Assembly: GCA_028282585.1 (NCBI GenBank)
Contig: JANQHR010000032.1
Span: forward strand, 1-46,616
Source of the DNA: Bacteroidales bacterium
GTDB lineage: Bacteria; Bacteroidota; Bacteroidia; Bacteroidales; UBA12077
DNA: 46,616 bases
Direction: 5' to 3'
Shown here: piece after piece, positions 1-46,616 of the stretch
Layout: every line of letters starts with the position of its first letter
Numbering within the stretch: position 1 is the first letter of the stretch
The notes under the pieces: model-generated
Databases searched by the model: none
What the model saw: the letters and a program-made list of their open reading frames with translations, nothing else
What the model was told of the DNA's origin: nothing
Program-made: the position numbers and the translations under genes

Positions 1-43
1 AAAAAAGTAGCTGTAAAACTTAATCTACAGCTTCTCAATTTTT
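1..43 (-). terminator. Intrinsic terminator downstream of the 73..303 gene
   Basis: AGCTGTA (9-15) pairs with TACAGCT (26-32); A6 at 1-6 gives a U-tail on the minus strand; a T-run on the other side suggests it may be bidirectional. Confidence 0.6.
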
Positions 44-72
44 ATAGTTTACTTACTTCTGAAATTGCCTAA

Positions 73-303
73 TTATTCTTTGATTTCTTCAAAATCAATA
101 TAATCTCCTTCATCTTTTTTGATTTTTTTATCATTTGAAGAATTTTTTTTAATTGTTACATCTCCTTCTTTCCTCTGATTGTATCTGTTTTGCCTTTCTT
201 CGAAATTTTGCTGCATATTTTTAGCGAATCTTCGAATAAAATACCTACTAAAGACTCTGATAATCAAATAAATTATAAGTAAAACCAATAAAAATCTTAA
301 CAT
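73..303 (-). CDS. Small single-TM membrane protein, DUF4834-like
   Basis: 76 aa; hydrophobic N-terminus, charged middle, KEGDVTI and C-terminal GDYIDFEEI motifs typical of Bacteroidota DUF4834. Confidence 0.75.
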   Translation of the reverse strand: MLRFLLVLLIIYLIIRVFSRYFIRRFAKNMQQNFEERQNRYNQRKEGDVTIKKNSSNDKKIKKDEGDYIDFEEIKE

Positions 304-380
304 AGAAACCTTTAAATTAAACGAATTAAATAAATACTTATCATTATTTAAAAGACAACTATTTATTAATAAACATTTTT

Positions 381-396
381 TACTTTTGCAAAATTA
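381..396. promoter_or_regulatory. Back-to-back Bacteroidota sigma-A -7 boxes (trpS and the DUF4834 gene)
   Basis: TACTTTTG (381-388, +) directly abuts CAAAATTA (389-396, TAATTTTG on -); both match TAnnTTTG. Confidence 0.55.
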
Positions 397-427
397 CTAT
401 AATCAATCAACAAAATAAACTTTTACA

Positions 428-1417
428 ATGGAAACAGTTGTTAGTGGAATAAGACCAACAGGAAATCTGCATTTAGGTAACTATTTTGGAGCAATGAAGA
501 ATTTCATAAAAATGCAAAATGAGAATAATTGCTATTTTTTCATTGCTGATTATCATTCCTTAACAACGCATCCAACTCCAGAAGATTTACATGGAAGTGT
601 AAAACAAGTTTTAGCCGAATACGTAGCATGTGGATTAGATCCCGAGAAAGCGACTATTTATCTTCAAAGTGATGTACCAGAAGTTACAGAATTGTATTTG
701 TTGCTTAATATGAATGCCTATGTGGGCGAATTAGAACGTACCACTTCATTTAAAGATAAAATTCGTAAACAACCGGAAAATGTAAATGCAGGACTTTTAA
801 CTTATCCTGTTTTAATGGCCGCTGATATTATTATTCATAACGCTGCGAAAGTTCCGGTAGGTAAAGATCAGGAGCAAAATCTTGAAATGGCAAGAAAATT
901 TGCACGAAGATTCAATAATATGTATAAAGTTGAATATTTTACGGAACCTCAACCGTATAATTTTGGAGAAGCGTTAATAAAGATTCCTGGTTTGGATGGA
1001 ACCGGAAAAATGGGAAAATCAGAAGGTAATGGTATTTTCCTGATAGATGAAGAAAAAGCTTTAAAGAAAAAAGTAATGCGAGCCGTTACCGACAGCGGCC
1101 CAACTGAAATGAATTCTGAGATGCCCGAACCAATTCAAAATTTGTTTACTTTAATGGATGTGGTTTCGGAAAAAAGTACCATAGATTTCTTTAAAGAGAA
1201 ATATGCTTCATGCGAAATAAGATATGGAGATTTAAAGAAACAATTAGCTGAAGACATTAATAATTTTGTGACTCCGATCAGAGAAAAAATTAATGATATT
1301 AAATCAAATGATGATTACCTTAGAAAAGTAGCTAAAATGGGCGCTGAAAAAGCCAGGGAAAGTGCTTCTAAAACCATTAAGGATATTCGGGAAATTATTG
1401 GATTTAAACCTTTTTAA
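428..1417 (+). CDS. trpS: Tryptophan--tRNA ligase
   Basis: SGIRPTG-LHLGNY (HIGH), YPVLMAADI, VPVGKDQ, KMGKS (KMSKS variant). Confidence 0.98.
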   Translation: METVVSGIRPTGNLHLGNYFGAMKNFIKMQNENNCYFFIADYHSLTTHPTPEDLHGSVKQVLAEYVACGLDPEKATIYLQSDVPEVTELYLLLNMNAYVGELERTTSFKDKIRKQPENVNAGLLTYPVLMAADIIIHNAAKVPVGKDQEQNLEMARKFARRFNNMYKVEYFTEPQPYNFGEALIKIPGLDGTGKMGKSEGNGIFLIDEEKALKKKVMRAVTDSGPTEMNSEMPEPIQNLFTLMDVVSEKSTIDFFKEKYASCEIRYGDLKKQLAEDINNFVTPIREKINDIKSNDDYLRKVAKMGAEKARESASKTIKDIREIIGFKPF

Positions 1418-1435
1418 AATTTACCACTGAAAATA

Positions 1436-1480
1436 TAAAATAAACCCTCCAGAGTTTTGAAAACCTTGGAGGGTTTTATT
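1436..1480. terminator. Bidirectional hairpin/terminator between convergent trpS and zupT (REP-like)
   Basis: AAACCCTCCA (1442-1451) pairs with TGGAGGGTTT (1467-1476); inner GTTTT/AAAAC; A-rich and T-rich flanks. Confidence 0.75.
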
Positions 1481-1494
1481 CATAAATGCTTTTC

Positions 1495-2310
1495 TTAAAT
1501 AAACATCAGTAAACTTATTGCCATTACAAACATCCCCAGAACTAAGCCATAAATTGATAAATGATGCTCACCATATTCGCGGGCTGCAGGTAATAACTCA
1601 TCTATTGAAATAAAAACCATGATTCCTGCAACTCCTGCAAAAAGAATACCAAAAACGGTATCAGTCATAAATGGCATTAAGATTAAATATCCTATTAATG
1701 CCCCAACAGGTTCAGCCAATCCTGATAAAAAAGAGTTCCAAAAAGCTTTCTTCTTGTTACCAGTAGCATAATATATTGGAACCGAAACCGCAATACCCTC
1801 AGGAATATTATGAATTGCAATAGCTACAGCAATTGCAATACCAAGGCTTGGATCAGTTAAAGCTGCTGTAAAAGTGGCCAATCCTTCCGGAAAATTATGA
1901 ATGGCAATCGCCAATGCGGTAAACATTCCCGTTTTCATCAGCTTTTTATTCTTAAGAATTTTCTTTTCAGCCTCATCCATTTCCTCAACCTTGTGAATTT
2001 CATGGGGATTTTCAGCTGAAGGTATTAATTTATCGATTAAAGCAATAAATAAAATTCCTCCAAAGAAAGAAGCAACCGTTATCCAGGAACCCGCAATTTC
2101 TCCCATTTCTGATACCAAAGCATCTTTAGCTTTAAAGAAAATCTCGATCATCGAAACATAGATCATAACTCCTGCCGAAAACCCAAGAGCCAGTGATAGA
2201 AATTTGGTGTTTGTAGTTTTTGTAAAAAATGCTAATATACTTCCTATTCCCGTAGATAATCCTGCAAATAAGGTTAATCCAAATGCAAATAATATATTTT
2301 CTGAAATCAT
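1495..2310 (-). CDS. zupT: ZIP family zinc/divalent metal transporter ZupT
   Basis: Multiple TM segments; HNFPEG and HNIPEG metal motifs; GFSAGVM; SGLAEPVG; DELLP. Confidence 0.95.
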
Positions 2311-2357
2311 TTTTTGTTATTTAAGTTGATCGTGCTTATAAAAATAATAAAATTGAA

Positions 2358-3560
2358 TTAAGAATGGAAAGGTTTCCATCCTTTTGCTAAACCTCCTATT
2401 CCGGTTTCACGATAAGCACTCTGAATATCCCTTCCGGTTTCGGCCATTGTTTCAACCGCTTTATCAAAAGATATTTTATGTCCTCCATCAGAAAATAATG
2501 CATAGACGGTGCATTCAAGAGCTTTACCTGCCGCTATTGCATTTCTCTCAATACAAGGAATTTGAACGTAACCGCCAATCGGATCGCAAGTTAAACCTAA
2601 ATTGTGCTCAAATCCCATTTCTGCCGAATATTCAATTTGTCTCAAAGATCCTCCCATTACCTGTGCTGCAGCACCTGCAGCCATTGCACAAGCAGTTCCA
2701 ATCTCCCCCTGACATCCAACCTCTGCACCGGATATAGAAGCATTTCTTTTAACAACATTGGCTATTAAACCAGCAGTTGCAAGGGCCCTTAAAATCTTTT
2801 TTTCCGTAATCTTTTCTTCACTTTTTAAGTAGTATAAGATAGCTGGTAAAACCCCTGAAGAACCGCAAGTTGGTGCGGTAACAATTTCTCCTCCATCAGC
2901 ATTTTCTTCACTTACTGCAAGTGCATAAGAAAACAATAAACCTTGATTCTTAATTGTTCCTTTTGAGTTTTTAGCCTTCATATGATAAGAACTTGCTTTC
3001 CTTGCCAGTTTTATATCGCCTGGTAATACTCCTTCATTGTCTAAACCGTTCTTTATGGAGCGTTTCATGATCTTCCAAACTTCCTTTAAAAAATCCCAAA
3101 TTTCTTCTCCCTCATGATCCTCAACATACCCCCAAAAAGTTTTTCCCTGGTTAATACACCAATCTAAAATCTCAGAAAGTGTTGTATGTGTATAAACTTT
3201 TTCATCATTCAGGATACCGTTTTCATCTCGCAAATCTCCACCGCCAATACTGTAAACGGTCCAATTATTAATTACTTTATTACCTTTAATGGATTCAAGG
3301 ACCATCCCGTTTGGATGTAAAGGAAGGTTTTCATCTGCTTTCCAAACAATTTCTACCTTTTTTGGCGAAAACATCTTAATTATTGCAGTATCTGTATCAT
3401 GTCCTTTCCCTGTTGCTGCAAGGCTTCCGTATAAAGTTACCCTGAACTGATCTATATCCGGATTTTTATTCTTAAAAATTCGTGATGCCCTAACAGGTCC
3501 TATGGTATGGCTACTTGAAGGGCCATATCCAGTTTTATATATTTCGCGAATAGATTGCAT
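2358..3560 (-). CDS. sdaA: Fe-S dependent L-serine ammonia-lyase (single chain)
   Basis: GPSSSHT, LYGSLAATGKGH, APTCGSSG, GCQGE, LTCDP, PCIERN; the ATG at 3560 (MQSIREIY) is more plausible than the TTG at 3587. Confidence 0.93.
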   Translation of the reverse strand: MQSIREIYKTGYGPSSSHTIGPVRASRIFKNKNPDIDQFRVTLYGSLAATGKGHDTDTAIIKMFSPKKVEIVWKADENLPLHPNGMVLESIKGNKVINNWTVYSIGGGDLRDENGILNDEKVYTHTTLSEILDWCINQGKTFWGYVEDHEGEEIWDFLKEVWKIMKRSIKNGLDNEGVLPGDIKLARKASSYHMKAKNSKGTIKNQGLLFSYALAVSEENADGGEIVTAPTCGSSGVLPAILYYLKSEEKITEKKILRALATAGLIANVVKRNASISGAEVGCQGEIGTACAMAAGAAAQVMGGSLRQIEYSAEMGFEHNLGLTCDPIGGYVQIPCIERNAIAAGKALECTVYALFSDGGHKISFDKAVETMAETGRDIQSAYRETGIGGLAKGWKPFHS

Positions 3561-3584
3561 ATGTATAAAATTATAATTACCTGA

Positions 3585-3592
3585 CAAAACTA
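3585..3592 (-). promoter_or_regulatory. Putative -7 promoter box for the serine dehydratase gene
   Basis: TAGTTTTG on the minus strand, 25 nt upstream of ATG 3560. Confidence 0.5.
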
Positions 3593-3733
3593 TTAAAAAA
3601 CTAATGATTAATTTAATATCTCCATTAACTTGAAGTTAATTAAGAAAACTTGTACTTTTATGTATTACTCTAATTAGTTCTATACAAATTAGTTCGACAA
3701 CAAAGAATTAAAACAGTTTAAAAATCAAAAATT

Positions 3734-4570
3734 ATGAGTAAATCATCTAGCAAAAAGGACGAGAAAGTAATTGAATCTCAAAATAAAGCTCCGAAAAAAT
3801 TAAGTGCTGAATTTTACGAAAATGAATTAGCAAGATTACAAACTGAACTGGTAAAATTACAGGAATGGATAAAAGCAAAGGGATTGAAAGTTGTTATCAT
3901 TTTTGAAGGTCGTGATGCAGCTGGGAAGGGAGGTGTAATTAAACGAATTACGCAACGATTAAATCCAAGAGTTTGTCGTGTTGTGGCCTTAGGAACCCCA
4001 ACCGAACGAGAAAAAACACAATGGTATTTTCAACGATACGTTCCGCATTTACCTGCGGCTGGAGAAATGGTATTATTTGATAGAAGCTGGTATAACCGAG
4101 CAGGGGTTGAAAGGGTAATGGGATTTTGTACGGAGAAACAATACCAGGAATTTTTCAGAACATGTCCTGAATTTGAACGGATGCTGGTACGATCAGGTAT
4201 TATTCTGATCAAGTATTGGTTCTCGGTTTCTGATGATGAACAAGAACGCAGGTTTCGATCACGTATTGATGACAGAACTAAACGGTGGAAATTAAGCCCC
4301 ATTGATTTAGCTTCGCGAGAAAAATGGATTGAATATTCCATTGCAAAGGATGATATGTTTAAATACACAGATATTAAACAAGCTCCATGGTATGTAGTAA
4401 ATGCTGACAATAAAAAAAGAGCAAGATTAAATTGTATTAGCCACATTTTAAGTATAGTTCCATATGAAGATTTAACTCCTAAGCCTATTGAGCTTCCGCC
4501 GCGGCAGGATGACAAAGGTTATGTCCGGCCTCCATTTACAGATCAAACATTTGTACCGGATAAATATTAA
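3734..4570 (+). CDS. ppk2: Polyphosphate kinase 2 (single domain)
   Basis: FEGRDAAGKGG Walker A, FDRSWYNRAGVE Walker B region, WKLSP lid motif. Confidence 0.96.
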   Translation: MSKSSSKKDEKVIESQNKAPKKLSAEFYENELARLQTELVKLQEWIKAKGLKVVIIFEGRDAAGKGGVIKRITQRLNPRVCRVVALGTPTEREKTQWYFQRYVPHLPAAGEMVLFDRSWYNRAGVERVMGFCTEKQYQEFFRTCPEFERMLVRSGIILIKYWFSVSDDEQERRFRSRIDDRTKRWKLSPIDLASREKWIEYSIAKDDMFKYTDIKQAPWYVVNADNKKRARLNCISHILSIVPYEDLTPKPIELPPRQDDKGYVRPPFTDQTFVPDKY

Positions 4571-5748
4571 ATATTGACTTTTTTGGCCCTTTCGAAAGGT
4601 TTATTTCTATCGAATAAATAACGAAACGTTACGTGAGTTTTTAAGGTATAACCGCCAACCTGATCAAGTACCTTTAACATAGTTGGATTAAAATCGCCGA
4701 TCCAATTAAATTGTAAATGTTTGTATGGAAAATCATTCTTTAATGCTTCATTGGCAAAAGCCATTACAATTCCTCCTTCAATGCCTTTAGCCTGAAACTC
4801 CGGAATAACACCAAATATTAGACCTAAAGCCGTATCGCATGCCCCGGTAATTTTGTAAAAAAGAAATTTCAGTTTACCAATTAAATTCATTTTGCCATTA
4901 AGGTGTTTTACGATCTGATTTATTTCCGGAACCAGAAGGAAGAAGGCAATCGGCTCATTTTCGTAATATGCAAACCACATAATTCGTTCATCCAGTATTG
5001 GTTTTAAGCTTTTCATCAAACCTTTTGCATGAACCTTCGACAATTCAACAACACCTGGAAAACGAGCCCAAGCTTTATTAAAAACTGTTCTAAAATCTTC
5101 AGTATACTTTTCAAGCTTCTTCTTTTCCAAATATTTGAATTCGTACTTTGAATTTTTACTTAATCGTTCAGCTTTCTCTTGTATAGCTTCACTTAAACCT
5201 TTGAATTCTACCTTTCTATAATACGTAAATTGATTGAAATAATTTTGAAATCCATAATTTTCAAATAGCTCCCTGTAATACGGAAAATTGTAGGGCATAC
5301 AATAATTTGGAGGATAATCAAAGCCATTTACAAGACAACCCCACCAACGATCACGATCTCCAAAATTAACCGGGCCATCCATAGCTTCCATTCCCTTTTC
5401 TTTAAGCCATTCTTTTGACTTATTAAATAAAGTATCAGCAGCATTTTGATCATTAATACAATCAAAAAAACCTACACCTCCTGTAGGTTGATCATTCTTT
5501 GATGCAGTTTTTTTATCGTAAAAAGCAGCTATCCGCCCAACGAAGTTCTTTGTATCATCAATTAAAATCCAACGTATAGCTTCACCATTTCTAAACAATT
5601 TATTTTTTTTTGAATCAAAAACAGACTCAATATCCTGGTCAAGCGGACGAATCCAGTTCTTTTCATTTTTATATAATTTAACCGGAAGTTGTAAAAACTT
5701 TTTAATGGTTTTCTTGTTTGTAACCTCTATTAATTCATAATTCATCAT
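4567..5748 (-). CDS. Tandem GNAT-fold N-acyltransferase, YghO/bacterial ceramide-synthase-like family
   Basis: GRIAAF, GFFDCINDQ, GPVNF, YNFPYY and GVIPEFQAKGI (acyl-CoA binding motif A). Confidence 0.7.
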   Translation of the reverse strand: MMNYELIEVTNKKTIKKFLQLPVKLYKNEKNWIRPLDQDIESVFDSKKNKLFRNGEAIRWILIDDTKNFVGRIAAFYDKKTASKNDQPTGGVGFFDCINDQNAADTLFNKSKEWLKEKGMEAMDGPVNFGDRDRWWGCLVNGFDYPPNYCMPYNFPYYRELFENYGFQNYFNQFTYYRKVEFKGLSEAIQEKAERLSKNSKYEFKYLEKKKLEKYTEDFRTVFNKAWARFPGVVELSKVHAKGLMKSLKPILDERIMWFAYYENEPIAFFLLVPEINQIVKHLNGKMNLIGKLKFLFYKITGACDTALGLIFGVIPEFQAKGIEGGIVMAFANEALKNDFPYKHLQFNWIGDFNPTMLKVLDQVGGYTLKTHVTFRYLFDRNKPFERAKKVNI

Positions 5749-5854
5749 AACCGAAAACTTAACCTAATTAGAAAATCTCTGTAAGGTTAGAATCAAAAAT
5801 AAATAAAAAGGATTGATTATAAAATCGAGCCCGAAATAATAAATTGAAAAATGA

Positions 5855-6916
5855 TTAATAAACAATTTTTCCCTTTAAATCAATATAAAACTGATTCTCG
5901 TACATTTTAAAATCATTAAAGCCAAAAGAAACATTATTTCTTGCAACAGTTCGAATAAGTCCCTCGCTTTTAATAGTATAAAAATCGTTTGAGTTTTTAA
6001 TCTGGCTGGCTAATTGTTTTGATAATGTAGTGACATTACTTAAGTATCCGGTAATGTAAGCATTCCATAGCCCTTTGTTTAATCCATATTCATTCGATTC
6101 ATTTGGTAAGCTATCCTTCACAAACTCTAGATCGGTTCTATAATTATAAGTACGTTCTTCAAATAAAATAATAGAATCTTTATAGTTTGAATTTATATCG
6201 TAATTTCGATTTACGATTTTATAATTATAATTTGATGATAAATCTATACTGTCTTCGCTTAAGTTATCTTCAACTGAAAAATTGAAAAATTCAACCCGTT
6301 CTTTTTGAAAGTTCCTTTCAATATATACCTGAAGATGCTCTCCTTTTACTTTTAGTGTGTCAGTATTTAAAGAATCATTTTCCTGATACTCAATTTCAAT
6401 TAAAACAATTCCCTCATTATATTTGGTATAAAAAGTATCCTTTACCAAAATTGCAGAATTATTATAAGCCAAATGAGCTTTAGAGAGCGAAAAATCCTGA
6501 AATTTAGTAGAGTACAACGAATATTTACCAGATTCCTTCAGATTTGTATAATCATCGGTAATATTGCTAACATTTGATATACTTAATAAAGCATACATGG
6601 CTTTTGCCCGCAATATGGCTTGTTTTATCGCCAATTCCTTTCCCATATTTGGATCTGAAAATCCGACAATTTGTATTTTGTCAGTAATAATATGTGGTGT
6701 AAAAACCCAATCGGGCAATTTATCAGGAATTTTATCAAATAATTTTCTTTCCAACTCAACAGAGTCAACATCCTCCTTTTCATCAAACTCCTCATTAAAG
6801 ACATTTTCCTCGAATTTCTTTTTATCCTCATCAATTAGTTTTGATGTATTTTCCTGTGCGAAAAGCGTGGTATTAATAGCCAAAAAAGCTAATATAGTAA
6901 TTGTTAAACATTTCAT
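5855..6916 (-). CDS. Secreted hypothetical protein (possible LPP20-like segment)
   Basis: Signal peptide ending LFA|Q; acidic linker; PDWV...VGFSDP...AIKQAILRAK pattern. Confidence 0.65.
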   Translation of the reverse strand: MKCLTITILAFLAINTTLFAQENTSKLIDEDKKKFEENVFNEEFDEKEDVDSVELERKLFDKIPDKLPDWVFTPHIITDKIQIVGFSDPNMGKELAIKQAILRAKAMYALLSISNVSNITDDYTNLKESGKYSLYSTKFQDFSLSKAHLAYNNSAILVKDTFYTKYNEGIVLIEIEYQENDSLNTDTLKVKGEHLQVYIERNFQKERVEFFNFSVEDNLSEDSIDLSSNYNYKIVNRNYDINSNYKDSIILFEERTYNYRTDLEFVKDSLPNESNEYGLNKGLWNAYITGYLSNVTTLSKQLASQIKNSNDFYTIKSEGLIRTVARNNVSFGFNDFKMYENQFYIDLKGKIVY

Positions 6917-7011
6917 CTTTTTACACTTTGGTTAAATATCCGATACAAAATACCAAGTTAATATATTTCATTACAATCTTCGAACCAAAATATTATAATT
7001 AAGCTAAATAT

Positions 7012-9408
7012 TTAAAATTTCAAATTTACACTTAAAATCAAGTTCCTCCCTGGTGCAGCAATACCTGAAGAATAAGGTCTGTAGCGATTGTCTAAAATAT
7101 TCTCTAATCCAACATTAACAACTGCCCAATCTTTATAATTATATGCTGTCATTAAATTTAAAGTCCACCAAGCCGGAGAATAAGGATTCCCATTATCGTC
7201 GATTGCATACATATATGGTTTCCCCTGCTCGCTTGGTGCTAAATCTTCATATTTAATTTCTCCGTTATAATTTACAAACAACGAAGCAGTTATCTTCTCA
7301 TTTGAATATTTAATACTTGTGCTTCCAAACAATGGTGCAGCATGTCGTAATGCAACTCCATCCTGATCTTCACCATGCGTATAGTTTACGATAGATTCCA
7401 GTTCAATGCCTTTAGTAAACTCAATGTTTAAAGAAGAACTGAACCCGTATATATATGCCTTATCAGCATTTACAATTGCGAGTACTTTACTTAATTCTCC
7501 TTTATAATAAATGGAATCCTGACCGTTAAAGGTAAAATCCCTTCGTACAAAAGCGTTTGTTAAAAATGTATAATATCCGGTTATATCGAAGTTTACTTTT
7601 CCCCAGAGTTTTTTCTGTATTCCAAGGTCAACATTATATGCATATTCTGGTTTTAGGTCTTTGTTAGGTACTATGATACTTCCGGGTTCAGGATCGAAAA
7701 TCTTTGCGACATCATCAACATTCGGAGCATGAAATCCTGAGGATAGATTTAAGTTTAATTGCCAGTTCTTGTTTGGCTTATAAACCAAACCTAACGAACC
7801 GTTAACCGCACCATTGTTAATTGATATTTCATTAAAAGGGAAATTAAAAAAGCTGGTGTCCTCCACAGTAGAATTAAGACTTACATAATTTGCACGAATA
7901 CCTGCAATTGTAGTAAATTTTTCACTTAAATTTTCCTTATAACTTAGATAAGCTGCAAGTGTTGAATAATGGTTCTCTCCATCAGGATAACGACTCTGAG
8001 TTTTAACCTTTTCACCAGAATTAATGTTTTTTATGTGCGCTGTAGAATTCACGGAATTATAAATAGCCTCAAATCCATAAAATATCTGATTTTCTCTGGA
8101 TAAGTTTTTGTCAAAATCAAGATTTAAAGAATAAGCTTTTACTTTTTCGAAAGATTCTGTTAATTCTTCACTTCTATATTTTCTATCATGGCGGCTTTCC
8201 TGATAATCTTGATAAGCAACAGTTAGCTTAAAATCATTAAAAAACTTGCTCGGTTTTGAATAATTCAAATTTAAGCTATGCATCATCCATTTTTGAGGGC
8301 CATAATACCAATCTCCGAATTCTAAATTGCCATTTCTATATCTAATTAATCTGTCGTAGCGAGGCACATCCGAAAGTTTTGAATAATGGAAAGCATAAAT
8401 CAAATCAAGATCCTTGCCTGGCCTAAACCGTAACTTTTGCAAGATATTAAATTGATTAAAAGCCGACTCAACCTGAACGTTTGGATTATTGTTGTTAACA
8501 ACAGAATCAACACCATCTATTTGAGTAACATACTCCGATCTTTGATATTCTTCATTATTATAGTCTCCCATTTGGAGGTCATCATAATCGCTAAAACTTA
8601 AACTTGTTATTGATGCCCATTTTGAAGATCCAATGTTAAGGTCGATATGTCCCGTTTTCTCAAAATTTGCCGATGAATAGCGCATCAAAGCACTTCCGGA
8701 AATCTCCGTTCTTTCGCTGGTAGATAGTTTAGGTCTTAAAGTATGAAAATCCATTACTCCACCTAAAGCATCGCTACCATAGGTAACTGAGCCCGGACCG
8801 AAAATAACTTCACTACTTTGAATTGCATTAGCATCTAACGAAATTATATTTTGAACATTTCCTTCGCGAAAAATTGCATTATTCATTCTTACTCCATCTA
8901 CGACTAAAAGAATTGTATTTGTAGCAAATCCTCGAATCATAGGACTACCCCCTCCTAATTGGCTTTTTTGGACAAAAACTTCATTCGATTTAGCCAATAG
9001 ATCTGCTGTTGTTTGAGGGCTTGCAAATCTTATTTCTTCCTGGGTAATTCTTGTAATTTTATTTGGAATCTCATTTTTGTTCTGTTCCCAGCGATAAGCT
9101 GAAATCACAAATTCTTCTATTTCAAAAACCTTCTTTTCCAGGTAAAATTCAAATTGCCTTAATTCTGATTTTTTAAATTGTATTTCTTTATAGGATGCGT
9201 GTTGAATTGTAATCAGTTCATCCGAAAAAAAATCGGCTATATTAACTTCTCCATTTATATCCGAAATGGCAGACTTTGTTCTATCCTCATTAAATACCGC
9301 CACATTCGCAACCGATTCCTTAGTTTCAGCATCTTTAAATTGAAGTGTTTGACTGAATGAAAAAACAGTGAAAAGTAAACATAAAAGGGCTAAAATCGTT
9401 TTCTTCAT
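7012..9408 (-). CDS. TonB-dependent receptor
   Basis: Signal peptide (MKKT...FS|Q); plug motifs SPMIRG, LLVVDGVR, EVIFGPGSVTYGSDALGGV; NILDNRY...PGRN; terminal Phe. Start moved to ATG 9408. Confidence 0.93.
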   Translation of the reverse strand: MKKTILALLCLLFTVFSFSQTLQFKDAETKESVANVAVFNEDRTKSAISDINGEVNIADFFSDELITIQHASYKEIQFKKSELRQFEFYLEKKVFEIEEFVISAYRWEQNKNEIPNKITRITQEEIRFASPQTTADLLAKSNEVFVQKSQLGGGSPMIRGFATNTILLVVDGVRMNNAIFREGNVQNIISLDANAIQSSEVIFGPGSVTYGSDALGGVMDFHTLRPKLSTSERTEISGSALMRYSSANFEKTGHIDLNIGSSKWASITSLSFSDYDDLQMGDYNNEEYQRSEYVTQIDGVDSVVNNNNPNVQVESAFNQFNILQKLRFRPGKDLDLIYAFHYSKLSDVPRYDRLIRYRNGNLEFGDWYYGPQKWMMHSLNLNYSKPSKFFNDFKLTVAYQDYQESRHDRKYRSEELTESFEKVKAYSLNLDFDKNLSRENQIFYGFEAIYNSVNSTAHIKNINSGEKVKTQSRYPDGENHYSTLAAYLSYKENLSEKFTTIAGIRANYVSLNSTVEDTSFFNFPFNEISINNGAVNGSLGLVYKPNKNWQLNLNLSSGFHAPNVDDVAKIFDPEPGSIIVPNKDLKPEYAYNVDLGIQKKLWGKVNFDITGYYTFLTNAFVRRDFTFNGQDSIYYKGELSKVLAIVNADKAYIYGFSSSLNIEFTKGIELESIVNYTHGEDQDGVALRHAAPLFGSTSIKYSNEKITASLFVNYNGEIKYEDLAPSEQGKPYMYAIDDNGNPYSPAWWTLNLMTAYNYKDWAVVNVGLENILDNRYRPYSSGIAAPGRNLILSVNLKF

Positions 9409-9414
9409 AACAGT

Positions 9415-9422
9415 CAAAATTA
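9415..9422 (-). promoter_or_regulatory. Putative -7 box for the TonB-dependent receptor
   Basis: TAATTTTG on the minus strand, ending 6 nt before ATG 9408. Confidence 0.45.
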
Positions 9423-9504
9423 ATACTTTTTTAAGGTGTAAATCTACTATTTGATTAGCTTTGACAATCTTGGTTTAAAATTTTACATATCAGTTATAAT
9501 TTAA

Positions 9505-9512
9505 TATTTTTG
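9505..9512 (+). promoter_or_regulatory. Putative -7 box for the 9540..15482 operon
   Basis: TATTTTTG matches TAnnTTTG, 27 nt before ATG 9540. Confidence 0.45.
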
Positions 9513-9539
9513 GTAAAATCTTAAATAGCTTTTATTCAC

Positions 9540-12302
9540 ATGCTTAAAAAAATCAGTATTGTAATTTCAATCATCCTGGTTATAATTTTATTTTTTATTG
9601 GTTATCAGTATATTAAAAAACAACAACTTCCTGAATTTAATGTTTATAAACTGATTCCTACTGACGCAGCATTTATTATTGAGAGTAATGATTTTATAAA
9701 TAAAATTGATGAAATCAGAAATGAAAACAAAATTTGGGAAGAACTGGTTCAATTTTCCAGCGTAAAAGAATTTGATGAAAGTTTAAGCTTTATAACTAAG
9801 CTTTCAAATGAAAATCAAATTATAAAGGAGTTAACAAAAGATAACCAGATAATTTTATCTGCACATAAGTTAGGTAAAGAAGATTTGGGCTTTTTAATTT
9901 TTGTAAAGCTTCATAATACACGCGATAAGAAATTTATTCTTGAAACAATCGCAAATCTTATTAGTTCCGATAATAAGATTAATCGTAGAGATTATAATGA
10001 TGAAGAAATATATCAACTAAAGATAAACAATAAGGAATTAAATTTAGCTTTTATAAATGGAGTGATCTTATACAGTAATTCAACTTTATTAATTGAGAAC
10101 TCTATTAGACAAAAAGAACTAAGAACATCAATTTCTGATGATCAAGGTTTCAATCATGTAAGAAAAACAGCAGGTAAAAATGTTGATGCAAACATATATT
10201 TAAACCTTACTAAGCTTAATGAAATAATTTCTTTTACCTTAAATGATAAACAAAAAGACCTGATCTCTAAATTTTCGCATCTCGGGAATTGGGCAGAGCT
10301 TGATATTAATTTAAAGGATGATGCAATACTTTTAAATGGATTTACTTTTAGTAGTGATTCATTAAGCAATTATCTTAATATTTTTATGAAACAAGAACCC
10401 ATTGATCATGAAATGAACAATATCTTACCTTCGAATACGGCCTTATTTTTATCTTTAGGAATAAGCAATATAAATCAATATTTACTGGATTATAAAAATT
10501 ATCTTGAAAAACGAGGTATTAAAAACAAATATCAGCTGCAAGTTGATCAATTCAAAAATAAGTATGCAATTGATCTTGAAAAATTCTTTATAGATAATCT
10601 GGATGAAGAATTAGGAATAGTTGTAACGGATGAACCAAACAGTGATTTAGAGGAAAATACTTTCATTGTTGTTAGAACAAAAGGAAAAAGTATTGTCGAA
10701 GAAAATCTCAATTCACTTCTTTCAAAAATCGCAAATGCAGATAATATCAATAAATCACAACTAACCTCCAAAATTAGAATTGATAAAGAAACAACTTATA
10801 ATTCTTATAAATTACCATTTAACTCAGTATTCAAAACTTTCTTTGGCAATATTTTCCCTGAGTTTAAAAGTCCTTATGCTACTTTTATAGGGAATTTTAT
10901 GGTTATTGGCAATTCCAAAAATTCTATATCAAAATTTATTCATTCTAATGTTCTGAATAAAACATTAGAAAATGATATGAAATTCGAGATGTTTACCAAT
11001 TATTTATCTACTAAATCGAATTTCTATTTTTACACAAATATGTTTCGGTCACCGGTATATATTTCTGATTTTTTAAATTCTAATCTTAAGAAAGGACTTA
11101 AAGATAATATAGAGACATTTAAGAAGTTTCAAGCTTTTGCTGTTCAGTTTCAGCATAACAATAATATGATTTATAATAATTTATACTTACAATATATTCC
11201 TGAAATTAAAGAAGAAGCTGTTACCGTTTGGGAGAGCCATCTGGATACTTCTATTAAATTTAAACCAGTATTATTCACAAATCATTATAGCAAAGAAAAT
11301 GAGATTTTTGTTCAGGATTTAAATAACAAGATCTATTTAGTCAATAAAGTTGGAAGAATTCTCTGGAAATTGCAACTTGACGAAAAAATAAACAGTGAAG
11401 TTTACCAGGTGGATTACTATAAGAACGGGAAATTTCAGTTATTATTTAGTACAAAAAATAAAATTCATTTACTTGACCGAAATGGAAATTACGTTGAGCG
11501 TTATCCTGTTAAACTTCGTTCCGAAGCAACTGCCGGAATGTCTATGTTTGATTATGATAAAACTTTAGACTATCGCATCTTTGTTCCCTGCAAAAACAAA
11601 AATGTCTATTTATATAACATTGAAGGAAATCTGGTAAATGGATGGCAATTTGGACAAACTGATAGCTTCGTGACAAAACCAGTTCAGCATTTTAGAATTA
11701 AAACTAACGATTACCTCATATTTGCGGATAAAACAAGAGTATATGTTTTAAATCGTAGGGGGGAAGAAAGAATCCGCTTAAAGTCCCAGTTCTCTAAATC
11801 CAAAAATAATGTTTTCATTGCAGAGGTAGGAGAAAGAGATGAAAAATCGAGATTTGTTACAACGGATACATCTGGTTTGATCCGAATGATTTATCTTGAT
11901 GGAACCGTTGAATCTAAACAAATTCAAAATTATAGTCCTAACCATTATTTCGATTACAAAGACATTAATGCAGATGGTTTTAAAGATTATATTTTCCTTG
12001 ACAACCGTAAATTAGAAGTTTATAAACAAAATGGCTTGGAAATATTTGATTATAAATTTGATGAAGCTATTGACACTTCACCGGTTTATTACTACTTTTC
12101 ATATGATGATCGTAAATTGGGTATAGTTTCAAGATCAACAAACGAAATTTATTTATTTAATGGCGATGGAAGTATTTACGATGGATTCCCTTTAAAAGGG
12201 AATACTCCCTTTACAATTGGTTATTTGGAAAACTCTAGTAGTCAATTTAATTTAATAGTTGGCAATCAGTATAACTTTTTATACAATTATTCCGTAAATT
12301 AG
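9540..12302 (+). CDS. Large N-terminally anchored periplasmic protein, DUF3352-like region plus C-terminal beta-propeller
   Basis: One N-terminal TM; LIPTDAAFII and ILPSNTALF duplicated starts; C-terminal repeats VDYYKNGK, FDYDKTLDY, KDINADGFKDY, YDGFP (FG-GAP/PQQ-like). Confidence 0.65.
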   Translation: MLKKISIVISIILVIILFFIGYQYIKKQQLPEFNVYKLIPTDAAFIIESNDFINKIDEIRNENKIWEELVQFSSVKEFDESLSFITKLSNENQIIKELTKDNQIILSAHKLGKEDLGFLIFVKLHNTRDKKFILETIANLISSDNKINRRDYNDEEIYQLKINNKELNLAFINGVILYSNSTLLIENSIRQKELRTSISDDQGFNHVRKTAGKNVDANIYLNLTKLNEIISFTLNDKQKDLISKFSHLGNWAELDINLKDDAILLNGFTFSSDSLSNYLNIFMKQEPIDHEMNNILPSNTALFLSLGISNINQYLLDYKNYLEKRGIKNKYQLQVDQFKNKYAIDLEKFFIDNLDEELGIVVTDEPNSDLEENTFIVVRTKGKSIVEENLNSLLSKIANADNINKSQLTSKIRIDKETTYNSYKLPFNSVFKTFFGNIFPEFKSPYATFIGNFMVIGNSKNSISKFIHSNVLNKTLENDMKFEMFTNYLSTKSNFYFYTNMFRSPVYISDFLNSNLKKGLKDNIETFKKFQAFAVQFQHNNNMIYNNLYLQYIPEIKEEAVTVWESHLDTSIKFKPVLFTNHYSKENEIFVQDLNNKIYLVNKVGRILWKLQLDEKINSEVYQVDYYKNGKFQLLFSTKNKIHLLDRNGNYVERYPVKLRSEATAGMSMFDYDKTLDYRIFVPCKNKNVYLYNIEGNLVNGWQFGQTDSFVTKPVQHFRIKTNDYLIFADKTRVYVLNRRGEERIRLKSQFSKSKNNVFIAEVGERDEKSRFVTTDTSGLIRMIYLDGTVESKQIQNYSPNHYFDYKDINADGFKDYIFLDNRKLEVYKQNGLEIFDYKFDEAIDTSPVYYYFSYDDRKLGIVSRSTNEIYLFNGDGSIYDGFPLKGNTPFTIGYLENSSSQFNLIVGNQYNFLYNYSVN

Positions 12303-12318
12303 GTAATTATAAAATTTC

Positions 12319-14007
12319 ATGATTATGAACAAATTAAAGCTCTCCGGAATATTAAAAATTGTAATTCCACTTGCAATACTATTTTTATTGTATCAATGTA
12401 TGCAAGAGGAATATAATTTTGATAAGCTCGATGATGAAATAGAAATCGAAGGAGGTTTTTTAACTCCAATTGCTTATGGAACGCTAAATCTGGAAGATAT
12501 AATCAGTGAATTTGATAGTAGCAGTTACATAACCAGCGATCCGGATGGCCTATTAATGATAACTTATGAAGATTCTCTTTTTTCTTTTATCGCGGATGAT
12601 TTACTGGAAATACCATCAACAAATTTCATACAACATTTTATCAGATCCGATTTTACAATTTTACCCGGGTTTCCCGGATGGAACCCTGGAGATACTTTGG
12701 TTCTGGAGGAATCCGAGAAGTTTCCGTTTTCGTTCTCTCAGGAAGAAAGATTAGATAGCATGATTTTAGACGATGCTACGTTAAACCTAAGTTTATCTTC
12801 AGAATTTCAGCATACCGGAAATATTATACTGTTCAGTAATAACCTGAAAAGAAACAACATTCCTTATACTGATACTATTGTAATCGATGATCCCAGCGGA
12901 GGGTTTTCAACAAATAATTCTTCCAGCCTGGCAGGTTATACGATATATTTAAATGATTCTATTGGATCAGACTCTATGTTTTTAGAAATGGGCTTTAAAG
13001 TTGAACTTATAAATTCCGGAGCAGGAATAAATGCAGGAGAGGAAATTGAAATTAATGCGACCATCGATAATATTGACTTTGATGCAATCTTTGGTTATAT
13101 TGGAGATTATGAGCTGCTGACACAAATGGGAGATCTCGATCTTGGTTTCTTCGAAAATACATTGGATGGTTATATTCGATTTGAAAATCCTCAAATAAAT
13201 TTCAAATTAACAAATTCATATGGTGTGCCGGCAGCAGTGAGCATTTCCAATTTTACCGGTTTTAAAGGAGATACCGAATCTATACAATTAACATTTGATT
13301 CATCAATCGATACATTTGGTTATGCCTACCCTACCTTAACAGACTATATTAACAATGATATTTTTAAGGATACAACGATATCTATAAATGGTCAAAATTC
13401 AAATATTTCAGATTTCCTTGCTTTTCTTCCTTCAAGATTGGAATATAACTTATCAGCACAATCAAATCCGGATGGAGAATCAGGTTCTTATAATTTTGTT
13501 ACGGATGATAGTCAGATAGATGTAGATTTTGAATTTGTTTTACCACTTTGGTTTCAGGCAGATAGTTTTGCTTTAGAAGATACAATTGACCTCGATTTAG
13601 CAGATATTGATGAAGATGCTGATATAATTGAAAAGGTAAACTTTAAGCTTGAAGTTACTAATGGTATGCCGTTAGATATTGATTTCCAGGTATATTTTGT
13701 TGATGAAAATTACAATCATGTTGATTCAATGTTCTCAGAAAATTCGCAACCTGTTATTGGTTCTGCAATTATTAATGAAACAACAGGTGATGTTATAAAT
13801 TCCGGATCTAAAACTACCTTGGTTGAATTTACGGGCGATGAAATAACCAATTTAAATACAGTTAGATATGGAATAATTAGGGCCGGATTAAAAACACCTT
13901 CAGATTCAAATGATGAGTTAGTTTCTGTAAAATTCTATACTGATTATACGGTAGATTTTGAAATGAGTGTAGGCGTAGATATTAAGGCTAATTCTAAGGA
14001 CTTTTAA
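12319..14007 (+). CDS. Acidic beta-rich outer-membrane lipoprotein, unknown function
   Basis: Basic N-terminus, hydrophobic core, Cys27 followed by acidic MQEEYNFDKLDDE; the true start may be 12325. Confidence 0.7.
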   Translation: MIMNKLKLSGILKIVIPLAILFLLYQCMQEEYNFDKLDDEIEIEGGFLTPIAYGTLNLEDIISEFDSSSYITSDPDGLLMITYEDSLFSFIADDLLEIPSTNFIQHFIRSDFTILPGFPGWNPGDTLVLEESEKFPFSFSQEERLDSMILDDATLNLSLSSEFQHTGNIILFSNNLKRNNIPYTDTIVIDDPSGGFSTNNSSSLAGYTIYLNDSIGSDSMFLEMGFKVELINSGAGINAGEEIEINATIDNIDFDAIFGYIGDYELLTQMGDLDLGFFENTLDGYIRFENPQINFKLTNSYGVPAAVSISNFTGFKGDTESIQLTFDSSIDTFGYAYPTLTDYINNDIFKDTTISINGQNSNISDFLAFLPSRLEYNLSAQSNPDGESGSYNFVTDDSQIDVDFEFVLPLWFQADSFALEDTIDLDLADIDEDADIIEKVNFKLEVTNGMPLDIDFQVYFVDENYNHVDSMFSENSQPVIGSAIINETTGDVINSGSKTTLVEFTGDEITNLNTVRYGIIRAGLKTPSDSNDELVSVKFYTDYTVDFEMSVGVDIKANSKDF

Positions 14008-14018
14008 AAACCGAACCT

Positions 14019-15482
14019 ATGAATATTAAAAATCTAAAATTTGTTTCCATATTAATTGGTATTCTATTTTCGGGATATGTTAATGCACAAGACAGTCAAA
14101 CCTTATACCATATGGATAGGGTTCCACAGTCCACATTTATGAATCCGGCTATGCAACCAAAATGCAATGTATTTGTTGGATTACCCGTTATTTCTTCTTT
14201 ACAAATTGAAGCCGGTAATAACCGTTTAGCATTAACAGATGTTATCATGCAACATCCAACTAATGATTCTTTAATAACTTTTTTGCATCCTGATGCAGAG
14301 TTTGATAAAAATGATTTCCTTTCAAATATTAAAGAAAACAACTTTTTCTATAAAGACTTTAGAACTGATTTACTTTCGTTTGGCTTTAGAGTAAACACCT
14401 TTTATTTCTCGTTTAATTTATCGGAAAAATTTAATACAACAATAAACTACCCGAAAGATTTAATGGAATTAGCTTTATATGGAAACGAACCATTTATAAA
14501 TACGAATGCTGATTTAAGTTATTTAGGAGTTAATGCTAGCTTTTATCGCGAATATGGTTTGGGTGTTTCTAAAGAAATTAATGATATGATATCGGTTGGT
14601 ATTCGAGCTAAAGTTTTATTTGGACATGCAAACGTTTCTTCAACATACGAAGATAATAAACTAAATATGTATTCATCTAGTGATTCTCTTTATCTAGATG
14701 CAGATGCCGTTGTATATACCTCTTCCCCACTTATTGCAACAACAAATAGCGATGGTGATTTCGACGGATTTGAAATTCCGGGATATATCGAAGACTCTGA
14801 AACCGATTCCTTACTTGACCTTGCCTTTGCGCATAAGAATCTAGGATTAGGTATTGACTTTGGCGTACATATCAAACCAATAGAAAGATTGTCTCTTTCT
14901 TTAAGTGTAATAGATCTAGGCTATATTAAATGGGATGTGGAAGATGTAACCAAACTTGAACTGAAAGGAAGTTATGCCTTTAAAGGAGTAGATTTAAGTG
15001 ATGAAGTTGGAGAATCGGATTCGGATTCTGAACCTTTTGATGATATGTTGGATTCACTTGAAAATAGTTTCACTATTTCAAATACTGCCGAGTCTTATAG
15101 AACAACACTTGGCACAAAGATATACGTTGGTGCTAATTTTGCTGTATCTAAAAAATTTGATGTTGGATTTCTCTCCCGATCGTATTATTTTAATAATAAT
15201 TTGAATCAGGCTTTTACCTTTTCTGCAAATGTGAGACCTGTAAATGGAATTTCTGCAAGTTTAAGCTATTCTGTAATGAATGGTGCTTATAATAATGTTG
15301 GCTTTGGATTGGTATTGGGAGGAGCACCACTTCAACTATACATTATAACTGATAATGCTTCAGCGGCGTTGTGGGGTCATAAAACAACTTCAGTTAATTT
15401 CCGATTCGGCTTAAATGTAGCAATAGGTTGCAAGCAAAAAATAAAAAAGAAAGATACTCCATTACTGAAATCTGTGTTCTAA
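14019..15482 (+). CDS. DUF5723-like outer-membrane beta-barrel
   Basis: Signal peptide VNA|Q; MNPA motif; amphipathic strands; GLGIDFG, SVIDLGYIKW, QLYIITDN. Confidence 0.75.
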   Translation: MNIKNLKFVSILIGILFSGYVNAQDSQTLYHMDRVPQSTFMNPAMQPKCNVFVGLPVISSLQIEAGNNRLALTDVIMQHPTNDSLITFLHPDAEFDKNDFLSNIKENNFFYKDFRTDLLSFGFRVNTFYFSFNLSEKFNTTINYPKDLMELALYGNEPFINTNADLSYLGVNASFYREYGLGVSKEINDMISVGIRAKVLFGHANVSSTYEDNKLNMYSSSDSLYLDADAVVYTSSPLIATTNSDGDFDGFEIPGYIEDSETDSLLDLAFAHKNLGLGIDFGVHIKPIERLSLSLSVIDLGYIKWDVEDVTKLELKGSYAFKGVDLSDEVGESDSDSEPFDDMLDSLENSFTISNTAESYRTTLGTKIYVGANFAVSKKFDVGFLSRSYYFNNNLNQAFTFSANVRPVNGISASLSYSVMNGAYNNVGFGLVLGGAPLQLYIITDNASAALWGHKTTSVNFRFGLNVAIGCKQKIKKKDTPLLKSVF

Positions 15483-15510
15483 AGTTCTTAAGTTACCATA
15501 TATTACATAT

Positions 15511-15553
15511 AAATTCGACCACTATATTTTATCGGTCGAATTTTTTATTTTTT
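15511..15553 (+). terminator. Intrinsic terminator after the DUF5723-like gene
   Basis: AAATTCGACC (15511-15520) pairs with GGTCGAATTT (15534-15543), followed by a long T tract. Confidence 0.75.
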
Positions 15554-15710
15554 GGTTCGATTTATTAGCGCATACAAAGATCTATATGTTAACCTATTAA
15601 CTGATTAATAATTGCCCGAGTCTAAAGTTGTTTAAACTTTGGTCGAAATTTCTTCTTTTTTTTTTATAGAAAATTTATCTTTAATTTCTGTTAAACAAAA
15701 ACAACTCACT

Positions 15711-17297
15711 ATGAAAAGAATAACATTACTGTTAGTAGGTTTATTAAGCCTACCTTTTTTCTCTTACTCCGGAGGTATAGTTACTAACCAAAACCAAAGT
15801 GCCTCCTACATACGTATGTTTGCAAGGGACGCATCAATGGACATTGACGCGGTTTTTTATAATCCGGCTGGTTTAACCAAACTTGATGACGGATTTTATT
15901 TATCGTTAAATTACCAGTACATTTATCAAAACAGGCTTGTATCATCTGATTATATGCTATTAGATGGTGCTCCAAAAGAATATGAAGGAAAAGTAAGCGT
16001 TCCGGTTTTCCCTGGTGTTTATGCCGCTTATAAAACTGGAAAATTCGTAATTTCATTTGCATGGAACCCCGTTGGTGGTGGTGGTGGTGCCGAATTTGAC
16101 AATGGATTGCCAATGTTTGAAATACCAGTTGCTGACTTAGCCCAAACATATTCAACTGCTGGAGTACAAGGATATGGATTAAATGCATATTTTGAAGGTA
16201 CATCTGTCTATTGGGGTTACCAATTAGGGGCATCTTATAAAATAAATGATATGTTCTCAATCTATTTAGGAGGACGTTATGTTACAGCTAAAAATACATA
16301 TTCGGGATACTTAAATTCAATAACATTAGACGTAGGTGGAACTGAAATACCGGCAAGAACTTTTGTTGAATCTGTAAGTGATGACATTGAGGCATCTTCG
16401 GCAGGTTTAGCTGCTGCTATTCAAGGCGGTCTGATTCCAGGCGATGCGGCTTTTATGGATGCGACAGGAATTGCAACTCTCACTGGATTGGGTTTATACC
16501 AAACTGGAATGACAAATACTGAGGCTGCTGCTGCTTTGGGTACAGCTGCTGTTATTTTAGATGCAAACGCGGCATTGTTACGTGACCAAGAAGCAGATGT
16601 CGAACAAACCGGTTCTGGATTTACACCTATAATTGGTGCGCATATAACTCCAGTGGAAAATTTAAACATAGGTATTAAGTACGAATTTAAAACTGAAATT
16701 GAATTAGAAAATAATACTACGCAAGATTTCTATACAGGATTAGATCAAAGCTTACAAGAAATAGGTATGTTCCCTGATGGTGCAAAGGTTCGGGCTGATA
16801 TGCCAGCAATGTTCTCGATTGGAGTAGATTACAAAATAAACGACAAATTATCCGTTGCCGCGGGCTACCACACTTATTTTGACAAAAATGCTAATTATGG
16901 AAAAACAGTAGATGGTGTTCCGGTTGATAATGATGAGGTAATTGACAGAAACCTTAATGAACTTGCTTTAGGTTTTGAATATCAGGCGAGCGATAAATTA
17001 GCATTAAGTATCGGTTATTTATTTACTCAAACAGGCGTATCCGAAGAGTATCAATCTGGTTTAAGCTATAGTAACCACTCCAATTCAATTGGTTTTGGTG
17101 GTAAATATGCTATTACACCTAACATTGATGCAAATGTTGGTTTTGGATACACGTTATACAATGATATGCGCAAAGTTTACCAGGCAGAAGACCAGCTAGG
17201 AAATCCTACTTTCCAGGTTATAGAGGGGTATGATAAAGATAATTTCTTCTTAGCTTTCAGCCTTGATTTCAGTTTATGGGGCAAAAAGTCTGAATAA
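15711..17297 (+). CDS. OmpP1/FadL/TodX family outer-membrane transporter
   Basis: Signal peptide from ATG 15711; NQSASYIRMFARDAS...AVFYNPAGL hatch motif; barrel strands. Confidence 0.85.
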   Translation: MKRITLLLVGLLSLPFFSYSGGIVTNQNQSASYIRMFARDASMDIDAVFYNPAGLTKLDDGFYLSLNYQYIYQNRLVSSDYMLLDGAPKEYEGKVSVPVFPGVYAAYKTGKFVISFAWNPVGGGGGAEFDNGLPMFEIPVADLAQTYSTAGVQGYGLNAYFEGTSVYWGYQLGASYKINDMFSIYLGGRYVTAKNTYSGYLNSITLDVGGTEIPARTFVESVSDDIEASSAGLAAAIQGGLIPGDAAFMDATGIATLTGLGLYQTGMTNTEAAAALGTAAVILDANAALLRDQEADVEQTGSGFTPIIGAHITPVENLNIGIKYEFKTEIELENNTTQDFYTGLDQSLQEIGMFPDGAKVRADMPAMFSIGVDYKINDKLSVAAGYHTYFDKNANYGKTVDGVPVDNDEVIDRNLNELALGFEYQASDKLALSIGYLFTQTGVSEEYQSGLSYSNHSNSIGFGGKYAITPNIDANVGFGYTLYNDMRKVYQAEDQLGNPTFQVIEGYDKDNFFLAFSLDFSLWGKKSE

Positions 17298-17320
17298 TAT
17301 AAAATAATTTGGTTATTATG

Positions 17321-17350
17321 TGCTCTTCGATTAAATTGAAGGGCATTTTT
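17321..17350 (+). terminator. Intrinsic terminator after the FadL-like gene
   Basis: TGCTCTTCGA pairs with TTGAAGGGCA (two G-U pairs), then TTTTT. Confidence 0.65.
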
Positions 17351-17362
17351 AATTCTAATTCT

Positions 17363-18064
17363 ATGAAAAAAATTTTAACTCTACTAACAATTGTATTTCT
17401 TTTTTCCGTTCATGCAAATGCTCAGATTTTTATTAATCCTATTGCAGGAAAACAGAGTCATCCGGAATTAGAGATCATCAAAATTAATATTACCGATAAA
17501 GAAACAATAATCTTCTTGAAAGTAACTAACAAACTAAATCAGGGAGGGTGGTTTTGTGCCAATGAAAATATATATATTAAAAACTCAAAAGGAACGGAAA
17601 TTTATAAATTAATAAAATCAGACAATATTCCTACCTGTCCAAATCAATTTGAATTTTCGTACTCCGAACAAACTTTGGAATTTACACTTTATTTTCCACC
17701 TATTTCTAAAGAAATTACGTTTTTAGATTTAATAGAAAGTTGTAACAATGCTTGTTTTTCATTTAATGGAATTATTTTAGACAATGAACACAATGAGAAA
17801 ATAAGGGCTTTTGAAAAAGGATTTGATCTTTATAAACAAAAGCAAAACCAAGCTGCAATTCCGTATTTTGAAAAAGTAGTATCAAATAAAGTAACTCTTG
17901 ATTCGCATATTTATGGGCTTTCTTATTATTATCTAATCATAATTAATAATGAGTCAGGTAACCGAGAAAAAGTCGATTTTTGGTATCAAAATTTAGCTAA
18001 TTCTGAACTCGAAGATAAAAACACTTTTATTAAGGAACTGGAAAAATCTGGAATAAAAAAATAG
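17363..18064 (+). CDS. Secreted hypothetical protein with C-terminal TPR-like helices
   Basis: Signal peptide from ATG 17363 (ANA|Q); beta-rich domain with 4 Cys and LYFPPI..LDLIE; helical tail AAIPYFEK. Confidence 0.7.
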   Translation: MKKILTLLTIVFLFSVHANAQIFINPIAGKQSHPELEIIKINITDKETIIFLKVTNKLNQGGWFCANENIYIKNSKGTEIYKLIKSDNIPTCPNQFEFSYSEQTLEFTLYFPPISKEITFLDLIESCNNACFSFNGIILDNEHNEKIRAFEKGFDLYKQKQNQAAIPYFEKVVSNKVTLDSHIYGLSYYYLIIINNESGNREKVDFWYQNLANSELEDKNTFIKELEKSGIKK

Positions 18065-18092
18065 GTTCACATGGCTGTGAACCTATTTTTTT
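18055..18092. terminator. Bidirectional intrinsic terminator
   Basis: AAAAAAATAGGTTCACA-TGGC-TGTGAACCTATTTTTTT, a perfect inverted repeat between convergent genes. Confidence 0.9.
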
Positions 18093-18096
18093 ATTA

Positions 18097-18600
18097 CTAT
18101 GTAAAAATAATTTGTGATCCTTCGCCTCCTGCCATTGAATAAAAATCTCCAACTGTTATAATATCAATAACATGATCGCTTAAATCTTTTTTCTCTAATT
18201 TAAACATATCAACAGCTAATTTACAGGCATAGATTTCTCCGCCTCCGGCAGTTATCATATCTAAAAATTCATCAACCGGTGGTACATCAAGTGCATCCAT
18301 TTGCTTTTTCATCATTGATGAAACACCAGCCTCAACTCCTGGTAACATACCTAATAGTGAAGGGAAAGGTAATCCACCCGGCATACGCATTGCAGGATTT
18401 CCAACTGTTGCGGTATGTAATTTATTCATTCTTTTTTTAGTAATCGCGTCTAAACCAAAGAATGTAAAGAATAACTTAGCTTCCATTCCTTCCATAACGG
18501 CGCCATTTGCCATTACCAAAGCAGCATATACGTCCTCAATTGTACCTTTAGCACAAATGATAGCTACTTTTTTAACTTGAGTATCTTTTTTTTCTGCCAT
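18097..18600 (-). CDS. DsrE/DsrF/DrsH-like (DsrE2-type) sulfurtransferase
   Basis: LFFTFFGL, IYACKLA conserved Cys, ends in IIFT. Confidence 0.88.
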   Translation of the reverse strand: MAEKKDTQVKKVAIICAKGTIEDVYAALVMANGAVMEGMEAKLFFTFFGLDAITKKRMNKLHTATVGNPAMRMPGGLPFPSLLGMLPGVEAGVSSMMKKQMDALDVPPVDEFLDMITAGGGEIYACKLAVDMFKLEKKDLSDHVIDIITVGDFYSMAGGEGSQIIFT

Positions 18601-18616
18601 AATAAAAAGTCATTAA

Positions 18617-18922
18617 TTAAACACAACTTGTTGGTTTAGAAATACCTGCAATTTTAGAAGATAGCTTTAACGGCCCTCCTGGGAAAAGTTCATAGAATCC
18701 CTTAATATCGACTATACCAGATTTTCCAACTTTACGAATCGTTAGACTGTCTCCTGCGTTTTCACGGATAAATTTTAATACTTCGAAATGCTTTTCTGTT
18801 AATTCAATGCTTTCCTCCTTAGCTAATTCTTTTGCAATATCCTCGTTCCATTGAGATGAGTCTACCAAAAACCCCTCATCCGTTACTTCAAGGTTTACAC
18901 CTGCTATTGTTTTTTGTGCCAT
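18617..18922 (-). CDS. TusE/DsrC/DsvC family sulfur relay protein (single C-terminal Cys)
   Basis: DEGFL..W, LTEKHF, LFPGGP, KIAGISKPTSCV C-terminus. Confidence 0.9.
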   Translation of the reverse strand: MAQKTIAGVNLEVTDEGFLVDSSQWNEDIAKELAKEESIELTEKHFEVLKFIRENAGDSLTIRKVGKSGIVDIKGFYELFPGGPLKLSSKIAGISKPTSCV

Positions 18923-18960
18923 AATTATTGTTTTAATAGTTAATTATTATTTGTTTGAAA

Positions 18961-19632
18961 TTAATTCTTTGATAAATTTTTCATAAATGTCATAATAAAT
19001 CCTAATCCTCGTTTCATTTCCGGCGTATTCATTTCACGGAAAACTTTCCATAATGAATATTCCGGAATATTATCCGTATCAAGATTTTTAAATATACTTA
19101 CAGCATTATTAATTGCATGCAGCATATCTGGTTGAGTTAAGTTTTTAACTGTATCTAAAATGGTAACAATATTATCTGCTAATGCTTTTACATCTTCGGG
19201 TGGGTAACTTGAAATTATGTTATCCATAACTCTGGTTAGCTCCTTAAAGAATTCAAAATACCCTTTTTGCTCGAACTCATGTAATTTATTTGTAATGTCA
19301 ATACCAACTTCATTTATAATTGGGCCTGCATCTTTTATTAAATCTGTAACGCTTTCGAACATATCCATAACCTGAGAAAAATTGTTAACATTTCTCACCA
19401 ACTTATATATTAACAGCTTAATATCATTAACATTAAGTTCTATTCCTTGCTTGTCAAGTTCGTAAACTACATCCGAAAAAGCATCCTTGCTTATTATTGA
19501 AACGTCGGATACCAAATCTTCAATCATTTCGCTTTTTAACCTTTGCTCGTTCATGTAACCAATTAATAAATCAAGTTTCTGATTGATTTCATTAATTTGT
19601 ACCTGAACATTATCTGATTTAACTTCCATCAT
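18961..19632 (-). CDS. DUF1641 domain helical protein
   Basis: All-helical; C-terminal SLWKVFREMNTPEMKRGLGFIMTF amphipathic motif; sits directly after the SQR-like gene. Confidence 0.8.
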   Translation of the reverse strand: MMEVKSDNVQVQINEINQKLDLLIGYMNEQRLKSEMIEDLVSDVSIISKDAFSDVVYELDKQGIELNVNDIKLLIYKLVRNVNNFSQVMDMFESVTDLIKDAGPIINEVGIDITNKLHEFEQKGYFEFFKELTRVMDNIISSYPPEDVKALADNIVTILDTVKNLTQPDMLHAINNAVSIFKNLDTDNIPEYSLWKVFREMNTPEMKRGLGFIMTFMKNLSKN

Positions 19633-19646
19633 TTTCTAATTTTGAA

Positions 19647-20879
19647 TTAAGATTTCTTCTTACCAGCCATGGACATATGATTCTCTATCGGAAGTTCTTT
19701 TCCTTTTAATAGCATGTGCCAATAAATCCATCGGAAAATTACCTTTCCATAGTGGTTCATTTTAGTATTTTGTAATAAACCAAACGGGCCAATACCTGGA
19801 AGCGGATAAGTTCCTGGAAGTGGTTCTGTTTCGTAATTAAAGTCTATTAATGAACCTTTGCCAAATCCTGTTTCGATATAACAATTAGCATGACCATCAA
19901 ATTTTGCTCTAAGCTCTCTACCCTTAATTGCACATAGCAAGTTGTCGAATAGAACCTCTGCGGCAAAATGAACTACGGAACCTGCCTTAGAAGTTGGAAT
20001 ATTTGAAGCATCACCTAATACAAATATATTTTCATGTTTTTCCGATTTTAAGGTGTGCTTGTCAGTAGGTATAAAATTAAGGTCATCACCCATACCACTT
20101 CTTTCAACCATATCATCTCCCTTATTAACCGGAACAATGGTTAAAACATCGAAAGGAATTTCCTGCCCATCGTAAGATTTAATTTTCTTCTCCTTATTGT
20201 CAACACTTTCCAGATAAAACTCGGGAACAACCTTAATGTTTTTTTCTTTTAATAATTCTCCTAACATTTTTGTTGCAATAGGCTTTGTAAATGCTCCGGG
20301 TAAAGGTGTTACATAAGTGATATCTACCTTATCTCTTATCCCTGCATTTGTAAAATATTCATCGGCCAAGAAGACAAATTCAAGAGGAGCAACCGGGCAT
20401 TTAAATGGTAATTCAGCAATATTCATTACCAATTTTCCACCATGCCATGTTTCAAAAAATTCTTGCAGTGCAACAGCTCCTTCAACAGTATAAAAATCAA
20501 ATATTTCTTTGCGCCATAATTCACCTTTTAACCCAGGAGTCTCTTCCGGATCAATTCTTGTTCCTGTCGCTACAATAAGAAAATCATAATTTAGAACCTT
20601 ACCTTCTTTTAACAATACTTTATTTTCTTCAGGAACAATTTTATCAATATCACTATATTCTATATTTACACCAGACGGTATGAAATTAGCCTTTGGCTTA
20701 ATTACATCCTGTTTATTGTACATGCCAAAAGGTATAAACAAAAATCCCGGTTGATAATAATGTGTTTTATGCTTATCGACAACGGTGATATCCCATTCTT
20801 CTCTACCAAGGGCTTTTCTTAACTTATTAGCCATAATAGTTCCGCCTGTACCAGCGCCCAATATTAGAATCTTTTTCAT
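19647..20879 (-). CDS. sqr: Sulfide:quinone oxidoreductase-like flavoprotein (type III-like)
   Basis: GAGTGG FAD motif, HYYQPG, ATG, FKCPVAPLE, LGDA, SKAGS, DGHANCYIETG. Confidence 0.85.
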   Translation of the reverse strand: MKKILILGAGTGGTIMANKLRKALGREEWDITVVDKHKTHYYQPGFLFIPFGMYNKQDVIKPKANFIPSGVNIEYSDIDKIVPEENKVLLKEGKVLNYDFLIVATGTRIDPEETPGLKGELWRKEIFDFYTVEGAVALQEFFETWHGGKLVMNIAELPFKCPVAPLEFVFLADEYFTNAGIRDKVDITYVTPLPGAFTKPIATKMLGELLKEKNIKVVPEFYLESVDNKEKKIKSYDGQEIPFDVLTIVPVNKGDDMVERSGMGDDLNFIPTDKHTLKSEKHENIFVLGDASNIPTSKAGSVVHFAAEVLFDNLLCAIKGRELRAKFDGHANCYIETGFGKGSLIDFNYETEPLPGTYPLPGIGPFGLLQNTKMNHYGKVIFRWIYWHMLLKGKELPIENHMSMAGKKKS

Positions 20880-20929
20880 TTTAGATATTTTTTATATTAT
20901 TTTTAGGTTGTTATTAATATTTACTGTTA

Positions 20930-20946
20930 CAAAATTAACAAATATA
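20930..20946 (-). promoter_or_regulatory. Tandem -7 boxes for the sqr operon
   Basis: TAATTTTG (20937-20930) and TATATTTG (20946-20939) on the minus strand. Confidence 0.45.
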
Positions 20947-20968
20947 AACATATTTACATCTTTACATA

Positions 20969-20986
20969 TTATGATATATATCATAA
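20969..20986. promoter_or_regulatory. Crp/Fnr-type operator
   Basis: Perfect palindrome TTATGATATATATCATAA containing TGAT-N4-ATCA, between divergent sqr and Crp/Fnr genes. Confidence 0.7.
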
Positions 20987-21018
20987 GTAACAAATATCTT
21001 CCGAAGGTAAGTAATTAA

Positions 21019-21714
21019 ATGGATACATTAAACACTACAAGCAACTGTAAAACTTGCATCTATAAATCCTGGGCATTTAAAAATCTAAGCGAAGAGGAAT
21101 TAAAAGTTATAAACTGCAAGAAAACTGAAAAGTTTTATCGTAAAGGTGAAATTATTTGTTCCGAAGGTGATGAAATCAATTCTTTTATGTATCTGCAAAA
21201 CGGCTTAGTAAAGCTATTCAAGACGGAAAGTAATAAAAGAGAACATATTATAAGTATAGCCAAACCAAAAGATTTTATTGGATTATTAAGTATATTTTCA
21301 AATACAAACCATATTTATTCAATTTCAGCCATAGAAGACTCGGTAGTTTGCTTTGTAGATTTAAAAATTATTAGAGATCTAATTAAAAGTAATGGCAATT
21401 TTGCTTTAGATTTTTTTGAAAGAATTAGCTCAGTTTCAGATGCTGTAATTAAAACGCGTATCAATATTAATACCAGGCAATTACGAGGAAGAATTGCTTA
21501 TATTCTATTATTGTTCTCAAAACATATTTATGATTCAGAAAAGTTTAATTTGCCAATTAGCCGTAAAGAAATAGCCGAACTTATTGATATGAGCACAGAA
21601 AATGTTATCAGGGTTTTATCAGAATTTAGAAAAGATAAGCTTATTCAAATAGAAGGAAAGAGTATTGAGATCCTAGATATTAATCGTCTTGAAAAAGTAT
21701 ATGACCTTGGTTAA
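21019..21714 (+). CDS. Crp/Fnr family transcriptional regulator
   Basis: N-terminal CxxC, cNMP-binding-like domain, HTH SRKEIAELIDMSTENVIRVLSEF. Confidence 0.93.
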   Translation: MDTLNTTSNCKTCIYKSWAFKNLSEEELKVINCKKTEKFYRKGEIICSEGDEINSFMYLQNGLVKLFKTESNKREHIISIAKPKDFIGLLSIFSNTNHIYSISAIEDSVVCFVDLKIIRDLIKSNGNFALDFFERISSVSDAVIKTRININTRQLRGRIAYILLLFSKHIYDSEKFNLPISRKEIAELIDMSTENVIRVLSEFRKDKLIQIEGKSIEILDINRLEKVYDLG

Positions 21715-22476
21715 CTATATATTTCCTTTTAATTTTCTTATTTCTTGAGATAAACTGGAAGCAAATATAAACTTATTTAATTCCTCATTGTTCGTTTCAA
21801 AAATTTCATCTTTACTTCCTTCCCACCATTTTTCGCCTTTATAAATAAAAACTACTTTATCTCCGATTTCCATAACAGAATTCATATCATGAGTATTAAC
21901 TATAGTTGTCATATTGTATTCTTCTGTTATTTCTTTAATTAAATCATCAATTACTATTGCAGTTTGAGGGTCTAAACCTGAATTAGGCTCATCACAAAAT
22001 AAATATTTCGGATTTAATGCAATTGCTCTAGCTATTGCAACTCTTTTTTTCATACCGCCACTTATTTCTGCAGGATATAAGTTATTTGCATTAATAATAT
22101 TTACCCTTTTTAAGCATTCATTTGCTCGATCTCTTTTTTGTGACTTTGTCATTTCGGTAAACATATCTAATGGGTACATAACATTTTCTTCAACTGTTGC
22201 TGAATCAAATAATGCTCCTCCTTGAAAAAGCATTCCTATCTGCTTTCTCATTTCCTTCTTTTCTTTAAAATTTAATTCATTAAATACTACATTATCATAA
22301 ACAATTTTTCCTTCATCCACTTCATGTAATCCAACGATCGATTTTAGTAAAACGGTCTTTCCCGATCCGCTTTGACCTATTATTAGATTTGTTTTACCTT
22401 TTTCAAAGATCACATTTACTTTTTTCAGGACTTGGGCAGTACTGAATGATTTGGATAAATTTTTTACCTCTATCAC
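21715..22476 (-). CDS. mlaF: MlaF/Mkl-type ABC ATPase
   Basis: GQSGSGKT, LFQGGALFDS, ISGGMKKRV, DEPNSGLDP; 4-bp overlap with mlaE. Confidence 0.88.
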   Translation of the reverse strand: MIEVKNLSKSFSTAQVLKKVNVIFEKGKTNLIIGQSGSGKTVLLKSIVGLHEVDEGKIVYDNVVFNELNFKEKKEMRKQIGMLFQGGALFDSATVEENVMYPLDMFTEMTKSQKRDRANECLKRVNIINANNLYPAEISGGMKKRVAIARAIALNPKYLFCDEPNSGLDPQTAIVIDDLIKEITEEYNMTTIVNTHDMNSVMEIGDKVVFIYKGEKWWEGSKDEIFETNNEELNKFIFASSLSQEIRKLKGNI

Positions 22477-23213
22477 GACAAAAGTAGTTGGGTTAATATT
22501 AAATTAAATAAAAGGATAAATATGCTACTATGTACTACAGCTTTTGTACTTGATCTTCCAACTTCTAAAGAACCTCCTGTTGCATAATAACCATGATAGG
22601 CTGAAATTGTAGTTATAAGAAATGCAAAAACAATAATCTTTATTAAAGAATATGTTATATAAAAGGGTATGAAGGCATACTGAATCCCATAAACATAATT
22701 TTCAGTGGTAACAACTCCAACAGAAATACCTGCTAACCAGCCTCCCGTAATTCCTACAAACATGCTAAATATGCATAAAAGTGGTGCAAAAAAAACAGAA
22801 GCCAGAATCTTAGGTAAAATTAAATAACTTGCCGAATTCACTCCCATAATCTCCAAAGCATCTATCTGTTCGGTAACTCTCATAGTTCCTATCTCAGATG
22901 CTATGTTTGAACCAATTTTCCCAGCTAAAATCAATGCAACAATAGTTGATGAAAATTCTAAAATCATGGAATCCCTTGTCCCCAATCCTATTAAATATGT
23001 TGGTAACAATGGATTTTCAGTATTATAAGCAGTTTGTATAGTTATTACAGCTCCCATAAATACTGAAATAATAACAACAATTCCCATAGAATTAATTCCC
23101 AGCTTTTGAACTTCCTTTAAAGTCTCCCGGTAATAGATACTGAATTTTTCAGGTTTTGCAAAAACTCTAAAAAGCAGTATAAAATATCTTCCTATATGAT
23201 AAAAAAGTCCCAT
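22473..23213 (-). CDS. mlaE: MlaE family lipid ABC permease
   Basis: AGKIGSNIASEIGTMRVTEQIDALEIMG, EVGRSSTKAVV. Confidence 0.92.
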   Translation of the reverse strand: MGLFYHIGRYFILLFRVFAKPEKFSIYYRETLKEVQKLGINSMGIVVIISVFMGAVITIQTAYNTENPLLPTYLIGLGTRDSMILEFSSTIVALILAGKIGSNIASEIGTMRVTEQIDALEIMGVNSASYLILPKILASVFFAPLLCIFSMFVGITGGWLAGISVGVVTTENYVYGIQYAFIPFYITYSLIKIIVFAFLITTISAYHGYYATGGSLEVGRSSTKAVVHSSIFILLFNLILTQLLLS

Positions 23214-23233
23214 TGATTAACCTTTTCCATCTA

Positions 23234-23241
23234 CAAATATA
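23234..23241 (-). promoter_or_regulatory. Putative -7 box for mlaEF
   Basis: TATATTTG on the minus strand, 20 nt upstream of ATG 23213. Confidence 0.5.
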
Positions 23242-23360
23242 CTAAATAATAAATCCGAATTTTACCCATATTTAACGATTAATATTTTTTAATCTTAATC
23301 CTTTTTATTCCTTTTGCATTTTGTAAATTTATACATTGCTTCTAATTAAAATTAAAAAAG

Positions 23361-24449
23361 ATGAAAAACAACTATTGTGTTATTATGGCTGGTGGTGTTG
23401 GAAGTAGATTCTGGCCTTTGAGCAGAACGGATAAGCCTAAACAATTTCTTGATATATTAGGAACCGGACGTACTTTATTGCAAATGACATTTGACAGGTT
23501 TAAACAAATATGTCCTGTTGAAAACATTTACATTGTTACAAGTAAAATTTACAGCAATACAATACTAGAACAATTACCGGAATTAAATGCTGAGCAAATA
23601 CTTCTCGAACCTGTAAGAAGAAATACAGCACCGTGTATTGCTTATGCCAATTATAAAATCTTAACTAAAAATCCAAATGCTAATATAGTAACTGCGCCAT
23701 CAGATCACTTAATACTCAAAGAAGAGGAATTCTTAAAAGTTATTAAAGAAGGTTTAGAGTTTGTGGCTGAAAAAGATGCATTACTAACACTTGGTATTAA
23801 ACCAAGCCGACCTGAAACAGGATATGGATATATTCAGGTTAATGGAACTAACTATGAAAAAACCAATAAAAACATCCATAAAGTAAAAACCTTTACTGAA
23901 AAGCCCGATAAAAAATTAGCCAAAGTTTTTTTTGAAAGTGGTGAATTTTTCTGGAATGCAGGTATCTTTTTATGGTCGTTAAAATCTATTAATAAAGCTT
24001 TTGAAACTCATCTACCTAATATAAATTCATTATTTAAAGATGGGCTTGCTGTTTATAATACTCCAAAAGAGATTGAATATATTAATCAAACTTATTTTGA
24101 ATGTAAAAACATATCTATCGACTATGGTTTAATGGAGAAAGCCGAAAACGTTTATGTATACTGTAGCGATTTTGGATGGGCAGATCTTGGAACTTGGGGT
24201 TCATTGCATGAGAACATATCTAAAGATGAAGATAAAAATTCTATTTTAGGTGAAAATGTATTTGCTTATGATATAAAGAATTGTATAGTAAATATGCCTA
24301 AAGATAAACTCGTTGTCTTGCAAGGATTAAAAGATTATATAGTGGTTGAATCGGATGGTATCTTGCTTATTTGTAAAAAGGAAGATGAACAAGAAATTAA
24401 ACAATATGTTAATGATGTAAAACTTAAACTTGGTGATAAGTACCTATAA
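23361..24449 (+). CDS. manC: Mannose-1-phosphate guanylyltransferase
   Basis: MAGGVGSRFWPLSR..PKQF, EPVRRNTAP, PETGYGYI, FTEKP, W.DLGTW; no PMI cupin domain. Confidence 0.93.
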   Translation: MKNNYCVIMAGGVGSRFWPLSRTDKPKQFLDILGTGRTLLQMTFDRFKQICPVENIYIVTSKIYSNTILEQLPELNAEQILLEPVRRNTAPCIAYANYKILTKNPNANIVTAPSDHLILKEEEFLKVIKEGLEFVAEKDALLTLGIKPSRPETGYGYIQVNGTNYEKTNKNIHKVKTFTEKPDKKLAKVFFESGEFFWNAGIFLWSLKSINKAFETHLPNINSLFKDGLAVYNTPKEIEYINQTYFECKNISIDYGLMEKAENVYVYCSDFGWADLGTWGSLHENISKDEDKNSILGENVFAYDIKNCIVNMPKDKLVVLQGLKDYIVVESDGILLICKKEDEQEIKQYVNDVKLKLGDKYL

Positions 24450-24475
24450 AAAAAGAGCCGTTACGGCTCTTTTTT
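24448..24475. terminator. Bidirectional intrinsic terminator (manC / gldN)
   Basis: AAAAAAGAGCCG-TTA-CGGCTCTTTTTT. Confidence 0.9.
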
Positions 24476-24498
24476 ATTTTATATTTGATTTATTTATT

Positions 24499-25341
24499 CT
24501 AATATTCCCATAAATCGTGTTCCATTTCAAATAATTCTTGCTTAATTTTTTCCGCTTCGTGTAGAACATTTAAACCTTGCATATATGCTTGTACTTCTCT
24601 ATTTTCATAAACGTTTGTTTCCCTTACAATATAGCTATTAAATCTCCTTTGAAAAAATACATCATCAAAACTAATACGTTGTGCATCATTTCTTCTATTG
24701 AACACTTCTTGTCCTGCTAATAAAGGTCTTGCTTCAGGAAAATAAACCCAAAAAGTTCTCCTTTTTCTTACTTGTCCTGTTTCAATATCCATGTACCTTC
24801 GAATCGGGCAAACTCCAAGCACTCTTACGTTCATTGTAGAATGTTGCTTATCAAAATACCATTGTTCCTTTATTTCATACTGATATACCTCATCATACTT
24901 TACTTCACCTTCAATAACAGTTTCAACTAATTCCCCGGTATTAGGATCAGGAACAAACTGAGTATCCGGAAGCGCATCAAACATTTGATAAACTTCATCT
25001 CTTGTAGCTAACTGTTTAAATTCATCATCATGAAATACTGTTAAGCCTTCATTATTAATTCCGTAGATTAATAAACTAATTAAACTTTTTCTGTCATCCA
25101 TATCAACTATTGGATAATAGAAAGGATGATTCATTTTCTCTCTACAATCAATGATTTGCCAAATCTTTTTTGTCCACAATATATCTGCTTCACGCATAGC
25201 AGGATATGGCACGGGTCTTTTACCAGGTATGTTTTCTTTAATATATATACCATCATTTACATTTTGTGCAATAGTTTGTTGTTTATTGAAAAATGTACCA
25301 ACAATACCTAGTAACAGTAAGACAACAAAAAACTTTTTCAT
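24499..25341 (-). CDS. gldN: T9SS/gliding ring protein GldN/PorN
   Basis: READILW.K.IW..ID.REKMN.P.YYP, WYFDK, FWVYFPEAR, RRFNSYI, EHDLWEY. Confidence 0.93.
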   Translation of the reverse strand: MKKFFVVLLLLGIVGTFFNKQQTIAQNVNDGIYIKENIPGKRPVPYPAMREADILWTKKIWQIIDCREKMNHPFYYPIVDMDDRKSLISLLIYGINNEGLTVFHDDEFKQLATRDEVYQMFDALPDTQFVPDPNTGELVETVIEGEVKYDEVYQYEIKEQWYFDKQHSTMNVRVLGVCPIRRYMDIETGQVRKRRTFWVYFPEARPLLAGQEVFNRRNDAQRISFDDVFFQRRFNSYIVRETNVYENREVQAYMQGLNVLHEAEKIKQELFEMEHDLWEY

Positions 25342-25360
25342 AGCTATATTTTTATAAATT

Positions 25361-26995
25361 TTAAATTATTTCGAATACAATAGGAGCCAAACTTCTTACA
25401 CTACCGTCTGGGCCCACAGCTTTAACATCTTCAATATTTAATCTTTGCGATCTTCTTAAATTTCTAATTAAATCCAATTGTTGTTTTGTAAAAACATTAC
25501 CTTTGGTGCTTGCATCAATTGTATATCCACCCCTATCTGTAGTTGATACAGTAAATTCTGTAATTTTAAATTCCAAATCAAATTCAAAATTCTCCATAGC
25601 CGCAAATACGCCTGTTTGAGCAGCTAATACATTTCTTTCAATTTTTCCTCCTTTTTTTCCTGCAACCTGAACAACCGGATCAGGTAATCCTCTTACTCTA
25701 AATTGAGCAACTCCCATATTCTTGGATTCTCCCTCTATTTCTGCTCTAACAGAAATAATACTATTTCCTGGTCTTTTTGGATTTACTACGTATTCACCAT
25801 CCCTTTGCTTTCTGATTACACCATTTGTTATTGAAGGTGATATTTTATCTCCTGGAATTCCGGCAATGGAAATACTTACTGGATTATCAACTCCAACATA
25901 AAATAAATTCATTTTTGTAGGAGATACAACTAAATTAGGTTTTGCAACCTGAAATTCTCTTCTAAAGGTTTTTGTTATAAAATTTCCGTCCGGATCTTGT
26001 AGCTTAATAATCCCACCCCAAGTTTGTTTTCCCAACTCTGATCCCATTCTGGAAAATTTACCTCTTCCGTTAACAATCTCAAGCGAATCATATTGACCAA
26101 CCATCTCATAATCATATAGTCCCGTCTCCTCATTTAGCGTGGAATCATATCTTCCTACATATACAATTGGCGCTGCCGTTGTATCAAATGCTGCAATAAA
26201 CACATCTGCTTTATAAGGATTCCCTTGTAAAACATAGCTCGTATTTGGGATGACTGTAGCTTCTAGTTTGTTAAACGGTATTGAACCAGCTGATATTTGG
26301 TTAAACAGGAATTGAACTACTTCAGCTTCTGTATTTCTAATATCTAATTGTATTTTTGTTAATAAAGGAAATACTGCTGCAAGGGGTAAATGATAAAAAT
26401 GTTTAACCTCCCAACTCTTCTTTTCTCCATCTTCTGTTTTTGGCGGATCACTAGTATCCAGATTCGTCTCTAGTGAATGTATTAAAGTCTGATTATCTTC
26501 ATCAACGAGACTCAACATAAACTCGCGATATTCCTTTATTTTCTCCCTTAACTCAAATGCTTTACCATCATTTTCACCAATTAAAACATTCGTTGGAATA
26601 TCATGTTTATCCTTACTTTTTATATGTTCGCCATGAATTTTCCCCTCTTCTGTGATAACACCGTCCTCAGGATCTCCTTGTCCATTTTTGGTTAGTATTT
26701 CAATTTTAATATCCTGAATATATTCAATTAATTCATCTGATCTTTTTTTAACATCATCAGCCCTGTTTTTCCATGGACCTACTTTTTGCTCATTTTGCAG
26801 GTACTGTTGATTAAATTCGGTATATAGACCCTGATTTTTTTCCGTATAAATTTCCGTTGTTTTAACCAAACCTTCATCAACTGCAGCAAAAGCATCTAAA
26901 ACTTCAGCAGAAACGTTTAGAGCTAACATGGCTGTTAACACCAAATACATCATACCAATCATTTTCTGCCGGGGAGTTTCTTTACCGCCACCCAT
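25361..26995 (-). CDS. gldM: T9SS/gliding motor rotor GldM/PorM
   Basis: ETPRQKMIGMMYLVLTAMLALNVS, KMNLFYVGVDNP. Confidence 0.96.
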   Translation of the reverse strand: MGGGKETPRQKMIGMMYLVLTAMLALNVSAEVLDAFAAVDEGLVKTTEIYTEKNQGLYTEFNQQYLQNEQKVGPWKNRADDVKKRSDELIEYIQDIKIEILTKNGQGDPEDGVITEEGKIHGEHIKSKDKHDIPTNVLIGENDGKAFELREKIKEYREFMLSLVDEDNQTLIHSLETNLDTSDPPKTEDGEKKSWEVKHFYHLPLAAVFPLLTKIQLDIRNTEAEVVQFLFNQISAGSIPFNKLEATVIPNTSYVLQGNPYKADVFIAAFDTTAAPIVYVGRYDSTLNEETGLYDYEMVGQYDSLEIVNGRGKFSRMGSELGKQTWGGIIKLQDPDGNFITKTFRREFQVAKPNLVVSPTKMNLFYVGVDNPVSISIAGIPGDKISPSITNGVIRKQRDGEYVVNPKRPGNSIISVRAEIEGESKNMGVAQFRVRGLPDPVVQVAGKKGGKIERNVLAAQTGVFAAMENFEFDLEFKITEFTVSTTDRGGYTIDASTKGNVFTKQQLDLIRNLRRSQRLNIEDVKAVGPDGSVRSLAPIVFEII

Positions 26996-27014
26996 AATTT
27001 AATTCCTATTTAAA

Positions 27015-27980
27015 TTATTTATTATTTAGATTCATTGCAGAAAGCATATTTCCATAAACATTATTTAATGCTGCGAGATTGTTATTTAGCTTCGCTATTT
27101 CCTCTCTATAAACGTTTGTTTCTTCAACAGAACCTTTTAGATTATTCATTATCCCATCTAGTTCACCAAATAAAGTTTTTGAAGTTTTTAAATGCTCATT
27201 TGTACTTTGCATTTGCAATTCATATACTGAATTTAACGCAGAAATATTTTTATTTAGTGCTTCCAGTTTTTCATTATAACTTTGATTTCCACTAGAAATT
27301 AACTCAACATTTGTCTGTATTTTTTCTTCAATACTTTTGTAATTTGATAAAAATCCTTCACTAGCTTGCGCAAATTGTTCTGCTGCACTTTTACTCGATT
27401 CATCAATTATTTCTGAAGACTTCTTGTACGTATCAACTAATCCTTCCACAGAACCGCTAAGTTGGCCTGCGGACTCACTATAAGATTCAGTCATCGAAGA
27501 TAATGATTCCGATGCAGCTTGAATATTATCTACAAACTGATTAGTTGCTTGTGCAGCATCAGCCACATTCATTAAATTCTTGGTTGTTTGATTTAGGTTT
27601 TTCAATCCTTTCCCTAATTGTTCAAATAATTCAGGTTTAATATCCGCTTGTTCAAGCATTTCATCCAATTTCCCATAGCCTCCACCTTTTACTGGTTCAA
27701 ATTTTTTTGATCCGGGTTTAAAATCCTCATCTTCACTTATTCCTGCCAATTCAGGATAAACCAAAGTCCAATCCACCTCTTCATGCATTGGTTCAAATGC
27801 TGAAAAGAAGAATATAACTACTTCTGTACCCATTCCAATTATCAACATAGTAGTTGCCAGAGGCCAGTGATTAATCTTAAATAATGCACCAAGAATAACC
27901 AAAGCAGCTCCCCACCCATATAACTTGCCCATAAAGTTCTTCCAACCTGAACTTTGAACTATTTCTGAAATATTGATCAT
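27015..27980 (-). CDS. gldL: T9SS/gliding motor stator GldL/PorL
   Basis: GAALVILGALFKI.HW, TEVVIFFFSAFEP, WTLVYPEL, C-terminal VYGNMLSAM. Confidence 0.96.
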   Translation of the reverse strand: MINISEIVQSSGWKNFMGKLYGWGAALVILGALFKINHWPLATTMLIIGMGTEVVIFFFSAFEPMHEEVDWTLVYPELAGISEDEDFKPGSKKFEPVKGGGYGKLDEMLEQADIKPELFEQLGKGLKNLNQTTKNLMNVADAAQATNQFVDNIQAASESLSSMTESYSESAGQLSGSVEGLVDTYKKSSEIIDESSKSAAEQFAQASEGFLSNYKSIEEKIQTNVELISSGNQSYNEKLEALNKNISALNSVYELQMQSTNEHLKTSKTLFGELDGIMNNLKGSVEETNVYREEIAKLNNNLAALNNVYGNMLSAMNLNNK

Positions 27981-28012
27981 AACCCAAAATGTTTAAATTT
28001 CCAAAAATTTTG

Positions 28013-29341
28013 CTAGTTAACTCCTAGATACGAACGAACGCATCTGAAGCCTATATATGATTTTGCAGAATCCTGAAATTCATAAGTTCTTGTACCATTT
28101 TGTAAAAAATATCCTATATCTTTCCATGACCCACCTCTTATTACCTTACGTTTCATTGTTGGCGGATCATCCGGTAACGCGTCATATTTATAATCAGGGT
28201 TCATATCATGCATAAAGCTATAAGCCGATTCATCAAACGCATTTGCGGTCCATTCAGAAACGTTTCCGGCCATATCAAATAAACCATATTCGTTTGGTGC
28301 ATAACTACCTACTGAGACAGGAATCATTCCTCCGTCGTCTACATAATTTCCTCTCAATGGTTTAAAGTTAGCAAGGAAACATCCAATCTTATTTCTTGTA
28401 TACATTCCTCCCCAAGGATACATAGATAAATCAAGATTTCCTCGTGCAGCATATTCCCACTCTGATTCACTAGGTAATCTGTAGTCTTGAACAAATCCTT
28501 CACCATCAGACATTAATTCATTATTAAGGAATTGAGTTCTCCAAACTGTAAATGCACTTGCTTGTTTCCATGTTACACCCACCACTGGATAATTGTCATA
28601 TGAAGGATGCCAAAAATACATATTTGTATAAGGCTCGTTAAATGAGTAAGTAAAATCACTTATCCAACATAGTGTATCAGGATATACGTTAATAACGTCT
28701 CTTAATACAAAAGCAGACCTATCTTCTACATCCATTCTCTCCCCTTGAGCATTAATCGCAGAGCCAGTATATTCTTTCGTATCAAAATTATATCGATTTG
28801 ATTTCATTGCAGCTTGCTTCATATCAACTTTATAGTACTCATACATCAATTTCCGAGTATCAACTTCTTTGCGACGATAAAACCTTTCATGCTCAGCTAA
28901 ATACAACTCGTCCAAAATTTCAGAAATTTCTTCATCCATCATATCAATCTCAACTTCCCAATTGATATACGGAGGTTCAATTGGATTACCAAACTCGTCC
29001 TCAGCAATTACAAAGTCTTCAATTTGATCTCCTAATTTTCTTCTCATTATTGAATCACGAACCCAGAATACAAACTGGCGATACTCATTATTAGTTATTT
29101 CCGTTGCATCCATCCAGAATGCATCAACAGAAACAGTTCTTTGATATGCGGTCATTGCCCAAGCTACATCCTGATCACTTGGACCCATATTAAAACTTCC
29201 CATTGGGACAAATACCATTCCATATGGTGTGGATTCAAACCACCCCTTTCGTCCTTGAACTCCGGTCAGCTCTCCGGCATTATATCTACTACAGCTGAAT
29301 GAGATTGCCAATAATAAACTAACAATAAGTAATTTTTTCAT
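28013..29341 (-). CDS. gldK: T9SS/gliding lipoprotein GldK/PorK
   Basis: Lipobox FSC; FGE-sulfatase-fold motifs TEITNNEY, YPVVGV, RLPSESEWEYAARG, DMAGNVSEW, GFRCV. Confidence 0.94.
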   Translation of the reverse strand: MKKLLIVSLLLAISFSCSRYNAGELTGVQGRKGWFESTPYGMVFVPMGSFNMGPSDQDVAWAMTAYQRTVSVDAFWMDATEITNNEYRQFVFWVRDSIMRRKLGDQIEDFVIAEDEFGNPIEPPYINWEVEIDMMDEEISEILDELYLAEHERFYRRKEVDTRKLMYEYYKVDMKQAAMKSNRYNFDTKEYTGSAINAQGERMDVEDRSAFVLRDVINVYPDTLCWISDFTYSFNEPYTNMYFWHPSYDNYPVVGVTWKQASAFTVWRTQFLNNELMSDGEGFVQDYRLPSESEWEYAARGNLDLSMYPWGGMYTRNKIGCFLANFKPLRGNYVDDGGMIPVSVGSYAPNEYGLFDMAGNVSEWTANAFDESAYSFMHDMNPDYKYDALPDDPPTMKRKVIRGGSWKDIGYFLQNGTRTYEFQDSAKSYIGFRCVRSYLGVN

Positions 29342-29404
29342 GATATTTCAAATGTTTATATTTTGCAAAATAACAATAATTCTTCAATTTAATATTAATT
29401 ATCT

Positions 29405-30358
29405 TTATAAAAATCTTATACTCCTATACTTTTCTGGTGTCTTATCCTTTTTCACATCAACACAAAAACCCATAACAATTTCGTGCGTTCCATCATTATA
29501 TCCGATCATATCTGATACTATAAAATCGTATGAATAACTAACTTTTACCCAGTTAAATAATTCCATTCCAAAAATACCAGAAATTGCATTATCCGTTCTT
29601 AAAGAAACGCCACCCCATATCTTTTTATTGTATTCAATTATACCATTTACCGCTAACTGAGTATTTGCAATGTCTGACATTACAAATACATTAGGTTTGA
29701 AAGCCCACAATGGATTAGAAAAGGGCAAATTATATCCGGCTGAAACATAATAATGTCTTTTTAAAATAGTGGATACTGTTGAACTTTGCCCAGAACTCTC
29801 ATCTTCCTTTTGAAATTCAAATTCTGTTTTATATAATTGTGTTGAAGATAAGCCTAAATATAAATCCGGTGTTTTGTAATAAAGTCCAAAGCCAAAATCC
29901 ATAAATGAAATATCATTTCCCGATTCTGGAGGAATGGCTGGATCCTGACCATGATCAATCTCAGGAGTATCCCACGAAGCATCAAGCGATGTATTTGCAA
30001 TACCCCATTTTATTCCAACTCCCAAATTACCGTTCCCAACTGGTAGCTTATAAGCTATTGAAATATTAGCTCTTAAATCATTTTCAAATCCTACTTCGCT
30101 ATTTTCTATTGATAACCCCAGCCCAAATCGTTTAACGGCGCCATCAACATTAAATAAAGTTGTAGATGGTGCTCCATCAAATCCTGTCCATTGTAACCGC
30201 TGCATAGCATAAGCACAAATTTTGTCTTCACTACCTGCATAGCCAGGATTTACCAATAATTTATTGAACATGATTTGAGTAAATTGAGGATCTTGCTGAG
30301 CTTTTAAAAGCAATGAAAATATTAAAAGTAGAGAAAATAAAAAAACCTGTTTTTTCAT
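29405..30358 (-). CDS. porP: PorP/SprF family T9SS beta-barrel
   Basis: AQQDPQFTQ.MFN..NPGYAG, R.QW.G..GAP, YSYD, GTHE; directly upstream of gldK. Confidence 0.92.
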   Translation of the reverse strand: MKKQVFLFSLLLIFSLLLKAQQDPQFTQIMFNKLLVNPGYAGSEDKICAYAMQRLQWTGFDGAPSTTLFNVDGAVKRFGLGLSIENSEVGFENDLRANISIAYKLPVGNGNLGVGIKWGIANTSLDASWDTPEIDHGQDPAIPPESGNDISFMDFGFGLYYKTPDLYLGLSSTQLYKTEFEFQKEDESSGQSSTVSTILKRHYYVSAGYNLPFSNPLWAFKPNVFVMSDIANTQLAVNGIIEYNKKIWGGVSLRTDNAISGIFGMELFNWVKVSYSYDFIVSDMIGYNDGTHEIVMGFCVDVKKDKTPEKYRSIRFL

Positions 30359-30395
30359 CTTAAATTACGTGTTCCTCAATTATATTAAAGATTAC

Positions 30396-30403
30396 CAAAA
30401 GTA
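30396..30403 (-). promoter_or_regulatory. Putative -7 box for the porP-gldKLMN operon
   Basis: TACTTTTG on the minus strand, 37 nt upstream of ATG 30358. Confidence 0.45.
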
Positions 30404-30435
30404 AAATAAACAAAAATTATATTTCTATACAAGTT

Positions 30436-30459
30436 TTATCAACAATTATATGTTGATAA
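30436..30459. promoter_or_regulatory. Inverted pair of DnaA-box-like 9-mers or a TF operator
   Basis: TTATCAACA-N6-TGTTGATAA; each half is one mismatch from TTATCCACA. Confidence 0.5.
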
Positions 30460-30552
30460 CCATGTAAAGATACTTCTTTTATACTCTTGAAAAATAATAA
30501 AGTTACCTCTGATTATTTTTTTTATGATTTTTTTTTGATTAATCTTTTAACC

Positions 30553-31713
30553 TTAATTTAACTTTTGAAATGCTTTAAGCCATTTTTGAGGTATATCGCC
30601 ATTTCCAGCTTCTAAATAATCATCGTAAGTACAAGAAATTAAAAATTGTTTTGTGGTATTTTTTCTAATGGAAGGAACTTCAACCCACCAACGATTTGTT
30701 TTTTCACTTTTATAAAATATTAATTCATTCTTGACATCATTGATATTTACAATAAATTTTTTATACTCTCCTTTGGTTTCTAAAGGATATTCCTTTATCC
30801 TATTTAAAAATCCATCAACAAAATACCATATGATTTGAGCAATCAAATTTGCTGTTTGAGAATTAATATCAGATTGCTGGCTATAGTCAAATATTCCAAA
30901 TGAAGAAAGCTTAGGACTCATTCCTGCATATCGGGCTAACTGACAAATTTCTTCGCCATAATACCCATTTGGGGAAGCATTAAACTGGCCAAAAGCATCT
31001 GACTGTCGAATCGAAGAAATGTTTAATCCTATTAAATCAGCATCTCTAAATATAGGTTCAACTTCCTTTAAATTATTTCTAATGTATCCTAACCTATATG
31101 CAAAATGTAGTTGATCTGCTAGATACTTTACTATTTTGGGACTTACAAAATGTGTTTGGTACCCAATATTATAAAAGTTAAATAAAGAATCGTTATTTTC
31201 AACTATGATTTTCCAAAGCGATGATTTATAGTGTTCTTCTCTGTTTTCAGTAACTCTAATTCTACTATCGATTGAAACTAAATTAATTTCCTTATCATAC
31301 TTCTGATAAGCCATGTAATTAGGATAAAGAATATCCTCCGAATCTCCAATTATAATTGGTATAATATTTAAACTAAATAATTCGACAATTACATCTCTTA
31401 AACCAACTGCCTGATCATTTGGAGCATTACCAGATTTTAAGTTCCCAAGATCGTAAATTTTTACACTCTTACTAAAATTTGCTAGCCGATAAAAATATTT
31501 TCTAATTTCTGTTAACCCTATCAGTGATTCCTCCTCATTACCAGAATGTTTACTTACCACTCCCAAAATAGCTAAATCATAACCTTCAACTGATCGGATA
31601 TTATATTCTTTTGAATGAATTTTTATATACGAAATTATCTGATCTTTAACATCATTGGATTCGGTTAATTTGACATCCATATTTATTGGATCAAAATAAT
31701 CATTTAAATTCAT
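30553..31713 (-). CDS. Arginase/formimidoylglutamase-fold protein with degenerate metal site
   Basis: DLGN, IPIIIG, IGYQ, SPNG..GEEICQLARYAG, FYKS....RWW; DAHxD is replaced by DSRIR. Confidence 0.8.
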   Translation of the reverse strand: MNLNDYFDPINMDVKLTESNDVKDQIISYIKIHSKEYNIRSVEGYDLAILGVVSKHSGNEEESLIGLTEIRKYFYRLANFSKSVKIYDLGNLKSGNAPNDQAVGLRDVIVELFSLNIIPIIIGDSEDILYPNYMAYQKYDKEINLVSIDSRIRVTENREEHYKSSLWKIIVENNDSLFNFYNIGYQTHFVSPKIVKYLADQLHFAYRLGYIRNNLKEVEPIFRDADLIGLNISSIRQSDAFGQFNASPNGYYGEEICQLARYAGMSPKLSSFGIFDYSQQSDINSQTANLIAQIIWYFVDGFLNRIKEYPLETKGEYKKFIVNINDVKNELIFYKSEKTNRWWVEVPSIRKNTTKQFLISCTYDDYLEAGNGDIPQKWLKAFQKLN

Positions 31714-31721
31714 TTCGGGTA

Positions 31722-34112
31722 TTATTTACTGGTTTTCTTCTTTGTTGCTGTGGTTTTCTTTTTTGTTGTTTTCTTTGGAGTTACTTTTTTTGCCACCGTT
31801 TTTTTTGCAGTTCCTTTCTTAGTTTTTTCTGATTTTGTATTTCCTTCAATTATCTCCATACAATGTTTTAAAGACAAATCTTCTGCATTTGTTCCCTTTG
31901 GAATACGAAAATTTTTCTTTTTATAAGAAATATAAGGGCCCCAACGACCATTTAATATTTGAAGGTCGGTATCCTCTTCGAAAATCTTGATTGTTTTTGA
32001 ACGATCTTTTTCCCTTTTTTCTTCAATTAACTCAATTGCTCTTTCTAAATCAATCTTATATGGATTATCTTCTTTTTTTAAAGAAACAAATTTAGAATCA
32101 TGCCTAACATATGGACCAAAACGACCAATTGCCACTACAACTTTCTTCTCCTCATACATCCCTAATTCTCTGGGTAACTTGAATAATTCTAATGCCTCCT
32201 CCAGGTTAATGGTTTCCAAAAGTTGTCCACGTTGTAAAGAGGCAAATTTAGGTTTTTCTTCATCTTCTTTAGTTCCAATCTGAACCATTGGTCCGTAAGG
32301 TCCTATTTTTGCAGTAACTGGTTTACCTGTCACAGGATCTTCACCAAGTATTCTTTCTCCGACACTTCGTGTAGAATTCTCAAGCGTATCTTCTACACCT
32401 TTATGAAAAGGTTTATAAAACTTATCGATCATTTTTGACCAGCTAAGTTTGCCATTTGCTATATCATCAAATTCCTCTTCAACAGAAGCGGTAAAATTAT
32501 AATTTAAGATATCCTCAAAATTATCTGTTAAAAAATCATTTACAACCATTCCAATATCATTAGGAAATAATTTATTTTTCTCAGCTCCTGTTATCTCTTT
32601 CTTTTTTGACTTTCTTACTTCATTATTTTCCAAGATATAATATATATAATGTCTTTCTCTACCGGGGCGATCTTCTTTAACAACATAGCCTCTATTTTGA
32701 ATTGTTGAAATAGTCGGAGCATATGTTGATGGTCGACCAATTCCAAGTTCTTCAAGCTTTTTAACTAAACTTGCTTCGGTATACCTGGGTGGAGAATATG
32801 TGAATCTTTCAACTGCTATAATAGAATTATAATCCACATTTTCACCTTTGTTTACAGCAGGTAATAATCCTTTTGTTTCTTCCTCATTTTCTTCATCGGT
32901 TGATTCAAAATAAACCTTTAAGAAACCATCAAATTTAAGCACTTCTCCAGTTGCAATAAAGCTATGATCATCATTTGAAATATCAATTGTAATTGTTGTT
33001 TTCTCTAATTGGGCTTCACTCATTTGAGAAGCAATAGTTCGCTTCCAGATTAATTCATATAGTTTCTTTTCTCGATCGGTTCCTGAAACTGTTTGTTTAT
33101 CTAAAAAAGTTGGTCGAATGGCTTCGTGTGCTTCTTGTGCTCCTTTTGATTTCGTTTTAAAATTTCTTGTCTTCAGATATTTCTCTCCATATTCAGCAAG
33201 TATCATATTTTTAGCTGCACCTATCGCCATTGAGGAAAGGTTTACCGAATCAGTTCTCATATATGTAATTTTTCCTGATTCATATAATTTTTGCGCAATA
33301 GCCATAGTCTGAGAAACAGAAAAGCCTAGTTTCCTGCTTGCTTCTTGTTGCAAGGTCGAAGTTGTGAATGGAGCCGCAGGGGATTTTTTTCCCGGTTTTT
33401 TGACAACATTTACAATATTAAATGTAGCATCTTTGCATTTCTTTATTAGTTCTTCTGTTTTATCGGAAGATTTAATCCTTTCTGATAAATCAGCCTTTAA
33501 TTCTTGATTTTTGTTTGTTTTAAACAGTCCGGATATTTTATAATATGACTCGCTTTTAAAGTTCAGTATTTCTCTTTCTCTTTCAACTAAAAGTTTCACC
33601 GCCACAGACTGCACCCTCCCGGCCGATAAAGAAGGCTTTACTTTTTTCCATAAAACCGGAGATAATTCAAAACCGACCAATCTATCTAAAACCCTTCTGG
33701 CTTGCTGTGCATTAACCAAGTTTTCATCAATTGCTCTAGGATTTTGTATAGCCTTTTGAATAGCTTCTTTTGTAATTTCATGAAAAACTATTCTTTTTAC
33801 CTTTTGAGGATCTAAATCCAGCACTTTCATTAAGTGCCAAGCTATTGCCTCTCCTTCCCGGTCTTCATCGGAAGCCAACCACACAAGCTTTGATTCTTTT
33901 GCTATTTTCTTGAGTTCTTTAACAACTGCTTTCTTATCTTCAGGAACTATATATTGAGGTTCATAATTTTTTTCAATTTCTATCCCAAGATTCTTTTTTG
34001 CCAGATCTCTTATATGCCCGAAACTTGATTTAACCTGAAAATCTTTCCCTAAAAACTTCTCTATTGTCTTTGCTTTTGCAGGCGACTCAACGATTACTAA
34101 ATTTTCAATCAT
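31722..34112 (-). CDS. topA: DNA topoisomerase I (type IA)
   Basis: IVESPAKAKTI, DEDREGE, SAGRVQS, ITYMRTDS (catalytic Tyr), GIGRPSTY, GRFGPY C-terminal repeats, Lys-rich tail. Confidence 0.98.
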   Translation of the reverse strand: MIENLVIVESPAKAKTIEKFLGKDFQVKSSFGHIRDLAKKNLGIEIEKNYEPQYIVPEDKKAVVKELKKIAKESKLVWLASDEDREGEAIAWHLMKVLDLDPQKVKRIVFHEITKEAIQKAIQNPRAIDENLVNAQQARRVLDRLVGFELSPVLWKKVKPSLSAGRVQSVAVKLLVEREREILNFKSESYYKISGLFKTNKNQELKADLSERIKSSDKTEELIKKCKDATFNIVNVVKKPGKKSPAAPFTTSTLQQEASRKLGFSVSQTMAIAQKLYESGKITYMRTDSVNLSSMAIGAAKNMILAEYGEKYLKTRNFKTKSKGAQEAHEAIRPTFLDKQTVSGTDREKKLYELIWKRTIASQMSEAQLEKTTITIDISNDDHSFIATGEVLKFDGFLKVYFESTDEENEEETKGLLPAVNKGENVDYNSIIAVERFTYSPPRYTEASLVKKLEELGIGRPSTYAPTISTIQNRGYVVKEDRPGRERHYIYYILENNEVRKSKKKEITGAEKNKLFPNDIGMVVNDFLTDNFEDILNYNFTASVEEEFDDIANGKLSWSKMIDKFYKPFHKGVEDTLENSTRSVGERILGEDPVTGKPVTAKIGPYGPMVQIGTKEDEEKPKFASLQRGQLLETINLEEALELFKLPRELGMYEEKKVVVAIGRFGPYVRHDSKFVSLKKEDNPYKIDLERAIELIEEKREKDRSKTIKIFEEDTDLQILNGRWGPYISYKKKNFRIPKGTNAEDLSLKHCMEIIEGNTKSEKTKKGTAKKTVAKKVTPKKTTKKKTTATKKKTSK

Positions 34113-34149
34113 GAAATATTTGATTTTGAAGAATATCTAAAAAACGAGA

Positions 34150-34182
34150 CAAAATTAATATAAATAGTATTTTAACATCAAA
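34150..34182 (-). promoter_or_regulatory. sigma-A promoter of topA
   Basis: TTTG (34182-34179), 21-nt spacer, TAATTTTG (34157-34150): full Bacteroidota -33/-7 consensus. Confidence 0.65.
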
Positions 34183-34236
34183 ATTTTCAATTAAATATTA
34201 TTTATTTAATTTTACGACCAGTCGAAAATAGTCCAT

Positions 34237-36591
34237 ATGAATAAAATAAAATTTACAACAAAGTTTTACATCAGATTGTTCTGGGCATTGGCGGTAGTCC
34301 CAGTATTTACCATCATTTTACTCTTTATTCTGATATCTTTTGAGAAGTTAGGGGAAATGCCATCTTTTGAAGAATTAGAAAATCCTGAAAATAATTTAGC
34401 CTCCGAATTTTATTCGTCCGATGGAGTATTATTAGGTACCGTATTTTGGGATAACCGTTCTTATACAAAACACGAAGAAATACCTCAGAATATAATTGAT
34501 GCATTAATTGCGACCGAAGATGTACGTTTTCATAAACATTCGGGAATTGATGCAAGAGGTTTAGGAAGAGTTTTTGTATATACTATACTAATGAATAGAA
34601 GAGAAGCAGGAGGAGGTAGTACTATAACTCAACAACTTGCAAAGAATCTATTCCCAAGAGATACCACAACTTACAATACTTCCATTGGTAGAAAAGCACA
34701 TTTGGGATTAGCAAAATTTAAAGAGTGGGTTACAGCTGTAAAGCTCGAAAAAAATTATACCAAAGATGAAATCATCGGAATGTATTTAAATACAGTTCCA
34801 TTCGGTGGAATTACATATGGATTAAAATCAGCATCTAAAACATATTTTAATAAAACTCCAGATTCTCTAAAAACTGAAGAATCTGCATTATTGGTTGGTA
34901 TGTTAAAAGGCCCTAGTCGTTTTAGTCCAGTAAGGCATCCTGAAAGATCAAGGTTAAGGAGAAATGTTGTTTTAAGTCAAATGAATAAATATGGTTATAT
35001 CACTCCTGAAGAATATGATTCATTAAGCTTACTTCCCATAGAGATAAATTATAAAGTTCAAGATCATAATGTGGGTTTAGCTACTTATTTTAGAGAATAT
35101 TTACGATTAACTCTAAACAGATCAAAACCTAACCCGAAAAATTACATTTCGTGGAGAGATTATAGGAATGATTCTATTGAATGGCAAAAAAATCCATTAT
35201 ATGGTTGGTGTAAAAAAAATCAAAAACCTGATGGTTCAGATTATGATTTATATCGTGATGGATTAAAAATTTACACCACTATAGACTCTCGGATGCAAAT
35301 GTATGCCGAAGAAGCATTAGTTGAACATTTAAAAGAAGAGTTACAGGATGATTTTAATGCTGAACAGGAAAACAATCCTAATGCACCGTATTACGAAGAA
35401 TTAACAGGAGATGAAATTCAAGATATTATTGATCTTGCCATAAGAAGAACCGAAAGATACAGGGGTATGCGGAGAAGGGGTATAAAGATGGATTCTGTAA
35501 AAATTGTATTTAATACCCCAACTGAAATGAGAGTTTTTTCCTGGAGAGGAGAAGTTGATACAATAATGACTCCATTAGATTCTTTACTGTATTACAAGAA
35601 TTTTTTGAGAGCTGGTTTCCTTTCCGTTGATCCTCACAATGGTCATGTAAAGGCTTATGTTGGAGGCCCCAATTTTAAGCATTTTAAATACGACCATGTT
35701 ACGCAAGGGAAAAGACAGGTTGGATCGACTATTAAACCCTTTCTTTATACACTTGCAATGCAAGAGGGGTATTCTCCTTGTCATAAGGTTCCAAATGTAC
35801 CAAGCACATTTTTGTTGAATGACACAACCTGGACGCCGAAAAACTCGGGGCCTACTTCACGCGATGGGCAAATGGTAACTTTAAAATGGGGATTAGCAAA
35901 TTCTGTAAACTGGATTTCTGCATGGTTAATTAAGCAGTTTAATCCTGTTTCTATAATTGATGTTATGCGTAAAATGGGCGTAAATAGTAAAATTGTTGCT
36001 GTTCCATCAATTTTTTTGGGAACTTCCGATATCACTCTTGAAGAAATGATAAGTGCATATTCAACTTTTTCAAATAAAGGTGTACATTCGGATCCGATTT
36101 TTGTTAGTAAAATTGAAGATAAAAACGGAAATGTACTGGCAGAATTTACTTCAACAAAAAATGAAGCAATTAGTGAGCAAACAGCATATTTAATGACTAA
36201 CTTACTAAGAAGCGTTGTGCTTGAAGGATCGGGAGGAAGAGTTAGATGGAAATATAACCTTTACAATGAAATTGGAGGTAAAACCGGTACAACTCAAAAT
36301 CATTCCGATGGCTGGTTTGTTGGTATAACTCCGAACCTGGTTTCTGGAGTTTGGGTTGGTGGTGAAGATCGCGCTATTCACTTTAAAGGAATTGGACAAG
36401 GTGGAGGGCACAACATGGCACTTCCTATTTTTGCACTTTATATGCAAAAGATTTACAATGATTCGACTATAGTTGGAGTTAGTACTGAAGATATCTTCGA
36501 GAAACCACTAAATTTTGACATTGAAATTGATTGTGACAAATTTGAGGAAAATCAAACTAAACAAGAAAACTTTGATGATGACTTTTTCTAA
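34237..36591 (+). CDS. mrcA: Class A penicillin-binding protein (PBP1a-like)
   Basis: TM anchor; EDVRF, GGGSTITQQLAKN; STIK, SVN and KTGT transpeptidase motifs. Confidence 0.92.
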   Translation: MNKIKFTTKFYIRLFWALAVVPVFTIILLFILISFEKLGEMPSFEELENPENNLASEFYSSDGVLLGTVFWDNRSYTKHEEIPQNIIDALIATEDVRFHKHSGIDARGLGRVFVYTILMNRREAGGGSTITQQLAKNLFPRDTTTYNTSIGRKAHLGLAKFKEWVTAVKLEKNYTKDEIIGMYLNTVPFGGITYGLKSASKTYFNKTPDSLKTEESALLVGMLKGPSRFSPVRHPERSRLRRNVVLSQMNKYGYITPEEYDSLSLLPIEINYKVQDHNVGLATYFREYLRLTLNRSKPNPKNYISWRDYRNDSIEWQKNPLYGWCKKNQKPDGSDYDLYRDGLKIYTTIDSRMQMYAEEALVEHLKEELQDDFNAEQENNPNAPYYEELTGDEIQDIIDLAIRRTERYRGMRRRGIKMDSVKIVFNTPTEMRVFSWRGEVDTIMTPLDSLLYYKNFLRAGFLSVDPHNGHVKAYVGGPNFKHFKYDHVTQGKRQVGSTIKPFLYTLAMQEGYSPCHKVPNVPSTFLLNDTTWTPKNSGPTSRDGQMVTLKWGLANSVNWISAWLIKQFNPVSIIDVMRKMGVNSKIVAVPSIFLGTSDITLEEMISAYSTFSNKGVHSDPIFVSKIEDKNGNVLAEFTSTKNEAISEQTAYLMTNLLRSVVLEGSGGRVRWKYNLYNEIGGKTGTTQNHSDGWFVGITPNLVSGVWVGGEDRAIHFKGIGQGGGHNMALPIFALYMQKIYNDSTIVGVSTEDIFEKPLNFDIEIDCDKFEENQTKQENFDDDFF

Positions 36592-38279
36592 TTGATTAAA
36601 GGTATAGATTCTATCAAATTTTTAGTATACGCTGAGACGGGTGAGTTGTAAATTTTATCTGCCTTGTTTATTTCAACTAATTCGCCTTCTTTCATTACCA
36701 TTATTCTGTCTGACATGTATTTAACCACAGATAAATCATGCGATATAAAAATATATGTAAGTTGAAATTCTTCTTTTAAATCGTTTAATAAATTTAGTAT
36801 TTCAGCCTGAACAGAAACATCCAGAGCTGATACCGATTCATCACAAATTATAAATTCGGGTTCTAACATCAAAGCTCTTGCAATTACTATTCTTTGCCTT
36901 TGCCCTCCTGAAAACTCATGAGGGTATTTATAAAAACTCTCTTTATTCAATCTTACCTTCTTAAGTACTTCAAGTGCTCGTTCTTTTCTTTCTTTTTTTG
37001 ATTTTAATAGTTTATGCACAAAAAGAGTTTCTATTAAAGCTTCACCAATAGTAAGTTTTGGGTTTAAAGAGGAATAAGGATCCTGAAAAATAATTTGAAC
37101 ACTCTTCCTAAACTGCTTTAAGTCTTTTGGTGATAATTTGTTTAATGATCTTCCTTTATATCCAATTTTACCTGAGCTTTTATCAATTAACTGTGCTATC
37201 ATTCTTCCTAAAGTAGTTTTTCCACATCCGGATTCACCTACTAAGCCTAAAGTTTCACCTGCAAACACAGAAAAACTTAAATTCTTTACTGCGTCTTGCT
37301 TTTGTTTGGGTTTGCCGAAAAAATTCCTTTTGGAAAAAAATGTCTTGTTTAAGAGCGTAACTTTAAGAATCTCATTTTCGTATTTTTTTCGTTCTTTTTC
37401 CTTTCTTATGGTTTGATTTTTACTTGAATGTTCTGAATCTAAGAAATCAGGAAAGACGGGTAATCTCTTTTTATTAGAATTAAGTTCTGGTCGGCTATTC
37501 AACAACCCTCTTGTATACTGATGCTGTGGATCTTTCAAAACCTTATAGGTACTTCCCTGTTCTACAATTTCACCTTTATACATTACCAAAACTCTATTTG
37601 CTATTTGAGAAATAACACCTAAATCGTGCGAGATGAAGATAATACTCATTTGATATTTTTTCTGAATATCTTTTAGCAGCTCCAAAATTGCTTTTTGTAC
37701 TGTAACATCCAACGCTGTTGTGGGTTCATCAGCAATCAAAATAGAAGGTTTTAAAGCTATTGCCATTGCAATCATTACGCGTTGCTTTTGTCCTCCTGAG
37801 ATTTCATGCGGATAACTATCGAAAATTCTTTGCGGATTTGGCAGATTAACTTCTTTAAATAATTTAATAACCTTTTTCTTAGCGTTTTTTGATGAAATTT
37901 CAGAATGATTTGTAAGAATCTCGCCTACCTGATTGCCACATTTTAAAGTGGGATTTAGAGATGTCATAGGTTCCTGAAAAATCATAGAGATTTTATTTCC
38001 ACGAATATCTGATAACTCTTTATTGCTCAAGGAGAGTATGTCAAACTTATTTTCGTTAAGATAAGTTATTATTCCACTATTGATAATAGCATTTTTAGGA
38101 AGTAAATTAAGAATTGATAATGCTGTAAGTGATTTACCAGATCCTGATTCACCTACAATACCTAAAGTTTCCGACTTACTTAAAGTAAAAGAAATATTTT
38201 TTAAAACCTTGTTGCTTCCAGACTTTGTTTTAAATGATAAAGTTAGATTATTTACATCTAGTAATTTCACAAAAATCAA
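36588..38279 (-). CDS. Fused double-NBD ABC ATPase, peptide/nickel (DppD-DppF/YejF-like)
   Basis: GESGSGKS and GESGCGKT, two YPHE.SGGQ motifs, ALDV; the start may be GTG 38270. Confidence 0.9.
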   Translation of the reverse strand: MIFVKLLDVNNLTLSFKTKSGSNKVLKNISFTLSKSETLGIVGESGSGKSLTALSILNLLPKNAIINSGIITYLNENKFDILSLSNKELSDIRGNKISMIFQEPMTSLNPTLKCGNQVGEILTNHSEISSKNAKKKVIKLFKEVNLPNPQRIFDSYPHEISGGQKQRVMIAMAIALKPSILIADEPTTALDVTVQKAILELLKDIQKKYQMSIIFISHDLGVISQIANRVLVMYKGEIVEQGSTYKVLKDPQHQYTRGLLNSRPELNSNKKRLPVFPDFLDSEHSSKNQTIRKEKERKKYENEILKVTLLNKTFFSKRNFFGKPKQKQDAVKNLSFSVFAGETLGLVGESGCGKTTLGRMIAQLIDKSSGKIGYKGRSLNKLSPKDLKQFRKSVQIIFQDPYSSLNPKLTIGEALIETLFVHKLLKSKKERKERALEVLKKVRLNKESFYKYPHEFSGGQRQRIVIARALMLEPEFIICDESVSALDVSVQAEILNLLNDLKEEFQLTYIFISHDLSVVKYMSDRIMVMKEGELVEINKADKIYNSPVSAYTKNLIESIPLIN

Positions 38280-39643
38280 CTCCTTTTGAATAAAGATCTA
38301 AAAAGTTCTTCAACCCTTGATATTTTTATAATTTCAATTTTAAATTTTGCTTGTTCCAAACCTTTCGTATTGAATTTAGATATGTAAATCTTTTTAAACC
38401 CTAATTTATCGGCCTCACCAACCCTTTGCTCTATCCTTGCTACAGGACGAATTTCTCCGGTTAAACCAACTTCACCGGAAAAACACACACTTCTTTCTAT
38501 TGGCATATCCAGGTTTGATGAAAGTACAGAAGCAATCACAGCTAAGTCGGTAGCCGGATCATCAACTTTGATTCCTCCTGCAATATTCAAAAATACATCT
38601 TTTAAAGCAAGTTTAAATCCTGCACGTTTTTCTAAAACTGCTAATAACATTCCTAAGCGCCTATTATCAAATCCGGTTGATGACCTTTGTGGTGTTCCAT
38701 AGGCTGCTGAACTCACTAAAGCCTGAATTTCAATCAATAAAGGTCTTGCTCCATTAATTGTTGAAGCAATAGATGTTCCACTTATGTTATCATCAGATTG
38801 AGTAATTAAAATTTCTGAAGGATTAGGTACTTCAACGAGGCCTTTATGGCCCATTTCAAATATACCCAGCTCCGATGTGGATCCGAAACGGTTTTTAGTT
38901 GTACGTAAAATCCTGTACATATGATTATGATCGCCCTCAAATTGTAATACTGTGTCTACAATATGTTCCAAAACTTTTGGTCCAGCCAAGTTTCCATCCT
39001 TAGTAATATGACCTATTAAAAACACAGGAACATTTTTCTCTTTTGCAAATTTCAATAATGCTGCAGCTGTTTCCCTTATTTGAGAGACTGTTCCTGCTGA
39101 TGACTCTAGTTTGTCAGAATATAAAGTTTGAATTGAGTCAATAATGATCAAATCCGGAGAAACATTCAAAGCTTGTGTTAATATATTTTCGAGTAAAGTC
39201 TCACTTAATATCAAGCATTTATTATTTTGAAGATTTAGTCTGTCCGCTCTCATCTTAATTTGCTGAGGGCTCTCTTCTCCTGAAATATAAAGCACATTTA
39301 AATGATCCAGCCTTAAAGCAACCTGTAAAGAAAGTGTTGACTTCCCAATACCAGGCTCGCCACCTATTAGTATCATTGACCCTGATACTAACCCTCCACC
39401 AAGGATACGATCCAATTCATTAATTTTTGTAGATATTCGACCTTCTTTCTTAGCTTTTATCTCCGATATTTTTTGTGGAATCTGTTTCTCAGATTCATAT
39501 ATTGCCTGACTTTGCTTTGCCGACTTAGAGACAATCTGTTCAACGTATGTATTCCATTCTCCACACGATGGGCATCGACCAATCCATTTTGCGGATTCAG
39601 CGCCACAATTCTGACAAAAGTATACCGTTTTAGGTTTTGCCAT
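38276..39643 (-). CDS. radA: DNA repair protein RadA/Sms
   Basis: C4 zinc finger, GEPGIGKS, KNRFG, Lon-like C-terminus. Confidence 0.97.
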   Translation of the reverse strand: MAKPKTVYFCQNCGAESAKWIGRCPSCGEWNTYVEQIVSKSAKQSQAIYESEKQIPQKISEIKAKKEGRISTKINELDRILGGGLVSGSMILIGGEPGIGKSTLSLQVALRLDHLNVLYISGEESPQQIKMRADRLNLQNNKCLILSETLLENILTQALNVSPDLIIIDSIQTLYSDKLESSAGTVSQIRETAAALLKFAKEKNVPVFLIGHITKDGNLAGPKVLEHIVDTVLQFEGDHNHMYRILRTTKNRFGSTSELGIFEMGHKGLVEVPNPSEILITQSDDNISGTSIASTINGARPLLIEIQALVSSAAYGTPQRSSTGFDNRRLGMLLAVLEKRAGFKLALKDVFLNIAGGIKVDDPATDLAVIASVLSSNLDMPIERSVCFSGEVGLTGEIRPVARIEQRVGEADKLGFKKIYISKFNTKGLEQAKFKIEIIKISRVEELFRSLFKRS

Positions 39644-39644
39644 A

Positions 39645-40136
39645 TTAGCATATTTTCAATTTATCTATAATAGAACTTGTTGAATAACCTTCAATAAAAT
39701 CAATTGTTACCACTTCACCTCCTTTTGCCTTTACGACATCATATCCAACAATATCCTCTACTTTATAATCACTTCCTTTAACCAATACATCCGGTTGTAC
39801 TTTTTTAATTAGTTCATACGGAGTATCTTCATCAAACATAATAACTGCACTAACATAGTGCAAGGATGCCATTAGCATTGCTCTTGCATATTCATCTTGA
39901 ACTGGCCTGGTATTACCCTTTAATCGTTTTACGGAACTATCGGTATTTAAACCAATTACCAATACATCACCATGATTTGCAGCCTGAGCTAAATATTCAA
40001 CATGACCCCGATGCAAAATATCAAAGCAACCATTGGTAAAAACTATTTTTTGGCTTTTTAAGTTCCAGTAAGTTAAAAGTGGTTCAATATCATTTATATC
40101 AACAATCTTTGATTGAATAACATTCAGTTTATCCAT
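39645..40136 (-). CDS. rfaE2: D-glycero-beta-D-manno-heptose 1-phosphate adenylyltransferase (RfaE domain II)
   Basis: FTNGCFDILHRGH, GLNTDSSV, LVKGSDY, STSSII. Confidence 0.9.
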   Translation of the reverse strand: MDKLNVIQSKIVDINDIEPLLTYWNLKSQKIVFTNGCFDILHRGHVEYLAQAANHGDVLVIGLNTDSSVKRLKGNTRPVQDEYARAMLMASLHYVSAVIMFDEDTPYELIKKVQPDVLVKGSDYKVEDIVGYDVVKAKGGEVVTIDFIEGYSTSSIIDKLKIC

Positions 40137-40165
40137 AAACTAGTTTTTAAGATGAATCAGTAAAT

Positions 40166-41182
40166 TTATATATTATTTTTTCTTTTCTTACGAGAATCCA
40201 GAAATAACATCACCACAGAAAAAGCACCAAGCAAAATGGCAAGAATAGCTTGTGATTCGTGCTGGATAGTTGCGAAAACCAATCCATCTTCACGTGAAAT
40301 TCCGTAAAGAGAAAGTGCAAGTGAAACAATCCAGTGAAATGCTCCAATTCCTCCCTGAACAGGGGCTGCCATTCCTAATCCTCCAATTACCAATAAAAAT
40401 AATCCATCAATTGGTTTTAATGATTGAGTGGCAGGTATAGAAAAAACGACAACATAAGTCATTAAAAAATACATAAACCAAATTAGCAATGTATGCAGAA
40501 GAAAAGCCGTACGATTCTTCATTTTAGTTACCGTTTTTATTCCGGATATAACCCCACGGATTATCTTTCGAACTTTAATAACAATTTTTGATCTTTTATA
40601 TCTTTTTCTAAAATAATAGGCTAAATAAATAGAAGAACCAAAAACAGTTATAATAATCAGCCAGTACAAAATAGGAAAATCTACTATATTAATAAACCTC
40701 TTAGAAAATGGAATAAAAATATTATCCTTTATGAACAATCCGAATGATTCAATTTTAGCAATGAAAATTACAAATAATAAAATCAATAAAGTAACTAAAT
40801 CTATTGCGCGCTCAATTATCACAGTTCCAATAAGAGCATCCATTGGTATTTTATCTGATTTTGCCAAAGATCCGCATCTGCTAACCTCTCCAATTCTTGG
40901 AAATACAAAATTTGCCAGGTAACCAAACATTACAGCGTAAAATACATTTTTTACCGGCGGATTATAATTTAAGGGCTCAATAAGAAGTTTCCATCGATAG
41001 GCTCTACTTATATATCCTATAACAGCAAAGAATAAAGATAACAATACCCATAGGTAGTTGGCGCTTTTTAAATCATCCACCAAAGTATTAAAATCGACGC
41101 CTTTAAATGCTATGTATAAAAGAAAAATACCTATAGCTAAAAAAACGAAAAAATTAATTACCCTAAGGATTTTACGTTTCAA
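40166..41182 (-). CDS. LPG-synthase TM / flippase-like membrane protein
   Basis: RAYRW, N...PRIGE..R, ER..D, PVQGGIGAFH; TTG start. Confidence 0.85.
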   Translation of the reverse strand: MKRKILRVINFFVFLAIGIFLLYIAFKGVDFNTLVDDLKSANYLWVLLSLFFAVIGYISRAYRWKLLIEPLNYNPPVKNVFYAVMFGYLANFVFPRIGEVSRCGSLAKSDKIPMDALIGTVIIERAIDLVTLLILLFVIFIAKIESFGLFIKDNIFIPFSKRFINIVDFPILYWLIIITVFGSSIYLAYYFRKRYKRSKIVIKVRKIIRGVISGIKTVTKMKNRTAFLLHTLLIWFMYFLMTYVVVFSIPATQSLKPIDGLFLLVIGGLGMAAPVQGGIGAFHWIVSLALSLYGISREDGLVFATIQHESQAILAILLGAFSVVMLFLDSRKKRKNNI

Positions 41183-41186
41183 GGAT

Positions 41187-41537
41187 CTAAACTAATTTAT
41201 TATTGGCTGTATCGGGAAATATTAAAACGGGCTTGAAGTTTTTGGCTTCTTCAAAGTCCATTGAAGCATAAGAGATAATAATAATAACATCTCCAACCGT
41301 TGCTTTTCTTGCAGCAGGACCATTTAGGCATATTTCACCGGAGCCTCTTTCTCCTTTGATTACATATGTCTCCAAACGTTCTCCATTGTTAATATTAACA
41401 ACCTGCACTTTTTCATTTTCTATAATATTGGAAGCATCCAATAAATCCTCATCAATTGTAATACTTCCAACATATTGTAAGTTTGCTTCTGTAACAGTTA
41501 CTTTATGTATTTTTGACTTTACAACTTCAATATTCAT
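41187..41537 (-). CDS. panD: Aspartate 1-decarboxylase
   Basis: KSKIH, YVG|SITID self-cleavage site, TYVI, NGPAAR. Confidence 0.97.
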
Positions 41538-41564
41538 GATTAGTTAACTAATTTTGGCACAAAT

Positions 41565-42410
41565 TTAAGAATAAAATCTAATATTATCTATGAGGCGAAC
41601 TTTGCCTACATGTACAGCAATGCATCCCACTTTTTCTCCTTTCTGACTCCAATTGTCAATTGGTTCCAGGCTAGATTCATCAACTATTTCAAAGTATTCT
41701 ACGTTTAAATAAGGATTATCGTTTATTGTACGAATCACCCAATCCTTTGTTTCTGAAACAGTCATTTTTTTTGACCTTTCTCTGGCTTCAAAAATTGTTT
41801 TCGAAATTAAAGAAACATTCATCCTTTGATCCGTTGTAAGCAAGGTATTTCTTGAGCTCATTGCGAGTCCATCTTTTTCCCTGATAATTGGGCAAGGAAC
41901 TATTTCTATATTGAATCCTAATTGCTTGGTTATATGCTTTATAACTGCAACCTGCTGAAAATCTTTTTCCCCAAAATAAGCTTTATGCGGATTTACAATT
42001 TCAAAAAGTTTACTCACTACTAATGCTACTCCTTTGAAATGTCCCGGGCGGTGTTCCCCTTCCATAACTTTATCAAGATTGCCAAAATTGAATTCCCGAT
42101 TATCTTCTTCAGGATACATTTCATTTTCTTCCGGCGTGAAAACATAATCGCATTTAACTTTTTTTAACTTTTCAATATCAACATCCATGGTTCTTGGATA
42201 TCTATCATAGTCATCTTTATCGTTAAACTGAGTGGGATTAACAAAAATACTTACAATAATGATATCATTATAATGGTTTGCGTTTTCAATTAGCGACAAA
42301 TGCCCTTGATGTAAAGCTCCCATGGTTGGAACAAATCCTATTGAATTACCTTGAGACTTTAAATTTTCAACTTCTTTTGTTAGTTTTTTTGCACTTTTTA
42401 GAATTTTCAT
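41565..42410 (-). CDS. panC: Pantoate--beta-alanine ligase
   Basis: PTMGALHQGH, FVNPTQF, RPGHF, GEKDFQQ, LAMSSRN, RLIDN. Confidence 0.97.
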   Translation of the reverse strand: MKILKSAKKLTKEVENLKSQGNSIGFVPTMGALHQGHLSLIENANHYNDIIIVSIFVNPTQFNDKDDYDRYPRTMDVDIEKLKKVKCDYVFTPEENEMYPEEDNREFNFGNLDKVMEGEHRPGHFKGVALVVSKLFEIVNPHKAYFGEKDFQQVAVIKHITKQLGFNIEIVPCPIIREKDGLAMSSRNTLLTTDQRMNVSLISKTIFEARERSKKMTVSETKDWVIRTINDNPYLNVEYFEIVDESSLEPIDNWSQKGEKVGCIAVHVGKVRLIDNIRFYS

Positions 42411-42511
42411 ATTCGTTCAAATAAGTCGAATAAAATGTTGCCGCACAAAGTAAAAAATAATATTTCAATTATTAACAACATATTCACTTGTTAAGTTTAA
42501 GGAAATAGTAA

Positions 42512-42545
42512 TTTGTTGATGATTAATAAATTTTTACTAATTTTG
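42512..42545 (+). promoter_or_regulatory. Promoter of the GT5-like / DUF4270 / glmS operon
   Basis: TTTG (42512-42515) and TAATTTTG (42538-42545). Confidence 0.55.
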
Positions 42546-42574
42546 CGGTGGTTTAAATTAATTTGAGTTTCCAG

Positions 42575-43378
42575 ATGGAAAATACGAAGGTTTTATTTAT
42601 CTCGCAAGAAATTACTCCATACTTACCGGAAAGCAAAATGTCTTTAATAGGACGTTATTTGCCACAAGGAATTCAAGAAAAGGGAAGAGAAATACGAACA
42701 TTTATGCCCAGATATGGATTAATAAATGAACGACGCAACCAGTTGCATGAAGTTATTCGCCTTTCTGGTATGAATCTTATTATAAACGATACTGATCATC
42801 CGTTAATTATAAAGGTAGCTTCTATTCAAGCAGCTAGAATGCAGGTTTATTTTATTGACAATGAGGACTATTTTCATAGGAAAGCAACTTTTCAAAATGA
42901 AGAAGGAAAGCAATTTGAAGATAATGATGAGCGAGCGATTTTCTTTGCCAGGGGAGTACTAGAAACTGTGAAAAAATTAAGATGGGCACCTGATATTATT
43001 CATTGCCATGGGTGGTTTACCAGTCTTGTTCCTTTATACATTAAAAAAGCGTATAACGAAGATCCTTTATTTGCTAATTCAAAATTAGTATACTCTGCAT
43101 ATAATGATGAATTTAGCTCTCCTCTAAATAAACAATTCAAGGATAAAATTATATTTGAAAATATAACATCAAATGATGTTAAAATTTTAAAAGAACCTAC
43201 ATACCTTAATTTGAGTAAGCTTGCTATTAATATGTCAGATGCTACAATCATAGGAAGTGAAACAATAAATCCGGAATTAGAAAGTTTTATTAAAGATTCT
43301 GGTAAACCTTACCTGGATTTTAAATCGGAAGAAGAATATGTTGATGCTTACTCAGAGTTTTATGATAAAATACTTTAA
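42575..43378 (+). CDS. Glycogen/starch synthase N-terminal-domain (Glyco_transf_5) protein
   Basis: FMPRYG, YFIDN..YF.R, DNDERAIFF, PDIIHCHGW; only about 267 aa; ATG 42575. Confidence 0.85.
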   Translation: MENTKVLFISQEITPYLPESKMSLIGRYLPQGIQEKGREIRTFMPRYGLINERRNQLHEVIRLSGMNLIINDTDHPLIIKVASIQAARMQVYFIDNEDYFHRKATFQNEEGKQFEDNDERAIFFARGVLETVKKLRWAPDIIHCHGWFTSLVPLYIKKAYNEDPLFANSKLVYSAYNDEFSSPLNKQFKDKIIFENITSNDVKILKEPTYLNLSKLAINMSDATIIGSETINPELESFIKDSGKPYLDFKSEEEYVDAYSEFYDKIL

Positions 43379-43385
43379 GAAATTT

Positions 43386-44660
43386 ATGAATACAAAATTT
43401 GTCCTTTCATTTCCTAGAAATGTATTGAATATATTTTTAGGAATTATTGTTTTAGTGATTACATCATGCGAACACGACCCAAGTTCATTAGGGTCGAATC
43501 TTTTACCAGGTAACATTGAATATAGATACGACACAACTGTAACTTTTAAAGCGTCAGTTTTCGAAGATGAGCCATTAAATACCAGCAATTTACAATTGTA
43601 TTCGCTAGGTGTAATAGACGATGAATACTTTGGTAATTTCACAGGTAAGTTTGTGGGACAATTTTTACCTTCCCAATTTTATGATACTGATTCAACGGTT
43701 TCAACTTTTGATATAGATTCTGCTGTAATATATTTATTAATTGATTCCATTTATGGATCTCAAAATAGTGGTTTAAAGTTCAGCGCTTATGAGTTAAGCA
43801 ATGATATAGATAAAGATAATGATTATTATTCTGATGAAGATTTATCGAACTTCTTTTTAGAATCAGATTTAATTAGTACAAGTAGCAATATTCAAGGAGA
43901 TACTTTAATTAGAATAAGACTTAGCTCTGAATATGCAAATAAACTTATTCCGGAAGATTATAATGATACAATATATAAAAATCCAACTAATTTTTTAGAC
44001 TTTTTTAAAGGAATGGCTATCGTTCCTGAAATAACAAATTCTCCAGGAGGATTAATAGTAACTAATTTTTCTAATACTGATTCAAAAATCGTAATGTATT
44101 ATAACGATACATTAATGTTTAATCATCATTTCCTTTCCGGAGCCAGATTTGCCAGTTATACTAATGATTACAGCGCTTCAGGTGCAAATGATTTTTTAAT
44201 AAATTCGGATAACGAAAATGATAGTCTTATTTTTCTACAAGGAATACATGGATTGAGTTCTAGTTTAACCTTTGAAGATCTGGATTCCTGGATCGATAAT
44301 GATTCTGCCTATTCTGTTATAAATGCCGAACTATTTATTCCCGTTTACAAAGATCCTAATTACGAATTATTCAATCCTCCTTCTAATCTTTATATGTATT
44401 ATACACCTGATACTACAAACGTCCTAATATGGGATTATGCTGATTTTTTAAATAATAACGGCTTTTTTGATGGCAGTTATGATCCTGAAAACGGTTATTA
44501 TAGATTCTTTATACCTAAACATTTAATGAGTATCTTAAATCAGGATATTGAGATCCAAACAATAAATTTAACAATAAACAAAAAAACCACATACCCTAAT
44601 AGAGTAATATTAAGAACCGGAGATAATATTAAGTTAAAGTTTACATACACTAAACATTAA
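43386..44660 (+). CDS. DUF4270-like surface lipoprotein (BamH-like)
   Basis: Lipobox ITSC then EHD; SLGSNLLP, LG...D.YFG, FFKG; conserved position between the GT5-like gene and glmS; start moved to ATG 43386. Confidence 0.75.
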   Translation: MNTKFVLSFPRNVLNIFLGIIVLVITSCEHDPSSLGSNLLPGNIEYRYDTTVTFKASVFEDEPLNTSNLQLYSLGVIDDEYFGNFTGKFVGQFLPSQFYDTDSTVSTFDIDSAVIYLLIDSIYGSQNSGLKFSAYELSNDIDKDNDYYSDEDLSNFFLESDLISTSSNIQGDTLIRIRLSSEYANKLIPEDYNDTIYKNPTNFLDFFKGMAIVPEITNSPGGLIVTNFSNTDSKIVMYYNDTLMFNHHFLSGARFASYTNDYSASGANDFLINSDNENDSLIFLQGIHGLSSSLTFEDLDSWIDNDSAYSVINAELFIPVYKDPNYELFNPPSNLYMYYTPDTTNVLIWDYADFLNNNGFFDGSYDPENGYYRFFIPKHLMSILNQDIEIQTINLTINKKTTYPNRVILRTGDNIKLKFTYTKH

Positions 44661-44664
44661 AAAT

Positions 44665-46500
44665 ATGTGTGGAATTGTAGGTTACATAGGCAATAAACAA
44701 GCATATCCAATCTTAGTAAATGGATTAAAGAGGCTTGAATACAGAGGATATGATTCAGCAGGCATATCGTTGTTGAACAAAGAATTAAAAATCTATAAAA
44801 AAAGAGGGAAAGTTTGTGATTTAGAAGATCATGTAGCTAAAGAGGATATTACGGGAAATATCGGAATTGGTCATACACGTTGGGCAACTCATGGTGAACC
44901 AAACGACATAAATGCACATCCCCATGTTTCGATGAATGGTCATTTTGTTTTAATTCATAATGGGATCATCGAAAATTACAGTCGTTTAAAAGAACGATTA
45001 AAAGACAGGGGTTATGAATTTAATACAGAAACGGACACAGAAGTTTTAGCAAACTTAATAGAATATATTTATATAAAAGGTAATGTAAGTGCAGAAATAG
45101 CTGTTCGGCTTGCGCTTTCTAAAGTAGTTGGAGCATACGGCCTGGCAATTATTTGCAGGGATGAACCGGATAAGTTAATTGCAGCAAGAAAAGGGAGTCC
45201 TCTTGTAATTGGAGTTGGCAAGGGTGAATATTATATTGCTTCGGATGCTACTCCGATTGTAGAACATACGAAAAGTGTTATATACCTTAACGACGATGAT
45301 GTTGCAATTCTAGGTCGTGATGGCCTTACATTAAAAACAATTAAAAATGATCAACTTACTCCAAAAGTTCAAAAAATTGATTTAGACATTGGAGAAATCG
45401 AAAAGAATGGTTTTGATCATTTTATGCTTAAAGAGATTTTTGAACAACCGCGTTCAATTCTTGATACATTCAGAGGAAGAGTTTCTCTTGATAAAAATGA
45501 AATCCATTTAGGCGGCTTACATTATGTAATGCCCAAGCTGATTGATGCAAAAAGAATCATCATTATTGGTTGCGGAACTTCATGGCATGCAGGACTTGTT
45601 GGTGAATATTTAATTGAAGATTTAGCCAGAATACCGGTTGAAGTTGAGTATGCATCGGAATTCAGATATAGGAACCCGGTAATTAATGAAGATGACATAG
45701 TTATCGCAATAAGTCAGAGTGGTGAAACGGCAGATACTCTAGCAGCAATCCGCTTGGCCAAACAGGCAGGTGCAACTGTATTAGGAATATGTAATGTTGT
45801 TGGTTCAAGTATTCCCAGAGAAACGCATGGTGGTGTTTATACGCATGCAGGTCCGGAAATTGGAGTTGCTTCGACCAAAGCGTTTACTGCACAAGTAACG
45901 GTTCTTGCTATGATTGCAATGTCATTAGGATATCAAAAAAAGATTCTAGACAATGAAACTTATTCAAAACTTATTTCTGAGTTACATGATATTCCTGCAA
46001 AAATTGAGAAGATATTAACTAATAACGATGAATACTTAAGAGTAAGTGATTTATATAAAGACGCAACCAATTTCCTTTATTTAGGCAGAGGTTATTTATA
46101 CCCGGTAGCATTAGAAGGTGCTCTTAAGCTAAAAGAGATCTCATATATTCATGCTGAAGGTTATCCTGCCGCAGAAATGAAACACGGGCCTATTGCATTA
46201 ATTGATGAGAAGATGCCTGTTGTAGTTGTTGCAACCAAAGATAAATCTTATGAAAAGATTGTAAGTAATATTCAGGAAGTAAAAGCTCGTAAAGGTATTG
46301 TAATTGCTGTTGTAAATGAAGGAGATAAAACAATTGAAAGTATGGCAGATCACGTTTTAGAGATTCCTGAAACAAGAGAAGAACTTTCTGCTTTATTAAC
46401 GGTAATTCCATTACAATTACTTTCATATCACATTGCTGTGCTAAGAAGCTGTAATGTTGATCAGCCAAGAAATCTGGCTAAGTCGGTAACGGTAGAGTAA
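44665..46500 (+). CDS. glmS: Glutamine--fructose-6-phosphate transaminase
   Basis: MCGIVG, LEYRGYDSAG, GHTRWATHG, SQSGET, VASTK, PRNLAKSVTVE. Confidence 0.98.
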   Translation: MCGIVGYIGNKQAYPILVNGLKRLEYRGYDSAGISLLNKELKIYKKRGKVCDLEDHVAKEDITGNIGIGHTRWATHGEPNDINAHPHVSMNGHFVLIHNGIIENYSRLKERLKDRGYEFNTETDTEVLANLIEYIYIKGNVSAEIAVRLALSKVVGAYGLAIICRDEPDKLIAARKGSPLVIGVGKGEYYIASDATPIVEHTKSVIYLNDDDVAILGRDGLTLKTIKNDQLTPKVQKIDLDIGEIEKNGFDHFMLKEIFEQPRSILDTFRGRVSLDKNEIHLGGLHYVMPKLIDAKRIIIIGCGTSWHAGLVGEYLIEDLARIPVEVEYASEFRYRNPVINEDDIVIAISQSGETADTLAAIRLAKQAGATVLGICNVVGSSIPRETHGGVYTHAGPEIGVASTKAFTAQVTVLAMIAMSLGYQKKILDNETYSKLISELHDIPAKIEKILTNNDEYLRVSDLYKDATNFLYLGRGYLYPVALEGALKLKEISYIHAEGYPAAEMKHGPIALIDEKMPVVVVATKDKSYEKIVSNIQEVKARKGIVIAVVNEGDKTIESMADHVLEIPETREELSALLTVIPLQLLSYHIAVLRSCNVDQPRNLAKSVTVE

Positions 46501-46516
46501 TTTTTAATATAAAACA

Positions 46517-46553
46517 GAAAAGAAGCTGTCTCAAAAGGGCAGCTTTCTTTTTT
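46517..46553 (+). terminator. Intrinsic terminator after glmS
   Basis: AAGCTGTC pairs with GGCAGCTT, followed by TCTTTTTT. Confidence 0.8.
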
Positions 46554-46616
46554 AAATAAATTGACATAATCTTTATTTTGTCTAACAAATTGATTATCTT
46601 AGAGAAACACGACTAA

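Follow-up and report, generated by a model that had tools for sequence, protein, structure and literature searches.

A compact operon of a Bacteroidales bacterium combines genes for a predicted type III sulfide:quinone reductase (SQR), a DUF1641 protein and two putative sulfur carriers, one TusE-like and one DsrE2-like, and is accompanied by a divergent regulator gene. We consider it reasonably probable that these genes form a single regulated unit for the oxidation of sulfide in the cytoplasm, in which the sulfur is handed over from the enzyme to the carriers. The cassette is common in the Bacteroidota: it was found in 98 of an even sample of 401 genomes, about a quarter. A description of the SQR-DUF1641-TusE-DsrE2 gene set in this phylum was not found in the literature searched, in line with the preliminary description of this DNA, which knew of no characterised pathway of that composition in the Bacteroidota.

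The four genes lie on the minus strand of the analysed window (the whole stretch of 46,616 nt) and are packed as a single operon, separated by 14, 38 and 16 nt. The SQR gene (19647..20879; 410 aa, Pyr_redox_2 and NF049943) is followed by the DUF1641 gene (18961..19632; 223 aa, PF07849 at residues 187-222), the TusE-like gene (18617..18922; 101 aa, PF04358 and TIGR03342) and the DsrE2-like gene (18097..18600; 167 aa, PF13686, Pfam DrsE_2). An intrinsic terminator on the same strand (18052..18095), a 20-pair hairpin followed by a T-run, ends the operon; its RNA has a folding energy of -24.3 kcal/mol (z = -10), which none of 200 shuffled sequences matched. Since the hairpin is located between convergent genes, it is possibly bidirectional and serves both. 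The co-oriented operon with gaps of 14-38 nt, its strong terminator and its own divergent regulator and operator had all been proposed before and were recovered here, and Pfam and NCBIfam profile matches support the gene identities as proposed. A survey of the window's 37 ORFs found no further sulfur genes, in keeping with the earlier statement that it has no dsrAB, tusBCD/mnmA, persulfide dioxygenase, rhodanese, sox or hdr genes.

Co-occurrence in other genomes had been set beforehand as a test of the proposal. Of 106 related loci in which the SQR gene is whole, 73 show the order SQR-DUF1641-TusE-DsrE2 and another 23 show SQR-TusE-DsrE2 without DUF1641, so that TusE and DsrE2 directly follow SQR in 96; the remaining loci are at a contig end (five) or have SQR alone (five). 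In the 401-genome sample, where a Chlorobia-like family (f25) was counted apart, a PF04358 gene is found immediately downstream in all 39 non-f25 genomes with an SQR_III match over the cut-off, and a DsrE2-like carrier accompanies it there. The gene arrangement is thus far beyond chance, and SQR is strictly co-inherited with both carriers. No other gene families conserved around the cassette were found in the related loci. The predicted DUF1641 scaffold is dispensable for the core, because it is absent in the 23 loci mentioned and in about 28 of the 39 genomes (judged by gap size), while the C-terminal amphipathic segment of SQR is conserved alike with or without this partner.

The flavoprotein, the single SQR of the source genome, scores 660.6 bits on NF049943 (type III SQR; cut-off 525) in a reading frame without an in-frame stop, and carries the FAD motif GAGTGG at residues 8-13. 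It aligns over its full length to human SQOR (8dhk/6oi5; E about 1e-48), a type II enzyme and the closest solved structure, with C161 and C333 at the positions of both active-site cysteines. C161 is kept in 81 of 81 relatives and C333 in 80 of 81. The HxxU motif of the selenocysteine subtype corresponds to H330-A-N-C333, which marks the protein, as judged from its sequence, as the Cys form of a type III family that also has selenocysteine members. Human SQOR needs an acceptor to remove the persulfide, and its acceptors are small molecules (glutathione, sulfite), whereas dedicated protein acceptors are proposed here.

The DUF1641 protein, encoded by the only such gene in the source genome, is all-helical and has no cysteines. 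It scores 32.5 on the Pfam model (cut-off 21), and the family profile matches ForE1/YjgD (PDB 8rqz; E 4.7e-6 across 120 residues), which places it in the HMP family (HucM/ForE/Ncp), whose members tether quinone reductases to the membrane. The preliminary description had listed the protein simply as DUF1641, but a role for the family is now known: the HMP proteins ("helical membrane plugin": HucM, ForE, Ncp/YjlC) are described as quinone-conduit scaffolds of Huc, ForCE and NDH-2 (PMC13524794, PMC13433803), and the pairing with SQR is in print: most HMP genes adjoin SQR genes, and SQR has been proposed as the ancestral partner (PMC13433803, 2026). By analogy, the protein is predicted to hold SQR at the membrane as its scaffold and to provide it with a quinone conduit. 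As in the HucSLM hydrogenase, the ForCE formate dehydrogenase and Ndh-Ncp/YjlC, the DUF1641 domain is C-terminal and the gene directly adjoins that of a monotopic quinone reductase, but the pair is accompanied here by two sulfur carriers. The C-terminus of B. subtilis Ndh is described as repurposed for docking, whereas SQR retains its conserved C-terminal amphipathic segment. A purified or solved SQR-HMP complex is not described in the parts of these two reports that were consulted (PMC13524794, PMC13433803).

Modelling of the SQR-DUF1641 complex, which had been called for earlier, hints at a physical association. The median score was 0.40, with 0.00 for the best of three controls. Among solved complexes 58 of 80 reached this mark, among mismatched pairs 2 of 110; at 0.60 or under it was reached by only 7 of the 80 solved complexes together with both passing mismatches. 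At least 45% of the contacts agree between runs and the partner pLDDT is at least 62. Modelled as a monomer, the DUF1641 protein reached a pLDDT of only 47, a poor value.

The TusE-like protein matches PF04358 (88.7 bits) and TIGR03342 (76.7; cut-off 53.5). Its penultimate residue, Cys100 on the C-terminal arm, is kept in 77 of 79 relatives, while the second cysteine column of DsrC is absent and the CysB position is occupied by Ser; the protein is accordingly assigned to the TusE-type, single-cysteine members of the DsrC/TusE family. The DsrE2-like protein scores 97.6 bits on PF13686 (cut-off 25). C126 is kept in 72 of 73 relatives and C16 in 60 of 73, and its "YAC" cysteine aligns with 2qs7, the best PDB match and a homotrimeric DsrE2B (PMC11094781), and with 3pnx. 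Since both proteins remain under the NCBIfam equivalog cut-offs (NF008562 for TusE, 60 against 191; NF047629, 103 against 210), how they behave as carriers does not follow from the families so named, and the function of the A. vinosum DsrE2A is itself called unclear (PMC11094781). The pair resembles the Rhd-TusA-DsrE2, DsrEFH-DsrC and TusBCD-TusE relays, in which DsrE-fold and DsrC/TusE-fold proteins pass on a cysteine persulfide (PMC11094781), with carrier cysteines at homologous positions. It differs from them in that DsrAB, DsrH/TusB and TusA were not found in the source genome, and in the proposed donor, which is SQR here and a rhodanese or IscS in the known relays.

The closest precedent is the type III SQR-TusA-DsrE2 operon of Methylacidiphilum fumariolicum SolV (MFUM_v2_0219-0221), which is up 1.7-fold with H2S and has been proposed to convert sulfide to zero-valent sulfur for detoxification and energy gain (PMC10205796). 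In both, genes for two small sulfur carriers, one of DsrE2 type, come after a type III SQR gene, and in both the function of the carriers is putative. The first carrier is TusA-like there and a single-cysteine DsrC/TusE-family protein here; the precedent is from the Verrucomicrobiota and has another regulator, and a DUF1641/HMP gene is not mentioned in the sections of the report consulted.

The regulator gene (21019..21714, plus strand; 231 aa, PF00027 and PF13545) is divergent from SQR at 52 of 80 named loci. Its product shares with FNR, the [4Fe-4S] oxygen sensor (PDB 5cvr/5e44), the domain architecture, an N-terminal CxxC and C111, which in the alignment falls on the "MVCEIP" cysteine of FNR (PDB 5cvr/9qlt), a cluster-ligand position. 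It differs in having only three invariant cysteines (C10, C13 and C111, in 53 of 53 relatives), in scoring under the cut-off of every FNR/CRP equivalog model, and in its best solved relative, the uncharacterised Crp/Fnr protein 2gau. In the intergenic region a perfect 16-nt palindrome, TATGATATATATCATA (20970..20985), forms a putative operator. Its TGA-N6-TCA core is spaced like FNR/CRP boxes and was recovered from 44 of the 52 related intergenic regions, often in two copies 16 bp apart. Two boxes in overlapping register (20930..20946, minus strand) match TAnnTTTG, which we take to be the -7-like promoter type of the Bacteroidota, and suggest an SQR promoter; the box at 20930-20937 sits 40 nt from the operator centre, a spacing shared by 25 of the 38 upstream regions having both elements.

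Other uses of the cassette have to be weighed. In E. coli TusE interacts directly with MnmA, and SQR-derived persulfide could pass via DsrE2 and TusE to MnmA (tRNA 2-thiouridine) or to other thio-cofactor pathways, replacing IscS-TusA-TusBCD. The source genome encodes MnmA (380.8 bits); TusA and TusB were not found in it, so that DsrE2 together with TusE could fill the role of TusBCD-TusE. No domain of an assimilatory sulfite reductase was found either, which would make the genome dependent on reduced sulfur. Such a supply role is nonetheless unlikely. A PF04358 match without an adjacent SQR occurs in only three non-f25 genomes, so that the TusE gene is tied to SQR rather than to mnmA in 39 of 42; tRNA thiolation is general, whereas the cassette is confined to a part of the sample; the TusE equivalog score is far below its cut-off; and an FNR-like switch with a quinone scaffold suits respiration or detoxification better than housekeeping. 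The variant in which TusE serves tRNA thiolation with tusBCD elsewhere, which the preliminary description had held against its own proposal, fails: tusA, tusB and DsrAB were not found, and the TusE-like gene is the sole DsrC-family gene of the genome.

The cassette might instead be the first step of full oxidation to sulfate in the source genome, followed by a sulfane-to-sulfite step and aprBA-qmoABC. Genes for aprB (203; cut-off 135.65), aprA (877.7; 641.75), two HdrA-like Qmo subunits and qmoC (401.9; 300) are present on another contig, and three proteins with a rhodanese domain, together with three further DsrE-like genes, are encoded elsewhere; "self-contained", as the module had been called, thus applies to the window and the conserved neighbours but not to the genome. 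However, aprA exceeds the cut-off in only two of the 40 cassette-bearing non-f25 genomes (the source genome and G361) and therefore cannot be the general sink. A sulfane-to-sulfite enzyme was not found in the source genome, which yielded no DsrAB-type or other NIR_SIR domain, no confident persulfide dioxygenase and only one CCG-domain protein, and PF01747 ATP sulfurylase was not found there or in 12 relatives. We regard this route as quite unlikely.

Reverse operation, that is, menaquinol-driven reduction of polysulfide or carrier persulfide to H2S in sulfur respiration or sulfane removal, had also been suggested. The carriers could present sulfane sulfur to the enzyme, and FNR-type control would fit anaerobic respiration. 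Yet the sulfur/sulfide couple lies far below the menaquinone couple in potential, which makes the reaction uphill without extra energy input, and no result of the analysis favours the reductive direction. The suggestion is therefore unsupported and very unlikely, the more so as the characterised type III SQRs oxidise sulfide and reduce quinone (PMC10205796). Finally, a flavoprotein with another substrate (e.g. an NADH:quinone or CoA-persulfide reductase-type enzyme), its carriers serving differently, is highly improbable: SQR is structurally close to NDH-2, an enzyme that HMP scaffolds serve in Bacillales (PMC13433803), but other flavoprotein models give 47 bits or less against 660 on SQR_III, the active-site cysteines are invariant save C333 in one relative, and the best solved relatives are all SQRs.

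For sulfide oxidation with handover to carriers, the following scheme may be proposed. SQR would oxidise H2S on Cys161/Cys333 and FAD and reduce menaquinone, for which the genome offers cytochrome bd and a COX1-type oxidase as electron sinks; where present, the HMP protein would by analogy form a tube of helices to which the enzyme docks, in contact with the membrane and serving as a path for quinone. Rather than leaving SQR as free polysulfide, the zero-valent sulfur would move as persulfide to two carrier cysteines, Cys126 of the DsrE2-like protein and Cys100 in the flexible tail of its TusE-like counterpart. It would probably pass from SQR to DsrE2 and then to TusE, in analogy with DsrEFH to DsrC and TusBCD to TusE, and the carriers may buffer the sulfur and deliver it to a further sink. 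The palindrome TGATATATATCA, upstream of the putative promoter, is the expected binding site of the FNR-like regulator, which probably turns the operon on at low oxygen or in response to sulfide/persulfide.

The window carries, on the minus strand, an operon of four ORFs encoding a sulfide:quinone oxidoreductase (SQR; 20879..19647, 410 aa), a DUF1641 protein (19632..18961, 223 aa), a TusE-like protein (18922..18617, 101 aa) and a DsrE2-like protein (18600..18097, 167 aa), with intergenic gaps of 14, 38 and 16 nt. A terminator hairpin of 20 pairs with a T-tail (18095..18052, minus strand) begins 2 bases past the last stop codon and folds as RNA with -24.3 kcal/mol (z = -10 against 200 shuffles). 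A Crp/Fnr-family gene (21019..21714, plus strand) is divergent from the SQR gene, and the spacer of 139 nt between the two contains the perfect palindrome TATGATATATATCATA (20970-20985). The preliminary description of this locus, with four co-oriented genes, their gaps, a terminator, a divergent regulator and an operator, was right throughout. A few kb away, and unrelated to the operon, lies a gliding/type IX secretion cluster (24499-30358) with GldN, GldM, GldL, a GldK-like protein with an FGE-sulfatase domain, and PorP/SprF.

The flavoprotein scores 660.6 bits against the NCBIfam model of type III SQRs (NF049943; cut-off 525, model positions 1-406) and has an N-terminal FAD-binding motif, GAGTGG, at residues 8-13. 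Lencina and co-workers reportedly described a type III SQR of Caldivirga in 2013. The nearest solved structures are entries of human SQOR (E ~1e-48, residues 3-393), and both active-site cysteines of that enzyme align with C161 and C333, which are kept in 81/81 and 80/81 relatives, respectively. A 2026 review gives HxxU as the selenocysteine motif of the type III family. At this site the protein has H330-A-N-C333, and the frame contains no stop codon; its sequence therefore identifies it as the cysteine form of a family with selenoprotein members; internal stops were likewise absent from the listed over-cut-off SQR matches in 401 Bacteroidota genomes. The genome of the window does encode the tRNA 2-selenouridine synthase MnmH (contig C45, 8423-9463; 367.9 bits versus a cut-off of 241) and therefore uses selenium, though its SQR, the only SQR homologue that it encodes, is the cysteine form.

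The second gene is no longer an unknown: by its sequence, the protein is a member of the "helical membrane plugin" (HMP) family, equivalent to DUF1641. Its C-terminus matches PF07849 (residues 187-222, 32.5 bits versus 21), and a profile of 37 relatives matches PDB 8rqz (E 4.7e-6, profile positions 106-224, about 120 residues), the solved structure of ForE1/YjgD of the B. subtilis ForCE formate dehydrogenase. The single-sequence search of the PDB gave nothing below E 0.3, and the profile search of the PDB gave no match to YjlC or HucM. The protein contains no cysteine and is therefore not a sulfur carrier, and no other DUF1641 gene is present in the genome. In the accessible passages of two papers from 2026 (PMC13524794, PMC13433803), HMP proteins such as HucM, ForE and Ncp/YjlC are described as tetrameric tubes that dock quinone-reducing enzymes, contact the membrane and conduct quinone. 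In those passages, PMC13524794 reports the Ndh-Ncp pair from Bacillota only, with SQR serving just as an outgroup. The pairing of SQR with an HMP protein is already in print as a genomic observation (PMC13433803); in the same passages of the two papers the pair is neither purified nor solved, and neither TusE nor DsrE2 is mentioned.

Prediction of a 1:1 complex of SQR and the DUF1641 protein gave weak support, with a median score of 0.40 versus 0.00 for the best of three controls. Of 80 solved complexes, 58 attained this mark, as did 2 of 110 mismatched pairs; passing scores of 0.60 or less came from just 7 of the 80 solved complexes and from both passing mismatches. Contact agreement between runs was at least 45%, and the pLDDT of the partner at least 62. 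The AlphaFold2 model of the DUF1641 monomer is all-helical and, at pLDDT 47, too poor for a fold search, as may be expected of an intertwined oligomer. An adjacent pair of genes in Ignicoccus hospitalis (Iho_0672/0673) encodes a DUF1641 protein and an FAD-dependent pyridine nucleotide-disulfide oxidoreductase (PMC3149612, Table 3); both proteins rise in co-culture with Nanoarchaeum, 10-fold and 5-fold, respectively (PMC3149612). This may be an archaeal case of the same enzyme-scaffold pair.

The third and fourth genes encode the putative sulfur carriers. The TusE-like protein matches PF04358 (88.7 bits) and the TusE/DsrC/DsvC model TIGR03342 (76.7 versus 53.5) and stays below the TusE equivalog NF008562 (60 bits versus 191), which on sequence grounds places it in the broader DsrC/TusE family. 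Its penultimate cysteine, C100, is kept in 77/79 relatives and is the sole cysteine of the pair found in DsrC, the CysB position being occupied by serine. DsrC proper was rejected as an assignment: CysB, about ten residues upstream of the penultimate CysA, is absent, and the genome has no NIR_SIR domain. The DsrE2-like protein matches the Pfam family DrsE_2 (PF13686; 97.6 bits versus 25) and does not reach the NCBIfam DsrE2 equivalog NF047629 (103 versus 210). Its nearest structure is 2qs7, a homotrimeric DsrE2B according to passages of PMC11094781, and its C126, in a "YAC" motif, aligns with the conserved active-site cysteine of the DsrE fold in 2qs7 and 3pnx and is kept in 72/73 relatives.

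Co-occurrence of these genes in other genomes, on which the preliminary description had made its proposal of a module depend, is borne out by two surveys. A scan of named genome records yielded 80 loci, mostly from Bacteroidales and other Bacteroidota MAGs and including at least four from cultured strains (Prolixibacter bellariivorans ATCC BAA-1284, Labilibacter sediminis CG51 and two Carboxylicivirga strains); other MAGs are labelled Saprospiraceae, Chitinophagaceae, Lutibacter, Planctomycetota, Balneolota and Rhodothermota (Rhodothermales). Clustering of the flanking ORFs of these 80 loci recovered SQR in 80, TusE in 78, DsrE2 in 72, DUF1641 in 71 and the divergent regulator in 52; the remaining widely shared clusters are antisense shadow ORFs or genes common to close relatives only. 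We pooled the 80 loci with 29 from the phylum sample and removed three in which a contig end cuts the SQR gene (L060, L100 and L106). Among the resulting 106 loci, 73 have the order SQR-DUF1641-TusE-DsrE2, the DUF1641 gene holding the same position as in the window, where it starts 14 nt past the SQR gene; 23 have SQR-TusE-DsrE2, 5 are cut by a contig end and 5 have SQR alone. In a quick tree of 74 SQR sequences the presence of DUF1641 takes 5 parsimony changes, at least 2 of them forced by the starred branches.

In the three-gene form, many SQRs are extended at the C-terminus by about 8-14 residues, often acidic (e.g. L007, L008, L011, L017, L018, L020, L022, L026, L027 and L030); the DUF1641-linked SQRs are without such a tail and end in ...MAGKK(K/R). 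In one Bacteroidales MAG the cassette is intact but for an inserted IS66-family transposase gene (L094, 7932-9302), which separates the DUF1641 gene from the TusE gene. The whole cassette is also found on a contig labelled Thiohalospira sp. (Pseudomonadota; L035), with an SQR 92% identical to that of the window; in the tree this SQR falls within the Bacteroidales sequences, and the contig is probably mis-binned.

The even phylum sample of 401 Bacteroidota genomes places the TusE-type gene in a wider setting. The SQR model is over its cut-off in 98 of them, 58 of which belong to a single family (f25), called Chlorobia-like here because its genomes (2-3 Mb) are of another class and carry DsrC and AprA. 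All five loci examined in this family have SQR without carriers or DUF1641, the neighbours at one of them being unrelated genes. In several f25 genomes (e.g. G310:C10, G306:C28, G210:C22, G242:C25), SQR shares its contig with a true dsrC (135-145 bits), at a distance of 1.6 to ~31 kb. Comparing the SQR and PF04358 match coordinates by hand, we found a PF04358 gene directly downstream of SQR in 39/39 remaining non-f25 genomes. In 28 of these the two genes are about 20-140 nt apart; in the other 11 the distance, about 720-840 nt, would fit a DUF1641 gene. Of these 11, 8 gave a direct DUF1641 match; in the other three (G005, G131 and G361) the gene is deduced from the gap. A PF04358 match without this SQR occurs in only three non-f25 genomes (G197, G241 and, weakly, G345). 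Because of this adjacency and the scarcity of exceptions, the TusE-type gene in the Bacteroidota is essentially an SQR accessory.

The divergent regulator combines cNMP-binding and Crp-type HTH domains and falls below all FNR/CRP equivalog cut-offs (FnrL 64.3 versus 300, Fnr 62.3 versus 228). All 53 of 53 relatives keep its C10, C13 and C111; a fourth cysteine occurs at varying positions. In an alignment with solved FNR structures, C111 falls on the cysteine of the "MVCEIP" segment, an Fe-S ligand of FNR. The palindrome core, TGA-N6-TCA, is found again in 44/52 related spacers, often duplicated at a distance of 16 bp. In 25 relatives the distance from the core to a downstream TAnnTTTG box, presumably the -7 element of the Bacteroidota, is exactly 40 nt. 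In the window, one such box (20930-20937) has the 40-nt spacing and another is at 31 nt, and TGATATATATCA is the candidate operator palindrome of the regulator. The operator would thus be placed as for an activator, and the cysteine set would suit a regulator sensitive to oxygen or persulfide; we regard these as reasonable inferences and no more. In most of the close relatives (L032-L059) the operator is present twice, at a distance of 16 bp, whereas the spacer of the window (20880-21018) has the promoter-proximal copy only, the distal position being degenerate. Among listed sequencing runs, no RNA run contains the locus, and the one strong DNA run may be the source sample itself.

The cassette could supply sulfur to MnmA or to cofactors, which we consider improbable. 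The genome (98% complete, 173 contigs) does encode MnmA, and the preliminary description had named tRNA thiolation, with tusBCD encoded elsewhere, as an alternative role of TusE. A match to PF04077 (DsrH/TusB) or to TusA was found nowhere in this genome, and the best of three further small DsrE-like proteins scores 31 versus 89 on the TusD model, which argues against such a relay. There is also no second DsrC-family gene beyond the TusE-like one of the operon. The search for dsrAB that had been proposed returned no NIR_SIR domain, and therefore no sulfite reductase of the DsrAB or CysI type. Three proteins have a rhodanese domain, one of them MnmH. The MBL-fold matches number 18; the 11 longer ones were read and 5 were scanned against NCBIfam, none of these 5 reaching a model of the persulfide dioxygenase (PDO) type (best Blh, NF040641, 55.8 versus 625), in a library for which we know of no general PDO model.

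Slightly less probable still is that the cassette feeds Apr/Qmo in this genome. An aprB-aprA-qmoA-qmoB-qmoC cluster, coding for a dissimilatory-type APS reductase and its quinone-linked Qmo complex, is present on contig C101 (~76318-83451, equal to 4319-11452 of locus L124), with scores of 877.7 versus 641.75 for aprA, 203 versus 135.65 for aprB and 401.9 versus 300 for qmoC; the cassette is therefore not the only dissimilatory-type sulfur system of the organism. In the sample, aprA is over its cut-off in 22/401 genomes, namely 20 of f25, G361 and the genome of the window, hence in only 2 of the ~314 sampled non-f25 genomes. As a general sink of the cassette Apr/Qmo was rejected, aprA being over its cut-off in only 2/40 cassette genomes outside f25. 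ATP sulfurylase (PF01747) was not found in the genome or in the 12 relatives searched, and a complete aprBA-qmoABC set in a Bacteroidales genome without NIR_SIR or PF01747 is unusual. An ORF of 707-721 aa with an FlpD domain, as in the organism's own QmoB, occurs in 6/13 same-genus genomes searched.

Our favoured reading, to which we give somewhat better than even chances, is cytoplasmic sulfide oxidation by an HMP-docked SQR, the sulfur leaving on carrier cysteines. Since the four proteins are taken as cytoplasmic, SQR would be located at the inner membrane face and produce zero-valent sulfur intracellularly. By homology with SQOR, the sulfur would be carried by C333 and C161 while FAD passes electrons to menaquinone, and the HMP partner would dock SQR and provide access to quinone. 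By analogy with the transfers from DsrEFH to DsrC and from TusBCD to TusE, the persulfide would exit on C126 of the DsrE2-like protein and pass to C100 of the TusE-like one. We put direct transfer from protein to protein at about an even chance, and the order DsrE2 to TusE lower. A complete four-component machine, in which SQR sits on an HMP quinone tube and the DsrE2-like and then the TusE-like protein form the physiological acceptor without free polysulfide, is proposed tentatively. The genome encodes cytochrome bd and a COX1-type oxidase. Operation of the cassette in the reverse, reductive direction, which the preliminary description had also entertained, seems quite unlikely. That the flavoprotein acts on a different substrate is very unlikely, given its type III SQR score and the two cysteines aligned with those of SQOR.

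Among studied systems, the closest is the type III SQR-TusA-DsrE2 operon of Methylacidiphilum fumariolicum, in which, unlike here, the first carrier is TusA; passages of PMC10205796 report a 1.7-fold rise with H2S. The nearest structural precedents of the second gene are ForE, Ncp and HucM. In the full-text literature, including that on Bacteroidota, we found no description of the four-gene combination, although the supplements of the HMP papers may list pairs.

This common, uncharacterised cassette can be tested directly in strains that are in culture. If the four-component machine is real, no earlier SQR would have had proteins as its acceptors, SQR would become the fourth enzyme class with demonstrated function on an HMP scaffold, and the DsrC/TusE-family proteins of Bacteroidota outside the Chlorobia-like lineage would essentially be SQR partners. 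For the removal of zero-valent sulfur from cytoplasmic bacterial SQRs the cassette offers two candidate acceptors, each with a single essential cysteine, so that the question of the sulfur acceptor can be addressed by mass spectrometry. It is also a ready test case for the printed prediction that SQR is an HMP partner, perhaps the ancestral one. Finally, sulfide handling in sediment- and host-associated heterotrophs may rest on this cassette.
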